From a virus: a DNA stretch of 64,000 nt. The notes beneath the pieces are model-generated. The model was not told the origin of the DNA and searched no databases. It was given only the letters and a program-made list of their open reading frames with translations. The position numbers and the translations under genes are program-made. Where the stretch lies: the IMG/VR virus record IMGVR_UViG_3300037311_000293. One strand, 5' to 3'. Of the stretch, positions 1-64,000 are shown one piece after another (position 1 is the stretch's first letter; the number at the start of each line of letters is the position of its first letter).

Positions 1-1
1 C

Positions 2-145
2 CTGCTCGCCGGCCAGGCGCGGCGCATGGCCGTCATGACGACGCGGTACCCAGTGTTCGGCGCGTCCGACACCGTCGAGCAGTCCGACCTCATCGGGCGC
101 ACCCCGACGGCGACGCGAAGGGAGCGTGGCGCCTACGGCTGCTGA
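2..145 (+). CDS. 3' end of a truncated hypothetical protein
   Basis: Open frame from the window edge to TGA at 143-145, followed by a bidirectional terminator. Confidence 0.3.
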   Translation: MLAGQARRMAVMTTRYPVFGASDTVEQSDLIGRTPTATRRERGAYGC

Positions 146-162
146 TCAGCCAGGGCCAAATC

Positions 163-196
163 AAAAGAGCGGGGCAATGCCCCGCTCTTTCTTTGC
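163..196. terminator. Bidirectional intrinsic terminator
   Basis: AAAGAGCGGGGC-AAT-GCCCCGCTCTTT perfect 12-bp hairpin with A/T tails, between convergent genes. Confidence 0.85.
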
Positions 197-212
197 TTGT
201 GTCGCGCAGAGC

Positions 213-920
213 TCAGGTGATGAGCTCGATGGTGCGCGTCGCGATGGGTACGGCGAGCTCGAACTGCACAGCGACCGACTCCTGCACGATGACACCCTGT
301 GCATCCGTGGCGAACGTGTGGTTCGGGATGTAGCAGGACTCGAGGTAGAAGGCGCCGTAGGTGTCGAGGTTGCTGTCCTTGACGACCACCAGAAGACCGA
401 TGGGCTGCGAGAACAGGTCCGACGCCAGGTTGATGTAGAAGTTCTCGTAGCCCGGCGGGATGACGACGTCGTGGGGATTCGGCATCGCCCCGGCGCCGAC
501 GTTGGGGAACACCGACGGCACGATTGTCGACGGCACCAGGTCTTGGTAGTAGGCGTACAGCACCCGGAGGATGCTGGGGCCGTGGTAGAGCACGCGGCTG
601 AGCCCGAGCTGCCCGATGGTGCGGCCCGAGATGAAGTAGCTGCGCTCCGAGCCGAGCTCGAAGATGCGGCTGATCTGCCGGTTGTGGCTGATGTTCATGT
701 TCTGGGTGATACCGACCGGGTACACGATCTGACTCGCCGTTGCCGGAGAGCTCAGAGCGGCACCCAGACTCAACGCACCACCCACCGTCGCGAGGCGCGA
801 GGGCCCCGCGAAGATGCCCATGAAGGCGCCGGAGATGAACTGGCCGTCCACCATCCCGGGCCCTTCGCCTCCGCTCTGTACGTAGGACTCGTACGGCTTC
901 CAGTTGCTGTAGCTGGCCAT
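213..920 (-). CDS. Tail tube protein
   Basis: 235 aa; SHNRQISRIFELGSERSYFISGRTIGQLGLSRVLY resembles contractile-tail tube proteins; lies downstream of the sheath; RBS AGGAG. Confidence 0.7.
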   Translation of the reverse strand: MASYSNWKPYESYVQSGGEGPGMVDGQFISGAFMGIFAGPSRLATVGGALSLGAALSSPATASQIVYPVGITQNMNISHNRQISRIFELGSERSYFISGRTIGQLGLSRVLYHGPSILRVLYAYYQDLVPSTIVPSVFPNVGAGAMPNPHDVVIPPGYENFYINLASDLFSQPIGLLVVVKDSNLDTYGAFYLESCYIPNHTFATDAQGVIVQESVAVQFELAVPIATRTIELIT

Positions 921-921
921 T

Positions 922-1236
922 TCACTTTCTCCTGGTTGCGGTGTCGGCAGCCGTCAGGAAGTCGTCGATCACCGAGGCGTCTGGGGTCTTGAGCGCCGCC
1001 AGCTTCTGCCGTACCCGGTACTCCCTGAGATCTTCTTCGGCAGACTTGGTCTTGGTGCTCTCGATGATCGCCTTGACTTCGTCGAGGGGCGACTTCTCGC
1101 GAGCGATGCGAAGAACAGCGTTGCCCTTGTCGGGCTCGGCAGCTTTCTCTGCGGCTTTGAGCGTCTCGAGCTCGACGAGATCCTCGGTGAGGGCCTCATC
1201 GAACTCGTGCGCTGCCTTGAGGTATCGGTGCGTCAT
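922..1236 (-). CDS. Hypothetical tail-module protein
   Basis: 104 aa helical, tightly packed between sheath and tube genes. Confidence 0.65.
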   Translation of the reverse strand: MTHRYLKAAHEFDEALTEDLVELETLKAAEKAAEPDKGNAVLRIAREKSPLDEVKAIIESTKTKSAEEDLREYRVRQKLAALKTPDASVIDDFLTAADTATRRK

Positions 1237-1237
1237 C

Positions 1238-4200
1238 TCAGACCACCAGCGTGATGCGGATGTAGTTCAGGGGGTAGAGCACCCCGACCGTGATGTCGAT
1301 CTCGAGCGTGTCCGGAGCCGTCGCCGACTGCCGGATGGCGTTGATGCGGAGCTCGGAGAGCACGCCCTGACGCACGAGGAACGCCGCCAGGCCGTCGAGC
1401 GTGATGCTGATGGCGTCCTGGACGTTGGTCGAGATGTTGAAGCGGCCGATGAAGTTGCGAAGACCGACGCGAAGGAACTTCGCCGTGAAGTCGAGCGCCC
1501 GCGTGATGCTGGCCTCGCGCTTCTCGATCGTCGACATGTCCGTCGTGAGCTGGTGCCGCGTCTTGACCGGCTGGCCCACGGCCTCTTGGTACAGGACCCA
1601 GAGACCACCACCACTCATCATCTTGAGCTGGAGCTCGGAGTACCGGTCGGTGGCTCCGATGACACCGCTGAAGCCCGCGATCGATTCCTCGGTCAGGGGC
1701 TGCTGCGGCGGTACCGCGCTCATCTTGCCGGCGAGCGCGGCGGAGAGGTAGTAGCCCGGGACGGCGGTCTCGAGCCCGTCGATGGTGGCCTTGGCCGTAT
1801 CCGGGGCCGTGGTGATGACGCGACGATCGAGGTAGCCGCGCGCGATGTCGGCGTACGCCGTGGCCTCATCCGTCCGATTCGCCAGAGCGCCACCGCGAAT
1901 CTTGATGGACACCGGGCGGTCGACGACAGCGGAGGTGAACACCGGGCTTCCTCCGCCATCGAGGAAGAAGTCGTTGCTCGCGCTCAGCGGACCGTCATTG
2001 ACGGTGACGAGGGCGCCGCTGACGCTCTCGACGAGGTACTTGTTGGTGTCGCCCTCGAACTCAAGGAAGACGCCATCGCTCTCGGTGTACGTCGGGCCCG
2101 GAAGGCCCAGCGCAGCCAGAAGGCTCTGGACGTTGGCGATCCCCGTGGCCACGACATTCGTCGGGGCTCCGGAGACGTTGGCGGTCGGCGCCGACGCCAC
2201 GAGGGTGTCGGACTTCCGCGTCGGCCGGCGCGGATTCAGGATGGCGATGCGCTCGAGGCCGTTCTCGGGCTTCGAGAGCTCGTCGACGTGGATCTGAGCG
2301 GCCTGGCCGACGTCGTTGCTGTGCGTCAGCGGTGCGATGGCGTAGACGTCCTTGGACTCCAGATACTCCAGCGCCCGGATGTAGGCCGCCAAGGCGCCCT
2401 CGGGCTCGGTGTCGCTGGTGGTGTCGACGCCGCAGCCCGTGACCTCGATGCCCGGGGCGTTGAGCAGGGCGAAGTACATCCCGAGCCCCAAGGGGTTCTG
2501 GGTGTCGAGCGGCCCGAGCTCGGCCTCGAGGTCCGTGGTGTTGCCGTAGCGAGCGAGGTTGAAGTCCGTACCCAGGGGACTGACGTCACGACGAAGCGCG
2601 GTGTACGCCAGGTACGTGCTGAGCGGCCCAGCCAGGGTGGCGTCACCGTTGGTCTGTCGGAACAACTCGTACTTGATCAGAACCGTCCCGCTCTCTTCAT
2701 CGACACGGAGCTCCGAAGCCGGACGCGTTGCCGAGGCCGCGTTGTTGTCGAGGCCCTTGGCCACGATCGACCACGTCGAGCCCGTGTAGCTCAGGAGCTG
2801 CTCGGCGCTGAGACGGAGACGATTGGTCGGGGTCACTGGGATTTCGGTAATGGTTCCGATGCGGAGACCGTTGACCCAGACTTCGTCACCGACCTGCGGA
2901 GAGAACGCCTTGCCGTAGATCACAGCGGTGTTCTCGAAGGGCTCACCCGCCCCGGTCAGGCCGAGGTTCGTGAGTAGCGTGGCGTCGGACGCCGTGGTGT
3001 CGATGCGAATCGAGCTCTCACGGCCGCCGAACGTCGACGGGCTGCGGAGCACGAGCTCGTTTGCGGCGTTGAGGCTGGCAACGCCGGCCCAGAGCCCGTT
3101 GATTGCCGACACGATGTTCGCAGCAGACGCGATGGTGTTGGGCATCACGAGCTGCTGGAACTGGTCGCCGTCGATGCTCATGCGGAGCACACGGCCGTGG
3201 ACATCGGCCGCGAAGGTCAGCAGCGAGAGGTTGGCGCCGCCCTGGGCCCGCGCACGCGACGGCTTGCCATCGGCGAAGGCGCCCACGGCGAGGCCGAGGT
3301 TGCCCGAAGTCGCCGTACCGCCAGTGCGCTCGAAGGACGAGGACACGCCGGTCAGCGTCGACGTCAGAACCAGGACGTTTCCGGAGCCCAGGCTTGCCAC
3401 CGTGGCACCGAAGGCCGTGTTGATCGCCGTCACGACATCGGCAGCCGAAGCCAGGCCAGCGAAGTTGACGGTGACCGGAGCGGCGCCGTTCATCGAGAAC
3501 ACCGCCGACGTCGTGTTGAGGGCGCCGAAGGTTCCGCTGAGATCGATGTTGCCGACGAGTCGCGCGGCGGCATCGGCGAAGACGCCACCACTGAAGTTGA
3601 GGTACGGCGACAGGTTGTCGCCATCACCGTCGTCCTGCACCGAGACCGCAGAGGTCGCGCCGTCGAGGAAGGCCTCGGTGCGCAGGACTTCGCGGATGTT
3701 GCCGGCACCATCGTTCAGGAAGACCCGCACGGTGTCGTAGTCGATGACAAGATCGTCGATGTTGCCCCGGGGGTCGGGGTAATCACCACCGGCCAGCCGA
3801 AGCTGGGTGTAGTTGGTGTAGCCCGTTGCACCGGTGTTGCGGTATCCCGTGGTGACGCCGAACGCCGTGAGGACATCGGAGGCGGTACCGCTCCCGATTT
3901 CGAGGCTGGCGTTCTCGCCAGTGGCCGTGGTTTGGATCACGACACGTTGCTGCGTGCCGCTGGTCTCGACGACGGCCTCGAGGCCCGGGATGGCCTCGGT
4001 GTTGATGGCGTCGGCCACTTCCGTTGCCGTCAGGTCCGGTCCCGTGGGGAACGTCACGGTCCGCGCCGCGCCGTTGTTGACCGCGACCTCGAGGGCGTCG
4101 GTTCCGATGCCGGTGTACTCGAAGGGGCTGCTGACCCATGCGAAGGGGATGCGCGCCGGGAGGGAGACCCGGGCGTCGCTGTTCAGGCTGCCGTCGTCTT

Positions 4201-4327
4201 GTACGGCCTCGATCACTTGGTTCGCAGGACCCACGATACAAGCCGGAAGGGTCGGAACCAGAGTCGTCGGGCTGACGGTCTGGAACTCCTGAATGACCTG
4301 GACGCTGGGCCTCTCGATGGTAGCCAT
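1238..4327 (-). CDS. Tail sheath protein with inserted repeat domains
   Basis: 1029 aa; C-terminus LRNFIGRFNI...LEIDITVGVLYPLNYIRITLVV is the typical sheath end; N-terminus PSVQVIQEF; RBS GGAG. Confidence 0.9.
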   Translation of the reverse strand: MATIERPSVQVIQEFQTVSPTTLVPTLPACIVGPANQVIEAVQDDGSLNSDARVSLPARIPFAWVSSPFEYTGIGTDALEVAVNNGAARTVTFPTGPDLTATEVADAINTEAIPGLEAVVETSGTQQRVVIQTTATGENASLEIGSGTASDVLTAFGVTTGYRNTGATGYTNYTQLRLAGGDYPDPRGNIDDLVIDYDTVRVFLNDGAGNIREVLRTEAFLDGATSAVSVQDDGDGDNLSPYLNFSGGVFADAAARLVGNIDLSGTFGALNTTSAVFSMNGAAPVTVNFAGLASAADVVTAINTAFGATVASLGSGNVLVLTSTLTGVSSSFERTGGTATSGNLGLAVGAFADGKPSRARAQGGANLSLLTFAADVHGRVLRMSIDGDQFQQLVMPNTIASAANIVSAINGLWAGVASLNAANELVLRSPSTFGGRESSIRIDTTASDATLLTNLGLTGAGEPFENTAVIYGKAFSPQVGDEVWVNGLRIGTITEIPVTPTNRLRLSAEQLLSYTGSTWSIVAKGLDNNAASATRPASELRVDEESGTVLIKYELFRQTNGDATLAGPLSTYLAYTALRRDVSPLGTDFNLARYGNTTDLEAELGPLDTQNPLGLGMYFALLNAPGIEVTGCGVDTTSDTEPEGALAAYIRALEYLESKDVYAIAPLTHSNDVGQAAQIHVDELSKPENGLERIAILNPRRPTRKSDTLVASAPTANVSGAPTNVVATGIANVQSLLAALGLPGPTYTESDGVFLEFEGDTNKYLVESVSGALVTVNDGPLSASNDFFLDGGGSPVFTSAVVDRPVSIKIRGGALANRTDEATAYADIARGYLDRRVITTAPDTAKATIDGLETAVPGYYLSAALAGKMSAVPPQQPLTEESIAGFSGVIGATDRYSELQLKMMSGGGLWVLYQEAVGQPVKTRHQLTTDMSTIEKREASITRALDFTAKFLRVGLRNFIGRFNISTNVQDAISITLDGLAAFLVRQGVLSELRINAIRQSATAPDTLEIDITVGVLYPLNYIRITLVV

Positions 4328-4336
4328 GGTGTCTCC

Positions 4337-5158
4337 TTATCGCGTCTGAATCTTGACCGTCAGAGGCTCCGTAGATTGTGCCACGTCGGAGCCTTCCTGT
4401 GGAAGCTGGGCGGATCCATCGACGGCACCTTGCCGGTCGGCGTCGCTTTGCTCGGGCTGCATCACGGCAGTTCCCTGAAGAGGAACCAGGGGCTCCACCA
4501 CAGCAGGTTGCTCCTGAGTAGTGGCCGTGACCTCGATCGACTGAACGATCGGACGGTTGAGCGGTAGGGTGTGCATGCCGTGGTGGAGGAACGCGGGGAG
4601 CGACACCACAACCACACACCATTCGAAGTCAGTGCTGTCCCCCACCAACGATCCCGCAGGGGAAGGCGGTCCAATCATCGGACGAGCTCCGAGGTAGAGC
4701 AGGGAGGGCTCTTCCTTCACAATCTCTTCTCGGAACGCGAAGATCTGAGTTGCCGCAAACCACGCCAGATTCTCTGCCTCCACCGGAAGGCGGCTCAGCA
4801 CGTTGATCATGATGTTCGTCGGAATCATGTCCATCCGGGCCTTTGCTCCGGTAGACAGATCGACAAAAGCAAGATCTCCAATACCGACCCCAGAGAAGGC
4901 GGCCTGGCTGCGGGTGATGGTGATGGCGGGTCGCTTGCCGACAACGGAAGGGCGGATTGGTGTATCGGCAGACAGAAAGATCTCCGACTCCTTTTGCTCC
5001 GGTGAGCTCTCACTCTCCGCGGCCCAGCGGTACGTACCCTGGGGCAGAAGAGAGAACCGCCACTTCAGAAACGACAACACATGCCGCTGTACTTGGAACA
5101 GCGGGGAGTAGTTGCCGGTGAAGACGGATTCCGGAGTCGTAGGAGTCGAAGCGCTCAC
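4337..5158 (-). CDS. Putative tail completion/terminator protein
   Basis: 273 aa, immediately upstream of the sheath; KRPAITITRS-type motif; GTGA overlap with the upstream gene. Confidence 0.5.
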   Translation of the reverse strand: MSASTPTTPESVFTGNYSPLFQVQRHVLSFLKWRFSLLPQGTYRWAAESESSPEQKESEIFLSADTPIRPSVVGKRPAITITRSQAAFSGVGIGDLAFVDLSTGAKARMDMIPTNIMINVLSRLPVEAENLAWFAATQIFAFREEIVKEEPSLLYLGARPMIGPPSPAGSLVGDSTDFEWCVVVVSLPAFLHHGMHTLPLNRPIVQSIEVTATTQEQPAVVEPLVPLQGTAVMQPEQSDADRQGAVDGSAQLPQEGSDVAQSTEPLTVKIQTR

Positions 5159-5544
5159 GCCTTTTCTCTCCTGTTGGCCAGGGCCTCACGCGCCCGGCTC
5201 GAGGCATAGGCACCCACGGCACCGCCGACTGCGATACCGGCCGGAAGCGCCTTGAGCCAGCCCGGTCGCTCGCCAGTACGTGCGATGCGTTCACCGATGA
5301 TCTCGGCGAGCGTCTTTCCGATACCGTAGCCCAACCCACCGCCAAGCACGGCGATAGGAAGATCCTTGGCCGTTTGCTTCCACTTCGCCGACGACATCAC
5401 GGGGTACTCGGTGCCCTGCATCGCTGTCTTCGTCGAAATGCCAAAGGAGCCAGGACGCGGCACCGCCGGAACCGGCGGCTTCGGCGGCTTCATCAGTTTG
5501 GCTTGGGTGCGTTGAAGCAACCCGGGTTGAAGCATCGGCTTCAT
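5155..5544 (-). CDS. Small glycine-zipper membrane-like protein
   Basis: 129 aa; two small-residue hydrophobic segments (AVLGGGLGYGIG, AGIAVGGAVGAYA). Confidence 0.6.
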   Translation of the reverse strand: MKPMLQPGLLQRTQAKLMKPPKPPVPAVPRPGSFGISTKTAMQGTEYPVMSSAKWKQTAKDLPIAVLGGGLGYGIGKTLAEIIGERIARTGERPGWLKALPAGIAVGGAVGAYASSRAREALANRREKA

Positions 5545-5548
5545 GGCG

Positions 5549-5968
5549 TCACGTCAACGCCTTGTGCGCCGCCAGACCGGCGCCGCCGAGGGCAACACCA
5601 CCGGCGACCTGTCTCATGCGGGTGACGCCGGCTTTGCCGCCCCCGAGGGCTTTGGCGCCGGCAGAGAGGCCTTTGCGGTAGGTGTCGTTGACCCCGAGGG
5701 CCTTGGCGCCGCGGCCGACGCCGCCGAGCACGGCTTTGCCGACGGTACCGAAGAAGGCGTGCTTCTGGAGCTCGAGGGCGAACGCCTCTTGAGCCGCAGC
5801 GGCTTCATCAGCGCTGAGCTTCTTGAGCAACGAGGCCATCAGGCCAGGCTTCTTCGTAGTCATGCGAGTCACTCCTGGCGGGAGGGCGTCTCCCGCAGAA
5901 CGTACGCCCTTGGTCCAGGGATCTTTGCCCTTCATGTGGTCGGGCTGCGGTACTCGGTAGCTCATCAC
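5549..5968 (-). CDS. Small glycine-zipper virion protein with K-x-A/S motifs
   Basis: 139 aa; KKLSADE and QKHAFFG motifs; C-terminal GGVALGGAGLAAHK. Confidence 0.6.
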   Translation of the reverse strand: MMSYRVPQPDHMKGKDPWTKGVRSAGDALPPGVTRMTTKKPGLMASLLKKLSADEAAAAQEAFALELQKHAFFGTVGKAVLGGVGRGAKALGVNDTYRKGLSAGAKALGGGKAGVTRMRQVAGGVALGGAGLAAHKALT

Positions 5969-6867
5969 TCCTCCGGGGCGTTACGGGGGTAGGTGGGGTA
6001 GTTGGCGAAGATGTCGGGGGTCTTCTCGTCGATGGCGGTGTTCAGATCTGTGGGGTTCGTGAACATCCGCGGGGGACTGGGTTGGATGTCCTTGAGCGCT
6101 TCATCGAGTCGAAGCGGCAAACGATACTCGATATCGGTATCTGTGATCTGCCGCATCACGAGCTCTTGCTTGATGGGCGCACGAAGCCGCTCAGACTGCG
6201 TGACCTGCGTGATGCGCCAGCGCTTGTTCTCGGCCTCGACCAGCAGATCCCCTGGAACGATGTTGGGGTAGAACGATGTCCGCCCAGACGTCATGACAGT
6301 CTGTTCGATCTGCTGTGCGTGGTTCTGCTGAGCCTTGGCCGGCGGGTCGATCTGCACCCAGATCTCGATGGGGTTGTGGTAGCCGCGAAGGAAGCCGGTG
6401 TCGTAGCAGCTCAGGCAGTTCGCTCGAGTCCGCTTGTGCGAAGTGGTGTCCCAGCAAGACGGACAACGAGGCCCAAACGTCCGCGCCTTGAACAACCAGC
6501 ACAGACGCCCAGTCGCCTGGGTGAACAAGACGAGCTCGTGTCGCCGGATGTAGTTGGCGATCAGGTCGGGCTCGGCTTGCCGTGTGACAGGGCCGTAGTC
6601 GTGGATCTCAGACGAGGCCTTGTGTGTGACACGCAGCTTGTACCAGATCTGACGAAACTTGTCGCCAGCAGGCATCCTGGAATCCACGAAGATGTAGCGG
6701 TCCTCGAACGTGCCAGTGATGGGATCGAACGGTCCTTCAGGAGACTCCGAGCGCAAAACCTGGAAAGTGTAGTCCAACGCGTCATCCGAGGAGTCAGTCT
6801 CCCAGGTGACTTCGTTGCGATCTACATCCAGGCTTCGCACCCGGAGATTCTGAATCCCGAGGATCAT
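5965..6867 (-). CDS. Putative neck/head-closure protein
   Basis: 300 aa; FN3-like N-terminus, CPSC/CLSC zinc site, PNIVPGDLLVEAENKRWRITQV beta-barrel signature. Confidence 0.55.
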   Translation of the reverse strand: MILGIQNLRVRSLDVDRNEVTWETDSSDDALDYTFQVLRSESPEGPFDPITGTFEDRYIFVDSRMPAGDKFRQIWYKLRVTHKASSEIHDYGPVTRQAEPDLIANYIRRHELVLFTQATGRLCWLFKARTFGPRCPSCWDTTSHKRTRANCLSCYDTGFLRGYHNPIEIWVQIDPPAKAQQNHAQQIEQTVMTSGRTSFYPNIVPGDLLVEAENKRWRITQVTQSERLRAPIKQELVMRQITDTDIEYRLPLRLDEALKDIQPSPPRMFTNPTDLNTAIDEKTPDIFANYPTYPRNAPEE

Positions 6868-8210
6868 CGGCGGCTCGCCATCTTGTACTTCTTCAGGAAC
6901 TCGATGCTCTGCATGCTACCCGGAGGCAGCGGCGCCGCAGGAGCATGGCGCGTTGCGGTACCCGTACCATCGAACGGCGACTTCTTCGGAGCCGCAGAAC
7001 GGAAGACATCGGTGGGCGCCGGGGTCGCCTTCGACGCCTTTGCCGCGATGCCTTGGCGAACGGCACTGAGACCCGATGCCGTGGTCTCGCCCTTGATGGC
7101 AGAGATCGGAACCCGCTTGGCGCTGCTCGCGGCTGCGGCTCGGCGGGCAAGATCAGCAATGCTGGCCTTCTTGCTCCGCTCTTCCTTTTGCTTTGCTCGG
7201 ATACGGCGATCACGCGCCTTGATTGCTGCTCCGGTTGCGCCAAGGGCAATCGCCCCGCCGAGCACACTACCGGCGATGCCCCGTGCATCTAGACGCGGCG
7301 ACCGAACGCGGGACTCGCCCGCGTTCTTCTCCTCGATCTTGTCGAAAGCACCGGGACGCGGGACCGGAATACCGGGTAGCGCAGCCTTGGGCCAGGTTGG
7401 TGCCGCGGCCTCACCGTTGTTGACGTGCCCGGTGTACTCGACCTCGGCCTTCTTTTTCTTGCCGCGATCTCGGAGCTTCTTTGCTGCGACGGCGCCAAGG
7501 CCTGCGGCCGCACCGATACCGACACCAGCGAGGTAGGCACCAGATCTTCCCGGTTTGCTCTTGCCCTTGACCGAGGAGACCATCTTGTCGATGACCTCCT
7601 TGGACTTCCGGGTGCTCTCAGCGGGATCCTTGATGAGGTTGCGCGCGATGTGGCGCGTAGATGCGGCCGCCCCGGCTGCCATGCGCTTCTTCCTTTGCTC
7701 AGGAGTCAGCCCTTTCTTCATGGCGGCCACGAGATTCTTGTCGGCAAACCGACCAAGCCTCTCCTGACTGGCATTCGATCCGCCCACTACCCTACGGATC
7801 ATATCCTCGCTTATCGCGCGCTTCTCACCATCTTCGGGTTGCTGACTTCGGCTCTTGTGGAGCTCGAGCACCAGAAGGGACTTCTGAAGCCGGATCTGGT
7901 CCTGCTTGGTCCAGAGATCTTGATCCTTGGGCTCCGCAAGCCGGCGCTGGATACGTTCGGCTTCCACTGCGAGATCTTGTTCAGCCAGCGCAACGGCCTT
8001 GGCGTGCAGCGGGGTCCCCTCGAACTGGCGAAGCCACCCCACGGAGGGATCGCAGTACCCAGACGCCTCCATCACCATCGAGGCGATCTTGGTGGGGTCG
8101 TCTTCGCCAAGAAGGGCCTCGAGCTCGTCGAAGTTCAAGATACGAAGGTCGTCGGCGCTGAGCTTTTCCTGGCTCATCGCATCCATGAAGTCTTGAAGGC
8201 TCATGATCAC
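6864..8210 (-). CDS. Hypothetical virion protein (two glycine zippers, basic)
   Basis: 448 aa; KLSA, KIAS, KRAI and KKAS motifs; two GxxxG/A-rich helices; ATGA-type overlaps with both neighbours. Confidence 0.65.
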   Translation of the reverse strand: MIMSLQDFMDAMSQEKLSADDLRILNFDELEALLGEDDPTKIASMVMEASGYCDPSVGWLRQFEGTPLHAKAVALAEQDLAVEAERIQRRLAEPKDQDLWTKQDQIRLQKSLLVLELHKSRSQQPEDGEKRAISEDMIRRVVGGSNASQERLGRFADKNLVAAMKKGLTPEQRKKRMAAGAAASTRHIARNLIKDPAESTRKSKEVIDKMVSSVKGKSKPGRSGAYLAGVGIGAAAGLGAVAAKKLRDRGKKKKAEVEYTGHVNNGEAAAPTWPKAALPGIPVPRPGAFDKIEEKNAGESRVRSPRLDARGIAGSVLGGAIALGATGAAIKARDRRIRAKQKEERSKKASIADLARRAAAASSAKRVPISAIKGETTASGLSAVRQGIAAKASKATPAPTDVFRSAAPKKSPFDGTGTATRHAPAAPLPPGSMQSIEFLKKYKMASRR

Positions 8211-9877
8211 TCCTTCTTGGCGATGCGCTCGAGCGCATCCGCGATTCGCTTCTGGTTCTTGTCACGCTTGTGCTGCTGGTAGGCCTTGGCCCCACCAATA
8301 GCCGCGGCCCCGACGATTGCGGCACGGCCTTTGTTGCTGCGGATCGCCGCTCGCATCTTCTCCGAGGCACCTTCGACGAGCCGGCCGCCGGCTTCGGCAC
8401 CGTATTCCGCGATACCGCGACCCATTCCGCGGCCAACTTCTGGGGCGTGTTCTGCGAGCGCCTTGCCGGCGGCGCCCCCAGCAGGCCCGGCCTGTGAGGC
8501 AGCACCACGTGCCGTAGCAGCACCAGCGGCCTCAAGGACTTGCGTGGCCTTGTCCTTGGCGCGGTCGAGGACGCTGGCCGACTTCGCCTGCTCGGCTTGC
8601 TGGGTCTGCTGTGCGGCTTCCTGTTGGGCGCGTTGGGCCTGCTCGGTTTCCTTCTTGGCCTTGGGACCGCCGGTCTGCGCTGCGGCGTTCTGTTCCTCGA
8701 CCGCAGCGGCCTCTTGTTCCTGGGCCTGTTGTTCCGGGGTCATGAGCGGCGTGGTGTCGACACCTTCTTCGGCGACTGGATCGGAGCTCACGGTGTCGGC
8801 AAGCATCTGCCGCATCTGATTGATCCTCATGCTCAGGCGCATCTTGGCGTCGGCCTCCGAAGCTGCTTGCGCCGTTGCCGAAGCCGCTTCCTGGGACGCC
8901 TGCTGGGCCTGCTGACCGAGAACCTGCGCTTGCTCCGCAGTTGCAGCGGCCTGCTGCTGCACGGCTTGGTTCTCGGCACCAAGACTTTCGATCTGCTGAC
9001 CCTGCTGCACCATCTGCTGTTGGGTCTGCTCGAGGTTCTGCTTCAGCGCTTGGTTCTCAGCAGTGGCCTGGGCGTGGCTGAGCATCAGATCTCGGGTGAG
9101 ATACTGCTCCACGGGTTCCGTACCGGCTTCGGGCACGACGACATCACCGGGTTGCTGTGTCGGGGCCTTGGGCGCCGCGAGCTTCCGCCGCGCCGCAGCG
9201 AGCTTGTCGGCCGACGACTTCTTGGTCGTCTTCTCCGGCATGTACTGCCACAGCTTGTCGAGGTGCTCCTGAGCATCGCTTTGGAACTGCTCGAGTGTGA
9301 ACTTCATCGGGTTGTCGCCCAGCATCGAATGCAGGGTCTTGAACAACACGATGGCCTGTTGCTCGCCGGCAATGAGGAAGTTCAAGGCGGCGATGGGATC
9401 TGCCGTGGGCTCTGGTGTCGGCGCAACGGGGATCGGAACACCACCGGGAATGAGAACGCCAAGGCGACGAAGGAAGTACTTCATCTCCTTGATCTCATCG
9501 CGGCCCTGGGCATCGAACAGCTCGGAGAGCTCGCCGCGCCCGAGACCGCGCATTACCTCGCCGTAGTAGGCGTAGGCACCGTGCTGGCGCATGGAGTTGC
9601 TGACGATCTGAGCAAGTTGCATCGCGACGTCTTCCGGAGACACTGCGAACTCGCCTTCGAGGTGACCCGTGGTATCGGGCTTCCCGGCTTGCGTGTGCGC
9701 CGCGGCTTCGTCGGGCGTCGGTTCCTGACCCGTGGCGACGCCTTCGGCGTGCTCGACCAGGTCGGGATCTGCCGCGAGCTTTCGAAGCGCGGTGAAGAAG
9801 AACGAGGCATCCGCGAGCTCGGGCTTGGCACCGAACTCGCTGCGCAGGCTGTCATCCAGCTCTTCGTAGTGGTTCAT
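8207..9877 (-). CDS. Virion protein with ferritin-like domain, coiled coil and C-terminal glycine zipper
   Basis: Start reassigned to ATG 9877, 1 nt after the upstream TGA; four-helix ferritin/Dps-like segment MQLAQIVSN...QEHLDKLWQY; Q/A-rich coiled coil. Confidence 0.65.
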   Translation of the reverse strand: MNHYEELDDSLRSEFGAKPELADASFFFTALRKLAADPDLVEHAEGVATGQEPTPDEAAAHTQAGKPDTTGHLEGEFAVSPEDVAMQLAQIVSNSMRQHGAYAYYGEVMRGLGRGELSELFDAQGRDEIKEMKYFLRRLGVLIPGGVPIPVAPTPEPTADPIAALNFLIAGEQQAIVLFKTLHSMLGDNPMKFTLEQFQSDAQEHLDKLWQYMPEKTTKKSSADKLAAARRKLAAPKAPTQQPGDVVVPEAGTEPVEQYLTRDLMLSHAQATAENQALKQNLEQTQQQMVQQGQQIESLGAENQAVQQQAAATAEQAQVLGQQAQQASQEAASATAQAASEADAKMRLSMRINQMRQMLADTVSSDPVAEEGVDTTPLMTPEQQAQEQEAAAVEEQNAAAQTGGPKAKKETEQAQRAQQEAAQQTQQAEQAKSASVLDRAKDKATQVLEAAGAATARGAASQAGPAGGAAGKALAEHAPEVGRGMGRGIAEYGAEAGGRLVEGASEKMRAAIRSNKGRAAIVGAAAIGGAKAYQQHKRDKNQKRIADALERIAKKE

Positions 9878-9878
9878 G

Positions 9879-10334
9879 TCACACATCCAGGATGATGGCG
9901 TAGGTGTTGGTGTTCGATGCAGTGAAGCCGATGAGCTGCGCCGCTGTGACCGCTCCCGCAGAGGTGAACGCCCCAGAGATGAGAGCGTCGGCGCCCCCGG
10001 AACCGGAGATCGCAAAGCCAGCGCCACGCTCGAGGATGAGATGAACCATCACGATGGGACCGCCTCCATCCGGTTGCGCCGAATAGTCTGTTCCCCTGGA
10101 CTTGCGCAGAGAAGCCATCCCCGCGATGATCGCGTTGATCTCTGCGACGATCTGCCGCATCGGCAGAACAGCACCGGCGGCCCCAGAGAAGGTCACTGGC
10201 GTCGCCGGGGTCGTGAAGTCCAGCGTCAGACCGCCTACCGGCAAGCCCGTGCTGGGAAACGGGCCGAAGACACCGCGACCGTTCAGGCGATCCTCGATCT
10301 CTTCGATGTTCCCGGTGTAGATGCGGTGGGTCAT
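9879..10334 (-). CDS. Hypothetical structural protein
   Basis: 151 aa, RBS AGGAGG, inside the head/neck operon. Confidence 0.7.
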   Translation of the reverse strand: MTHRIYTGNIEEIEDRLNGRGVFGPFPSTGLPVGGLTLDFTTPATPVTFSGAAGAVLPMRQIVAEINAIIAGMASLRKSRGTDYSAQPDGGGPIVMVHLILERGAGFAISGSGGADALISGAFTSAGAVTAAQLIGFTASNTNTYAIILDV

Positions 10335-10342
10335 TGTGCCTC

Positions 10343-10849
10343 CTAGTAGAACCCGAGGGCCGTCAGCGCGGCGTAGTCCGAATGCACCCCAGAGGGTCCG
10401 GAATCCATGATTCCGTTGATGTTGATGGCTGTCTTGATCTGCCTCTTCTCTTGCTCGTACGCGGCTTGGAAGAGGCTGAGGATCGACTGGTACAGCGGGG
10501 CCTTGTCGTTGAGGTTGACGCTCAAGCCGCCGTCGGAGAACGGGAGATGGTTGCGGGCGTACAGCAACATGACGCTTTGCAGCAGGCCGATGACGGTCCC
10601 GCGCACCGCGAAGTACTGGAGGTTGTAGGACACCATGTCGTCGAGGGTGAACGACGTGAACGGCGGTGTGCCGTTGAAGTTGCTCAAGAAGTCCATGGTC
10701 GCCCAGGCAATCATGCGATCACTGCTTTCCTCGCCGCGGATCAGCAAGTTGAGCGGCGTGAAGTCACGCATGAAGAGCCGCACACTCTGGATGTGGGCGT
10801 CGAAGGTAATCTGCGACGGCGGCTGACCAAGACCTTGTAGCTGGGACAT
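10343..10849 (-). CDS. Putative head-tail adaptor protein
   Basis: 168 aa helical; LPFSDGGLSV motif; position downstream of the capsid gene. Confidence 0.5.
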   Translation of the reverse strand: MSQLQGLGQPPSQITFDAHIQSVRLFMRDFTPLNLLIRGEESSDRMIAWATMDFLSNFNGTPPFTSFTLDDMVSYNLQYFAVRGTVIGLLQSVMLLYARNHLPFSDGGLSVNLNDKAPLYQSILSLFQAAYEQEKRQIKTAININGIMDSGPSGVHSDYAALTALGFY

Positions 10850-10866
10850 CGTTCACCCCCGACGCA

Positions 10867-11601
10867 TCAGAGCGCAGACAACAGCTCGATGATGCGGGCG
10901 TTCGACATCTTGTCGTTGGCCTCGACACCGAACTCGGCACAGAGCTGGAGGAGCTCCTTCTTCGTGCGCTTCTCCCAACCCTCGGGGAGCCGCTTCGCTT
11001 CGACAGGGGCCTCGGCGACTTCCGTCTCCGCTTCCACTGCCTCCGAGGACTCCACCGGCGTCTCTGCGGCTTCCACGGGCGCCACATCGGTGTCGGGGAC
11101 CCCCTCGGTCTCAGGCGGGCCCGCAGGAGGCTCTGCCGGCGGGGCCGGGGGTTCGGTGCGTAGACCCTCAAGCCAGGCGCCCGGCACGAAGCCGAGGCCC
11201 TCGGCGTCGACGACCAGAACACCGGCGGCGTGGGCGGTCTGTACCTCTTCCGTGGTGAGCTCGCCGGTCGACACCGGGTTCTCCGGAAGTACGATGGCCT
11301 CGACTTCGTCCGCCACCTGAAGCTCCTCTTCGGGTGCAGTGCGCCCGAGAAGACTGCGGAGCTCGTCGATGCTGACATCGGTGTCGGCGTTGTACTGGAC
11401 CAGAAGGGTACCGTTGGCGATGTGCGCCTCGATCTCCTTCTGATGCTTGGCGCAGAACGCCAGCGTGACCGGTACCCGAAGATTCGGACGAATCGTCAGC
11501 TCTCCGATCCGAAATGCGCGCCGCGAGAAACGATGCGCCCGCCGCATCATGCGGGTGTGGACGTTTCGGCCCCCGCCGACGAGATACAACTTGTCGCTCA
11601 T
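10867..11601 (-). CDS. Protein with acidic/proline linker and C-terminal HeH/Rho-N-like domain
   Basis: 244 aa; C-terminal WEKRTKKELLQLCAEFGVEANDKMSNARIIELL; immediately follows the major capsid gene. Confidence 0.65.
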   Translation of the reverse strand: MSDKLYLVGGGRNVHTRMMRRAHRFSRRAFRIGELTIRPNLRVPVTLAFCAKHQKEIEAHIANGTLLVQYNADTDVSIDELRSLLGRTAPEEELQVADEVEAIVLPENPVSTGELTTEEVQTAHAAGVLVVDAEGLGFVPGAWLEGLRTEPPAPPAEPPAGPPETEGVPDTDVAPVEAAETPVESSEAVEAETEVAEAPVEAKRLPEGWEKRTKKELLQLCAEFGVEANDKMSNARIIELLSAL

Positions 11602-11615
11602 GACTGTCTCCTAGC

Positions 11616-11648
11616 AAAGAAGGGGCACCGGCAGTGCCGATGCCCCTC
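11616..11648 (-). terminator. Hairpin/attenuating terminator after the major capsid gene
   Basis: GGGGCATCGGC-ACT-GCCGGTGCCCC followed by TTCTTT on the minus strand. Confidence 0.55.
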
Positions 11649-11674
11649 CGGTCGCATCAGGGTTGGGGGCGTGA

Positions 11675-12778
11675 TCAGAAGCTCACGACCTGGGGGAAGA
11701 ACTGGCGATTGCCGGCGCGGTTGTTCTCGGCTCCGAGACTCTCCTCGCTGACGGGCGTGACGCGCGACAGGATCGCGTCGGCGTCGTTCGTGGTCGCATC
11801 GCCCGAGTAGAGCTCGAGCTTGCGGACGCTCGCGATGTTCACGATCGACATCCCGACGTCCTTCCAGGCCACGAACTTGATCATGTTGATGACCTTGTCG
11901 ATGTAGAACTTCACGTTGTTGAGAACGTAGAAGCGGCCGAGGAAGTCCGGGGAGGTGAAGCAGTAGACGTTGCCGGGACGGAGGATGTCCGTCTTGATCG
12001 TCTTCACGTACCGCTTGCCCACGAGCATGTTGTACTTGAAGCCGCTCACGGCGGTCTCGGACTGGAGCTTGTCGCCCTGGTCTTCGACGGTCCACTGAAG
12101 GATGTCGTCCCAGTCGACCGACGTGATCAGGATCATGTCGCTCTCGAGGCGGTTGCCGTCGAGGAGCTTGATGAGCCGGACGATGTCGGGGCGCTGGAGC
12201 GGGCGGACGATGGCGTCGTCGGTGCCGGCGACGCGGGCGAGCTCGCCCTTGACGACGCTGAACTCGACCGTGGTACCGACGCTCGACGCGTTCAGCGTGG
12301 TGACCGAGCCACCGTTGGCCTCGGCCTGGAGAGCCTGCACCGCGGCCTCGATGTGGATCATGAACTCACGATCCTGGACCTCGCCCAGATCCTTCACGGC
12401 GTTCTGCTCGATCACCTTCCCGATGGGGAAGTTGTAGGCGAGGAACTCCTGTTCCGGCTTCTGGAACATGTCCGACATCACGGTGATGAAGGGAACCTCC
12501 ACCTTCGTGCCGCGGATGAAGTTCGCGCGCGGCTCGCCACGGAACGTGACGACCATGGCGCGGCTCTTCGGCTCGAGGAACTCGATCTTCACGAGGCTGT
12601 CGTGGTTGGTCGAGACCTGGCACTGGCTGCGATCCACGTTCTCCGGAGGGAGAACCTGTTCCGCGAAGCTCGCCTCGCGGAGGCGGTCGCGGATGTAGCC
12701 GCCGAACCGAGCGGCGATCTTGGTCTTCGCCCCCGGGTCGGAGAGCTGGTTGAGAAGCATCTCCTTGCTGTTCGACAT
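11675..12778 (-). CDS. Major capsid protein (HK97-fold presumed)
   Basis: Start reassigned to ATG 12778 (RBS AGGAG), 367 aa; IRDRLREASFAEQVLPP N-arm; very strong GC3 codon bias; followed by a hairpin; downstream of protease and scaffold-like genes. Confidence 0.8.
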   Translation of the reverse strand: MSNSKEMLLNQLSDPGAKTKIAARFGGYIRDRLREASFAEQVLPPENVDRSQCQVSTNHDSLVKIEFLEPKSRAMVVTFRGEPRANFIRGTKVEVPFITVMSDMFQKPEQEFLAYNFPIGKVIEQNAVKDLGEVQDREFMIHIEAAVQALQAEANGGSVTTLNASSVGTTVEFSVVKGELARVAGTDDAIVRPLQRPDIVRLIKLLDGNRLESDMILITSVDWDDILQWTVEDQGDKLQSETAVSGFKYNMLVGKRYVKTIKTDILRPGNVYCFTSPDFLGRFYVLNNVKFYIDKVINMIKFVAWKDVGMSIVNIASVRKLELYSGDATTNDADAILSRVTPVSEESLGAENNRAGNRQFFPQVVSF

Positions 12779-12825
12779 CTTGACTCTCCTGGTTGCCTGT
12801 TGGTGATGGGGTCCGGCTTGGGGGC

Positions 12826-13302
12826 TCAGACCAGCGTCTGAAGGATGCGGAGACGCCCGCCGTTGTTCGCCGCCACCTTGGTGACGTAGCCGATGATGAG
12901 GCCACCCGCCGAGGCGACGAGGCCACTGCGGTTGACGCTGCCGCTGGCGGCGGTGTTGACGGTGCCCTGCTGGACTGCCGCACCGAGGGTCGTCAGACCC
13001 GTGGCGAAGACGATGGTGTCGGCCTCGAAGGCTCCGCCGCCCATGATGGCGGAGAGCTTGCGGCTGGCCTGCACGTTGGTGTCGCCGCGGTCCTCGATGG
13101 CGAAGAACGAGGGGTGCGCGGGGTTGGAGGCACGCGCCCACTTGTACGTGCTGTCCATGAAGACGAGCTCGCCATCGATCAGCGGCACCACCGCCGTGTT
13201 CGTGGGGTCGAGGAGACGGACATCCGCCACCTCCAGGGGCTTGCGCACGAGTCGGTCCAGGGTGGGCTGGACGACCTCGAACTTGCGATCGTAGCTGGCC
13301 AT
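12826..13302 (-). CDS. Putative capsid decoration/cement protein
   Basis: 158 aa beta-rich, highly biased codons, directly upstream of the capsid gene, RBS GGAGG. Confidence 0.55.
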   Translation of the reverse strand: MASYDRKFEVVQPTLDRLVRKPLEVADVRLLDPTNTAVVPLIDGELVFMDSTYKWARASNPAHPSFFAIEDRGDTNVQASRKLSAIMGGGAFEADTIVFATGLTTLGAAVQQGTVNTAASGSVNRSGLVASAGGLIIGYVTKVAANNGGRLRILQTLV

Positions 13303-13348
13303 TGATTCATTCCTCCGGTTGGATCCTCAAAACCAGGTCGTCCGGCCT

Positions 13349-13741
13349 TCAGTTGAAGGCCCCCTGGGTCGTCACGAAGTCTTCCAGCTCGTCGCTGGAC
13401 TGGCGCTCACCATGAGACGCACGCTTGGTGTTGGTGTTGTCGGCGTTGTCGAGGCTGCCGAGACGAGCACCGCCAGCAGCCATCTCGATGGCCTGGGCGA
13501 AGCTCGCGAGCTTCTCTTCGTCGAACTCACGAAGAGCAGCGACCTTCTCCTCGAAGTCCATCTCGGGCTCGAGTCCGCGCTGCTCCATGCGACGGGCGAG
13601 CTTCATCAGACGGAGCTCGTGCTCCGCCGCCGATGCGCGCTTCATCAAGCTCTGATTGCTGCTGGCGAGCTTGCGCATGTGCTGAGCCGCGGTCTGCATG
13701 ATCGCGGGAACCTCACTCGCCACCTTCTTCATGTTGGTCAT
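13349..13741 (-). CDS. Scaffold-like/internal head protein
   Basis: 130 aa coiled coil with about 7 K-x-A motifs (KVAS, KLAS, KRAS, KLAR, KVAA). Confidence 0.65.
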   Translation of the reverse strand: MTNMKKVASEVPAIMQTAAQHMRKLASSNQSLMKRASAAEHELRLMKLARRMEQRGLEPEMDFEEKVAALREFDEEKLASFAQAIEMAAGGARLGSLDNADNTNTKRASHGERQSSDELEDFVTTQGAFN

Positions 13742-13767
13742 GGGCTGTCTCCTCGTGAAATACCGAC

Positions 13768-14907
13768 TCAGCCGAGCAGCGTGGCGGGGTCGACCCCGAG
13801 CTTGGACTTGATCGACGTCAGAATCGACGCCGCCTTCTGGCGCTCTTCGACAGGCGCATCTTCGTCGTTGTAGACGTCGAAGGCGCGCTTGATGTAGGCG
13901 CGTGCGGCAGCGGACGTCTTCTCCTCGTCCTTGTCGTCCTTCTTGTCCTTCTTGGCCTCTGCCTTCTCGGTCTTCTCAGGCTTCGACTCCTCGTGCGAGG
14001 AAGCGCGCTTGCGAATCGCCGAGCTGAGCTTCTGGCCTTCGGTCGTGAGCGTGTGGGCGCCGACCGCCGGGTCCTTCTTCGGGGGCTCCGAGAAGTGCTT
14101 GGTGGTCTCTCGCGTCGTGGCGTCGCGGGCCTGAGAGCGCGTCATCGAGATCAGGCCGGCGTTGTCCGGGATGTGCGAGCTGGGCCCAGGCTCGGTGTCG
14201 AGCTTGAAGCTGTCGCTGTGCCCCGGCATCGAGGGCGGCGGGCTCGACGGATCCTGAGCCGCCTTGACCTGCTGCATGATGGCTTCGGCTTGATCGATCA
14301 GCCCGAGGCTCATCAGCGTCTCGGCCTGCGCCATCTTCGCCCGAAGAAGACGATTGGCCGCCGTCTTGTCCTTCGTCCAGCCCGCCGTCTTGCCGGGCTC
14401 GTTCTTCGGGGCACCGCTGTCGTCGCCGGGGGACGTGAACTCTTCCTTGTTCGTGTCCTGGCCGGCGGGATGGAGCTTGCCGCCGCTGAAGCGGTCCGTG
14501 ACCTTCGACGTCGCCTTGGGCGAGGCCGTGGCCGTGGTGATGAAGCCGGATTCCGACACCGCAGGACCCGGGGCATCGTGGACGGTGCCCTCGGCGATCT
14601 TGGTGACGATGCTGCTGCCGGCCTCGAGCGCTTCGGCGAGCTTGAAGGCGAAGTCGACGTCCGCCAGCGCGGATTCCTTCGTCTCTTCCTTCTCTTCCTT
14701 CTTCTCCTTGCGCTTCTCGCGGCTCTTCTCGTCGTCACCCTCGAACGGGGTGTCTTCGGAGGCGCGCTTGGTGATGGGCAGAAGGTCGCTGAGGAAGTCG
14801 CCGGGATCCCCGGCGGGCTCCGCGTCGCGGGCCGACGCCAACTTCAGGCCGCTCTCCGCCTTGGAGAGGGCGCTGCTGACGATATCGCTGAGGGTCAAAC
14901 CGGGCAT
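13768..14907 (-). CDS. Internal head/scaffold protein, low complexity
   Basis: 379 aa, charged and disordered, more than 10 K-x-A/S motifs, strong GC3 bias. Confidence 0.7.
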   Translation of the reverse strand: MPGLTLSDIVSSALSKAESGLKLASARDAEPAGDPGDFLSDLLPITKRASEDTPFEGDDEKSREKRKEKKEEKEETKESALADVDFAFKLAEALEAGSSIVTKIAEGTVHDAPGPAVSESGFITTATASPKATSKVTDRFSGGKLHPAGQDTNKEEFTSPGDDSGAPKNEPGKTAGWTKDKTAANRLLRAKMAQAETLMSLGLIDQAEAIMQQVKAAQDPSSPPPSMPGHSDSFKLDTEPGPSSHIPDNAGLISMTRSQARDATTRETTKHFSEPPKKDPAVGAHTLTTEGQKLSSAIRKRASSHEESKPEKTEKAEAKKDKKDDKDEEKTSAAARAYIKRAFDVYNDEDAPVEERQKAASILTSIKSKLGVDPATLLG

Positions 14908-14914
14908 GGGTTCC

Positions 14915-15133
14915 TCACGTAACTGGGGGTGGGGGAAGTGCTTTCTGGGAGGAGATCAGGTCGGGCCGGGTCTCAGCGGTCGGCGCAGCGGGCTGCGCGT
15001 ACTCCTGGCGGTCCTTGCCGACGTCACGCTGCTTCATCCGGCGACGTGCGTCGCCCATCCCAGCGGGACCCATGACCGTTTGGGCTTCCTTGAGGAAGCG
15101 CTCGATCAGGAGACTGGGATGGGCAGCACGCAT
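14915..15133 (-). CDS. Small hypothetical head-module protein
   Basis: 72 aa filling the gap between co-oriented genes; contains LKEAQ. Confidence 0.5.
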   Translation of the reverse strand: MRAAHPSLLIERFLKEAQTVMGPAGMGDARRRMKQRDVGKDRQEYAQPAAPTAETRPDLISSQKALPPPPVT

Positions 15134-15136
15134 CGA

Positions 15137-16204
15137 TCAACCCTCCAGGTAGCCGTTCTCCTGAAGGAGCTCCTCGGCGCGGGCGTACACCGCGGCGTAG
15201 TAGTCGTCGCCCGCGAACTCAGAGAACTCCGAGAACTCGGTCTGTTCGGCTGCGAGCTTGGTGGGCTCGACGATCCCGTTCTCGACGAGGATGTGGTTCG
15301 CGAACGCGACGGCATCTTGCTCGAAGGCCTCGTCGAACGACTGCTTCTTCCGCATCGCTGCCGCTCCGGCGCCCGCACCAGCGGTGGCCAGGGCCGCGCC
15401 ACCCAGCGCCGCGCGCCCCGTGCGCCGCGACTTCGCCGCATCCTCGAGGGCGTTACCCCCAGCAGCCATGCGCTTCTTGGCGCCTTCGGCTCCCCCACGC
15501 AGCTTGTAGCCGACGCGGGTGCTCACGGCGTGCTCCTTCTCCCGCACGGCACCCGCTGCGCCGCTTGCCGCGCTGCGTGCCTTGCTGGCGGCACCGCGGA
15601 CCTTGTCGGCCGCGCCGCTTGCCGCCCCACGGACCTTGCCGATCGCGCCACGAACGGCGTCCGTGGCGGCCGCCATGCGGGACGCTTCCTTCGTCGCTTC
15701 GTCCTCGCCGTCGCCGCCCTCGAGCTCGGCGAGCTTCTCGACGAAGCCCTCCGCCATCGCGCGACCGATCTCTCGGGCATCCGCGATCTTCTCCTCGGCG
15801 GCGATCTTCTGCTCGAAGTACGAGGGGTCGCTCATGTTCTGGGCGAGCTCCGCGAAGAGCTGGTGGTAGTCCTCACGGCTGAGCTCGTTGAGGTCGATGC
15901 CCTCGGCCTGGGCGATCTTGCCCAGCTCGACGGCCACATCGGCGTTGGTGATCTCGTTCGGGATCTGCGTCTCGTCGCTCATGGTCTGTTCCTTCTGGGG
16001 CTCCTGATGGGCGCTTGCGGTCTTCTCCGGAGGGAGCAACTCCGAAAGTAGACTCGCCACGTCTTCGTCGCTGAGGTCGTCGAGCTCGATGCCCTCTTGT
16101 TCAGCGATCTTCTGAAGGACGTGGCTCGCGTTCGCAAGATCGATGTCCAGGTCCTCGGAAGAGTCTTCCGTGTCCTGCTCGAAGATGTCGGTGACGCGTT
16201 CCAT
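15137..16204 (-). CDS. Internal head protein (acidic, K-x-A motifs, glycine zipper)
   Basis: 355 aa; KIAE, KTAS, KIAQ, KIAA, KIAD, KLAE, KEAS, KLAA; AALGGAALATAGAGAGAAA. Confidence 0.7.
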   Translation of the reverse strand: MERVTDIFEQDTEDSSEDLDIDLANASHVLQKIAEQEGIELDDLSDEDVASLLSELLPPEKTASAHQEPQKEQTMSDETQIPNEITNADVAVELGKIAQAEGIDLNELSREDYHQLFAELAQNMSDPSYFEQKIAAEEKIADAREIGRAMAEGFVEKLAELEGGDGEDEATKEASRMAAATDAVRGAIGKVRGAASGAADKVRGAASKARSAASGAAGAVREKEHAVSTRVGYKLRGGAEGAKKRMAAGGNALEDAAKSRRTGRAALGGAALATAGAGAGAAAMRKKQSFDEAFEQDAVAFANHILVENGIVEPTKLAAEQTEFSEFSEFAGDDYYAAVYARAEELLQENGYLEG

Positions 16205-16252
16205 GTTCTGTCCTTTGTGGGCGAACCTTCGTCGTTGGCTGCTCGGAGCTGC

Positions 16253-17965
16253 CTAGAAGGACTTCAGTGCACCCCGCGCCGCCGAAACGAGAGAGGTCGC
16301 AGCCTGACGAAGACCGCCGGCATTGTCCACAGCCATCGCTGCACGAAGAACCGCTCCGATCGTTGCCATCGAAGTGAAAGTCGGATTCTCGGCGACGAAC
16401 TGTGCCATGGCCCCTAGCTGCTCACCCTCTTCGTTCCTTCGACGAAGGTGCGATGAAACCAAATGTATCACGGGCGCTAGACCGAGGAGAAGCGCACTCA
16501 GGCCGATCCCTTTCAGGTCACGCGGAACCGAGAGCAGCGAAGCCGCCTTGGGCATCAGATTTTCAGCGTTCTCGAGTACGCTGATCCTATAGCCATTGTA
16601 CGCCGCCGCGATCTTCTCCAAACGGATGTAGTTGGGTTCCGAAGATCCGAGTTTGGGCTCGTCGGACGACAGCCGGGCATTCAGATACGGCGCATACGCC
16701 GAACGCTCCGGCACCAGCGGTACAAGGGCGCTTGCCAACTTGGCGTCGAACAACACGGGGTCGACGGCATAGCTGTCGTCGATGCCGCCTGTGGTATCGA
16801 ACACCGCATTCATCGAAGCCAGTGCTTGCTTCTCGGCAGCAGGAAGAACGATGGCCTGGAACTCCCGTGGAGTCGGGATGATGCCCAGCCCAGCAAGTAC
16901 GGTCAGCAGCGTGCGGGGCTCGGTACCTGCATCGACGATCGCGGACAGCGTCTCAGAAGCATCCGGAGCTGACTTCGCGTCGACCTCAACGGCCTGCGCG
17001 ATGCCATCTGGGATCTCCTTTTCCATCGACGACAGCTTCATCGACGACATCAAGGTATCGAGGATCTTGTCGATTCGACGTGTACCAGGAGCCGGTGCGG
17101 GGAGCTCGCTACCCGCCATGAACCACATGACGCGGGCGGTACGGTCGGCGCCGACCCAGACGAAGCTGATGTCAAAGAACCGCGGGAAGTCGTTGTAGAC
17201 GAACACCTTGCGGCCGTCGGGATAGATCTTCCCCGGCTCATTCCTCATGTGCTCGCAGTAGTCGACGCGCGTTACTGCGAGACCGCGGATCTTGGTGTGA
17301 AACCGATGGTAGGCCAGGATGGCAACACCGGGAGTGCGGTGTTTCTTGAGGTCGAAGAGCTTCCAAGCCTTCCGAATCGCATCCCAATCGGTGCAGATCG
17401 AGCACAAGTCGAAGGGCACTCGGCAACCCATCGAGACGTCGACGCGTTCACCCGCGGCGATTCGACTCAGGATGGATGTGTGGCCCTTCTTGGCGGCCTC
17501 TTCGTTGAACACGCGCTCGACGAGCTCGATGCGCTTCATCGTGGGGTTCAGCGCGACGTAGATGACGTCGCCGAAGCCGAGCTGCTGAGGATCAGTGTTC
17601 TTGTGATGGGCGTAGACCGTCGCGCCGTAGTACGTAGGGTAGCCGTAAGGCCAGTCCTTCCCCTGCATTTTGTCGGTCTCGTAATCCTGCCCAAAGGATT
17701 CTGGGGCGTTGAGGAGACCGTTGAAGTCGAGCGGCGCGTTGTACCCGTACCAGTCTCGGTTCGAGTTCGATCCGTAGAACTCGGAGTACCCCATCGCGTT
17801 TACGAGGGTGTAGGTGTACCGGGGATCAGGTTTCAACGAGTCGATGAAGCGCTGGACGGAGGGCACCAGGGGACTCGCCGTCTTCACCTGTTCACCAGGC
17901 GTGATGACGCGTACCAGGGGCTCTCCGTCAGGCTCACCTTGGAGATATGCGCGCTTGATCAGCAT
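16253..17965 (-). CDS. Prohead maturation protease (HK97/herpes-type serine protease)
   Basis: Start reassigned to ATG 17965 (overlaps upstream stop), 570 aa; VYAHH (His), DVSMGC (Ser), FFDISFVWVGADRTARV; CSIC zinc insertion. Confidence 0.75.
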   Translation of the reverse strand: MLIKRAYLQGEPDGEPLVRVITPGEQVKTASPLVPSVQRFIDSLKPDPRYTYTLVNAMGYSEFYGSNSNRDWYGYNAPLDFNGLLNAPESFGQDYETDKMQGKDWPYGYPTYYGATVYAHHKNTDPQQLGFGDVIYVALNPTMKRIELVERVFNEEAAKKGHTSILSRIAAGERVDVSMGCRVPFDLCSICTDWDAIRKAWKLFDLKKHRTPGVAILAYHRFHTKIRGLAVTRVDYCEHMRNEPGKIYPDGRKVFVYNDFPRFFDISFVWVGADRTARVMWFMAGSELPAPAPGTRRIDKILDTLMSSMKLSSMEKEIPDGIAQAVEVDAKSAPDASETLSAIVDAGTEPRTLLTVLAGLGIIPTPREFQAIVLPAAEKQALASMNAVFDTTGGIDDSYAVDPVLFDAKLASALVPLVPERSAYAPYLNARLSSDEPKLGSSEPNYIRLEKIAAAYNGYRISVLENAENLMPKAASLLSVPRDLKGIGLSALLLGLAPVIHLVSSHLRRRNEEGEQLGAMAQFVAENPTFTSMATIGAVLRAAMAVDNAGGLRQAATSLVSAARGALKSF

Positions 17966-18660
17966 CGCTTCCGGATCGCGGAGGACAGGCGCCGCGCCGC
18001 CGAGGTCTTGAAAGCACCCTGAGCCACGGCCTCGAGAAGTTGCTTCTGGTCCATCCCATACTGCTGGGCGGCGTGGCCGAGGTTCCGGGCCACCCGATCG
18101 GCGTACGCCGTGACCTTCTCCTGCGCCTGTCGCTCTTGTACGCCCTTGAGCTGGCCCTTCAGCGAGGCGATCTCGCCGTGCTCCTTGTCGACTTCGCGGT
18201 ACCGCGTGATGCCGCGGTCGACAAGACGCTCCACCGCGGCCCCAGGGCCGGGCCCGGCTTCGGAACGCGCGGCCGAGGCCATCTGGGAACGAATGCCGCT
18301 GAGATCCTTCACGGCGTCGAGGAGTGCGCGGCTCGATTGAACGGCGTCGAGCCCGCCGGACTCCACGATGGTGTCGACCCAAGCCCCAGCCACCATGGGG
18401 TCTTTCGCCATGGTGGGGTTGACGTTGTGGAGGCTGTTGTAGATCCGTCCCACCAGCACGGGATCACGGCCCTTGAGCTGTGGGTGGATGTTCAGCATCT
18501 CCTTGTACGCCACGGCCTTCCGCTTGGCTTCGCGCATGCGGCCGATCGCGCCGGCCGCAGCCGTCACACCGAGACCAGCACCCGCAGCGGCCATGGGGCC
18601 CCAGAATCCAGGATCTTTGATGAGGCTCTTGAAAACCCCGTGCTGAGAGTACTTCGGCAT
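17959..18660 (-). CDS. Hypothetical virion protein with N-terminal glycine zipper
   Basis: Start ATG 18660 (RBS GAGGAG); FWGPMAAAGAGLGVTAAAGAIG. Confidence 0.65.
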   Translation of the reverse strand: MPKYSQHGVFKSLIKDPGFWGPMAAAGAGLGVTAAAGAIGRMREAKRKAVAYKEMLNIHPQLKGRDPVLVGRIYNSLHNVNPTMAKDPMVAGAWVDTIVESGGLDAVQSSRALLDAVKDLSGIRSQMASAARSEAGPGPGAAVERLVDRGITRYREVDKEHGEIASLKGQLKGVQERQAQEKVTAYADRVARNLGHAAQQYGMDQKQLLEAVAQGAFKTSAARRLSSAIRKRC

Positions 18661-18667
18661 GAACTCC

Positions 18668-18931
18668 TCACGTGTAGAGAAGGCGGTACTTCGCCTCGTC
18701 GTACTTCTGCTTGGCCTTCCGGCCGCCCAAGTAGGTACCACCAGCCAGCGCGGCGTACCCCGCCACACGACCGGCCTTCTCGTTGGTCCCGAGGCCGCGG
18801 GCCAGCCCGGCACCGGCCTCGCCGCTGCCCTTGGCCACCCGACGAAGGAAGGCGCCCGCGGCTTCTGCCTTTTCGGCCGCGGACGCCGTCTTCAAGAGAC
18901 CGATCGAAAGCGCGAGGGTCTTCGTCTTCAT
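18668..18931 (-). CDS. Small glycine-zipper protein
   Basis: Start ATG 18931 in an ATGA overlap; LLKTASAA; VAGYAALAGGTYLGGRK. Confidence 0.6.
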   Translation of the reverse strand: MKTKTLALSIGLLKTASAAEKAEAAGAFLRRVAKGSGEAGAGLARGLGTNEKAGRVAGYAALAGGTYLGGRKAKQKYDEAKYRLLYT

Positions 18932-19740
18932 CGCTCTTCCTCCAGCCACGCCGTGACATCGGCGAGGTTCTTCTCCAGATCGCGGAGCGCGAGCTGGTGG
19001 GCCTGGTAGGTCTTGGCCTCCTTCACGAGTTCCGCGAAAGCAGACACGACCGGGGCGGCAGGATTGATGATCCGAGACGCCACCTTCTGATTGCTGGCCT
19101 TCATGAAAGGCGAGAACCGACGAAACGCGACCTTCGCGGATTCGGCGTCGACGAGACTCCAGGCCTCAAGAAGCTCGGAGGGCGAAGTACCCTGTGAAGT
19201 CGCAGAGACCACGGCCTCCGCCAGCTTCTCCACGGCCATCGACATCCGCTCCTTGGCAGCCTCAGAGCTCTGTACGAGCTCGTCGTGTCCCGCAGCCAGC
19301 TTGCTGCGGAGCGACATGACGTCGCCCAACACCCCGGCACGGGTACGCTCGGATTCAGTGAAGGACGCCGCAGAAGACTTCGAGAAGTCCGGCGGCATGG
19401 AGTATTCGAGGGCGTCGATGGTGACCTCCCGAGGCCGTGCCTCTTTGTGCAGAGCCTGTAGCACTTCCACGGGGTCTGCGGGTCCGCCGTCGATGTGGAC
19501 GTGGCGAAGATGCCCCGAGGTCGAGGCGTACTTGCGCTGGAACGCTTCGATGTTGGCGAACTCCACGACGCGACGAACCTGCTCGGAGTTCAGTTTCTCG
19601 TGACCCACCGTTTGGACGACGGCGTCGGTGAGGCTGATTCCTGCGGTGTCTGCGAGGTGCGCGGCCTGCTTTCCCAGGTGCTCGAAGAGCCCGGGGTCGA
19701 CTGACCGCCCGCGTACGTGGAGCGTGTCGTGGCGCGTCAT
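18928..19740 (-). CDS. Hypothetical head-module protein
   Basis: Start ATG 19740 (RBS GGAG); KQAA, KLAA, KLAE, KVAS and KEAK motifs. Confidence 0.65.
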   Translation of the reverse strand: MTRHDTLHVRGRSVDPGLFEHLGKQAAHLADTAGISLTDAVVQTVGHEKLNSEQVRRVVEFANIEAFQRKYASTSGHLRHVHIDGGPADPVEVLQALHKEARPREVTIDALEYSMPPDFSKSSAASFTESERTRAGVLGDVMSLRSKLAAGHDELVQSSEAAKERMSMAVEKLAEAVVSATSQGTSPSELLEAWSLVDAESAKVAFRRFSPFMKASNQKVASRIINPAAPVVSAFAELVKEAKTYQAHQLALRDLEKNLADVTAWLEEER

Positions 19741-19811
19741 GGTATGGATCTCCAGCCGATCTGCCTGTGAGTAGGGTACCTTACGTGGCACCAGTAGGGG
19801 AATACATCGCA

Positions 19812-20324
19812 ATGATTCGTACACTGGATCGCGCGTTGCTACAAGCAAGAGTCGAAGACCTCGAGCGCCAGGTCGACGCCCTGAATGCTCAGATCGTCGG
19901 GCGAACCTCCGGGCTTTTCCGGCCTGAACAGCTTGTCACGCTCTACATGGACGCGGCGAAGACCCCGGCTTACGACGAGATGTCGGCGCGTCATTGGGCC
20001 CGGCAAATCTTCTGCCTCGATGTCCGCCAGTTCCTGTTCATGGCCCGGCTGTGCCGTGACCCCTTCCCCTGGCAGCCCTTTCTCCGCCTACTCGACCTCT
20101 ACGTAGTCGAGGGCTTCGACTACCTCGTCGACGACGCCCACAGCCATGTGTTGTCCGTGGCTCAGGGCCTGTTGAACATCCAGGGTCTCCGTAAGATCGG
20201 CCCACGAGATGTCATGGGCAACCCGCTGCGCATAAAAGCTGCGATCTCTACTATCAGAGATCGAGGAGGCTCTAGTGCAGCTAACCGTAAAGATCTCGGA
20301 TCTGTGGACGGCAACCGTCGATAA
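19812..20324 (+). CDS. Hypothetical protein
   Basis: ATG 19812 with AGGGGA RBS; N-terminal coiled coil; divergent from the head operon. Confidence 0.55.
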   Translation: MIRTLDRALLQARVEDLERQVDALNAQIVGRTSGLFRPEQLVTLYMDAAKTPAYDEMSARHWARQIFCLDVRQFLFMARLCRDPFPWQPFLRLLDLYVVEGFDYLVDDAHSHVLSVAQGLLNIQGLRKIGPRDVMGNPLRIKAAISTIRDRGGSSAANRKDLGSVDGNRR

Positions 20325-20490
20325 CGTCAGCGTCATTCTGACGGCCGGAAAATCCGGACTACGGATCAAGATCACACCACAGGCCGTGACGCTGACCGCG
20401 ACGGGTGCGGACGACAGCGTCTTGGGCGAGCGTGTCTTCTCGATGGAAGAGGTTCTCAAGGCCGTCCCGGCCATCTTGGGGGTTCAATGA
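20275..20490 (+). CDS. Small hypothetical protein
   Basis: 71 aa; RBS GGAGG; ATGA overlap with gyrB. Confidence 0.6.
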   Translation: MQLTVKISDLWTATVDNVSVILTAGKSGLRIKITPQAVTLTATGADDSVLGERVFSMEEVLKAVPAILGVQ

Positions 20491-22409
20491 GTAAGGGCAA
20501 GGCATACAACGCCAGTGCGATTCGTCAGCTCAAGGGTCTCGAGGCCGTCCGAGAACGACCCGGCATGTATCTCGGCGACCCCACCAGCGGCGACGCCCTC
20601 CACCACCTCATCAAGGAGGTCGTCGACAACAGCGTCGACGAACATCTCGCCGGGTACTGCAATGAGATCGAGGTCGAGCTCTTCACCAACGGGTTGTGTT
20701 CCGTTCGAGACAATGGCCGTGGCATCCCCGTCGACATCCACCCCGAAGAAGGGGTCAGCGCCCTCCAGATGGTGATGTGCTCGTTGCACGCCGGAGGGAA
20801 GTTCGACCACGACAGCTACGAGAAGTCGGCCGGTCTTCACGGTGTCGGCGTCTCCGCCGTCAACGCCGTTAGCGAGGAATGCGCCGCCCACATCTGGCGC
20901 GACGGTACCTACTGGACGCAGACCTACACCCGCGGTGTACCTGACGGTCCGGTACAGAAGATGGGCCCGTGGCCCGGTCCCACCGGCACGATGATCGTAT
21001 GGAAGCGCGACCTCGAGATCTTCCGTGACGTCATCGAGTACGACAGGAAGATCGTCGCAGACCGCCTTCGTGAGCTCGCCTTCCTGAACCCCGGGCTCAA
21101 GATCACGCTCAAGGACCATCGGGAGAAGAAGCCGGTGGTGGAGGTCTACGACTATCGAAACGGGATCGTCGACTACCTCAAGGAGGTCGTGGGCAACAAA
21201 GGCGCGCTGTTCCCCGTTCTGTACTTCACGGACTCCGCAGCAGTCGAGATGGCGTTCACCTGGACCGGAAAGCACGACGAAGACATCCGCTGCTACGCCA
21301 ACAACACGCACAACAGAGACGGCGGAACCCACCTCACTGGGTTCAAGAACGGGCTCACACGCCTGATCACAAACTACGCCAAGGAGCACAACATGCTCCG
21401 AGATCTTCCCGGCGACGGCCTGACTGGTGGCGACATCCGAGAGGGCATCGTGGCCATCGTGAACACCCGGTTGAAGGAAGTGGCCTTCAGCTCGCAGACC
21501 AAAGACAAGTTGGTCACGCCCAGAGCAAAGACGGTGGTCGAGGAGCTCTTCGTCGACCAAGTCGCCCACTACTTCGAGAAGGAGCCTGGTCTGGCCAAGA
21601 AGATCGCCGAGAAAGCGATCATCAATGCGAAGGCCAGAGAGGCGGCGCGGAAGGCCCGAGATCAGGTCCAGCGCAAGGAATGGATGGACCCGTTGAGCCT
21701 TCCGGGCAAGCTGGCCGACTGCCAGAGCAAGCGCCCGGACGAATGTGAGCTCTTCATCGTCGAAGGCGATTCTGCCGGTGGCTCAGCCAAGGGCGGACGC
21801 GATCGCCGATTCCAAGCCATTCTCCCGCTGCGTGGCAAGGTGCTGAACGTCGAGCGCGCCGATGCCGAAAGCATCCTCGAGAACAAGGAGATCGGAACGC
21901 TCATCACCGCCATGGGTTGCGGTATCGAGCAGTCCAACACCTTCAACTCGAAGAAGCTGAGGTACGGCAAGATCATCATCATGACCGATGCAGATGTTGA
22001 TGGCGCCCACATCCGCACGCTGCTGCTGACCTTCTTCTACCGCTGCATGCCGCGGCTGCTCCACGACGGCCACATCTACATCGCGCAGCCCCCGCTTTAC
22101 GGGGTTCACATGGGGAAGACCACGAAGTACTTCACAGATCCCGAAAGTCTCGAGGCCTTCCGGGCCACCTTGGACGTAGGCTCGCGGAAGTCGTACCGCA
22201 TCACACGGTACAAGGGTCTAGGTGAGATGAACGCCGAGGATCTGTGGCACACCACACTGAACCCGGATAACCGCGTGCTGCGTCAGGTGACGGTTGCAGA
22301 TGCCGTCGAGGCCGAAGACTACTTCACGTTGCTCATGGGAGACGACGTCGACGATCGCAGGCGTTGGATCGACAACAACGCACAGTACGCCGGTGATCTG
22401 GATATCTGA
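20487..22409 (+). CDS. gyrB: DNA gyrase/type IIA topoisomerase subunit B
   Basis: 640 aa; LEAVRERPGMY, EVVDNS, DNGRG, GLHGVG (GHKL ATPase); EGDSA, PLRGK, MTDADVDG (TOPRIM); RYKGLGEM; ends in a gyrB-like DLDI. Confidence 0.95.
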   Translation: MSKGKAYNASAIRQLKGLEAVRERPGMYLGDPTSGDALHHLIKEVVDNSVDEHLAGYCNEIEVELFTNGLCSVRDNGRGIPVDIHPEEGVSALQMVMCSLHAGGKFDHDSYEKSAGLHGVGVSAVNAVSEECAAHIWRDGTYWTQTYTRGVPDGPVQKMGPWPGPTGTMIVWKRDLEIFRDVIEYDRKIVADRLRELAFLNPGLKITLKDHREKKPVVEVYDYRNGIVDYLKEVVGNKGALFPVLYFTDSAAVEMAFTWTGKHDEDIRCYANNTHNRDGGTHLTGFKNGLTRLITNYAKEHNMLRDLPGDGLTGGDIREGIVAIVNTRLKEVAFSSQTKDKLVTPRAKTVVEELFVDQVAHYFEKEPGLAKKIAEKAIINAKAREAARKARDQVQRKEWMDPLSLPGKLADCQSKRPDECELFIVEGDSAGGSAKGGRDRRFQAILPLRGKVLNVERADAESILENKEIGTLITAMGCGIEQSNTFNSKKLRYGKIIIMTDADVDGAHIRTLLLTFFYRCMPRLLHDGHIYIAQPPLYGVHMGKTTKYFTDPESLEAFRATLDVGSRKSYRITRYKGLGEMNAEDLWHTTLNPDNRVLRQVTVADAVEAEDYFTLLMGDDVDDRRRWIDNNAQYAGDLDI

Positions 22410-22432
22410 GTGCAAAAACCAGTCCGAAATCA

Positions 22433-22446
22433 CCTATTAGTAGATG
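22433..22446 (+). promoter_or_regulatory. Variant copy of the 14-bp phage motif (CCTATTAGTAGATG)
   Basis: 11/14 match to CCTATCAGTAAGTG found at 36033 and 46268; intergenic. Confidence 0.45.
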
Positions 22447-22475
22447 AAGAGGAACTATCCCTTCACAACACAAAC

Positions 22476-22504
22476 ACCCTGCATCAGTGATGCGGGTTTT
22501 TTTT
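22476..22504 (+). terminator. Intrinsic terminator-like hairpin upstream of an RBS
   Basis: ACCC(T)GCATC-AGT-GATGCGGGT followed by 8 T. Confidence 0.6.
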
Positions 22505-22519
22505 CTGGAGGAGAGAACC

Positions 22520-23140
22520 ATGACGCAGACCACCGCCGCGAAGAAGACCGAGAAGAACAACGAGCAGCTCGACGCCGTCGTCGAGGCCGTCGAGAGCCGC
22601 ATCGCCTCCTCGGAGGCGAAGGTGGCCGCCCACGTGGCGTCCGAGATGGAGGCCACGAAGAGTCAGATCAAGTTCCTGGCCCGCGGGCTCCAGCAGATCA
22701 TCGACGGTGGGCCCGCGCCCACCGCCGGCCTGGTCATCCCGGCCTCGTCGCCGCGGCCGATCGAGGAGGGCCTCCTGGGCCTGCGCAAGCGGCCCGCCCC
22801 GGTGAAGGTGACGCTCACCGAGATGGAGGCGCTCGCTCGCGTGCCCAGCATCGCGGCGCACATGATGACCGGGGCCAGCGAGGACCCGGCGACGCAGGAG
22901 GTGCTCGACACCGCTGCCGCCGGCCTGCTGTCCGCCGCCGTCAAGGCCGCGTACGACGGCGGCCTCATCGAGGCGCCGAAGAAGCCGATGAGCACGGCCA
23001 TGAAGGTCGGGCTCGCGGTCGGTGGGGTCGCGGTCGTCGGCGGCCTCGGCTACCTCGGCTACCGCGCCTACAAGGCGGCGGAGGCCACGGAAGCCGAGGA
23101 CGAGCTGGTGGAGGCGGTGGACGCCGAGATCATCGTCTGA
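22520..23140 (+). CDS. Highly expressed protein with C-terminal membrane anchor
   Basis: Start ATG 22520 (RBS GGAGGAG); near-100% GC3; C-terminal VGLAVGGVAVVGGLGYLGY. Confidence 0.75.
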   Translation: MTQTTAAKKTEKNNEQLDAVVEAVESRIASSEAKVAAHVASEMEATKSQIKFLARGLQQIIDGGPAPTAGLVIPASSPRPIEEGLLGLRKRPAPVKVTLTEMEALARVPSIAAHMMTGASEDPATQEVLDTAAAGLLSAAVKAAYDGGLIEAPKKPMSTAMKVGLAVGGVAVVGGLGYLGYRAYKAAEATEAEDELVEAVDAEIIV

Positions 23141-23158
23141 CCCCGACCAGGGGTAAAA

Positions 23159-23207
23159 CAAAAGAATGGGGGACGGGCCGTAGGGCCTAGTCTCCCGCTC
23201 TTTTGCT
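23159..23207. terminator. Bidirectional terminator between convergent genes
   Basis: CAAAAGA...GGGGAC GGGCC-GTAG-GGCCT AGTCTCCC...TCTTTTG imperfect hairpin. Confidence 0.6.
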
Positions 23208-25045
23208 TACATCGCGTAGTCCTGCGAAATCTTTGCTTCGATCTCTTCCATCGCGAAGTCTTCACTCCGACTTCGAGCCGCGTCATCCGTACTGTGCTCC
23301 TGAATCGGCGCGATGATGTCAGGCCGCCGGTGCTGCAAGAAGCTCGCGAGCATACAGTAGATGATCGAATGGAAGGTGTCGTCCGGAATACCCCGTGGTT
23401 TGTCGTATTTGATCATCTTCATCGAATCCGAGTACTCGGAATGGATCGACAAGATGTCATCGGCAAACGGGGTCTTGTAGACGTCCCAGTCGGGTAGGCG
23501 GATCTTCTTGGTCTTCAGTGCCATGAAGATGTCCGCCATGATGGGGGTGCGGAACACGATGTAGCGGTTGAGCGCGCTCTTGTACGTCACCTTCCGAGGG
23601 GATCGTGCCGCGTACTGGAACTGGTGGATACGCTTCGGGCCGAACACCGAGGTCAGCTTCTTGTTGGGGTGGAAGCCCATACCGTAGTCGACGCCAACGA
23701 ACTTCAAGCGGAACTTCCGGATGAGCCGCATGATCTCTTCCATCTGCGGATCAGGATCTACAAGCTGACCATCGAAGCGCTTGGAATACAAGATCTGAAA
23801 GCTCGAGTCGTTTCGTACGTAACCGCCGACCGTGAGCACGGTGTAGGCGTGCTCACCAGTACCCCAGTCGATGCCGCCAAAGAGCTCGTGGCTCTGCGCC
23901 AACGTAGCCACGGCATCTTCGTCCATGGTGTAGGTACTGGTCTCGTCGCAGGACATGACGAGTTCGGCGCGAGTGATCGGTTTGGTGCCGGCGTCGAAGC
24001 TCAGCGCCATGACCTCGTTCATGAACTGCGCCGTGGGGTAGTTCTCCATGGCGTGGATGATCGAGCGCCACTTCGAATACGGATCTGGAGAGTCCATGTC
24101 GGGCTTCCAGAACCACGGCACCATGAGGCGGCAGATCCTATACCCCTCGAACTCTGCCCCTGGATTCATCTCAACCCAACGCGCCGCCGGATGCTCGGGG
24201 TTGATGGGGTGACCACAGCGGTCGCAGATCGGTCCTTTCTTGCCGATGTTCTTCGGACCCAACACGTTCCAGTGCCAGGTACCCGGCTGGTTCGGCGTAC
24301 CGTGCCTGTCGCAGGGGATGCACCACTCGGCTTGGGTCGACTGCTTTGACCAAATGCTCTCGATCGTGTTGTCGAAGGTCTTCGGGGTCCCGCTGTACAT
24401 GTAGAGCGGGTTCTTGAAGTGCGACGCCGTCTCCGCGATGACGGGCATGACGTCCTGCAAAAGATCCTGAACCTCATCGGCGAACACTGCGTTGTTCGAC
24501 AAGCCGCGAATACGGTCAGCGCTCAAGAAGGCATAGCGAAGGTAGATCTTCGACCGATTCAGGAACTCCTTCTCCAACAGGTTGTAAGTGAGGCTCTTGT
24601 GCGTAAGGGCCTTCACCATCGGCGACAGATCAATGATGTCGTCGATACGCGCAGTCGAAAACACCTTCGTCTGCATAGCGGACGGCGTGACGAACAACGC
24701 CGTGTACATCGGATTCATGCCGACCAAGCTCAGCAGCCGGTTGCCGATCGTCGTCGACTTCTCGGTCTGACGACTCGTCATGAACAAGATCTTGCGCGCC
24801 TGTGTGTCGTAGACCCGGCGAAGATACTCGCGCTCCGAGAACTCGATGGGCTTGACTGCACCACGATCTCCGTCTTTGATACGGACGAAATGCTCAACCC
24901 ATTGCGAGCTCTTGAGCTTGATCTTGGTTGTACGACGCCGAACCTTCTTCTTCGTGAACGGATCGTCGACCCGAGTGTTCGGCTCTCGACTGGCGTAAGC
25001 AGAGGGATCGATGTCTGAATCCGAAAAGATGGGCCTGCTCGGCAT
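23207..25045 (-). CDS. terL: Terminase large subunit
   Basis: Walker A-like SRQTEKST, Walker B FADEVQD, SGTP coupling motif, nuclease GGIDWG and DDTFHS; start ATG 25045 (alternative GTG 25114). Confidence 0.9.
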   Translation of the reverse strand: MPSRPIFSDSDIDPSAYASREPNTRVDDPFTKKKVRRRTTKIKLKSSQWVEHFVRIKDGDRGAVKPIEFSEREYLRRVYDTQARKILFMTSRQTEKSTTIGNRLLSLVGMNPMYTALFVTPSAMQTKVFSTARIDDIIDLSPMVKALTHKSLTYNLLEKEFLNRSKIYLRYAFLSADRIRGLSNNAVFADEVQDLLQDVMPVIAETASHFKNPLYMYSGTPKTFDNTIESIWSKQSTQAEWCIPCDRHGTPNQPGTWHWNVLGPKNIGKKGPICDRCGHPINPEHPAARWVEMNPGAEFEGYRICRLMVPWFWKPDMDSPDPYSKWRSIIHAMENYPTAQFMNEVMALSFDAGTKPITRAELVMSCDETSTYTMDEDAVATLAQSHELFGGIDWGTGEHAYTVLTVGGYVRNDSSFQILYSKRFDGQLVDPDPQMEEIMRLIRKFRLKFVGVDYGMGFHPNKKLTSVFGPKRIHQFQYAARSPRKVTYKSALNRYIVFRTPIMADIFMALKTKKIRLPDWDVYKTPFADDILSIHSEYSDSMKMIKYDKPRGIPDDTFHSIIYCMLASFLQHRRPDIIAPIQEHSTDDAARSRSEDFAMEEIEAKISQDYAM

Positions 25046-25085
25046 GACTGGCTTCTTCCTCGGCCTTCTAGGTTCTGCGGTCTCG

Positions 25086-25159
25086 GAGTCCCGTAGCGGC
25101 AGCGACGGTGCCACATGGTTCCGTTTCGGGATGGAACCGCTACCGCAGCTACGGGACTC
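25086..25159. other. Long nested inverted repeat upstream of terL
   Basis: GAGTCCCGTAGC (25086-97) / GCTACGGGACTC (25148-59) perfect 12 bp, plus inner GGTTCC/GGAACC. Confidence 0.7.
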
Positions 25160-25316
25160 AGCGAAGAAGTTCTTGAAAGCCTACAACGCAGAGCACGGCA
25201 CGAAGTTCACCGTCTCCTTTGCGCCGTACCGCATGGTACTCAGAGAGGGGCGTCGATCACCGAAAAAAAGCGCTCGACGATCGGCCAAGGGTCAGGGGAC
25301 GCCCCGAGATTCTTGA
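25131..25316 (+). CDS. Possible small basic protein
   Basis: MEPLPQLRDSAKKFLKAYNAEHG... looks protein-like, but RBS is weak and it overlaps the convergent gene by about 77 nt. Confidence 0.25.
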   Translation: MEPLPQLRDSAKKFLKAYNAEHGTKFTVSFAPYRMVLREGRRSPKKSARRSAKGQGTPRDS

Positions 25317-25614
25317 CGATGATGCAGAAGCTGTTGAGCTCTTCGGTGAACACGGCCTTGAGATTCTCGAGGCGAAAGCACTGAGGCATCGCCTTCTCCA
25401 AGCGCTCGGGCATCTTGAACGAAGGGTCCCAGGAGCCGTTGCTGTCCTTCGTCCGGTCCGGTGGGAAGAACTGGAACACCATCGCGCCGTCGTCGTACCG
25501 GACGCCGTACTCGGCGACGTAGTACGTTGTGACGCGTGCCAGGCGATTCGGAAGGGCTTCGCGCAGAGAGCTGCCTTCGACGGGCGCTCCTGCGAACTCG
25601 TTGATGTCAGTCAT
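25240..25614 (-). CDS. Hypothetical protein
   Basis: 124 aa; ATGA overlap with the upstream gene. Confidence 0.65.
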   Translation of the reverse strand: MTDINEFAGAPVEGSSLREALPNRLARVTTYYVAEYGVRYDDGAMVFQFFPPDRTKDSNGSWDPSFKMPERLEKAMPQCFRLENLKAVFTEELNSFCIIVKNLGASPDPWPIVERFFSVIDAPL

Positions 25615-26582
25615 GCGATCTCCTCGTCAGGTTCCTTGTCAGCAGGAACTTCAGCGTAATCGGTTGCTGGAAGATCCACCACATTACCCGGCCTAAGTGC
25701 CGGGAGGTCTTTGACCGTGTCGATCTTTGTGGCGTCGTACGTCGTCTCGATACGACGGAACTCGTCGATCAGCTCAGACGTACTGCCACGATGGCGCGTG
25801 AGCTCCTCATCGGCGCCGCGAACCATCTGAAAAGCCATGAAGGCTGCTTGTGTCCTCTGCAAGGACGGTCGCGTACTAAGCAACGCGTGCCCCATGAACA
25901 TGTTGAAGCCTTGATCTCGAATGGCGGTGTACATCGCCACCGAGCTCAACGAGTCGGCACTACGGTCTGTAAGGGCAAGAACCAATGCCGCCCCAGCCGC
26001 AGAGCGCGGGGCATTGAGCGCCGCGAGGTAGTCAGAGTTGAGCTCAGCCGTTTCCTTGGGATCTTCGCCGTCGGCTCCGAGCCAGGACACCGCGATGCGT
26101 CGCCACTCCGGGATCGAGAGCGCCCCGGGATCCCAGTAGTAATGGGCAAAGGCGCGGACAACGCGGACGTTCATCGAGCGCTCTGGAAGACCGAAGCGTC
26201 CAGCGATTCGCGTCGCAATGGCCGCAGGGGTCAGCGGTCCCAACAGAAGGGCTTGAAGCACGCGACGAATCATGGGCTCGAACAGAAGGTCGGTCGCAGC
26301 CCCCACGAACGGGTCGTTGGTCCACATGCCGTGGATGCCCATGCGCTCCAGGAACATCGAAGTCGCCTTCTCCATCGGCTTCTTCAACGGATCGAACTCC
26401 GGAGGCAGGAGTAGCTTGCGACGATAGCGGATGAGTTCTTCCGTGAACTTGATGAGCTCCTTCTCTTTTCGAGGCAGAGGCAAAGACAGATCATCGAGAT
26501 GCTCGATGATCTGTGCAGTGCTGTAGGCCCTCTTCGTGAGGAGGTAGTTGATGTAATGCCTACTGGGGTGCCGAAGCATCAC
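25611..26582 (-). CDS. Hypothetical protein (terminase small subunit candidate)
   Basis: 323 aa helical, two genes upstream of terL; assignment is positional only. Confidence 0.45.
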   Translation of the reverse strand: MMLRHPSRHYINYLLTKRAYSTAQIIEHLDDLSLPLPRKEKELIKFTEELIRYRRKLLLPPEFDPLKKPMEKATSMFLERMGIHGMWTNDPFVGAATDLLFEPMIRRVLQALLLGPLTPAAIATRIAGRFGLPERSMNVRVVRAFAHYYWDPGALSIPEWRRIAVSWLGADGEDPKETAELNSDYLAALNAPRSAAGAALVLALTDRSADSLSSVAMYTAIRDQGFNMFMGHALLSTRPSLQRTQAAFMAFQMVRGADEELTRHRGSTSELIDEFRRIETTYDATKIDTVKDLPALRPGNVVDLPATDYAEVPADKEPDEEIA

Positions 26583-28603
26583 GTCCCCGAGAGATCGCGA
26601 AGCGAGAGCGCCTTGAGCCCCTGGATGACGTCGTCGAGTCCTCGAGCCGCGCGCGCCGCCGCGGCTTCCGGTACCTCACTGAGGCCCACACGAGAACCGA
26701 GAACGAGCTCGCACAGCATGGAAAGGCACTTCTCGAAGTACGGGATCCGGCTGATGTAGAGATGAACGTTCTCGGAGTTGATCAGCCCGAGGCTGAGGAC
26801 TGCGTCCACCGTCATCGACGACGGCATCGCCGCGGCTTCCTTCACGAGCTCTCGACGCAGACTCATGACCGCGGCGCTGTTCTCTGCTGCGATCTTCCGG
26901 GTACCGCTCGCGATGTCCCGGGCGAGCTTGACGTCGTTGAACCCCGTCACCGCTACGGGGTTGTCCATGGAAGCCGCGGCGATCTTGTTGGCGTGTGCTG
27001 CGTCGGCTCCGGCGAGGCAGAGGACGAACACCGCATCGTCGTAGCTCAGCGACTTCGACGTCACCGAGGCCAGCTTCGGAAGCCCGCGGAGCTCGAGCTG
27101 GAACGTTTCGCCATCCCATCCACCCAGGCGAATCGAGGCCCGACTCACCTCGGCCGCCGTCTTCGTAGCGGCTTCCGGTTCCTCGACCAAAGCAACGAGA
27201 CTTTCGTTCTCGAGCGGCAAGAACTTCGCCGATGCCGGGAGAAGGAACTCACCCTTCAGCACCTGCATGACCTTGAGGCCCGGAACCATGCGGACGCGGG
27301 TGTGCTCTCCGGTCAGCGAACGGCACAACCAGGAATCACCACCACCGAGCTCGGCCTCACCTCCCTGCACCAGAAGCGGCACAGTGGCTTCCACGCCGCC
27401 CTGGCCTGCCATGTAGAAGCACCCGGTGCCCTTGGGAGGCGCCGAAGGCAGGTCGACACCCTCGGCGACCCGGGCACCCGCAATCTGGCCCTGTACGACC
27501 GCTGCGGCGCCGTTGGTGAACACCGCCATGGGTACGCGGGAGCCATCGAGATCGACGAGGTTGGGAAGTACCCAGCCCGTCATCTCCTTGCCATGAACGG
27601 TCTTGACCTTGTAGATGCCTGGGGTATCGACGCGTACCCACTTCGAGCTGTCGGTGTCGATCTTCATCGCACCACCGGCAACGGTCACGGTACCTTCGGT
27701 GTCGACACGACGCGTCACGTCGTCACCAGCGAACTTGAGGAAGCGAGCTCGCGACATCAGAACAGGAGCCGTGTCGTGCAGCGCTGAGCGCGACGCCGCC
27801 TTGACCCAGTAGGATCCATCGGCGTAGCCGCACTGGACGACGTCTGCGGAGGCCGCAGACAGCGCGGTGTTGAAGACCTCATCGCTTCGGTGCGTCGCAG
27901 TCTTCTCGGCAGCGGAGAGCAGCAGCAACGCGTGAGTCATCACGGGATTGACGCCCTCGAGGATTGCCGGCTCCTTCTCCGCGATCTTGGCGAGGCCCGT
28001 GAGGTCGGGTCGCAGGAGCGTCGGAGCCACTGCCGAGAGCATGGGGTAGTCCGCAGCACTGAGCTTCATGCCGGGACCCTGGATCATCGTAACAGCGCCC
28101 TGGGTTCCACCGCCCATGCCCTGCGAGATGCCGGCACCGAAGTCATTGTCACTCCGCCCCGGCGGATAGAACATGTTGTAGAGGTTCGTGTCGCCCCAGT
28201 CGTCGGTGATCATCTCGAACGTCTCAGGGCGGAACAACGCCTCACGAAGACGCACGGCGTTAAGCGGGGCCATTTTGCCCGAGCGAGTCATCAGGATGTC
28301 GAGCGGGGACAACTCGTGGTTCTTGATGACGATGGGGATCACGACACGGCGGGCGTTGGCTCCAGGACGAGCCACCGACAAGGCGCTATCGGTCGAGTTC
28401 TCGACGATGATGACGCCGTAGCCGTACCCCTGTTCTTCGTCGACCTTCATCATCGCGACGCGGGGTGTGTAGTCCGATGCCTCCGGCAGCGTACGGAACA
28501 GCTCGACGAGAATCTGGCGCGGCCAGGCCTCGGGGTCCTCATCGAGGGTGACGGCTGCCGTCTTCTCGAACTTCAGGGAAGGCTTCTGGAGGAAAAGATC
28601 CAT
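26579..28603 (-). CDS. Large virion/internal head protein
   Basis: Start ATG 28603 (RBS AAAGGTG), 674 aa; about 10 K-x-A motifs (KTAA, KLSA, KIAE, KTAT, KLAS, KIAA, KEAA). Confidence 0.7.
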   Translation of the reverse strand: MDLFLQKPSLKFEKTAAVTLDEDPEAWPRQILVELFRTLPEASDYTPRVAMMKVDEEQGYGYGVIIVENSTDSALSVARPGANARRVVIPIVIKNHELSPLDILMTRSGKMAPLNAVRLREALFRPETFEMITDDWGDTNLYNMFYPPGRSDNDFGAGISQGMGGGTQGAVTMIQGPGMKLSAADYPMLSAVAPTLLRPDLTGLAKIAEKEPAILEGVNPVMTHALLLLSAAEKTATHRSDEVFNTALSAASADVVQCGYADGSYWVKAASRSALHDTAPVLMSRARFLKFAGDDVTRRVDTEGTVTVAGGAMKIDTDSSKWVRVDTPGIYKVKTVHGKEMTGWVLPNLVDLDGSRVPMAVFTNGAAAVVQGQIAGARVAEGVDLPSAPPKGTGCFYMAGQGGVEATVPLLVQGGEAELGGGDSWLCRSLTGEHTRVRMVPGLKVMQVLKGEFLLPASAKFLPLENESLVALVEEPEAATKTAAEVSRASIRLGGWDGETFQLELRGLPKLASVTSKSLSYDDAVFVLCLAGADAAHANKIAAASMDNPVAVTGFNDVKLARDIASGTRKIAAENSAAVMSLRRELVKEAAAMPSSMTVDAVLSLGLINSENVHLYISRIPYFEKCLSMLCELVLGSRVGLSEVPEAAAARAARGLDDVIQGLKALSLRDLSGT

Positions 28604-28614
28604 GTTGATCACCT

Positions 28615-29757
28615 TTACTCGAGTAGAACTTTCTGAGACAGGATTCGCTGTAGAGCCTGGATCCACGCCGGTGAGGGAGAGGCTACCATAGCACCCCCGA
28701 CTACGGTCACTGGCCATACGGCTGACGACAGCAGTTGCACGAGCTCGCGTCCCTTGACGGCTGGGTTCGACGCCGACTCGCTGGCCAGCTTGACCTGAGA
28801 GCCGCCGATTACGTGTACACGAGAGGCGATCTGTTTGATTCCACGATCAGATCGAAGCTCTACGTTACCTTTCACCCTTACGGTCTGATCCCCGTCGACA
28901 TCGAGCACGTCGTTACCGGTGACGGTAACGGTACGATCAGCGCCGATGACCTCGGTCTTTGTACCATCGGTAGTGATGATCAGAGAATAGACTTCGTTCT
29001 CGACCTCGCCGGTATCGCGGTCAATGCCCTTGGGGGCGATGTGTACTTGCCAAGCCGTCTTGGTACCTCCGGGCGCGGCAAGTGGGAAATGACTGACGCG
29101 GACAGAAGCCTTCGCGTCTTGAGCGAACTCGTTGACGTGGAACACGTAGGACGCCGGAGCGTCGCCGCTGGGATCGTCCTCCTGACGCGCCACGGTCCAG
29201 GAGACATCTCCGCCGAAAGTCGAGAGCTCGTAGTTCTCTGCGAAGTCCTTGATGTAGTTCAAGACCGGAATGTAGATCCGTTGCGACAACGGAGTGCTTC
29301 CGATCTGAAGAACACCACCGCGCTTGAGGATGAGGAAGTTCTCGTCTCGAGTCGTGATGGCGATGTCGCCCGGGTTCAACTGCGGGCGCCGAGAACGAAA
29401 GCTCACGTCCGTAGCAGAGCCCTCCGCGGCAGCCGTAGAGCGTTCCGGACCTTCTTCTTCGTTCAGCGTCTGCAACGTCGACGCAGCGCCGAGATACCCC
29501 ATGATGAACGGCGGAGTGTTGTCGCTGGGGAAAGCGATCAAACAGATCGCACCGACCTCGGGGAGATGGTGAATGCCCTCGCCGCTGGAGAAGTGATGGT
29601 AAGGCGACATCACTTGGATGTCTTCGACCGTCTTGCCGCTGTGTCTCGTATCCACGCGCACCGTGAAGGTCTTACGGTTCACGTCCGTGATCACGCCTTC
29701 TTCGCAGCGGAAGTAGGAGTAGCGGTTGTGCGACGGTGCGCCTTCTGTACGTGCCAT
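28615..29757 (-). CDS. Baseplate central spike (gp5/VgrG-like OB-fold plus beta-helix)
   Basis: N-terminal GVITDVNRKTFTVRV...HLPEVGAICLIAF...PFIMGYL OB fold; C-terminal RTVTVTGNDVLDVDGDQTVRVKGN repeats; ATG overlaps the RNAP stop (TAATG). Confidence 0.75.
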   Translation of the reverse strand: MARTEGAPSHNRYSYFRCEEGVITDVNRKTFTVRVDTRHSGKTVEDIQVMSPYHHFSSGEGIHHLPEVGAICLIAFPSDNTPPFIMGYLGAASTLQTLNEEEGPERSTAAAEGSATDVSFRSRRPQLNPGDIAITTRDENFLILKRGGVLQIGSTPLSQRIYIPVLNYIKDFAENYELSTFGGDVSWTVARQEDDPSGDAPASYVFHVNEFAQDAKASVRVSHFPLAAPGGTKTAWQVHIAPKGIDRDTGEVENEVYSLIITTDGTKTEVIGADRTVTVTGNDVLDVDGDQTVRVKGNVELRSDRGIKQIASRVHVIGGSQVKLASESASNPAVKGRELVQLLSSAVWPVTVVGGAMVASPSPAWIQALQRILSQKVLLE

Positions 29758-32700
29758 TACGACCTCTTCAGCGGAGCGGCCGTACCCCAAGGTTTGGCGT
29801 CCGGCCCGGCGCCGACTGTAACACCTACAGCCAGAGCTGGGATCGGGTGCGGACCGGCCACCGAGGAACGCTGACCCGTCTGTGCGGCAGTCATCAAGTT
29901 CTGGCCCAGGCGCTCGCCCTGAAGGCGCGCCATCCAGTCGGTCTGACGACGCAGTGGGTTCTCCTTGGTCGGCACCAGCATCGATTCGTAGCGGATGGGC
30001 TTCTTCCCGTGGAGCACCGTACGGTTGACCTCGTCGATGACGGACTTCTGTACGGTGTCGCCGCGGATGTAGCTACCGTGGTCACCGGGATCTGTGATGC
30101 GAACGATACCAGTGGCGCTGCGTACCGCGAGCTCGACGTGACGACGAAGCACGCCTTCGCGGCCGTAGATGGTTCCGACGCGATCGACCATGTGAGACTG
30201 GACTGCATCCAGACCCTTGGTCTTCAGAAGATCGTGGATGTTGGCCTCACCAGCCGTCAGCTTTTCGCCGCGCTCGACCATCACACCTGGGCGAATGTGA
30301 GGCATCGGCTTCTGCCGCGTCTTGATCGGCGTCGTCTTGCCCTCAAGCACGATGGCCCACCCGCCTTGCTGGAGCTCGCGGACTGAAACCACCTTTCCGG
30401 CCCGGGGCGCCAGAGCTGCGTCTTCGCGGCCGGGCTTTGCCGCGTCGAACAACCGCTGCACCTCTTCGAACTCAGATACCGACTGGCCTGCGGTGCTGAC
30501 GATGCCGCCGCCATGCGTTTGCTTCAGCATGATCTGAGCAGCGCGTTCACCAAGGGCTTGCGCCGCGATGAGACCGACATTCTCACCAGAGCGATACTCC
30601 GCACCGTTGGGGTGGATACCCATGCACTTCGAGCACACGCCCTGCGGCATGCGGCACTTCAATGGACTTCGGACCACGAAACGATCGATGCGGCTTTCCT
30701 TCGCCTTGGCCAGCATGTCGGGAGTCACGACGGCACCAGCGGGGTAGGTGTGCCCGCCGAGCGTGACAGGTTGAGCCAAGTGACGATCGACCACGTCCTT
30801 GTCGGCTACGGACAACGCCATCCCCTGCTGGGTGCCGCAATCGTCGCCAGAGATCGCCTGATCGATGTTGCTTTGCACCAGCAGCTTGGACATGTAGCCG
30901 GGCTTACGAACCGAATCCGTCTTCTGAATCACACCACGGCGAGCACCGGCGGCCTGTAGGAAGTAGCCGCCGAGATCGACACCCTCAGCAAAGCTCTTGG
31001 TCACCGGCACACGAGACGGCTTCCCCAGATGATCCTCTACCAGCATCGGAGCCATGATCAGGCCCTGGAACTGCTCACGCTTGGCCTTGATGCCAGAGCC
31101 CAAGGGAGCAGGGGCCATGTCGCTGACGTTCGTGGGCTTGGCCGCGAGCATCTTGTTGTAGACGTCGTGAATCCGACGCGTCGCCGCCAACCACTTGTCC
31201 GTCGCCTGATCGCTATTCAACGAGGCAACGTCCTTCTTCGTCTCCGAAATGATCTTGTCGCGCTCTCGACGAAGCGGCTCGATGTCCTGAAGCGACACCG
31301 TATGCCCAGACTCGTATGCCATCTGGAATCCCAGGCGGCTCATCCCATCGACTACCTCGACGAAGTGCTTGGGCTGCGTCTTGGCGACATCCTTGAGGAT
31401 CTTCTCCTGGTACTTACGGTCCAGCGGCTTGCTGAGATTCGTGAGGATGTCGGAGCGGTACTTCTCCGGAACGATGAAGGCCATGCGAAGCCGCCCGAGC
31501 GTCGTGTTGCCGACGTTCTTGACGTGGATCTCATCGTTCAGATTGATCCTGTTCTCTCGGAACGCCTTCTCGGCTTCGTCCTTGCTGGCGAAGGTCCCAC
31601 TGCGCTTCCCACGAGGAATCGACATCCGATACAGCGACAGCGCTGCTTCATTGGCCGGAGCGAAGATCACATCACCCGACGCTTCTGAGATGGTACGCGC
31701 GGACGGAAGAATCCGGTGTGCTTCGTCTACGGCCTCCCGAGTGAGAGGAACCATGAGGGCGACGGTGTCACCGTCGATGTCGCCGCCGATCGGAGGAAGA
31801 ATCAGGGGGCTCACCTTGATGGCGGGATCGTCGGTCAGTCGGATGCGCTGAGCCACCAAGCCGTATTGATGAAGCACGGGGTCACGCTTCATCAGCACCG
31901 GGCGCGTCTCCACTTCCTTCTCGAGGGCCTTGATGGCCATCGGGTGCTTCTCGGAGATCATACGTTGCGCCATGTCCGGTCGAACGCGCGCAGCGAGTAG
32001 ACGCTGAGCGACCATGGGGCGCATGAGCTCGAGGGCGATCTTCTTTGGTACACCCATCTCGTCAACACTGAGATTGGGGTCGACAACGATGGTGGCTCGA
32101 GCAGTGTAGTCCTGCTTCTTCGCGATCATCTTGTCTTGGAAGAAGCCATCCTTGGGCTTCTCACCAGAGATCATATGGATGATTCCGGGGAGCGTCTTGT
32201 CCGGATTCTCTTTGGTCCCACGCATGTCCAAGTCGAGAGCCTTCTTCCCCTTCGGCGTCGTACCAAGAAGGTTCTGGAGCTCCTGGTACAGGCCGGCACG
32301 CGTATCCAGCGTGTTGTTGTACGGGACCTTGCCCTCGCCCTTGGCCAGCGACTCATTCACCATCCCGAGACGCTTGTACAACGCGTTGAGCGGATTGTTC
32401 TTGATCGTACCGTCGGGCAGCGTGGTCTGCGGACGGAAGACCGGAGGAAGTACCGGCACGGCCTGGATTGTCCAGGCCTCTGCGGGGGTCTTCTTGGCCT
32501 CCTTCAGTGTGAGGAGCGTCTTGTACTTGAAGTTCAGCTTGTTGAGCGTCGCGCCCTTGGTCTTGGGGTCGTTGATCTCCGCAAGAGTAGCCTTCAGCGC
32601 CTTGTCGAGATCGACCTTGGCGAGTGCTGCCTTGATCCCCTTGCCGCCGTAGAGGCCACCCGGAAGGGTTTTCTTACCCTCGACGATCGCCGGAATGTCG

Positions 32701-35700
32701 GCCTCGGAGATACCGAGGGTGTGTGCGATGGCGCGCGAGAACACCGGGTTGGGCATCGGCTCTACGAGCTCGATGTGCCCCCAATGGGTACCCGTGGGTC
32801 CGCCGGTGACGTAGGGGTCGAAGATACCACCGGGTTCGGGCTTGTCGTCCTTGCCTCGGATCGAGCGCGTCGGGCGCTTGATGACGCCACGACTAAGACC
32901 TCGGGTCTCTGCGTCGCTTCGGGGCATCAGACGGATCTCAGCCCCGTTCTTCTGAACGTCCAGACCAAGTCCCGTCAGCATGGCCTCGAACTTCTTGAAC
33001 ACGAACGGGATACGGGGCGCCGGGATGCGCTCACCGTTTGTCAGCGCACCCCAGACCTCTCGGGCCTGCGGCTGGTCGGACTTCAGAGTCTGCATCTCAC
33101 GCAGATTGTCCTTGAGCCCGGCTGCGAGAGCGGCGTAGACGCCAAGAGAGCCGATGCTCTGCGCACCGGTGTGGTCTCCGCCCTTGGGGACTTTGGTGTC
33201 GGTGTCGTAATGAATCTTTGGAGCGCCGTACTGCGTAACGATGGAGTCGTAGCCGCCACCACGGACATGCGTCTTCTTGTCGATCTGATGCTCGAGCTGG
33301 AAGGCGTAGTGCGGACCGGTCATCACCTCACCGAGCTTCCGACCGGTCTTCGGGTCGTACAGCGTCTCGGTGTCCTTGATGCCGTGCTTCTTGAGCTCGT
33401 CTTGGACCTTCTTGAGGTAGTCGACTCCACCCTGGAAGTTCTTCACCAGGTACGTCTTACCCGTCTTGTCCGCGATCTTGCCTGCCGCGGTCTCGAGAAG
33501 CTGACCCGGATTCATACGACCCGGGACGGATACGGGGTTGATGAGCATCTCGACGGGCTTGCCCTTGCCGTCTACGGGCATCTCCTTGTCGTCCAAGATC
33601 GAGGTCACAATACCCTTCGCGCTGTGCCGCGTAGAGATCTTCGACCCGATCTGAGCAGGCTCTACCGTGCGGACATGTACGACGACGTTCTTGCCCACAC
33701 GTTCCGCACGGATGACCTCACCCTCGTACTCGCTGTCCCAAATCATCGTGGCGTTGTTGAATCGGTTGCGGAGGCGCTTTCCGATCTTGTACTTCGCCGT
33801 GATGTCGGACGATCCTGGAGTCTGTGATTCGTTGAGCGCAAGAACGAGAGGATCGCCAGGACGAACGCGCGTACCAGGACGCACGATACCGTCGTCTCCG
33901 ATGTGCTTGAGCTTGTCGTTTCCGTAGACCGCTGGCTTAGCGATCAGAAACTCCTTCTTTCCGATACGGTGTGTGTCCGTCACAAGCATCGAAGGCTTGT
34001 ACAGATGTTCGGATGCCAGACGCTGAGCCGCGCTGGCCGAGATCACAATACCGTCTTCGTGGTTCGACCCATTGGCCAGGTAAGCCGTGCGCAGATTGGT
34101 CCCGAGGGCCAGTGTGCCGTCCTTGGTGAAGTTGTTGTCGGCGACGAGCTGCCCAGCGCGCACCTTCTGTCCGGGCTTCACCGTGGGGTGGGAGTGGAGC
34201 TCGCCCTTGTCGTGGTTCGTTGGATAGTGGTGGTAGAGCGGGACGCTGTGCGCCTTGCCATCTGCGTCTTGGATCGTGATGGCGTCCTCCGTGACGGACT
34301 TCACTACGCCGTCGACAGGGGCTTTGTGCGCCAGGAAGCCACCACCAATGAGTCCTTCGAACGTCTTCCCCGCCCCGGCCTCCACCTGAACCTTCGGGGG
34401 TTCCCGGCCCACGACACTGATGGCCTGGGCCATGTGACGCGCCGACATCGTAGAACGACCAGCGGAGTCGTTCTGCATGAAGGGAACCAAGTTCGTTTCG
34501 ATGGCAAAAACCTGAGACGCATTCGGCATCACGTAGTCCGCCTTGGTCCACGGGATGTCGTCTCGCATGTGCCCGCTGCCGTCGGACATACGCACTGCCT
34601 TACCAAGGGGCTGGGGCTTTCCTGCCTTCCACTTCACCTGATCGGGGAGGATCACATTGCTCACCGCAGCCGTCGCGGCGTCGACATCTTCGAACTTCCC
34701 GGTCTTCAGATTGTAGAGACGGACGTGCGGTTTGCGATCGCGAATCTCAACACCGAACGCAAGATGAGTGTTGACGCCGGCATTGGACTCCGGAGTGAAC
34801 ACGGGATCCAAGAAGCCGAGATGACTGGGATCGAGGGCGGTGTTCGACTTCGACAACGCATGCTGGTTCTGGATACCGCCAGGACCAGCGATGGTGACCA
34901 TGCTGTGATCCGCCAGCATTGCCAGCGGATTGGTTTGCTTGCCGTTCGAAGCCAACGATGTCGTGAAGGCGTGAAACAACGGCTTCTGCAAGAGGTCGGG
35001 CATGACGACGTCACGAAGCACCGATGCATCGCCGGACATCAGACGCTGCTGCACCTTTGGGCGCCCGAGTACCTGTTGAATGCGGCGTTGAATCTCCGGG
35101 GAAGCCTTCTCCAAGCGATCTGCAAAGTGATCCTTGGCCGTCCACAGCTCCTTGTATCGAAGACTGTCGATGGGGTCGGGCTCCGCACGCTTCGCCGCGA
35201 CGTCGAGCAGCTTCGTAGCGGCACGGAACAGAACATCACCGTTCACTTGCTCGGACTTCACCCCGACGTTGGCGTGCGCCACTGCGGGGTCCATCTTGGT
35301 CCCTTCGAAGATGGCACGGGTCTCGAGCAGCAGATTCGTCTTTGGCCCCGGAGGCTCCTTGCGCCAGGTCTCGTAGAGCGATCGAAGATCTTTGTCCAAG
35401 TTGGACTTCGCCTTGGACGCCTTGAAGGCATCCTCGCCCCACGACGCCTTCATCTTCTCGTCAGGCACACCCAGAGCGTGGAGCACGGAGTACAGAGGGA
35501 TCTTTCGGTTACCCACCTTCATGTGGAGGTAACCGCTCATGTCCATCTGCATGTCGAAGCTGCGCCCCTTGGCGAGCTGAAACTGGGCCTCGAACTCTCC
35601 GGCACGCTCGGTGGCCTTGACGTAAACACCCGGGCGAAGACGCCACTGGTTCGAGATGAACTTCTCTTGACCGCCAACGATGTAGCTGTACTGCCGGGTC

Positions 35701-35990
35701 AACTTGGGGATCTTGGCTAGCTGGGCCTTACGGCTAGTCAGCACCTTTCCCGAGCCGGTGTCTACGACCTCGACGACGCCGGTCAGGGAAGCAGCCCACG
35801 ACCGCCCTTCCAGCTTCGCTTTGAACTGGTCGTGGATGTCGTCGACACCCAAACGATCGTCGACCTGTAGGTCGCGTACGCGCACCTCGAGGCGTCCAGT
35901 GCGGTCCTTCACGGGGAAGGTCGACTCGATCTGCCCGATGAGCTGCTGCTTGAGCTCGTCGAACTGGCGATGGGGGTCCGATGTCAGCAC
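29757..35990 (-). CDS. rpoBC: Fused beta-beta' multisubunit RNA polymerase (single polypeptide)
   Basis: 2077 aa. Beta motifs: GFLDPVFTPES, LVPFMQNDSAGR, NHEDGIVIS, GSKISTRHSAKG, NPVSVPGRMNPGQ, LREMQTLKSD. Beta' motifs: GHIEL, PVLPPVFRP, KKQDYTARATI, KRDPVLH, GGDIDGD, RSPLKC..VCSKC, IAAQALGE. Confidence 0.95.
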   Translation of the reverse strand: MLTSDPHRQFDELKQQLIGQIESTFPVKDRTGRLEVRVRDLQVDDRLGVDDIHDQFKAKLEGRSWAASLTGVVEVVDTGSGKVLTSRKAQLAKIPKLTRQYSYIVGGQEKFISNQWRLRPGVYVKATERAGEFEAQFQLAKGRSFDMQMDMSGYLHMKVGNRKIPLYSVLHALGVPDEKMKASWGEDAFKASKAKSNLDKDLRSLYETWRKEPPGPKTNLLLETRAIFEGTKMDPAVAHANVGVKSEQVNGDVLFRAATKLLDVAAKRAEPDPIDSLRYKELWTAKDHFADRLEKASPEIQRRIQQVLGRPKVQQRLMSGDASVLRDVVMPDLLQKPLFHAFTTSLASNGKQTNPLAMLADHSMVTIAGPGGIQNQHALSKSNTALDPSHLGFLDPVFTPESNAGVNTHLAFGVEIRDRKPHVRLYNLKTGKFEDVDAATAAVSNVILPDQVKWKAGKPQPLGKAVRMSDGSGHMRDDIPWTKADYVMPNASQVFAIETNLVPFMQNDSAGRSTMSARHMAQAISVVGREPPKVQVEAGAGKTFEGLIGGGFLAHKAPVDGVVKSVTEDAITIQDADGKAHSVPLYHHYPTNHDKGELHSHPTVKPGQKVRAGQLVADNNFTKDGTLALGTNLRTAYLANGSNHEDGIVISASAAQRLASEHLYKPSMLVTDTHRIGKKEFLIAKPAVYGNDKLKHIGDDGIVRPGTRVRPGDPLVLALNESQTPGSSDITAKYKIGKRLRNRFNNATMIWDSEYEGEVIRAERVGKNVVVHVRTVEPAQIGSKISTRHSAKGIVTSILDDKEMPVDGKGKPVEMLINPVSVPGRMNPGQLLETAAGKIADKTGKTYLVKNFQGGVDYLKKVQDELKKHGIKDTETLYDPKTGRKLGEVMTGPHYAFQLEHQIDKKTHVRGGGYDSIVTQYGAPKIHYDTDTKVPKGGDHTGAQSIGSLGVYAALAAGLKDNLREMQTLKSDQPQAREVWGALTNGERIPAPRIPFVFKKFEAMLTGLGLDVQKNGAEIRLMPRSDAETRGLSRGVIKRPTRSIRGKDDKPEPGGIFDPYVTGGPTGTHWGHIELVEPMPNPVFSRAIAHTLGISEADIPAIVEGKKTLPGGLYGGKGIKAALAKVDLDKALKATLAEINDPKTKGATLNKLNFKYKTLLTLKEAKKTPAEAWTIQAVPVLPPVFRPQTTLPDGTIKNNPLNALYKRLGMVNESLAKGEGKVPYNNTLDTRAGLYQELQNLLGTTPKGKKALDLDMRGTKENPDKTLPGIIHMISGEKPKDGFFQDKMIAKKQDYTARATIVVDPNLSVDEMGVPKKIALELMRPMVAQRLLAARVRPDMAQRMISEKHPMAIKALEKEVETRPVLMKRDPVLHQYGLVAQRIRLTDDPAIKVSPLILPPIGGDIDGDTVALMVPLTREAVDEAHRILPSARTISEASGDVIFAPANEAALSLYRMSIPRGKRSGTFASKDEAEKAFRENRINLNDEIHVKNVGNTTLGRLRMAFIVPEKYRSDILTNLSKPLDRKYQEKILKDVAKTQPKHFVEVVDGMSRLGFQMAYESGHTVSLQDIEPLRRERDKIISETKKDVASLNSDQATDKWLAATRRIHDVYNKMLAAKPTNVSDMAPAPLGSGIKAKREQFQGLIMAPMLVEDHLGKPSRVPVTKSFAEGVDLGGYFLQAAGARRGVIQKTDSVRKPGYMSKLLVQSNIDQAISGDDCGTQQGMALSVADKDVVDRHLAQPVTLGGHTYPAGAVVTPDMLAKAKESRIDRFVVRSPLKCRMPQGVCSKCMGIHPNGAEYRSGENVGLIAAQALGERAAQIMLKQTHGGGIVSTAGQSVSEFEEVQRLFDAAKPGREDAALAPRAGKVVSVRELQQGGWAIVLEGKTTPIKTRQKPMPHIRPGVMVERGEKLTAGEANIHDLLKTKGLDAVQSHMVDRVGTIYGREGVLRRHVELAVRSATGIVRITDPGDHGSYIRGDTVQKSVIDEVNRTVLHGKKPIRYESMLVPTKENPLRRQTDWMARLQGERLGQNLMTAAQTGQRSSVAGPHPIPALAVGVTVGAGPDAKPWGTAAPLKRS

Positions 35991-35996
35991 AGCGGC

Positions 35997-36026
35997 AGTC
36001 TACTTCCCCCTCAAGAAAAGGGTCAA
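35997..36026 (-). promoter_or_regulatory. Sigma70-like promoter TTGACC-N18-TAGACT, leaderless RNAP mRNA predicted
   Basis: The -10 hexamer ends exactly 6 nt before GTG 35990; same geometry at 46233-46262. Confidence 0.6.
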
Positions 36027-36032
36027 CGCGCG

Positions 36033-36046
36033 CCTATCAGTAAGTG
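36033..36046 (+). promoter_or_regulatory. 14-bp motif CCTATCAGTAAGTG
   Basis: Perfect repeat at 46268-46281; both copies sit at divergent operon junctions. Confidence 0.65.
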
Positions 36047-36208
36047 ATGGCCTCTATGCCCGATCCAAAGCAACCGAGAAGCGAAATACCCGATTCCATC
36101 ACGGACTTCGAACGCTCTCTATCCGAGGCGCTGTACGCAAACCTCGACGAACAAGACGAACAGGAAGAGGACGATACCGAATGCTCTCCATCTTCGGATG
36201 GTCAATGA
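36047..36208 (+). CDS. Small acidic protein (53 aa, below the ORF-track cutoff)
   Basis: ATG immediately after the motif; MASMPDPKQPRSEIPDSITDFERSLSEALYANLDEQDEQEEDD... Confidence 0.45.
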   Translation: MASMPDPKQPRSEIPDSITDFERSLSEALYANLDEQDEQEEDDTECSPSSDGQ

Positions 36209-36285
36209 TCTCCGGGTTCATCCTCGGCGTGATCGACGCAATCAACACTAGCCGCGCATGGCGCTGGCTCAGAGGATGGCAATGA
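36181..36285 (+). CDS. Small membrane peptide (34 aa)
   Basis: MLSIFGWSMISGFILGVIDAINTSRAWRWLRGWQ; AGGA RBS; TGA overlaps the next ATG. Confidence 0.45.
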   Translation: MLSIFGWSMISGFILGVIDAINTSRAWRWLRGWQ

Positions 36286-36647
36286 AAACCAAGGCACACG
36301 TGGATCTTCATCCACACGACGAAGACGAGACATCCTTCGACGACATGACGCCGAACTGTCATGCGTGCGACACCGAGCCCGTGGGCGTCGTCACCGAGGT
36401 CTATCTCGTCGTCAAAGGGATGCTGTTCCCCAGCTCGGAATACGACGTCCCGGTGTTCATTCCGGATCCCGACGTGAGAATGACGGTGCTCACGATGCCG
36501 AATGGGCAACTGGGGATCGTCACCGACCAAAGCATCACGAAGTACATGCACGCAGAGTGTTTGGATCAGCTCGTGAACGAAGCGGGTTCAACGTTCTGGG
36601 AAGACGCGGAAGAAGAGGAAGAGGAAGAGGAAGAGGACGACGAATGA
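36282..36647 (+). CDS. Zinc-finger-like protein with acidic tail
   Basis: CHAC...HAEC ligands; poly-E tail; ATGA overlaps at both ends. Confidence 0.65.
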   Translation: MKTKAHVDLHPHDEDETSFDDMTPNCHACDTEPVGVVTEVYLVVKGMLFPSSEYDVPVFIPDPDVRMTVLTMPNGQLGIVTDQSITKYMHAECLDQLVNEAGSTFWEDAEEEEEEEEEDDE

Positions 36648-37771
36648 GCTACGGGTATCTACAGGCGAAGATCCTAGTGGGCCGTGAACTGAAGGCGCAA
36701 CACTCTCTGGCGGGCAAGACGGCGTCTGCGCTGAACGTGCCCCTCCTTCTGGGGCCGGTAGGGGGCGGTAAGACCGCCCTGGCTCGTGGGATGGCCGAAG
36801 AGCACGCAATGTTCTACGCCCCCATCAACAGCGGGGAGAACAGCGACCCCACGGATGTCGCGGGCGTTCCCGTGCCCAGCATGATCCGCTCCCTTCTCCG
36901 TGACGGTACGAGCTCCGAGAAGGCAGACGCCCGCGGCCAATACATGGAGTGGGTCCTCAATCGCTACGCCACCATGGCGTGTTCGGAGCCCGTGTTTCTG
37001 TTCTTCGACGACCTCGACAAGGCGCCGCCGAAGGTCCAAGGCGCTCTCCTCGGGATCACGGGGAACAGGATGTTCCGCGATCGCCCGCTGCATCCCGGTA
37101 CGCTGCTGATGGGTGCTGGGAACCGTATCGATGATGACGCGTACGCCAACGAGATCAGCGAGTCGTTGCGTACGCGCATGACCATCATCGAGATGGTTCC
37201 TGATGTGCGTTCCTTCTCGCTGTATGGCACACAGACCGGTGAGATCAACCCGGCGTTCTTGGGCTACCTGCAATGGAAACCCGAACACCTCCACAAGTGG
37301 CAAGACGGCGTGAACCGCTTCCCCACACCGCGTGGGTGGTGGGAGGCGTCGAAGCAAACCGAGCTGTTCCCCGACCCGTTCGAGGATGTCTTCGGTAACG
37401 GCGTCGCCGAGAACTGGAAGGGGATCGTAGCCCGTAAACTCGGCGACCCCGTGGCCAATGACTTCTGGGCGTGGTTCGAGATCATCTCGAAGGTCGACGT
37501 CCAAGGAATCTTGATCAACGGAACGCTCCCAGTACTCGCCGATCCAAAGAAAACGCGCATGACTCAGTTCGCCTGTGTGTATGCCGTGTCTCAGGTTCTC
37601 AACAAGGACGGCGTATCGAAGAAGCACACGGGACTTGCTGTCCTTGTCGACAGCCTTGAGGCCGACATGCGCGTGGCCTTTCTGGTCCAGCTCTCCGGCA
37701 AGCTCAGGGCGGACATCGCGAAGCTCTTCCCACACGTCGCAAGCACAGTGATGAAGGATCTGGTTGGATGA
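36644..37771 (+). CDS. MoxR-type AAA+ ATPase
   Basis: Start ATG 36644; Walker A GPVGGGKT, Walker B FLFFDDLDKA, GAGN, SLRTR, PTPRGW. Confidence 0.85.
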   Translation: MSYGYLQAKILVGRELKAQHSLAGKTASALNVPLLLGPVGGGKTALARGMAEEHAMFYAPINSGENSDPTDVAGVPVPSMIRSLLRDGTSSEKADARGQYMEWVLNRYATMACSEPVFLFFDDLDKAPPKVQGALLGITGNRMFRDRPLHPGTLLMGAGNRIDDDAYANEISESLRTRMTIIEMVPDVRSFSLYGTQTGEINPAFLGYLQWKPEHLHKWQDGVNRFPTPRGWWEASKQTELFPDPFEDVFGNGVAENWKGIVARKLGDPVANDFWAWFEIISKVDVQGILINGTLPVLADPKKTRMTQFACVYAVSQVLNKDGVSKKHTGLAVLVDSLEADMRVAFLVQLSGKLRADIAKLFPHVASTVMKDLVG

Positions 37772-38949
37772 TCGACGAAGCATCAGTTACCGACAGAGAA
37801 GCCTTGGATCTGGTACGAGAAGCCCTCCGCGAGCTGATGCTTCGGTTCCCGCTGGCGGGTCTTTCCTACATGGGAGAGAACATCGTCGTACGCGAAGAGT
37901 CATCGATCAAGACGATGGACACCGATGGTCGCTTTGTCCGTTACTCACCTGAGTGGGTTCGCTCTTGTACAGACCGCGGGCGTGTGTTCGATCTTCTCCA
38001 CGAGTGGCTTCACGTCTTCGGGAATCATCCGGCGCGCCTTGGCGGGCGCGATCCTTTCTTGTGGAACGTAGCGGTTGATATCGTGGTGGTACGTCAGGCA
38101 TCCGAGATCCTGACCACCGCCACAGACAACTGGCCCCCACCAGATGACGGAATCATCCCGCCAGCATGGGCCAAGGACATGGACGCCGAGACGATTTACG
38201 ACGTCTTGGCCAGCAACGCGAACAAGGTCCCGGCACCAAAGAGCGCAGAAGGCGTTCGTGGCGCCAATGACCTCAGACGAAGAGACCCCCAGGAGGCCGA
38301 GGCTTTTCGTGGGTCGTTTGCGAGTGAGCTCGCGCAAATCTGTGCTGTCCAGCAACAAGCCACAGGGCTCACACCAAAGGAGCTCTACGGCAGCGAGCTC
38401 TACAGCCGGCTGGATCAGATCCTGAAGGGCAATGTCCCGTGGTCGAAACTACTACGGGGCCAGCTCGTCAGCGAACTCGGTGCTGAGGAACACGGCTACG
38501 ATCCGCCGAATCGACGCTACTACCCCGATATCATCCTGCCGCAGGCCTTCGACACCACACAGCGTAAGTTGCTGATCGCTGTAGATGTTTCTGCCAGCGT
38601 CGGTCAGGATCTACTGGACGAGTTCATCGGCAACGTCGTACCCGCGGCAGCTCGTGCAGCAGAAACCTGGGTAGTGACGTTCGACGCCGTGGTCCGCGAG
38701 ACAGTAAAAACCCGCCATCCACGCCGTGTCCTTCGTGAGGTCCGCTTTCTCGCAGGATCCCATAACCACACCAGTGTTCGAGAAGTGTTCGCCTTGGTCG
38801 ATCAGATCAAACCTACGTCGACTGTCGTCCTGACAGATGGGCACGTGCTTCTTCCCGACGAGCCGTACCCCAAAACTCTATGGATCATCCCCAGGGGCGG
38901 AAAGAAGCAACCCTGGGGACGCAACTACATCATGGAGGCTTCTTGGTGA
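37768..38949 (+). CDS. Metallopeptidase-vWA fusion (DUF2201-like)
   Basis: TMDTDG and LLHEWLH (HExxH) N-terminal; MIDAS DVSAS and LTDG C-terminal. Confidence 0.85.
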   Translation: MIDEASVTDREALDLVREALRELMLRFPLAGLSYMGENIVVREESSIKTMDTDGRFVRYSPEWVRSCTDRGRVFDLLHEWLHVFGNHPARLGGRDPFLWNVAVDIVVVRQASEILTTATDNWPPPDDGIIPPAWAKDMDAETIYDVLASNANKVPAPKSAEGVRGANDLRRRDPQEAEAFRGSFASELAQICAVQQQATGLTPKELYGSELYSRLDQILKGNVPWSKLLRGQLVSELGAEEHGYDPPNRRYYPDIILPQAFDTTQRKLLIAVDVSASVGQDLLDEFIGNVVPAAARAAETWVVTFDAVVRETVKTRHPRRVLREVRFLAGSHNHTSVREVFALVDQIKPTSTVVLTDGHVLLPDEPYPKTLWIIPRGGKKQPWGRNYIMEASW

Positions 38950-40253
38950 GTGATCTTCTACAAGCCGCGGCGCGTCAGATCCTGGACGAGCGCCTGAGTC
39001 ACAGCCTCAACGACCACGACAGACACTGCCTGTTGTTTCTCTACGGCTACGAAATCGTAGAGCGCCTCCGCGAGGTCAAGGGGTACGGGTCCTTGTCGGC
39101 ATCGGCATACGATCTCATCAGTCTCGGACTGCTCCCACACAAGGCCCGCGCGGCAGGCATCAACGTCCGGGTTCCGTACACGCCGGATTCAGGTTCCGCC
39201 GCTGAGCGCGCGAAGAACCACCCGCTGTTCTTGGCCGACGCGCTGTACAACGCCGGAGATGCCGAAGGCGTCGAAGACGTGTTGCTGTGGCGTGAAGAAC
39301 TAAACAAGCAATGGGCTACGCCAGCAAGAAACAACTGGTGGCCGCCCCACGAGTACATGGCGTACGTACTGACCAACCGCCCAAGTACGCTGGTGCACCG
39401 ATACACCTACGAGCCCCATACATACCTGCACTGGTACACCACAAAGGACATCGTAGATCTGATCCAACGCACCAGCGCGGGCCCCTTTGGGCTACGCACT
39501 CTTCAGGCCGTGGTCAACAACAACCCCAGCCTCGAGCCAGAAGTTCACACCGCGCTTAGGAAGCGTTGCCGCGACGCCGCCTACTCCCTTCTGACCGCCG
39601 GGCGCCCGGACTACAGCACTCTGATCGAGAGCTTACGTCTCGTGGACCCCGAAGACAGACCAGAGCTCCTGGAAGATGCAGGTCCACGGGTGGCGCTGTG
39701 GTTGACACTGGATTCCGCCACCACAGAGCAGTTCATCGCCGGACTCTCAGCGCTGGCCAAGAACAGCTCCCAGGACATCCGGCGGCAGGTGTTGTCCGAG
39801 CTCACGCGGGTACCTACCGTAGAAGAACTTCGTGCAGTGCGCTCCAACGGCCTGCTCAGGGTGATCTACGACATGCCATACACCTTCATCGAGCGCCTCG
39901 ATGAGAAGGCCGTCGACCACGTACACGCGTTGAGCTTCAAAATCGGTGCCTCCGATTTCGAGCTCATGCGGGGTGCTCTGCTGCGACGTGCAGATCGCGT
40001 CGAAGTAGCAAGCCCACCGGTTCGCCCAGGAGGCAACGACATCAACATCTTTGGCGGACGTTGGGTCGGTGACTCCATGATCGCCTCGCGTAGACGCGCA
40101 CCAGAGATGCGTCAGAAACTGATCGATACCTGCGGGTCGCGAGATATCGCATTCCTGGTACTGACCAAGAGAACACCAAACATCGACGCACTCCTCAAGA
40201 CGCACCCAACAGTGGATCGCATCGAAGGGGCAAGACTGCCTTTCGAGACCTAG
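38946..40253 (+). CDS. Hypothetical helical protein
   Basis: GTG start overlapping the upstream TGA; 435 aa; ends at a terminator. Confidence 0.65.
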   Translation: MSDLLQAAARQILDERLSHSLNDHDRHCLLFLYGYEIVERLREVKGYGSLSASAYDLISLGLLPHKARAAGINVRVPYTPDSGSAAERAKNHPLFLADALYNAGDAEGVEDVLLWREELNKQWATPARNNWWPPHEYMAYVLTNRPSTLVHRYTYEPHTYLHWYTTKDIVDLIQRTSAGPFGLRTLQAVVNNNPSLEPEVHTALRKRCRDAAYSLLTAGRPDYSTLIESLRLVDPEDRPELLEDAGPRVALWLTLDSATTEQFIAGLSALAKNSSQDIRRQVLSELTRVPTVEELRAVRSNGLLRVIYDMPYTFIERLDEKAVDHVHALSFKIGASDFELMRGALLRRADRVEVASPPVRPGGNDINIFGGRWVGDSMIASRRRAPEMRQKLIDTCGSRDIAFLVLTKRTPNIDALLKTHPTVDRIEGARLPFET

Positions 40254-40285
40254 AAGAAAGCCCCCGAAAGGGGGCTGCCTTCTTC
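40253..40285. terminator. Bidirectional terminator
   Basis: AGCCCCC-GAAA-GGGGGCT GNRA hairpin between convergent stops. Confidence 0.8.
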
Positions 40286-42185
40286 AGCTTTGCCCCGCCC
40301 GCCGGAGAGGTAGCTGCTCCGGCAGCGGTCGCATATCCACTGCACCTTGCTGGCCTTGTTGAGGCGGCGGCTGCGCTCCTGGCCCCGTTGCCTGTGGCAT
40401 CTCGGGAGGCACCATCTGTTGCTGCACCATGCCGGCCATTTCGGGGCTGGCGTCACGGAGCTGAGCAAAAGCGATCTCTTGTTCGTCAGGCGGAAGAGTT
40501 TTGATCTTCTGCGCATACGCCGCGGCAAGGGCGTCGAGAGGCACGCCGGCAGGCTGAGACAGCGATTGTTGCGATTCTGCAAAGGGATCGTTCTTCGGCT
40601 GCTGCTCCCGTACCTGCGCCGTAGCAATCGCTGCCTGGGCCTTGGCCTGGTACTTCGCCGCAACGAGTTGGGCCTCACCCATGATCTGCGCGTTCTGCAA
40701 CTGCTGCCCGCGAAGTGTCTCGGCCTTCAGCTTCGACTCCGCCGCCATGAGCTCAAGTTCGTCCTCGACCTTCAAGTCGGCGTAGCTCAGCAACGTGGCG
40801 TCAGAGATCTTGTTCATGCTGTTGAGCTGCGCCATGAACGCCTGGCGTTGTAGATCATCAGCCATCCGGAACGGCTTGAAGCGGCCCTCGGGTACCGGAA
40901 GGTTCAGGTAGGCGCCCAGACGCTTCATTACCCAGTCGAGCAGCCTGTGATGGGCGTGCACGTTGCTGAGGAAGAAGTTCTCAAGCATGCGCATCGAAAC
41001 CGACGAGCCCGCGTAGGTGCCGCGACCGAACACGAGGTCCACGGGGAAGCCCATACCAGCGACCATGACCTCGAGGGCCTGTTGGATCTCCGGCATCAGC
41101 AGAAGGCTGCGGCCGTTCTCACCGATGGTTTGGTGGCCCAGCGGGAACGGAAGGATGCCGTAGTACGCGGGATCTGCGCGTTGACGCGCGAGCTCTCGGC
41201 GGATGTGGTCGCGCCAGTTCGACAGATCAACAGTCGTGAAGGGGTCGGCGCCGGCAGTGGCGGGCTGCGGGAACAGGAAGATCTGAGGCACCAAGTGAGT
41301 CAGAAGGACTGCTTCTTGCGCCTTGCGCATGACCTGGACGTAGAACGCTTCCTTCAGCACAGGCATCAGAAGCGGGATGCCCCATCCGCGCGACATCGTA
41401 GACAGGCTCGGACGTCGAAGATGGAAGACCTCGGAACGATCGAAGACGAGACTGCGCTTCGTACGAACGGCCTCCAGGAAAATCTCGGGCGTCGTCGCTA
41501 CGAGATCTTTGCGCCCCATCATGACTTGCGAACGGAAGTCCGGAGACAGGTCGAGGCCGTAATCCATACGGCCAGTGGCTTCGTTGTAGAAGATGTGGAC
41601 GTTCTCCGGGTTCCATCGGATCAGATTGATCTCGGAGTACTTGGGGTAGTAGTCGTCTCGGCTTTCCGCCCAATGGGCCTGTCCGCACTTCGTGCATTCC
41701 AGCCAGAAACGGTGATTCGTGTAGCGCCACGACGGGCGGCTCTGCAACGCGTCGTGGACCTCGCCGCAGTTCGAGCACTTCAGCTTCTTCCGGAACGGGA
41801 AGCTGACAGACACGAAGGCGTTGCCGTACACGAAGTAGTCGAGATTGATCTCGAACTGTTGAACGCGATAGTTCAGCACCCCGTTCATCAGGGTGTCCCA
41901 CTTCTTGACGACCCCGTTGTCCTTGTGCTGGAGCACCAAGTCGGTGACCGGATACTCCGCAGCCCGAGTCACCACGCTGTTGATGATCCCATGCGTCAGG
42001 TAATAGAACCGACAGAACCCGAACAGCGCCTTGATCGAGGGCGGCGTGTACGTGCTGGCCTGGTCGAAGAACGGATTGGAGAAGGGCTGGTACTTGCGCC
42101 CCAAGATCTGCCCGCGGTCGGCATTGCCGCCCAGCGCAGAACCCCGAGCTCCACCGAAGGCACTACCGCCTCCAAAGAACGTCAT
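40284..42185 (-). CDS. Portal protein
   Basis: 633 aa; LDYFVYGNAFV, RWNPENVHI, VFHLRR...GWGIPLL portal signatures; Q-rich C-terminus. Confidence 0.85.
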   Translation of the reverse strand: MTFFGGGSAFGGARGSALGGNADRGQILGRKYQPFSNPFFDQASTYTPPSIKALFGFCRFYYLTHGIINSVVTRAAEYPVTDLVLQHKDNGVVKKWDTLMNGVLNYRVQQFEINLDYFVYGNAFVSVSFPFRKKLKCSNCGEVHDALQSRPSWRYTNHRFWLECTKCGQAHWAESRDDYYPKYSEINLIRWNPENVHIFYNEATGRMDYGLDLSPDFRSQVMMGRKDLVATTPEIFLEAVRTKRSLVFDRSEVFHLRRPSLSTMSRGWGIPLLMPVLKEAFYVQVMRKAQEAVLLTHLVPQIFLFPQPATAGADPFTTVDLSNWRDHIRRELARQRADPAYYGILPFPLGHQTIGENGRSLLLMPEIQQALEVMVAGMGFPVDLVFGRGTYAGSSVSMRMLENFFLSNVHAHHRLLDWVMKRLGAYLNLPVPEGRFKPFRMADDLQRQAFMAQLNSMNKISDATLLSYADLKVEDELELMAAESKLKAETLRGQQLQNAQIMGEAQLVAAKYQAKAQAAIATAQVREQQPKNDPFAESQQSLSQPAGVPLDALAAAYAQKIKTLPPDEQEIAFAQLRDASPEMAGMVQQQMVPPEMPQATGPGAQPPPQQGQQGAVDMRPLPEQLPLRRAGQS

Positions 42186-43084
42186 ACCGAACCTCCGGGA
42201 GCCTTCGGCTTCCGCCGAAGCGAGATGCCTGACGCGCTCTCCAGCGCACCACCGGCGAGTATCTGAGGGGCGAAGGGTAGACCAGCCGTGGCGACACCGC
42301 CTGCGATGTTTCCGCCGAGGCGACGCAGCTTCTGCCCCACCGTGCGACCGCCCTCGGCGCTTTCGTCGCCTCGAAGAACCTCCGGCGCCGCGAAGGCTAC
42401 AGGCACACCCACTGCCATCATAGCGTTTGCGTTGCTGCCGCCGACGACCTCGTCCTTGAGCGCCTTCGCCGTGGCGCCTGGTTTCTTGATCAAGCCCTTG
42501 ACCACACCAGGGATGCTGGTGATCCCCGCTGCATCCGCCGCATCACCGCGCTGCCCCCACTGTTGGAGCTCTTTCTTACTGTCGGCGAGTTCGCGCTTGA
42601 GACCCTCCGTCGACTTGCCCATCGACTTTGCGTGAGCTGCTTCGTCGGCAAAGCGCTTCTCCAGCAGATCGATGCGGCGACCGGCTTCTTCGCTGCTGCG
42701 CATGCCGATGGCCCCGGGCTTCCCGGTATGAGAACCCGTGAACCCGTGGAGCTGGCGTTGCCCGAAGCGCTTGATTCCCTGTCCGGCACGCCTGAGCGTA
42801 CCCACCACCGCGCCCCCAGCCGACGCCGTAGGGTCGAGTAGGCGGGTATCGCGGTATCCGCGGCCCACAGCAGCTACGCCGCCGGCAAGGGCGCCGCCTC
42901 GAAGGGCACCGCGTACGCCGGCCGACCAGCCAGACTCGCCTTCTTGGCGCGTCGCCACACCATGTGCAGCACCAGCGGCGGCGCCGAGAACCGCGGTGCG
43001 GCCCACGCGATCGGTGAGGTAACGCGCGAGGTGTGCTGGGCCGGCTTCTTTGACGATCTCAAGGAAGACGTCTGTAGGATTCAT
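42182..43084 (-). CDS. Glycine-zipper-rich virion protein
   Basis: 300 aa; VKEAG; four small-residue hydrophobic segments. Confidence 0.6.
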   Translation of the reverse strand: MNPTDVFLEIVKEAGPAHLARYLTDRVGRTAVLGAAAGAAHGVATRQEGESGWSAGVRGALRGGALAGGVAAVGRGYRDTRLLDPTASAGGAVVGTLRRAGQGIKRFGQRQLHGFTGSHTGKPGAIGMRSSEEAGRRIDLLEKRFADEAAHAKSMGKSTEGLKRELADSKKELQQWGQRGDAADAAGITSIPGVVKGLIKKPGATAKALKDEVVGGSNANAMMAVGVPVAFAAPEVLRGDESAEGGRTVGQKLRRLGGNIAGGVATAGLPFAPQILAGGALESASGISLRRKPKAPGGSV

Positions 43085-44019
43085 CGTTTACCGCCGATCA
43101 TCCTGAGCTGCTGGAGTAGCTGGGACTGCACGGTGTCGGCGTAGTCCCATTCGACCAGCAACCGGTATACCGCACTCCCTACCCCGCTGTCAGGAAGACC
43201 TTCGACGGCCTTTTCGAGAGGCAGAGCTCGTCGCTTCTCGAACAACTCGAGGCATTGCGTCTTGAGCTCCTCGAACTCGTACGGTTCTTTGATCAACTCA
43301 CGGCTGCTGCACGAAATGCAGCGTACATCGTTGTCGTCACGATGGATGGCACCGCAGTTCTTGCAGCGCAGCTTTCGTTCCTCGAGTTCACGCTGCGCGA
43401 AATCGAGAGGAGACGGCACCACGGGGATGCCCTCGTGCTTGAACGCCGCAGCGATGTACTTGTCGACTTCGATGCCTGTCGGCCGCTTCTTGTCGAGGGC
43501 CTTCATGATCTGATACCCGACCACGAGATGACCGAGCTCGGGCTCTTCGAGGAAGACGAAGTTCGGGGTCTCTCCTGCCAGACCGCGACAGACCCAGTGG
43601 AAGACCTCCCACTGCCGCCATGGTGACGGGGACTCCAGTACCACGCGTCCGGCGCAGATCTTGTTCCACACCCGATTCGACACGGCGAGACCATCGCGCT
43701 CCATGGTGAGCTTGAGAGTCTCTACCTCCCACTCTGTGAACTCGGTGCCGTAGCGCTCAAGCAGGAGAAGGAGAAGAGCAATGGGATGTGCATCGGCATG
43801 ACGCCAGATGTCCTTGAGCGTCGGCGCTGAGGTGTGTAGATCTTTCCGCAGCGCCGACGTCTTCTCCCCGCCAAAGGCCTCTAGTACGTCATCGACGATA
43901 CCGCCGAGAGTGGGAGGTGTGTATTCCGGGGGAGATTCTCCTCTCTCCTCCGGGAATGACGATCCGGCCCCACTAGGGGGCCAGACACGTACATGATTCG
44001 GATCGAAGAGGATGGACAT
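43081..44019 (-). CDS. Hypothetical protein with zinc ribbon
   Basis: 312 aa; CKNC...CISC; EKTSAL. Confidence 0.65.
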   Translation of the reverse strand: MSILFDPNHVRVWPPSGAGSSFPEERGESPPEYTPPTLGGIVDDVLEAFGGEKTSALRKDLHTSAPTLKDIWRHADAHPIALLLLLLERYGTEFTEWEVETLKLTMERDGLAVSNRVWNKICAGRVVLESPSPWRQWEVFHWVCRGLAGETPNFVFLEEPELGHLVVGYQIMKALDKKRPTGIEVDKYIAAAFKHEGIPVVPSPLDFAQRELEERKLRCKNCGAIHRDDNDVRCISCSSRELIKEPYEFEELKTQCLELFEKRRALPLEKAVEGLPDSGVGSAVYRLLVEWDYADTVQSQLLQQLRMIGGKR

Positions 44020-44022
44020 GGA

Positions 44023-44709
44023 TCAGCCGTTGGGATCGGCGATGTAGACGACGGCGAAGTCCCGGATTCCGTCCGGCGCGGCAGCCGACGTGTACTTGCG
44101 GCCAGAGAACGTGCCGGTCGTGACGACCGCGCCCACGGCGACCTCGCGAAGAGGAGTCGCCACACCCGCGAGAGCACGAATCGGACGGAACAGCACCATG
44201 AGGGCGCCGAAGCCGATGTCGAAGGTCCCGAGAGCGCTGACCTGGGGCGGAATGACGACTTCCGTGATCTCGTCGAGACCGAGATTCTCGGTGGATTGAA
44301 TCGTGTCGCCACCATCGGCGTCGGCCGGGGTGAACGTGAGGGTCACGTCCTCACCGTAGGCCTTGCCCTTGATGATGATGGGATCCGTCGTGTAGGCGCC
44401 GACCGACGCCGAACGCGTGACGGTGATGCTGCGCGCGCCCGTGGCGATCGCGGTCTGCAAGAAGTCCCCCGCCGACGCACGAAGGATCTGTTCCGACGTC
44501 GAACCGGCACGACCGTCGAGGAAGTAGTCGACGTCCGCGACCGGCGGGTTGGTCCAGGTGTCGACGCGCACGAGCCCGTTGTTCTCGAGAGTCTCGAACG
44601 CTTCGTCGACGTCGTTTCGGAGGTCTTCGACCTCACCCGCGGCGCCGCGCTTGCCCTGCACGAGATGGGGCCGACGCGGGCCCTTCGAACCGAAGTATTG
44701 ACTCGACAT
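44023..44709 (-). CDS. Hypothetical beta-rich structural protein
   Basis: 228 aa; RBS AGGAGG; strong codon bias. Confidence 0.65.
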   Translation of the reverse strand: MSSQYFGSKGPRRPHLVQGKRGAAGEVEDLRNDVDEAFETLENNGLVRVDTWTNPPVADVDYFLDGRAGSTSEQILRASAGDFLQTAIATGARSITVTRSASVGAYTTDPIIIKGKAYGEDVTLTFTPADADGGDTIQSTENLGLDEITEVVIPPQVSALGTFDIGFGALMVLFRPIRALAGVATPLREVAVGAVVTTGTFSGRKYTSAAAPDGIRDFAVVYIADPNG

Positions 44710-44726
44710 GTTCTCTTCCTCCTAGA

Positions 44727-46226
44727 TCAGGTTGCCGCAGCAAGGCGGGACAGTACCACCTTTTGCGGATCCGGCATCGACTTGAAGATTCCGACGGGGT
44801 CCTTTGCGAAGCTGCTGGCGAAGCCATCGCCGAACAACTCATCGAGTTTCGCGGTGCGCTCTGAGAGCGACTTGAGCTGCATGCCGCTGACGTAGTCGTT
44901 CCCCGCGGACCACGAGTAGGTCTCGCACTCGTCGGCCGCATGCTTCGTTCCGTAGACCGCGGCGTATGGGTCGAGGAACCCGACACCCGGCCGGTTGTAG
45001 CTACCGGACGCACCGGTCTCCACATCGGCTCCCATGATCATGTTGACCATGACCATGGGATCGATCTCCGCCTTCTTCTCGAGCAAGAGCTCGTACACCT
45101 CTTCGTGTCCGGTGCCCATGAAAGCCGTGATACGAGCGTGAAGCTGGGCTTCGACGTTCTCCCCGTACTCGGTGCCGGCGTAGTTCATGACGGCGCCAGA
45201 GAGCTTGACTCCGAGCTCATCGGCGCGCTGAGCCACGGACACCGCGTATGCGCGGCGTTCTTCGAGCGGGAACGAGTGCAGATGATCGTCGAAGTACGCC
45301 GCGGCCTGCTTGACCTGTGCGGTGGTGTCGATGGGATAGCGCTCGAGGTGGGGAAGTGCGTAGTGAACCGCGCTTGCTTGCTTCTTCTTGACGTGACCAT
45401 CGAACAGAGTGAGATCACCGCAGTGAGCCCACTCCGCAGACGCCAGGAGTGCAGAAGTCTTCTGGGGGAGGTCGAGGCTCTTACTGGGCGAAGAGCGGAC
45501 AGGATGATTGCGCAGAGTACCCTGCGGCATGATCTCGGTACCCGTGAGGTCTGCCTTCTTCGCCATCACGGGGTCGATCTGGTCCCTCTTCTCGAGCTGC
45601 TTGTCCAGCTTCTTGTGCGTCGAGTCGAGCTTGGAGAACAGATCGAACAACCCGAAAATGTGGCCGGACTCCGGACCATCCCCGCGTTGCATCGCGTTGT
45701 CTTGTTCCTTCGTGAGCTCGACTGTGCGACCAGAGGCCGTCTTGGTTCCTGAAGCCTGCGCGGCGCGGAACTCGTCCATGCGCTCATGGGCCTTCTCGCT
45801 TCCGCTTCTTGCGCGATGCGCCATGTCCATGGCACCGAAGCCGACGGTGAGAGCCTTTCCGATCATCGCCTTCTTGATCAGATCTGTCGGAGGCTGAAGG
45901 TCATACCACGAACACCCCACCACAAGGTTCGACGCAACCTTTGCCTGGACGTCATCGGGCAGTAGGTGCCCACACTCCAGGAAGTAGAGGATGGAGATCG
46001 TGGTGTGCTCGGGGTCGTGCATCGCGTACTTGCGAAGCACGTTCCCATGGTTCGTGGCCACCAGCCCGAACAGGCGGTCGGGAAGCTCCTCGAGCTCGTC
46101 GGTCGTCAACAAACGCGACGCCGCCAGCTTGGTCGGTAGCTTCTGCTTGAGGGCAGCCAGCTTGTTGCGGAGGACGAGACCACGAGGGTCGTCGTAGATG
46201 TCGAGCACGATCCCGGCGATTCGCAT
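44727..46226 (-). CDS. Virion protein with two DUF6582-like (F/Y-A-L-P...R-Y-P) modules
   Basis: Start ATG 46226; ELEELPDRLFGL...RKYAMHD and HYALPHLERYPIDTTAQVKQAAAYF; many K-x-A/S motifs. Confidence 0.6.
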   Translation of the reverse strand: MRIAGIVLDIYDDPRGLVLRNKLAALKQKLPTKLAASRLLTTDELEELPDRLFGLVATNHGNVLRKYAMHDPEHTTISILYFLECGHLLPDDVQAKVASNLVVGCSWYDLQPPTDLIKKAMIGKALTVGFGAMDMAHRARSGSEKAHERMDEFRAAQASGTKTASGRTVELTKEQDNAMQRGDGPESGHIFGLFDLFSKLDSTHKKLDKQLEKRDQIDPVMAKKADLTGTEIMPQGTLRNHPVRSSPSKSLDLPQKTSALLASAEWAHCGDLTLFDGHVKKKQASAVHYALPHLERYPIDTTAQVKQAAAYFDDHLHSFPLEERRAYAVSVAQRADELGVKLSGAVMNYAGTEYGENVEAQLHARITAFMGTGHEEVYELLLEKKAEIDPMVMVNMIMGADVETGASGSYNRPGVGFLDPYAAVYGTKHAADECETYSWSAGNDYVSGMQLKSLSERTAKLDELFGDGFASSFAKDPVGIFKSMPDPQKVVLSRLAAAT

Positions 46227-46232
46227 GCACGA

Positions 46233-46262
46233 ATCGTACTGCGTGCAAGGGAAGTGGGTCAA
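46233..46262 (-). promoter_or_regulatory. Sigma70-like promoter TTGACC-N18-TACGAT, leaderless mRNA predicted
   Basis: The -10 hexamer ends exactly 6 nt before ATG 46226. Confidence 0.6.
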
Positions 46263-46267
46263 ACCGT

Positions 46268-46281
46268 CCTATCAGTAAGTG
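46268..46281 (+). promoter_or_regulatory. 14-bp motif CCTATCAGTAAGTG
   Basis: Identical to 36033-36046; abuts the GGAGG RBS of the first gene of the replication operon. Confidence 0.65.
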
Positions 46282-46289
46282 GAGGTGCA

Positions 46290-46931
46290 ATGCATCGTCA
46301 GACGGGTCCTCAACAACCAAGCCCGATCCCGGGCAAGAAGAAGAACTGCAACGAATGGGCGGTATTCGAAGCCGCAGGATCTTCACCCACCGCGGCTTTG
46401 TGCAACGGCGGGTGGTACGACGGCAGCTTCTACCACGAATGTCCGGTACGGGCTGAGTGCGTAGTTGCCACCAGGCAGAAGGCCGGCAAGACCCATCTAC
46501 CCGTTACGCACCAGGCGAGGCCGCTCCTCGGGGCCCCGAGATCGTTCACAGTAGCGTCAACCCCAAACCTAGGAGCGCAACCGCCGGTCCAGAAATCGTG
46601 GGCCGATCAGTTCAGAGCGCGACCGCCGGTACCGACGACCGTGCCTCAAGTGCCCATGCGGGCTCCCGAAGGACTACCGACACCAGCAACCGTTCCGGCA
46701 CCGCTCCCCTATCCCGTAGCACCGCCGAAGGAATGGCCGGCCGCGATGACGACGCCGTACGCAGGGCCCGTGGCCCCGCCGAGCGTTGGTATCACGCCGA
46801 CGTTTCTTCCAGGTGAGGAGGAAGACGTGTTCTCACGTCTCCTCAAGAACATCGCACAAGGCGCTGTCGGCTCAACAGGCTGGCACATCTTCGACTACGC
46901 CCGTACCGTAGACCTGTTCGGGCGGCGCTGA
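46290..46931 (+). CDS. Hypothetical protein (Cys-rich N-terminus, Pro-rich linker)
   Basis: ATG 46290 with GGAGG; 4 Cys in the N-terminal domain. Confidence 0.65.
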   Translation: MHRQTGPQQPSPIPGKKKNCNEWAVFEAAGSSPTAALCNGGWYDGSFYHECPVRAECVVATRQKAGKTHLPVTHQARPLLGAPRSFTVASTPNLGAQPPVQKSWADQFRARPPVPTTVPQVPMRAPEGLPTPATVPAPLPYPVAPPKEWPAAMTTPYAGPVAPPSVGITPTFLPGEEEDVFSRLLKNIAQGAVGSTGWHIFDYARTVDLFGRR

Positions 46932-46934
46932 TCA

Positions 46935-46963
46935 GATGCGGGCGCACAACGCCCGCATCCTTT
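46935..46963 (+). terminator. Perfect 10-bp hairpin just before the helicase start
   Basis: GATGCGGGCG-CACAA-CGCCCGCATC followed by CTTT. Confidence 0.55.
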
Positions 46964-46966
46964 GCT

Positions 46967-48367
46967 ATGCAGTTCATCAAACGCCTACCGGGTGTGGGAT
47001 ACCTCGACAACTGGCTCTGGTTGCCGAAGACCCACGTGAGCCAAACGCAGATCGAGTCGGCCTTCACCTTTGAAGGCCCCAAGATCGTAGAGGCATGGCA
47101 TGCCGAGGAGCACCATTTCAGGGTGCCCAGGAACTACCTGGCACAAGAGACGCTTGAGAAGATGCCGTTCCAAGTATTCGATCTGCGATCTCGGCGGTTC
47201 CCTCGAGTACATCTGAAGAGCTCGGTCGTACTCGACTACAAGGAGCCGCACAAGGATTACCAGAGACGGGGCAGTGCTGCACTACTTGAGACGTTCGATG
47301 GGATTCTGTGCTTGCGCTGCGGGGCGGGCAAAACCGTCGTAGGTCTACATTCTGCGGCACAGCTCAACGTTCCTGTGATCATAACAGTCACAGACGAAGG
47401 CCTTGCAGAGCAGTGGGTGGAGGAGATCGTCGCCCATCTTGGGGTGCCTGAGTCCGACATCGGCATGATCGGTGGCAAGAGAGCAAAGGGAAAGATGAAC
47501 TGGGAGCACGCCATCGCGGTGGCCCACGTTCAAACACTCGCCCGGCGACAAGAAGAGGGCCTGCTGCCGCCAGAGATGCTGAACCACTTCGGTCTTCTGA
47601 TCTGCGACGAGGCTCACGTCATGGGTGCTCCGTACTTCAACACGGCGATACCGCCTTTCCGCGGCCGGAGGTGGGGGCTCTCCGCCACTCCAGTGCGTGA
47701 AGACGGATACGATCCTCTTCTTCGCTACACCCTCGGGCCTGTTGTCTACACCTACTTGACGCCTGACCTGATCCCGAAGGTGTACTTCCGCCAACTACCT
47801 ACCCGACTGGATCTCGACAACCCGAAGGTTGTAGCTGAAACGCACGACGCCACCGGCCAGTTCCACTACGGCATGACCTACGGATATCTGTCACGCGAAC
47901 GTAAAGATCGTACCGAGCGTATCGTGAAGGACATCCAAGACGGCCTAGACAGTGGACGCCAGATCCTCGTACTCACGCACAGCAAAGACATGACCGACGT
48001 CCTCGGTTCGTATTTCCCCGGAGCCGGAGTGGTGAACGGTGAGGTGAAAGGACAGGAGCGCAGACGGCGTATCAGAGAGTGCAACCCAGTCATCGCCATC
48101 ATGCAGCTCGGCAAGCAAGCGCTGAACAAGCCGAGTCTCGATACGCTCTACGTCCTCGAGCCCTTCTCCAAGGCCGGCATGCTCCAGCAAACCATGGGCC
48201 GCGTGCTCCGTCTGTTCGCCGGCAAGAAGAACCCACTCGTCATCTTCTTCGAAGACATCGGCATCCGACCGATGTCACGGCTCTGCGGCAAGCTACGGAT
48301 GAAGCTCAATCGATGGCCCGCAGCAAAGGGCGGGCAGATCCCACACACCACGGTAAAACCATCATGA
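46967..48367 (+). CDS. Superfamily 2 (DExH) helicase
   Basis: CGAGKT, ICDEAH, GLSATP, QTMGRVLR. Confidence 0.9.
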   Translation: MQFIKRLPGVGYLDNWLWLPKTHVSQTQIESAFTFEGPKIVEAWHAEEHHFRVPRNYLAQETLEKMPFQVFDLRSRRFPRVHLKSSVVLDYKEPHKDYQRRGSAALLETFDGILCLRCGAGKTVVGLHSAAQLNVPVIITVTDEGLAEQWVEEIVAHLGVPESDIGMIGGKRAKGKMNWEHAIAVAHVQTLARRQEEGLLPPEMLNHFGLLICDEAHVMGAPYFNTAIPPFRGRRWGLSATPVREDGYDPLLRYTLGPVVYTYLTPDLIPKVYFRQLPTRLDLDNPKVVAETHDATGQFHYGMTYGYLSRERKDRTERIVKDIQDGLDSGRQILVLTHSKDMTDVLGSYFPGAGVVNGEVKGQERRRRIRECNPVIAIMQLGKQALNKPSLDTLYVLEPFSKAGMLQQTMGRVLRLFAGKKNPLVIFFEDIGIRPMSRLCGKLRMKLNRWPAAKGGQIPHTTVKPS

Positions 48368-48792
48368 TCAAGATCGAAACACACCGAACGTTCTATACCC
48401 TCGACCAAGGAGCACCGGCGGAAGAACGCAGGATCTGGGAAGAACAACTCGCTCTGGTGCATTGCGGGACCAAAGAACCGCTCGTCGGCATCCTCGAGTA
48501 CTCCGAGACCGACGAATACGACTGGGCCCTCTACGGTGCCCTGACCTACCTCATCCATGTCGAGTTCGCCGTCGACCCCAACAACAACGCCCTTCGTCTT
48601 CACGTACCGCTTCGAACGCTGATCCCCTTTGGCGTCATGTCCCCGGCAAACATCAAGTTCCCAACACCCCCTACGGCGGTCATGTGGATCAAGGACCAGC
48701 CCGAGACCGTGAAGAAGTGGTTCTGCGACACCTACCTCGCAGTGTTCGATCCCCCGCGCATCATCACATCCGCCGTTCTTCCGCCCCGCTGA
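48364..48792 (+). CDS. Hypothetical protein
   Basis: ATG 48364 overlapping the helicase end; 142 aa. Confidence 0.6.
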   Translation: MIKIETHRTFYTLDQGAPAEERRIWEEQLALVHCGTKEPLVGILEYSETDEYDWALYGALTYLIHVEFAVDPNNNALRLHVPLRTLIPFGVMSPANIKFPTPPTAVMWIKDQPETVKKWFCDTYLAVFDPPRIITSAVLPPR

Positions 48793-48795
48793 ATC

Positions 48796-49476
48796 ATGGA
48801 CGCCGTACAACGACTCCGCGTACTCCGAGACAACTGGCGGGAGTGCAAGAAGTGCGAGCTCTCCAAGTTGCGCGGAGACAACCGCGTCGTGTTCGGCTCC
48901 GGTAACGCCGGGGCCGACATTCTTCTTGTCCTGCCGCCACCGACACAAGCCGATGTTCAGGAGAACATGGGCCTCAGCGACGCGGCCGGTCAGTTGATCG
49001 AAGACATGCTGATGGAGGCGGGCCTCGATCCCGTCAAGGATGTGTTCCGCACAAACGTCGTCGGCTGCCGGCCCTACGTCGTGCTTCCGGCAACTGAAGA
49101 ACAAGAAGAGCGCATCCAAGACCGAAAGGTCGTCAAGGCAGAAGTATCCGCCTGTTCCCCTAGGGTCGAAGAGATCATTTACCTCGTCGACCCCAAACTC
49201 ATCCTCGCCTTCGGTGAGGAAGCATGGGAAGCCCTCGTCATCCCAAAGGTCCGCGCCCCAGAAACCACGATCACAGCCGCCGCGGGGAAGCTGTACTACA
49301 CCTACGTTCCTGGCCGCTTCCGTCCGATCCGGTACCCGGTCATGGCACTCGAGGCTCCGCTGAAACTGGTGGCCAACCCGAGCGCGGCAGCGCACGGGCC
49401 GATCGCCACGACGCTGAAGTACATCATGCAGGCAAAGAAGTACGTCGATCTGATCAACAAGGACGAAGCAAGATGA
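48796..49476 (+). CDS. Uracil-DNA glycosylase family 4-like protein, degenerate active site
   Basis: CKKCELS, VVFGSGNAGADIL, FRTNVVGCRP, distal C (Fe-S ligands); GEAPG and HP motifs absent. Confidence 0.75.
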   Translation: MDAVQRLRVLRDNWRECKKCELSKLRGDNRVVFGSGNAGADILLVLPPPTQADVQENMGLSDAAGQLIEDMLMEAGLDPVKDVFRTNVVGCRPYVVLPATEEQEERIQDRKVVKAEVSACSPRVEEIIYLVDPKLILAFGEEAWEALVIPKVRAPETTITAAAGKLYYTYVPGRFRPIRYPVMALEAPLKLVANPSAAAHGPIATTLKYIMQAKKYVDLINKDEAR

Positions 49477-49883
49477 GCAAGCAAGTTCCTGTCGCCGTGA
49501 CCGCTGCGGTGTCGAAGTTCGAGACCGCCCGTGAGGCGCTCAACGGATTCCGCACCCAGCATGCGAAGATCCTCGAGACCTTCGAGAACCTCAAGGAGCA
49601 GTACAACCAGTCGCTGAACGAAGTGAAGGCGCTGTACAAGGAACACCACGAGGTCATCGGCGGAAAGCTCGGTGACTTCTCGGCGCGAAGCCGCGTGATG
49701 GTCGACGCAGAGCTCTTGCTGAAGCTCATGGGGCCCACGGTGGATCCGATCATCACCATCAAGTACGGTGTCGAACGGAAGTACTACGACGAGGCCGTCA
49801 GCCGAGGGATCATCCCGTCGGAGGTCGTTCGCCAAGTCGAGAAGCGAACCGAGCCCTCGATCTACGGACCCAAGGAACAGTGA
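49473..49883 (+). CDS. Coiled-coil protein (Gam/gp157-like?)
   Basis: ATG 49473 in an ATGA overlap; 136 aa. Confidence 0.6.
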   Translation: MSKQVPVAVTAAVSKFETAREALNGFRTQHAKILETFENLKEQYNQSLNEVKALYKEHHEVIGGKLGDFSARSRVMVDAELLLKLMGPTVDPIITIKYGVERKYYDEAVSRGIIPSEVVRQVEKRTEPSIYGPKEQ

Positions 49884-50260
49884 AGCCGAACATCGAGATC
49901 AAGATCCTCGCGGACTTCAAAGACAGAGACGGGGCGCCCTTGCTGGACAGTGAGGGCGCTTCTGTTTCCTACAAAAGGAGCGTTGTGCGTACCAAAGACG
50001 AGATCAAGATGCTCATTGGAGACGCGAATGCTCGCGTGTCCGTGAGCTTGTCGGAGACGGTGCCCGGACCTTACGGGTACAGCAACCTCAAGGTGTCGGT
50101 GACTGTCACACTGAACTGCGATCAGAACCAGAAGACGATCGAACAGGCAGAGAACGCGGCTCTCCAGGAGTGCATCGCATTTCTCGATACCAGCGTCGAC
50201 ACCGGCTACGCGTTGTTGACCTCTCACCTGAAGCGCCACCTGGGAGACCCCAATGGCTAA
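49880..50260 (+). CDS. Hypothetical protein
   Basis: 126 aa, GTGA overlap. Confidence 0.65.
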   Translation: MKPNIEIKILADFKDRDGAPLLDSEGASVSYKRSVVRTKDEIKMLIGDANARVSVSLSETVPGPYGYSNLKVSVTVTLNCDQNQKTIEQAENAALQECIAFLDTSVDTGYALLTSHLKRHLGDPNG

Positions 50261-50582
50261 CTCTGGCTTCAAGGGCCGCGTCCTCCAGTTGAGCAACCTG
50301 CTCATCCAAGGAGGAAGCACCGGCCCTTCGGTGTCCTTCAACGTCTTGTTCATGGATGGCGACGGCGTCGTCCACGCCCAGACCAAACACGTCGTGTCGC
50401 TGACGGACGATCCACAGATCAAGCAAGCATCCAAGGCTCTGCTCGATGCCTGCCTTGCGCACGCCGAGCGTCTTCACTTCGACGCGCCCAACGACCCCCT
50501 GAAGATGGAAGAGATCCGTCGTGGAATCGCAGAGACCTTTGTTCAAGACGATGCCGATAGCGACCCTGGCGAGCAGGGTTGA
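50253..50582 (+). CDS. Hypothetical protein
   Basis: 109 aa, RBS GGAG. Confidence 0.65.
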   Translation: MANSGFKGRVLQLSNLLIQGGSTGPSVSFNVLFMDGDGVVHAQTKHVVSLTDDPQIKQASKALLDACLAHAERLHFDAPNDPLKMEEIRRGIAETFVQDDADSDPGEQG

Positions 50583-51558
50583 CGCTTTTGCAGAGAGATG
50601 CCTGCCTGATCATGTGGTGGATGATGCGAACCCCGTGTCGTTCGCTGACATCGACGCAAAGAACTACTACGACGGCCTCGCGCGAAAGTTTGCCGTAGGG
50701 ATTCGTTGCCACGGCAGCGATGCTCCTCATGTGTTCACGAAGTGGAGCCGCTCTCAGCTCCTGGCGCATTTGGGTACACGCGAAAAGTGGTTCGATCACG
50801 TCAGCATCGACACACAAGCCGACGAGCTCAACACACGTCGGTCATCGCTGAACGGCTTCATGGTGCGAACCATGAAGTCTTTCGACCACGACGATCTACG
50901 AATCGTACGCGGCATCGTCTCCTCTTCGTACGCCGACATCCCAGACACCGACATCATGCGGGCCCTCCGTGAAGTTCTGCCGAACGGAGACGCGCTGTCG
51001 TACTCGGGGAAGACAGACCGTGCCTTTTACGCCTACGTGCTATCCGAGGACATGATCCGAATCCCAGGAACCAGCTTCGAGGGCTACCCCGGAATGCTGG
51101 TTCGGAACAGCGAAGTTGGTTTCACCTCGCTCTGGGTGATCCCTACGCTCACTGTAGTCGGTTGGTCGTATCCGATTATCCTGCAACGCGACCCGCTTCT
51201 CCGTAAGGTACACCGAGGCAGCTTCGACGAGCTCCGTACGTCGTTCGATGATGCGTTGGGCAAGGCGAGGATCTACTGGAGACCGATGGAGGAGAAGCTG
51301 AACAAGTTGTACTCCATCACCTACGCTACGGAAGACGAAGCGATCAATCAAGTCGTGACGCTTCTGTCGCGTGCTGGTGCGATGAAGGGGATGATTCAGC
51401 AGTGCTGCACGGCGTATCGTAACGCGCGGCATTCGTTCCACACCGCGTATTGCATCTTTGCCGCGGTGCTCGAGGTGGCATCCTCGCATGCCAACCAAGA
51501 CGCCTCCTACATCGGCGCTACCGTTGCTGGCGCCGTGCTCTACGGACTCATTGGGTAG
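50551..51558 (+). CDS. DUF932-like protein
   Basis: RIVRGIVSSSYADIPDTDIM and GMLVRNSEVG motifs; start uncertain. Confidence 0.6.
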   Translation: MPIATLASRVDAFAERCLPDHVVDDANPVSFADIDAKNYYDGLARKFAVGIRCHGSDAPHVFTKWSRSQLLAHLGTREKWFDHVSIDTQADELNTRRSSLNGFMVRTMKSFDHDDLRIVRGIVSSSYADIPDTDIMRALREVLPNGDALSYSGKTDRAFYAYVLSEDMIRIPGTSFEGYPGMLVRNSEVGFTSLWVIPTLTVVGWSYPIILQRDPLLRKVHRGSFDELRTSFDDALGKARIYWRPMEEKLNKLYSITYATEDEAINQVVTLLSRAGAMKGMIQQCCTAYRNARHSFHTAYCIFAAVLEVASSHANQDASYIGATVAGAVLYGLIG

Positions 51559-51635
51559 TGGTGGTCATCGGCGGCCCCCACTACCCCTAGTGGTAGCCGC
51601 CACGCCCCGTTGCGCCTACCAGGCGCGTGGGCGTA
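51553..51635. other. Tandem/alternative hairpins upstream of the helicase gene
   Basis: GGGTAGTGG/CCACTACCC; CCACTA-CCCC-TAGTGG inside GCGGC/GCCGC; ACGCCC...GCGCCT-ACC-AGGCGC...GGGCGT. Confidence 0.5.
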
Positions 51636-51656
51636 CAACAATCGACCCGAGGTACG

Positions 51657-53168
51657 ATGATCAACGTTGAACTTAGGCTCCTGACGAAGATGCTACACAG
51701 CGGGAACTTCGCCCCGATACAACAAGGGGAGATCACGAAGGAGCACTTCGTAACCGAGCAAGGATCGATCCTTTTCAACTTCATCACCAACTACCGAAGC
51801 GATAGCGACGGGCGTGCTCGCTTCCCTTCACTATCGATCGTCCGTTCTAGATTCGAGGGTCGATCGGCCATCGAGCTCCCTGACCCCGATCCCGGAGACA
51901 CTCTTGAGGCGCTGGTCTACGAGACCAATGTGCAGCGCATAAAAGCGCGCATGTCGACCATCGCAAAGCAGCTCGAGGAGTCAGCGCTGAATGCGTCGAA
52001 TCCAGCAGACGCGCTCTCAGCATCGATCGGCACGCTTCGAACGCTCAACGAGGGTCTTCACCGTGCCAGACACCTCAGTCTGTCACACGCGATCCAAGAC
52101 ATCGTTGCGGACTACGACATCGGCAACATCCTGCCCCTCGGTATCCCTTGGCGTTGGCCTTCCTATCAAGAGGTCACGCGAGGGATGCACAAGAAAGAGT
52201 TCTACGTGATCGCGGGGAGGCCGAAGTCTCGAAAGACGTTCGTAACCCTCGCTGCCGTAGTTCACGCCTTCATGATGTTCGGTAGCCGCATACTAGTGTT
52301 CTCGCCAGAGATGCCGGCGAAACAGATCATGCTTCGTTCGATCGCCATGATGGCGCATCTACGCTACATGGAGTTCAAACGAAGCGATCTAGATCAGGCC
52401 GAAACCATGCGCCTCATCGAGGCCGCACGGACCTACGGTCGTCTCGACGTCAACGAGAAAGACGATCAATACTACCAGCGCTTCCGTCAATATCGTTCGG
52501 ACATGGACCCCGAGGCCCAGCCTACCTTCGACGTCATCGAAAGCACCGGCAAGTCTATCGGGTGGATGGAAGCACAGATCGAAGCGTTTGCGCCTGACAT
52601 CGTCATGGCAGACTCGTTCTACCGCCAGCACTACGACGGCAAGAAGAACGACTCGGATTGGAAGGCGGTGACGTCGACCAGTCGAGGTATCAAGGATCTG
52701 GCCATGTCGACGAACACGTGCGTCATCGGTACACACCAGATGAACCGCGGTGCCGACAAGGACGTCGGTACGCTGAGCAATCTGTCGCTGGCCGATGCGA
52801 TTGGTCAGGACGCCGACATGATCGTGCGCGTCATCACGGGCGTTCTCGAAGGCGCCCAGGTCTCGGCCTTGGTGAACCTTGGCGGGCGCGAGGTACCGTT
52901 CGACGGTGTGCTGATCAACAACGTTCCGTGTTCGGATTTCAGCGAGATCGCCCCCATCACGAACAAGAAAACTCTGGAAACACTCATGGCAAAGGAAGGG
53001 GAAGCCGACGCCGAAGAGGAGAAGAGATCGATGAAGAAGAAGGCCCTTCGACGCCACACCGCTGATCACGCATCCTCGAAGGAGCTCCAAGAACGGACGC
53101 AGTTTGAGAGCATCCTCGACGCAGACGTCGAAGACGAACGTGAGCTCATCGAGGGCGAAGAGGAATGA
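51657..53168 (+). CDS. dnaB: DnaB-like replicative helicase
   Basis: Start ATG 51657; IAGRPKSRKT, FSPEM, IVMADSF, HQMNR, ADAIGQDAD. Confidence 0.85.
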   Translation: MINVELRLLTKMLHSGNFAPIQQGEITKEHFVTEQGSILFNFITNYRSDSDGRARFPSLSIVRSRFEGRSAIELPDPDPGDTLEALVYETNVQRIKARMSTIAKQLEESALNASNPADALSASIGTLRTLNEGLHRARHLSLSHAIQDIVADYDIGNILPLGIPWRWPSYQEVTRGMHKKEFYVIAGRPKSRKTFVTLAAVVHAFMMFGSRILVFSPEMPAKQIMLRSIAMMAHLRYMEFKRSDLDQAETMRLIEAARTYGRLDVNEKDDQYYQRFRQYRSDMDPEAQPTFDVIESTGKSIGWMEAQIEAFAPDIVMADSFYRQHYDGKKNDSDWKAVTSTSRGIKDLAMSTNTCVIGTHQMNRGADKDVGTLSNLSLADAIGQDADMIVRVITGVLEGAQVSALVNLGGREVPFDGVLINNVPCSDFSEIAPITNKKTLETLMAKEGEADAEEEKRSMKKKALRRHTADHASSKELQERTQFESILDADVEDERELIEGEEE

Positions 53169-54184
53169 ACGACATCGCGACGGCGCTGTTCAACTTGGAG
53201 CCAAGACTTCGTGAGCGCGCCAAGTTCGGAACAGACTACGTCCTGATCCAATGCCCGTTCCACGGCGACGGCCAGGAGAAGACACCGTCGTGCTCCGTAA
53301 GCCTTGAGAAGCCTGTGTTCCACTGCCACGCCTGTCAGACCTCTGGCCACGTGAGCCGGCTGTTCCGCTCTCTAGGCATGGATCCGCAATCCGTAGACGT
53401 CGTGCTGCGCATGACGGGGATGGATGCACGGAAGCAAGAAACCGCGATCTACGGAAAAGGCAAGCTCGCGGTACGAATGGTCAACGGGGGCTACAACCCC
53501 TACCGCGGAAAGTTCATCCTCGATGAAGATCTTCTGGACGCCTACCGCCACGCCCCCAAGGCGCTGCTACAGGCCGGGTTCAAGAAGAAGACACTCCACC
53601 ACTTCGAGGTGGGGTACGACTTCCAGAATCTTAGGATCACATTCCCCTTGCGCAACGTGTACGGCGACCTCGTCGGTATCTCTGGGCGAGCCGCCTACGA
53701 CGGCGATGAGCCGCGTTACAAGATCTACGACCAAGAGCTCCGTTTTCGTGAAGGATTCTCGGTACCTGAGAACTACACGATGGAGTCGGTCAAGGACGCC
53801 ATCTTGTGGCACGGGCACATTGTCAGACCCTTCCTGTACAAGGACGACAGTGAAGCCCTGGTCGTCACCGAGGGGTTCAAGGCTTGCATGTGGACCTGGC
53901 AAGCCGGCTATGAGAACACGGTAGCCCTTGTTGGCGCGTATCTGTCAGATCTACACGCCGAGATGATCGCCACCGTAGTGAAGTACGTAGTGCTGTTCTT
54001 GGACAACAACGAAGCCGGAATCCGCGGCACCTACCACGCTGGCTGGAGACTTGCCCAGCGCGGTGTACATGTACTCGTGGTCCCCTACCCCGATGAGCGC
54101 GAACAGCCCGACGCTCTGACACCCGAAGAAATCAAACTCGCTTTTCGATCCTTGAAGCCTTTTCACGTCTGGAGAACATCATGA
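53165..54184 (+). CDS. dnaG: DnaG-like DNA primase
   Basis: CPFH...CHAC zinc finger; ITFPL; TOPRIM VTEG and FLDNNEAG. Confidence 0.9.
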   Translation: MNDIATALFNLEPRLRERAKFGTDYVLIQCPFHGDGQEKTPSCSVSLEKPVFHCHACQTSGHVSRLFRSLGMDPQSVDVVLRMTGMDARKQETAIYGKGKLAVRMVNGGYNPYRGKFILDEDLLDAYRHAPKALLQAGFKKKTLHHFEVGYDFQNLRITFPLRNVYGDLVGISGRAAYDGDEPRYKIYDQELRFREGFSVPENYTMESVKDAILWHGHIVRPFLYKDDSEALVVTEGFKACMWTWQAGYENTVALVGAYLSDLHAEMIATVVKYVVLFLDNNEAGIRGTYHAGWRLAQRGVHVLVVPYPDEREQPDALTPEEIKLAFRSLKPFHVWRTS

Positions 54185-55410
54185 ACAAAGATCTAATGCG
54201 CCACCGCCAGACCCCCTCGTTCGCCGCCCAGGGTGCCGCCCGGAATCTCGGCCCCAGCGCGCGTGCCGGCGGCGGTCCTGGGGGAGGAAGCAAGATCGTG
54301 GAGGGCCGCTACGAGGCCTTCTACCCCCGAGATACCCCGATCTGGCTCCGCATCAGCCCGGCGTCGTCATACACCTACGAGGTCTACGACCGCGTCGAGA
54401 AGGAAGTCGTCGAAGTCACGACGACGTGGCTCGAGTACCGGAAGCACTACATCCCGGGCAACAAGAACCGGACGGGCCAGAACGGAAAGCGTCTGCAACA
54501 GGACTTCTTCTGCTCCTGCGGTCCTCGCCGCGAACAGCCGTGCTGGGGATGCGCGATTCGCACTGCGCACTACGAGAAGCTCGACGCCATCGAGGCCCGT
54601 ACCGGTATCCGACCGGACGACGAGCCGCCGGTGAGCGCTTCTACGCAGTTCGCTCTCGCCATCACGGTGGCGGAGTGGATCTACAACATCCCGGTTCGAG
54701 ACTCCAATGGTTCGATCCGGAAGACCCGTGGTGGTGAGCTGATCTACCGCCACATCCCCGCACCCTTCGCCGAGGAGAACTCGGAGGTCTCCGAGCTCGA
54801 AGGCTTCGACCGGACGTTCGGGCACCGCATGCACTGGTCCATGGGCAGCCAGCACCTCGGGCAGCTTCTTGCCGTCGACGAGCGCCTGCGCTCGCACTGC
54901 GGCAACTGCGCCGGGGAAATGGTGGCCGACACCATGGTCTGCCCGTCGTGCGAGACCTCCCACAAGCTGCCTGGTGCAGTGAAGGGCATCGACCTCGACA
55001 AGGCCCGGCAGAAGAAGCGGAAGTGCTCGGCTTGCGGAGAGACCAACACGTTCGTTCCGCTCTACCAGTGCCCGGACTGCGGAGACCCCAAGGAGGGCAG
55101 CCTGCTGTCCTTCGATCTTCGCGTGATGAAGGAAAACATCGGAGACAACAAGTCGATCATCCACGTCGTCGACATCCGGATGCCGGGCTCTCCGGACCCC
55201 AACATCCAGACCCGTCTGGACGAGATGAACAACAACCCCCTGAAGCTGGACGCCATCTTCGCCCCGACGGACCTGAAGTACCAGAAGTCGGCGCTGGGCG
55301 ACCGGCTCACCAAGGGACTCAGTCCCGTACTCGAACGCAAGGACGAGTCGGAGACCACGGAATCCTACTCCGAGGATGACGAGGACTCCGAAGACAAGAT
55401 CGCGTTCTGA
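54181..55410 (+). CDS. Putative single-stranded DNA-binding protein with zinc ribbons
   Basis: 409 aa between primase and polymerase; gp32-like FFCSC..CWGC; acidic tail ending EDKIAF. Confidence 0.55.
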   Translation: MNKDLMRHRQTPSFAAQGAARNLGPSARAGGGPGGGSKIVEGRYEAFYPRDTPIWLRISPASSYTYEVYDRVEKEVVEVTTTWLEYRKHYIPGNKNRTGQNGKRLQQDFFCSCGPRREQPCWGCAIRTAHYEKLDAIEARTGIRPDDEPPVSASTQFALAITVAEWIYNIPVRDSNGSIRKTRGGELIYRHIPAPFAEENSEVSELEGFDRTFGHRMHWSMGSQHLGQLLAVDERLRSHCGNCAGEMVADTMVCPSCETSHKLPGAVKGIDLDKARQKKRKCSACGETNTFVPLYQCPDCGDPKEGSLLSFDLRVMKENIGDNKSIIHVVDIRMPGSPDPNIQTRLDEMNNNPLKLDAIFAPTDLKYQKSALGDRLTKGLSPVLERKDESETTESYSEDDEDSEDKIAF

Positions 55411-55412
55411 TC

Positions 55413-57422
55413 ATGCCGCGTCTCCGTTTGCTCCCGCCCGTAGAATCGGCGGAAACACCGGAGGAGGCCGCCCCGATCTTCAACTACTTGATGAATCGGG
55501 GCGGCCACATCGCGATCGACACCGAGACGACTGGTATCCAGAAGCTCGAGTCTCGCGTTTTGTTTTGGTCTATGGCCACTGAAGATCGCCGGTTCTTCCT
55601 GACCGACAATCTTCTCGGGTACTTCCGCCCTCTTCTTGAGCGCAAAGACGTCACCTGGCGGCTGGCAAACGCCAAGTTCGATCGTCACATGCTCGCGAAC
55701 ATGGGCTACGAGTTCCAGGGCCCAACCTGGGACATCATCGACATGGACGCCATGATCGATGACACGCGGCCCCACGGTCTCAAAGACCAGGCTTGGTTGT
55801 CGTACCAGGCGAAGTGGGGCGAGTTCAAGGAGCTGTTCCTCGATCCCTGGACGGTCGCAGAGGAGCTGGGTTTCGACAAATCGTTCTACGCCCAGTTCAA
55901 GCAACTCGATGTTGGGCAAAAGCTGCTCGAGGTCTACAACCAGCGGCCAGACATCGTAGAGGACTACGCGAGCTGTGACGCCTTCTTCACGTACATGCGT
56001 GCCGAAGACCTAGCCACACAACTCGCGGCCACTACGCTGCCCACGGAAGTCGTGCCGGGCTTCAAGACGCTCTCCGACTACTACGAGACCATCGAAGTAC
56101 CGCTGACGCGCTCGCTCTGGCGCATGGAGCGCGCCGGCTTCGCTGTCGACCGCGATTGGGTGAAGCAGATCGACATTCCGATGCGGGACGGCATCGCGGC
56201 TCTGAACAAGGAACTCCGACAGATCATCGGATACGAGTTCAATCCGAAGTCGTCTGCGGACATCGCGTCGATCCTCTACGACAAGAGCCAGTTCGCCATG
56301 AAGCCGCTGAAGTACACCAGCGGTGGTGGCGGCGAACCAAAGCCCTCAACCGACGAAGCAACCCTCAAGACCCTCAAGCTACGATGCAGCGACATCCAGT
56401 CGCCGCAGTTCAAGTTCCTTGATGCGCTGCTGCGCTTCAAGAAGCTGACGAAGCTGCACGGCACCTACGTCAAGAACATCGACAAGGTGATCGCCAGCGA
56501 CGGACGCGTCCACTGCCGCCTGAACCAGAGCGGTGCCAGGACATCTCGTCTGTCGTCGTCAGACCCCAACATGCAGAACATCCCGATCCGAAATGATCCC
56601 TACAAGATTCGCGGCTGCTTTGTCGCAGATCCAGGAACACTTCTGATCGACTACGACTATCCCCAGATCGAGTTCCGAATCGCCGCCGCTCTTGCTGGTG
56701 AGAAGGACATGATCGAGGCCATCAAGCGTGGCTGGGATATCCACACCGCGAATGCGGCCAACATGTACAAGAGCGATTCGCGCGTTACCTACGACGCGAT
56801 CATGGAGGCTCGGCGTAAGAAAGACGCCAAGGAGCCGATGAGCGACATCGACAAGTACCTGCTGTCTCGCCGTGATGGAGCCAAGACCGTTGGTCTTGGA
56901 ACTCTGTACGGCGAGGGTACGGCGAAGATGGCTCAAGAGCTCAAGATCTCGAGACAAGAGGCCGAAGAGCTCCGAGATGCGTTCTTCACCACGTACCCGT
57001 CGATCGCCAATCAGATCGACTACATGCATGGGTACGCCCATACGTACGAGCACACTCACACGATGCTCGGGCGTATGCGGCGTCTGCACCGGATCAACAA
57101 CCTGTACAACAGCGGTCTGGTAGCCGCCGAAGAACGCCAGGCGTACAACTCCTTGATCCAGGGATCTGGTGCCGAGATGATGAAGCTCGCGCTTCTTCGT
57201 ATCGACAACAACCCCGACTTCATCGCACTTGGTGGCCGGCTGGTCCTGACGGTGCACGACGAGCTCATCGCGCGTGCTCCCAAGGACACTGCGCACGAGG
57301 TCGCCGGGATCATGAAGGAGATGATGTCCGACCCCTACAACTGGGGGCCGATTCGCCTGAACTACCCCGTACCTGTAGACCCCGATGGCTCCATTGGTGA
57401 GCGCTGGAGTGACGTGAAATGA
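55413..57422 (+). CDS. polA: Family A DNA polymerase with 3'-5' exonuclease
   Basis: DTET, NAKFD, YASCD (exonuclease); RLSSSDPNMQNIP, DYPQIEFR, KTVGLGTLYG, IQGSGA, VHDEL. Confidence 0.95.
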   Translation: MPRLRLLPPVESAETPEEAAPIFNYLMNRGGHIAIDTETTGIQKLESRVLFWSMATEDRRFFLTDNLLGYFRPLLERKDVTWRLANAKFDRHMLANMGYEFQGPTWDIIDMDAMIDDTRPHGLKDQAWLSYQAKWGEFKELFLDPWTVAEELGFDKSFYAQFKQLDVGQKLLEVYNQRPDIVEDYASCDAFFTYMRAEDLATQLAATTLPTEVVPGFKTLSDYYETIEVPLTRSLWRMERAGFAVDRDWVKQIDIPMRDGIAALNKELRQIIGYEFNPKSSADIASILYDKSQFAMKPLKYTSGGGGEPKPSTDEATLKTLKLRCSDIQSPQFKFLDALLRFKKLTKLHGTYVKNIDKVIASDGRVHCRLNQSGARTSRLSSSDPNMQNIPIRNDPYKIRGCFVADPGTLLIDYDYPQIEFRIAAALAGEKDMIEAIKRGWDIHTANAANMYKSDSRVTYDAIMEARRKKDAKEPMSDIDKYLLSRRDGAKTVGLGTLYGEGTAKMAQELKISRQEAEELRDAFFTTYPSIANQIDYMHGYAHTYEHTHTMLGRMRRLHRINNLYNSGLVAAEERQAYNSLIQGSGAEMMKLALLRIDNNPDFIALGGRLVLTVHDELIARAPKDTAHEVAGIMKEMMSDPYNWGPIRLNYPVPVDPDGSIGERWSDVK

Positions 57423-57850
57423 TGAACGTGAGTGTGATCCATCCTGTGCTACCGTGGTACGGGATCTTCTTCATCTCTTCGAAGAAACCCGCCCCTGGGG
57501 TGGCCTACTCGATGTTGTCTGCAACAGAGAACACCGAGAACCACTACATCGACGTGGTGTCACGGCCGCTTCTGTGCTGGACGCTCGCCTACGGCGGGGC
57601 ACCGGAAGCTCTGTACTACTGGAGCAAGCGCTCGCGCCCAGCAACTGCCCTTGAGATCTGCGCGTACCTCGGCGATGCCGAGGACATCCAACACCATCTC
57701 GGGGACTTGGAACACGGAGATGTGCAGCTCGGTGCCCAGCGTCTTGCTGTCTCCGAGAAGCTGGAAGTGTTGATCAAGCTCCATCAACAGGAGGCTGCGG
57801 TTTACCTGTCGAAGGACGCACGCGACGTGCTGACCCTGCTGGAGGATTGA
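57419..57850 (+). CDS. Hypothetical protein
   Basis: 143 aa in operon, overlap with the polA stop. Confidence 0.6.
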   Translation: MMNVSVIHPVLPWYGIFFISSKKPAPGVAYSMLSATENTENHYIDVVSRPLLCWTLAYGGAPEALYYWSKRSRPATALEICAYLGDAEDIQHHLGDLEHGDVQLGAQRLAVSEKLEVLIKLHQQEAAVYLSKDARDVLTLLED

Positions 57851-57852
57851 AC

Positions 57853-59124
57853 ATGGCGAGCAAGAAGACGGCGAAGAAGAAGGCACCTGCCAGCAAGAGC
57901 CAAACCACGAGGGCGGCAAGGGCCAGAGCAGAAGCCACGACCAAGAACAAAGCCCAACCCAAGGCTGACATCGACGATGTGATCGCAGCAGTCAACAAGG
58001 AGATGAAGGGCTCCGTGGTGCGTCGTGCGTCCGACATGGACACATTGTACCTGCTGCGGCGACCCACCGGGATTCCCACGCTCGACATCGCCATGGGTGG
58101 TGGCTTTCCGGCGTCTGCGACCTCAGTGCTCGTCGGGCCCGACGGCGCCGGCAAGGACTACTTGTTGTGGAGAACCTGTGCCGAGACCCAAAAGATCTAC
58201 GGTGACGAGTTCTGCATGGTGGCCTTCCTGACTGAGTTTCGCGCCGACAAGCCGTTCATGCGCAACATGTGCGGGTTGAAGGTCGCGTTCTCCGACGCCG
58301 AGATCGAGTCCTACAACGAGGCCCGTGAGAAGTCCGGCGTCGAGCCCCTCACCGAAGAGGAGATCGAGGAGCTCAAGACCGAGGTCGGCAAGATCTACAT
58401 CATCGACGGCGTGACGGCCGAACAAGGCTTCGACGCGTTGATCCGCATCATCGCATCGAACACCTGTCAGATTGCTGTGATCAACAGCATCGGTTTCCTG
58501 CAAACCGAAGCAAAGGAAGCGACGGAGAGCTTCACCGAGTTCCCGCAACAGCGGAACGAGGCGATGCTGCTGTCGAAGTTCATGCCGAAGCTGGCGATGA
58601 CCCTCAACAACGACGACAACGGCAGGAACGAAACCTCGCTGCTGATCGTCAACCAAGTCCGCTCCAAGGACAACGCCCAAGCCGTACGCGGACGTCCGAC
58701 CCAGGAACGCGACAAGTACGAGGCCGGCTCGAAGTCCTACGCCCTGAAGCACGGCAAGGCCATCGAGGTCTTCGTTCACAAGGGACCGAAGTACCGGGAC
58801 GCCGTGGACAACACGGTCATCGGACGCAAGACGCCGTGGGAGCTCACCAAGGGCAAACTCGGCACCCACGACGGCAAGGCAGGGTCGTTCGACTTCTTCT
58901 ACGACGGTGGCGCCGACATCCTTGGCGACCTTCACGCGGCGTGCTTGCTGTACGACGTCTTCGAGACCGCAGGTGCTTGGGTGACCTACGACGACGAAGA
59001 GTTCGGCTTCAAGGCACAGGGCAAGGAAGGTGTGCGTCGTCAGCTCATGGACAACCCAGAGCTCGTCGCCCACCTCAAAGAGCGTGTGCTCCAGGCTGCC
59101 AACGTGGTGTGTAGGTACCGCTGA
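57853..59124 (+). CDS. recA: RecA-like recombinase with variant Walker motifs
   Basis: PTGIPTLDIAMGGGFP, GPDGAGKD, FLTE, AVINSI, LLIVNQVR, ALKH; RBS GGAGG. Confidence 0.85.
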   Translation: MASKKTAKKKAPASKSQTTRAARARAEATTKNKAQPKADIDDVIAAVNKEMKGSVVRRASDMDTLYLLRRPTGIPTLDIAMGGGFPASATSVLVGPDGAGKDYLLWRTCAETQKIYGDEFCMVAFLTEFRADKPFMRNMCGLKVAFSDAEIESYNEAREKSGVEPLTEEEIEELKTEVGKIYIIDGVTAEQGFDALIRIIASNTCQIAVINSIGFLQTEAKEATESFTEFPQQRNEAMLLSKFMPKLAMTLNNDDNGRNETSLLIVNQVRSKDNAQAVRGRPTQERDKYEAGSKSYALKHGKAIEVFVHKGPKYRDAVDNTVIGRKTPWELTKGKLGTHDGKAGSFDFFYDGGADILGDLHAACLLYDVFETAGAWVTYDDEEFGFKAQGKEGVRRQLMDNPELVAHLKERVLQAANVVCRYR

Positions 59125-59125
59125 C

Positions 59126-59680
59126 GTGGCTACGCAGAAGCAGCGCAAGCGGCGGTCTGCTCGAGTGGAGAGGGCGGTGGCTGCCGATCTTGGTGGCCAC
59201 CGCACCTTCAACTCCGGTGCCGGCGATGAAAAGGGCGACGCCGTCGTCCCTCACCGCGTCACCCAAACCGGGGGCTCACTGAGAGAAGTCACCAAGCTCG
59301 CTCTCAGGATCGAAAGCAAGACAACCGAGGCAGCGTCGTACACGTTTCACGTGCTCGACTGGATCAAGCTCGTAGACGCCGCTCTTGCGAACGGCGAGCT
59401 ACCCGTCTTCCACATCCAAGTGCTTACGCGGAGCACTCCTGTGGACTTCGTAGTGATCCAGAGTTCGTTCTTTCGCGAGCTCTTTCCAGGGCACGTGCCT
59501 CCGCTTTCTCGTGCGCGTGTGCGGTCTGTAAAGATCGATTACGAAAAGATGAAGGAGTGGGATGACCTCGAACCCGCCATGGCTTTCGAGTTCGACCTAT
59601 CACCCTCACGAGGCTACGTCACAGCGGTGTCTTACGATGCCTTCCTGACGAAACTGAAGCACTACGAGACAACGCTATGA
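59126..59680 (+). CDS. PD-(D/E)xK nuclease, Hjc-like Holliday junction resolvase
   Basis: GTG 59126; ERAVA...NSGA..KGD...IESKTT. Confidence 0.65.
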   Translation: MATQKQRKRRSARVERAVAADLGGHRTFNSGAGDEKGDAVVPHRVTQTGGSLREVTKLALRIESKTTEAASYTFHVLDWIKLVDAALANGELPVFHIQVLTRSTPVDFVVIQSSFFRELFPGHVPPLSRARVRSVKIDYEKMKEWDDLEPAMAFEFDLSPSRGYVTAVSYDAFLTKLKHYETTL

Positions 59681-60489
59681 AGACAGCGGTAACACTGGCG
59701 GATGCCGTCGGGCTCACCAAGGACGACATCTTCGATCTCGAAGGCGCTTACGTCGGTATGTTGAAGACGACGGTGCGCGACCAAGATCGTCAGGGCTACT
59801 TTCATCCAAGTAGCGTTGGGAGCTGCGGACGAAAGAACGTCTACGAGTACATCCGTGCGCCTGCCATCCAAACCATCGAGCCCGAAAGTCTAGAGATCTT
59901 CGATCTCGGGCATGCGATCCATGAGCTCGTCGGGAACAAGTTGCTGAAGACAGGTACGTACCTGAAGGAAAGCAACGTCGGATACAACCTCCGCCTGGAG
60001 GTACCCTTTGATCCCGCCACAGATCAGTTGTTCGTCGACTTTGGTGTCGGCGGCACGACGGATGGTGTACTCGACATCTGGGCAGCCACCTGGCGTCAAC
60101 GGGCTGTAGTGGAGACGAAGTCGATCGGCCTCAAGTACTTCGAGACACTGACTGGGCCCAAAGAAGATCATCTCGAGCAAGCACACATCTACGCGTATCG
60201 ATTCGACGCACCGATCATCTACGTCTGGTACTACTGCAAGAACGACTCTCGACGTAAGGTGTATCGGGTGCCCTACGATCACTCGATCTTGATGCGGGCG
60301 CTCAAGAAGTTCGAAACCTGGCTCGAGCACGTCAGAAACAACACCCTGCCCGATCGCAGCGAGGACTGGTTCGCTTGTCCGCGCTGCGAGTACCGCCTGG
60401 TGTGCCAACCTTCGATCATTCGAAACCAGTCGTCGCGGACCCACGGCAAGAAGCTGAACGTGATCCGTAAGAACGGCCAGATGAGGTAG
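59677..60489 (+). CDS. Cas4/AddB-like PD-(D/E)xK exonuclease with Fe-S cysteines
   Basis: HPSSVGSC, GHAIH, GTTDG, VETKS, QAHIY, CPRCEYRLVC. Confidence 0.8.
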   Translation: MKTAVTLADAVGLTKDDIFDLEGAYVGMLKTTVRDQDRQGYFHPSSVGSCGRKNVYEYIRAPAIQTIEPESLEIFDLGHAIHELVGNKLLKTGTYLKESNVGYNLRLEVPFDPATDQLFVDFGVGGTTDGVLDIWAATWRQRAVVETKSIGLKYFETLTGPKEDHLEQAHIYAYRFDAPIIYVWYYCKNDSRRKVYRVPYDHSILMRALKKFETWLEHVRNNTLPDRSEDWFACPRCEYRLVCQPSIIRNQSSRTHGKKLNVIRKNGQMR

Positions 60490-60491
60490 CC

Positions 60492-61103
60492 GTGAGCGGT
60501 CTGAAACTGAAAGACAAAGCAATCGTGCCCCAGACCAAGGGGCAGGAGAGTCTCGTGGGCTTCACTGCCCAAGAGATCATGGACGAAGTGTCGGCGCGCA
60601 CCCACGAGCTCGGGCTGCCGGCGTACCCGCGCCCCACAAACACACCGGTGCCCCTCACCGATGTTGACGTCGAGACCTTGACCAATCACCAGCTCGGGGC
60701 GTTGTACACGCAGTACACCGCCTTTGCGCAGTTCGTGAACGGACAGCTCGCAGAGGCAGAGGCGGGTTACAAGATCGCGTCGTCTCGGTTGAAGATGCTG
60801 GACGCCCGACTACGCGCCGAGCTGTTCGCGCAGAACGTACCGAAGACCGAGGTGCCCGTGCGCGTCAAAGAGAACGGCGCGCTTCAGGATGCCGAGTTCG
60901 AGCTGGTCAAGTTGTTCGCGATGAAGACCATCCTCGAGGCCCACTACAAGGCATACGACAAACAGGCCTCGGCGCTGTCGCGCATCATCACCCTCCGCGA
61001 GCTCGAGTTCGAGAAGGAGATGCGGGACAACGGGATCCACGGCCGAAAGCCCCGGGCCCGAACGGCTCAGCGTCCTGGGAGGGACTTCGCGCGTGAGGAC
61101 TAG
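60492..61103 (+). CDS. Coiled-coil protein (UvsY-like recombination mediator candidate)
   Basis: 203 aa, long heptad helices; context only. Confidence 0.4.
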   Translation: MSGLKLKDKAIVPQTKGQESLVGFTAQEIMDEVSARTHELGLPAYPRPTNTPVPLTDVDVETLTNHQLGALYTQYTAFAQFVNGQLAEAEAGYKIASSRLKMLDARLRAELFAQNVPKTEVPVRVKENGALQDAEFELVKLFAMKTILEAHYKAYDKQASALSRIITLRELEFEKEMRDNGIHGRKPRARTAQRPGRDFARED

Positions 61104-61572
61104 TGAACGCTACGCCTTGCTCAAGCTCGAGGTCGAGTTACGTGAGAAGCCGATCAGCATCAACGCGGCGTACAGCACTTCGCGAGGACGCCGCTTCCTG
61201 ACCTCAGAGGGAAAGGCTTTCACGGCACGCCTTTCCTCTGTGATCGCGAAAGCTACGTTGACGGCTAACGCGTCATGGAAAGATGTCGTCGACACTGTCT
61301 ATAAGAATGGGGGAGGCATTCATCTGATGATCGACTTGTACCTCGACGACCTGCACAACCCGCATTGGGTCGTCGGCGGCAACAAAACGGCGTCAGGTGC
61401 GCCTCGTCCTCCGTACAAAGTCTTCGACGGCTCGAACTACATCAAGCTGATCGAGGATGCCGTCGTCAAGGGGACTGGTATCGACGATAGCTGCCATTTG
61501 TTCACAGGAATCGAAAAGCATCACGATCCGGATGACCCGCGCATCGGGATCGTGTATACGGTGCTCGAATGA
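61093..61572 (+). CDS. rusA: RusA-like Holliday junction resolvase
   Basis: PISIN...RRFLTSEGKAF; FDGSNYIKLIEDAV..GIDDS. Confidence 0.75.
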   Translation: MRTSERYALLKLEVELREKPISINAAYSTSRGRRFLTSEGKAFTARLSSVIAKATLTANASWKDVVDTVYKNGGGIHLMIDLYLDDLHNPHWVVGGNKTASGAPRPPYKVFDGSNYIKLIEDAVVKGTGIDDSCHLFTGIEKHHDPDDPRIGIVYTVLE

Positions 61573-61805
61573 GTAAAACCACTGAACTCGTAGCTCTAGC
61601 CAAGGACAAGTGCGAGGATCCTCGATTCGCCGTGTGCTATGCGCGAGGATCAGTGTTCAAGGCTGAGGGACACTTCCATCGTGTGGAGAAAGGCAAGCGC
61701 AGCCTCGTGAGTCGCGCGCTCTGTCTTTCCGAGCACTACGGAAAGCGTTGCCAGATCTGTCCCAATCGGGACTTTACTGTAACGTTGGTCGCACATGGGA
61801 CTTGA
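61569..61805 (+). CDS. Small Cys-rich protein
   Basis: 78 aa with five Cys (C..HYG..CQIC); ATGA overlap. Confidence 0.6.
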   Translation: MSKTTELVALAKDKCEDPRFAVCYARGSVFKAEGHFHRVEKGKRSLVSRALCLSEHYGKRCQICPNRDFTVTLVAHGT

Positions 61806-62121
61806 CGATCTCAACCTGAGCGAGCTAGTCCTGCTGGCCCAGGAAACGAACGACAAGGCTCATCGCGGCCTCGGGCGAGACGCGCTCATCAAGCTCGCTC
61901 TCGGAGAAGACTTCGTGATCCATGAACGGCAGGTGGACAAGACACGCCTGACCATCATGGAGTTTGTCGAGACCCACTGGGATCAGGTGAGGCCTCTGCT
62001 CTCCTGCCCAGCGAAAACCCGAGACTCACGAGCGTGCTTCCAGTGCACGGACATCCAGGTGCTGGAGTGCGCTACGTCGAACGACATCATCTTCGTCTGG
62101 AAACGCAACAAGGATCGATAG
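61795..62121 (+). CDS. HeH/Rho-N-like domain protein with Cys cluster
   Basis: LDDLNLSELVLLAQE...LGRDALIKL; C-terminal C-x9-C-x2-C-x7-C. Confidence 0.6.
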   Translation: MGLDDLNLSELVLLAQETNDKAHRGLGRDALIKLALGEDFVIHERQVDKTRLTIMEFVETHWDQVRPLLSCPAKTRDSRACFQCTDIQVLECATSNDIIFVWKRNKDR

Positions 62122-62129
62122 GAGATACA

Positions 62130-62585
62130 ATGGCACTTCCGAACGAGTTCGCCGAGTACGAGAGCTTCAGCAAGGAACAGTGGATGGAGGTCGCGTCAAG
62201 CACGGACCCCATCCGCCGCAAGGTCGTCGCGAACTGTCTCCGTGAGCTCGGCGTGGCTCCCGCGGACTACATGGGCTGGGACGCCGCGACCCGCGTCGAC
62301 TTCATCATGAGCAAGGCGGAGCCCAAGAAGGCCGACACCGGCTCGGGCAAGACCTCGGGCAAGGGCAAGGCGGCGGCGACTCCGTCGGCTTCGGCGGCGC
62401 CGGCTGCGGCCGTCGGCGGCATCGACCCCGCGGTCATCGCCGAGCTCCAGGAGAAGGTCGAGTACAACTCGAAGCTCCTCACGAAGGTCCACGACCTTCT
62501 CGTCGTTCTCATCTACTCGAACCCCGCGGCGAAGGCGAACGCCGAGGAGCTCGACGTCGACGTGAACCTCCTGGGAAACGGCTGA
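62130..62585 (+). CDS. Highly expressed two-domain protein (151 aa)
   Basis: ATG 62130 with AGGAG; extreme GC3; K/A/G/S/T linker; C-terminal coiled coil; ends CTG GGA AAC GGC TGA. Confidence 0.8.
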   Translation: MALPNEFAEYESFSKEQWMEVASSTDPIRRKVVANCLRELGVAPADYMGWDAATRVDFIMSKAEPKKADTGSGKTSGKGKAAATPSASAAPAAAVGGIDPAVIAELQEKVEYNSKLLTKVHDLLVVLIYSNPAAKANAEELDVDVNLLGNG

Positions 62586-62797
62586 GCTCCCCTGTAGGCC
62601 CGGCGACTCGGCTTCTCGGGGTTGAGTCGCTGCCTCGCGGCTCGGTCGTGGAATACTCGGCAGCACATCTCAGACAGATGTCGCTGTCCGAGCTCCTCGG
62701 TCTGGCAGCGAGCCTTGGGCTGGATATGTCTGGTCTCGAGGACAAGCGATCAGCGGTGTACACCAAGCTGATCCAAACGGCCTACAGCGTGGAGTGA
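62573..62797 (+). CDS. -1 frame extension reached by predicted programmed frameshift (HeH-like domain)
   Basis: In-frame slippery G GGA AAC at 62573-79; 74 open codons to TGA 62795-97; encodes HLRQMSLSELLGLAASLGLDMSGLEDKRSAVYTKLI; no RBS for an internal start. Confidence 0.6.
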   Translation, partial: GKRLSSPVGPATRLLGVESLPRGSVVEYSAAHLRQMSLSELLGLAASLGLDMSGLEDKRSAVYTKLIQTAYSVE

Positions 62798-62800
62798 GAG

Positions 62801-62827
62801 AAGGGGCCCTCTGGCCCCTTTTCTTTT
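62801..62827 (+). terminator. Intrinsic terminator ending the replication operon
   Basis: AAGGGGCC-CTCT-GGCCCCTT followed by TTCTTTT. Confidence 0.85.
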
Positions 62828-62834
62828 GCCCCGA

Positions 62835-62840
62835 TACCAT
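62835..62840 (+). promoter_or_regulatory. -10 element TACCAT, leaderless start predicted
   Basis: Exactly 6 nt before ATG 62847; no SD; -35 poor. Confidence 0.4.
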
Positions 62841-62846
62841 GGCGGC

Positions 62847-63371
62847 ATGAAACGCATCATCTACCGCATCCTGTCGTGTCTCAGCCTGATCCTGGGATAC
62901 GGCTTCCTCTTCCTCGCCACAGCACTGCTGTTCGCCCACAAGGTGAAGCTCCGGTCCGCGACCGCGCAATGGCGGCCGTGGTTTGCTGCCCGGCTCAAGT
63001 ACAGCACGACCATCGGCTCAGCCGTGATCTTCAACCCCAACCACCTCGGGGACGAGCAAGAACTCAGAATCCGAGCTCACGAGAAGGTACACGTCCGCCA
63101 GTTCGAGGATGACGCCGTCTTCTTCGTTCTGCTCGCTGCCTGGGAAGTCGTCGCCGTGCTGTCCCCGCTCTGGGTGCGCGTCGTCTTCACCGTGCCAGTC
63201 CTCTGGCTCATGCTTTACATCGCGAAGTGGCTCAACGCCTGGCTCCGAGGCGGCCACGTCTACCGCGACGCCGAACACGAACGCAGCGCCTACGCCCAGA
63301 CCGACACCCACCACACCGCCAGCGGAAAGAGCTGGCTCGACGACCACCTATCCCGGCCGCGGGACTGGTAA
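62847..63371 (+). CDS. Membrane-anchored zincin-like metallopeptidase (HExxH)
   Basis: N-terminal TM, RAHEKVHVRQ, second TM region, HERSAY. Confidence 0.65.
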   Translation: MKRIIYRILSCLSLILGYGFLFLATALLFAHKVKLRSATAQWRPWFAARLKYSTTIGSAVIFNPNHLGDEQELRIRAHEKVHVRQFEDDAVFFVLLAAWEVVAVLSPLWVRVVFTVPVLWLMLYIAKWLNAWLRGGHVYRDAEHERSAYAQTDTHHTASGKSWLDDHLSRPRDW

Positions 63372-63373
63372 GG

Positions 63374-63403
63374 AAAAAGGCGGGTCACCCCGCCTTTTCT
63401 TTT
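63374..63403. terminator. Bidirectional terminator
   Basis: AAAAGGCGGG-TCAC-CCCGCCTTTT. Confidence 0.85.
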
Positions 63404-63405
63404 GA

Positions 63406-63846
63406 TCAGTTCGCCACCCAAGCGACTAAACCAACGACAACACCCACCAACACGACACCTAGGACAAGACCGAAGCCAAAGGTGTCGTAGAACGGTCGGC
63501 GCCTCGAACGCTCGAACACCTGGGCTTGTTCACGGATGTCGCCGCGAAGACCTTCGATCTCCCGCCCCATGCTCTGCCTGACCACCTCGAGCTCGGCGTC
63601 ACAGCTCTGCCGCACCGCCAACATCGAAGCATCGAAGCGCTCGACCTGAAGCCGCAGTTCCTCGCGGTACCAGCGCAACCGGTTCGTCCAACGCAATGCT
63701 GTGTCGATGTCGAGCAGCATGCCCTGGTAGGGCGCCCGCTCATTGGGGTCCAGCGCTTCGATACGGTCTTCCCCCGGCGGGATGTCCGGGGGTTGCGCCA
63801 GCGCTGTGGAGCACAACACGCAGAGCAGTGCAGTGATCGTTTTCAT
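63406..63846 (-). CDS. Exported coiled-coil protein with C-terminal TM (spanin-like candidate)
   Basis: Signal peptide MKTITALLCVLCSTALA; coiled coil; C-terminal hydrophobic helix. Confidence 0.55.
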   Translation of the reverse strand: MKTITALLCVLCSTALAQPPDIPPGEDRIEALDPNERAPYQGMLLDIDTALRWTNRLRWYREELRLQVERFDASMLAVRQSCDAELEVVRQSMGREIEGLRGDIREQAQVFERSRRRPFYDTFGFGLVLGVVLVGVVVGLVAWVAN

Positions 63847-63998
63847 CGGCCTTGCCCGGTTTCCAGCATCAACTGTCGCAGTCGTTCGGGGTCCTTCCGG
63901 AGCGCCTCGACTTCTTCAGCCAAGCGCTCCTCGAACTTCTCCATGAGGGCACGGCTTGTGGCTTCGAGCTCTGTGAGACTGCGCTGGAGCCTTGCACG
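63843..63998 (-). CDS. 3' end of a coiled-coil protein (truncated by the window edge)
   Basis: RARLQRSLTELEATSRALMEKFEERLAEEVEALRKDPERL...; ATGA overlap with the next gene. Confidence 0.55.
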   Translation of the reverse strand, partial: RARLQRSLTELEATSRALMEKFEERLAEEVEALRKDPERLRQLMLETGQGR

Positions 63999-64000
63999 CT

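Follow-up and report, generated by a model that had tools for sequence, protein, structure and literature searches.

Gene A encodes a 151-aa protein (P0001) and occupies positions 62130..62585 on the plus strand of a 64,000-nt stretch of DNA, here called the window, which belongs to a complete 177-kb IMG/VR virus record representing an uncultured phage of 60% GC. Its ATG start codon at 62130 is preceded by a Shine-Dalgarno (SD) sequence, AGGAG, located 5 nt upstream (62120..62124, +), and its 3′ end reads CTG GGA AAC GGC TGA, with the TGA stop at 62583-85. The genes on the same strand 5′ of gene A encode two helicases, a primase, a DNA polymerase and a UvsX-like recombinase, together with a Holliday-junction resolvase, a Cas4-like exonuclease and RusA. 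Gene A is the final gene of this replication/recombination block, and on its 3′ side lie a terminator and then a membrane protein gene. Because gene A comes last in a DNA-replication block, following the genes from helicase to RusA, its setting is not that of a tail chaperone, in agreement with an earlier note on this DNA that had placed a hidden -1 frameshift here outside the tail-chaperone context.

At the DNA level, gene A was compared among four independent viral loci (the window, L002, L005 and L008), all from one syntenic phage clade, in which gene A identity is 31-59%. L003 and L004 are identical to L002, and L009 differs from L008 at 7 bases that lie outside the site of interest. A scan of metagenome contigs for further DNA loci returned no additional locus, scans of genome contigs returned one false positive only (a coiled-coil protein in L011), and scans of viral contigs with P0020 and P0032 as queries returned no further loci. 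No match was found among the GenBank phages of INPHARED by tblastn with P0001, P0029 and P0032, and thus no cultured phage with gene A was found.

Several features of the neighborhood are worth recording. Many genes of the replication block (46967-62121, +) have no recognizable SD and overlap or abut their neighbors, a combination which suggests that they rely heavily on translational coupling; gene A, by contrast, has a strong AGGAG. The gene upstream of gene A (61795-62121, +) encodes a 108-aa protein with an N-terminal LNLSEL...-type helix and four Cys. Its product is fused N-terminally to distant gene A homologs in P0016, P0037, P0048, P0067 and P0071-P0073, and these fusions suggest that the two proteins may act together. 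The gene that follows the terminator (62847-63371, +) encodes a multi-pass membrane protein with a conserved HE(K/H)xHVRQxED motif and a YRDAEHE motif, and is syntenic in relatives (L005 3204-3740; L008 about 2785-3385). It looks metalloprotease-like, with only weak Pfam matches.

Neither the gene A protein nor 73 relatives match a Pfam or PHROG family. An AlphaFold2 (AF2) model built from 73 sequences (pLDDT 81.6) predicts, in order, an N-terminal domain of five helices (residues 5-63), a disordered linker rich in K, G, S and A (residues 64-99) and a helical hairpin (residues 100-140). Foldseek searches with this model against the PDB and BFVD gave nothing at E < 0.5, and a search of the ESM Atlas gave no usable match. 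With VIA-align, the N-terminal domain shows low but thematically consistent likeness to the N-terminal domain of Rho (Z 4.9, 1.9 Å over 46 residues), the C-terminal region of YqbF, and LEM and SAP domains (Z 3.4-4.9 for Rho, LEM and SAP), and the hairpin weakly resembles the coiled-coil oligomerization domain of hepatitis delta antigen (Z 3.8), all of these Z values lying in a range where chance helical matches are frequent. The predicted N-terminal domain looks like a member of the helix-extension-helix (HeH) class. The one feature that would point to an oligomer, as the earlier note described the protein, is the predicted hairpin with its weak likeness to a coiled-coil oligomerization domain.

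The probable slip site and the -1 frame

The heptamer G GGA AAC lies at 62573..62579 (+), in X_XXY_YYZ slip register over the zero-frame codons CTG GGA AAC and one codon before the stop, exactly as the earlier note had read it. From the first codon after a -1 slip, CGG at 62579, the -1 frame continues for 72 codons to a TGA at 62795-97 (62579..62797, +); counting the two slip codons gives the 74 open codons noted previously. The long product would thus comprise 150 + 72 = 222 aa. The two isoforms proposed earlier, of 151 aa and about 221 aa, would stand as a short and a long form, but the length of the latter is corrected to 222 aa. The junction peptide had been given with a K, whereas tandem slippage yields ...LLGN-RLSSPVGPATR, which has none; K would replace N at the junction only if the P-site tRNA slipped alone.

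Taken by itself, the GGGAAAC motif is weak evidence. About 17-19 in-frame XXXYYYZ heptamers occur genome-wide in roughly 45,000 codons, and in a second gene of the phage, too, a single codon separates a heptamer from the stop, probably a chance occurrence. Moreover, the -1 frame is often open in GC-rich genes, and that of gene A is also open for 111 codons upstream of the slip site. It is the conservation of the site that exceeds chance. NNG GGA AAC GGC stop is kept in 4/4 loci, and GGGAAACGGCT is the sole long invariant nucleotide run around the site in their alignment. The Gly codon at the slip site is GGA in all four loci, although GGA accounts for only 5 of the 46 Gly codons (11%) elsewhere in the four genes, and the remaining invariant Gly columns of gene A are GGC throughout. 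A rare GGA preceded by a G-ending codon, both in 4/4 loci, is more than the protein sequence requires.

Downstream of the site, the -1 frame is the sole stop-free frame in each of the four loci and has the codon-position composition of coding sequence, with low GC2 and high GC3. The extensions differ in length (72, 79, 69 and 82 codons), and the tail is nevertheless always in the -1 frame, so that all length changes are of whole codons. Just past the -1 stop lies an intrinsic-terminator-like hairpin with a U-run (62794..62827, +; -25.9 kcal/mol, z -4.4). Although a consensus terminator scan missed it, a similar hairpin follows the -1 stop in L002, L005 and L008, and the sole Rfam match, a sub-threshold ctRNA, is this same hairpin. 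The earlier observation that the terminator comes only after the -1 stop is thus upheld.

A trace of the site can also be followed at the protein level. When 1.84 billion cluster representatives were searched with a profile built from six homologs, 74 proteins of 92-318 aa were returned, most of them with 20-35% identity to P0001, for a family of 78 members in all. In 60 of the 78, the C-terminus is x-G-N followed by 0-4 residues (usually one), and two more end similarly in G-K. Residue x can have a G-ending codon in 60/60 cases; D, N, H, Y, F, C and I occupy this position in 0/60, against a background of 17-25%. Following x-G-N, 57 of the 60 proteins continue with G, D, E or A, which have G-starting codons. 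Elsewhere in the family the GN dipeptide occurs 22 times in 13,963 positions, and sub-family alignments have very few invariant columns, the G and the N being two of them. This footprint, read from proteins only, agrees with the mark expected of a gene that closes with a conserved NNG GGA AAY G site.

An indel in the GGG or AAA run, introduced during sequencing or assembly, would turn a single in-frame ORF into the arrangement seen here, and short homopolymer runs are indeed error-prone on some platforms. This explanation is rejected and can be given next to no weight. Four assemblies from different samples share an identical site with an in-frame stop one codon on, the x-G-N endings recur across the family, and an in-frame fusion to the tail is absent from 74/74 of the proteins returned by the profile search.

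Two further routes past the stop were rejected. Stop-codon readthrough at TGA 62583-85 would lead into a TAG four codons later in the zero frame, and transcriptional slippage would have to take place on only three G and three A in a row. Similar geometries occur at two other places in the phage genome. One lies some 1.6 kb ahead of the window start, at about position 83127 of G000:C1 (minus strand; L012 816-1754, minus), where a 312-aa ORF ends ATG GGA AAG CAG TGA. Here G GGA AAG stands in frame with a single codon between it and the stop, and the -1 frame is open for 82 codons. The product of this frame would be a hydrophobic peptide of 81 aa, for which a GTG that overlaps the stop could act as start; the frame is probably an ordinary coupled gene and provides a control for chance occurrence of the geometry. 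At about 114780 of G000:C1 (plus strand; L013 261-911), a 216-aa ORF carries an in-frame C CCA AAC 7 codons ahead of its stop, and the -1 frame runs on into the next gene, of 316 aa, whose GTG start lies 64 nt upstream of that stop.

Linker, internal starts and the downstream hairpin

Between the slip site and the tail domain, the -1 frame carries a coding signature. The linker motif G-V-E-S-L-P (62618..62635, +, -1 frame) lies 5′ of every candidate start and is kept as G-V-E/R-S/P-L-P in the four loci and in those separately called ORFs that reach that far. Its codons vary chiefly at the third position (GGG/GGA/GGT, GTT/GTG/GTC, CTG/CTC/CTT). Differences along the linker at codon positions one, two and three number 9/8/14 between the window and L002 and 3/4/8 between L002 and L008, and in the tail domain itself third positions likewise change most. 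No ATG, GTG or TTG is present in the -1 frame of the window from 62246 to 62648, and in L005, as in the window, this frame is free of all three from its opening stop to beyond the linker motif. With no start codon upstream, the motif is translatable only by ribosomes coming from gene A.

These data bear on an alternative in which an ordinary small gene in its own right, initiated at GTG 62648 or ATG 62678, encodes the tail as a protein of about 39-50 aa, and the heptamer is a by-product of a conserved protein end, ...L-G-N-G. Gene callers do give the tail as a separate ORF, both here (P0007, 39 aa) and in a further 19 clusters, and an ATG or GTG is present near alignment columns 28-32 in most relatives. 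The second heptamer-at-stop in the genome illustrates, as well, how such geometry can arise by chance. However, coding marked by wobble-position changes extends upstream of the candidate starts, through a linker that has no start codon in the window and L005, and neither the fixed -1 frame of the tail nor the rare GGA at the slip site in all four loci is expected of an independent gene. The start position is not conserved either: among tail ORFs from 16 further contigs the called N-termini are scattered over alignment columns 15-32, and the conserved Met (62678 in the window) is replaced by L or K in P0099 and P0100. A separate gene is therefore an unlikely explanation of the tail.

Initiation signals were also considered. 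The 20 nt that precede GTG 62648 and ATG 62678 contain no GGAG-type SD, in line with the earlier note, and none is present within 12 nt of the candidate internal starts in the four loci, which lie at least 45 nt past the gene A stop (63 nt in the window). The missing SD is an argument of only moderate strength against independent initiation, since many genes of this phage have no clear SD. A strong hairpin in L002 and L008 buries the tail's first in-frame ATG in its 3′ arm. The hairpin (L002 4466-4500, L008 about 2511-2545) is very stable, with a z of -5.4 for the L002 region; its arms encode I-P-G and P-G-M, and the ATG is paired with CAT. This structure could block internal initiation.

A mixed scheme would combine the frameshift fusion with internal initiation of a free HeH peptide, at any rate in the clade of L002 and L008, where an ATG follows P-P-G. 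In these two loci a GGAG is found about 13 nt upstream of the ATG, and start-like codons are frequent at alignment columns 28-29. At the corresponding position, however, the window has S-V-V, with a GTG and no SD; in L002 and L008 themselves the hairpin masks the ATG, and nothing requires a free HeH peptide. The use of both routes is unlikely, about as much as a purely separate gene.

A hairpin of 10-13 bp is also found 3′ of the heptamer in the window (62603..62630, +). The 10-bp stem reported in the earlier note exists, formed by GCGACTCGGC at 62603-12 and GTTGAGTCGC at 62621-30 (10 pairs including 2 G-U), but a role as a conserved stimulator is not supported. It lies 23 nt from the heptamer, against a usual spacing of 5-9 nt; the equivalent hairpins of L002 and L008 start 45-48 nt away, and a weak 5-bp stem is all that L005 offers. 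Alifold analysis of the four loci detects almost no covariation (term -0.62). Comparison of the four loci revealed neither a stimulatory structure at a conserved spacing of 5-9 nt nor, in their alignment, a conserved SD-like element upstream. Stimulatory elements are missing at some bacterial and phage frameshift sites, so their absence lowers the expected efficiency of slippage without ruling the site out. Given that no conserved stimulatory structure was found, slippage probably occurs at a low basal level, by analogy with lambda G/GT. The hairpin at 62603-30 may instead serve to mask internal starts.

The tail domain

The domain encoded at the end of the -1 frame, extension residues 28-70 (62660..62788, +), resembles the HeH modules of the SAP and Rho_N families. 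Its AF2 model contains helices at residues 28-33, 36-46 and 57-70 with an extended stretch at 47-56, the pLDDT being about 77-86 over residues 31-70, and the first 16 residues of the extension are predicted to be disordered. The HeH architecture, two helices joined by an extended segment over about 40 residues, is present in this model. Foldseek rows for the tail include N-terminal domains of Rho and SAP domains (1a8v, 1pv4, 5jji, 2do1 and 1h1j), with rmsd values of 2-3 Å (6.2 Å for 2do1) over ~45 residues and E > 1, Foldseek statistics being weak for a domain as small as this one.

Sequence comparison points in the same direction. The window tail matches Pfam Rho_N with E 0.1-0.2 and 12-13 bits, below the cut-off of 24.9, and a sequence profile search of the PDB with the tail gave nothing significant. 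Searching with the alignment of four tails brought up 19 additional small ORFs (51-67 aa), of which 16 were new. Among 23 homologous tails, 17 match Rho_N (best 5e-4) and 11 match SAP (best 1.5e-5), mostly below curated thresholds, and one has PF02037 on record. An assignment of the tail as a SAP/Rho_N-like HeH domain is reasonable but not proven. If the matches of the gene A N-terminal domain are real as well, the long form would have an HeH-type domain at both ends. An origin of the tail as a duplicate of that N-terminal domain was considered and is without sequence support: hhalign between the two gives a probability of 0.3%, that is, no sequence likeness.

Proposed mechanism and relation to known frameshift systems

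A real programmed -1 frameshift at G GGA AAC is the best reading of these sequences, with a probability of about 0.8. The central proposal of the earlier note, a hidden -1 frameshift that adds an HeH/Rho-N-like module, is supported by a heptamer, an open frame, a linker and a tail that are all conserved in the four loci; the heptamer and the -1 ORF persist together in 4/4. Gene A and the small frame downstream would then be one recoded gene. Most ribosomes would stop at TGA 62583-85 and release the 151-aa protein, in which a disordered linker would connect an HeH-like N-terminal domain to a helical hairpin. A smaller share would slip back one base with GGA in the P site and AAC in the A site; the tRNAs would re-pair with GGG and AAA, and reading would go on with CGG CTG.... 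These ribosomes would produce the 222-aa protein, which carries in addition a flexible linker and a second HeH domain of the SAP/Rho_N type. Transcription would end just past the -1 stop.

At the level of function, the helical hairpin may allow the short and long forms to assemble together. Nucleic-acid binding may be a property of the HeH domains, in which case the long form would add a second contact, for bridging or anchoring, and the position of gene A would tie its protein to replication and recombination. A more far-reaching proposal is that the frameshift is obligatory across the family and fixes the proportion of subunits with one and with two HeH domains in a self-associating protein that organizes or bridges DNA. 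It is prompted by at least 60 diverged representatives with the footprint and none with an in-frame tail, and should be regarded as tentative, with the odds somewhat against it. If true, the fixed ratio would be a stoichiometry device like that of lambda G/GT, employed for genome handling and not for tail building, and the gene A family would represent previously undescribed phage HeH proteins of the replication/recombination machinery.

There are practical consequences, too. Gene callers split gene A into a 151-aa protein and an orphan peptide of 39-67 aa in at least 20 clusters, and the C-terminal x-G-N-stop footprint offers a simple route to correcting the annotation of the whole family. 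As a compact natural G GGA AAC site without an obvious stimulator, gene A could also serve as a model for basal slippage in bacteria.

The frameshift mechanism itself is textbook; the gene family is new for it. The conserved programmed frameshifts known in tailed phages belong mostly to tail chaperones, with a few in capsid and tail genes. The PRFect paper (PMC10274946) mentions scattered phage frameshifts outside tail genes, and a literature search found no published frameshift that adds a SAP/Rho_N domain. A conserved frameshift in a family linked to DNA metabolism would mean that this ratio-setting device is used outside virion assembly. The heptamer has precedents: G GGA AAC is the gag-pro site of SRV-1 (PMC2995055) and the g-t site of the haloarchaeal virus HCTV-1 (Atkins et al. 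2016, PMC5009743), and G GGA AAG is the G/GT site of lambda (PMC5009743). An A-site AAC is reported to be less shift-prone than AAG in E. coli (PMC5009743), which would count against the frameshift in a host that behaves similarly.

Lambda G/GT is a close parallel in design. Both sites are X_XXY_YYZ heptamers with GGA as the P-site codon, and both give a short major and a long minor product with a common N-terminal part, as predicted in the case of gene A. In neither case do relatives have an in-frame fused version, which suggests that the ratio of the two products matters. However, G/GT lies between the tail tube and tape-measure genes, whereas gene A stands at the end of a replication/recombination block. 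No sequence or fold relation between the two was found with Pfam, PHROG or Foldseek, and the addition in gene A, 72 aa comprising a linker and an HeH domain, is unlike that of G/GT.

The added domain itself has its counterpart in the HeH modules of the SAP, LEM and Rho N-terminal domains (PF02037, PF07498). The tail is predicted to share with these the order of helix, extended stretch and helix over ~40 residues, and differs in the strength of its Pfam matches, which are sub-threshold in most homologous tails and well below the cut-off in that of the window.

Another group of known cases consists of 3′-terminal frameshifts that extend capsid or tail proteins, as in T3 and T7 (gene 10A/10B), Lactobacillus phage A2 and Listeria phages A118, A500 and PSA (PMC5009743). 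As in gene A, the shift in these phages occurs within a few codons of the zero-frame stop and adds a short C-terminal extension, so that a small accessory domain is carried by a fraction of the subunits. Those proteins are virion components, however, and several of their extensions are Ig-like, whereas gene A lies among DNA-metabolism genes and its extension is SAP/Rho_N-like.
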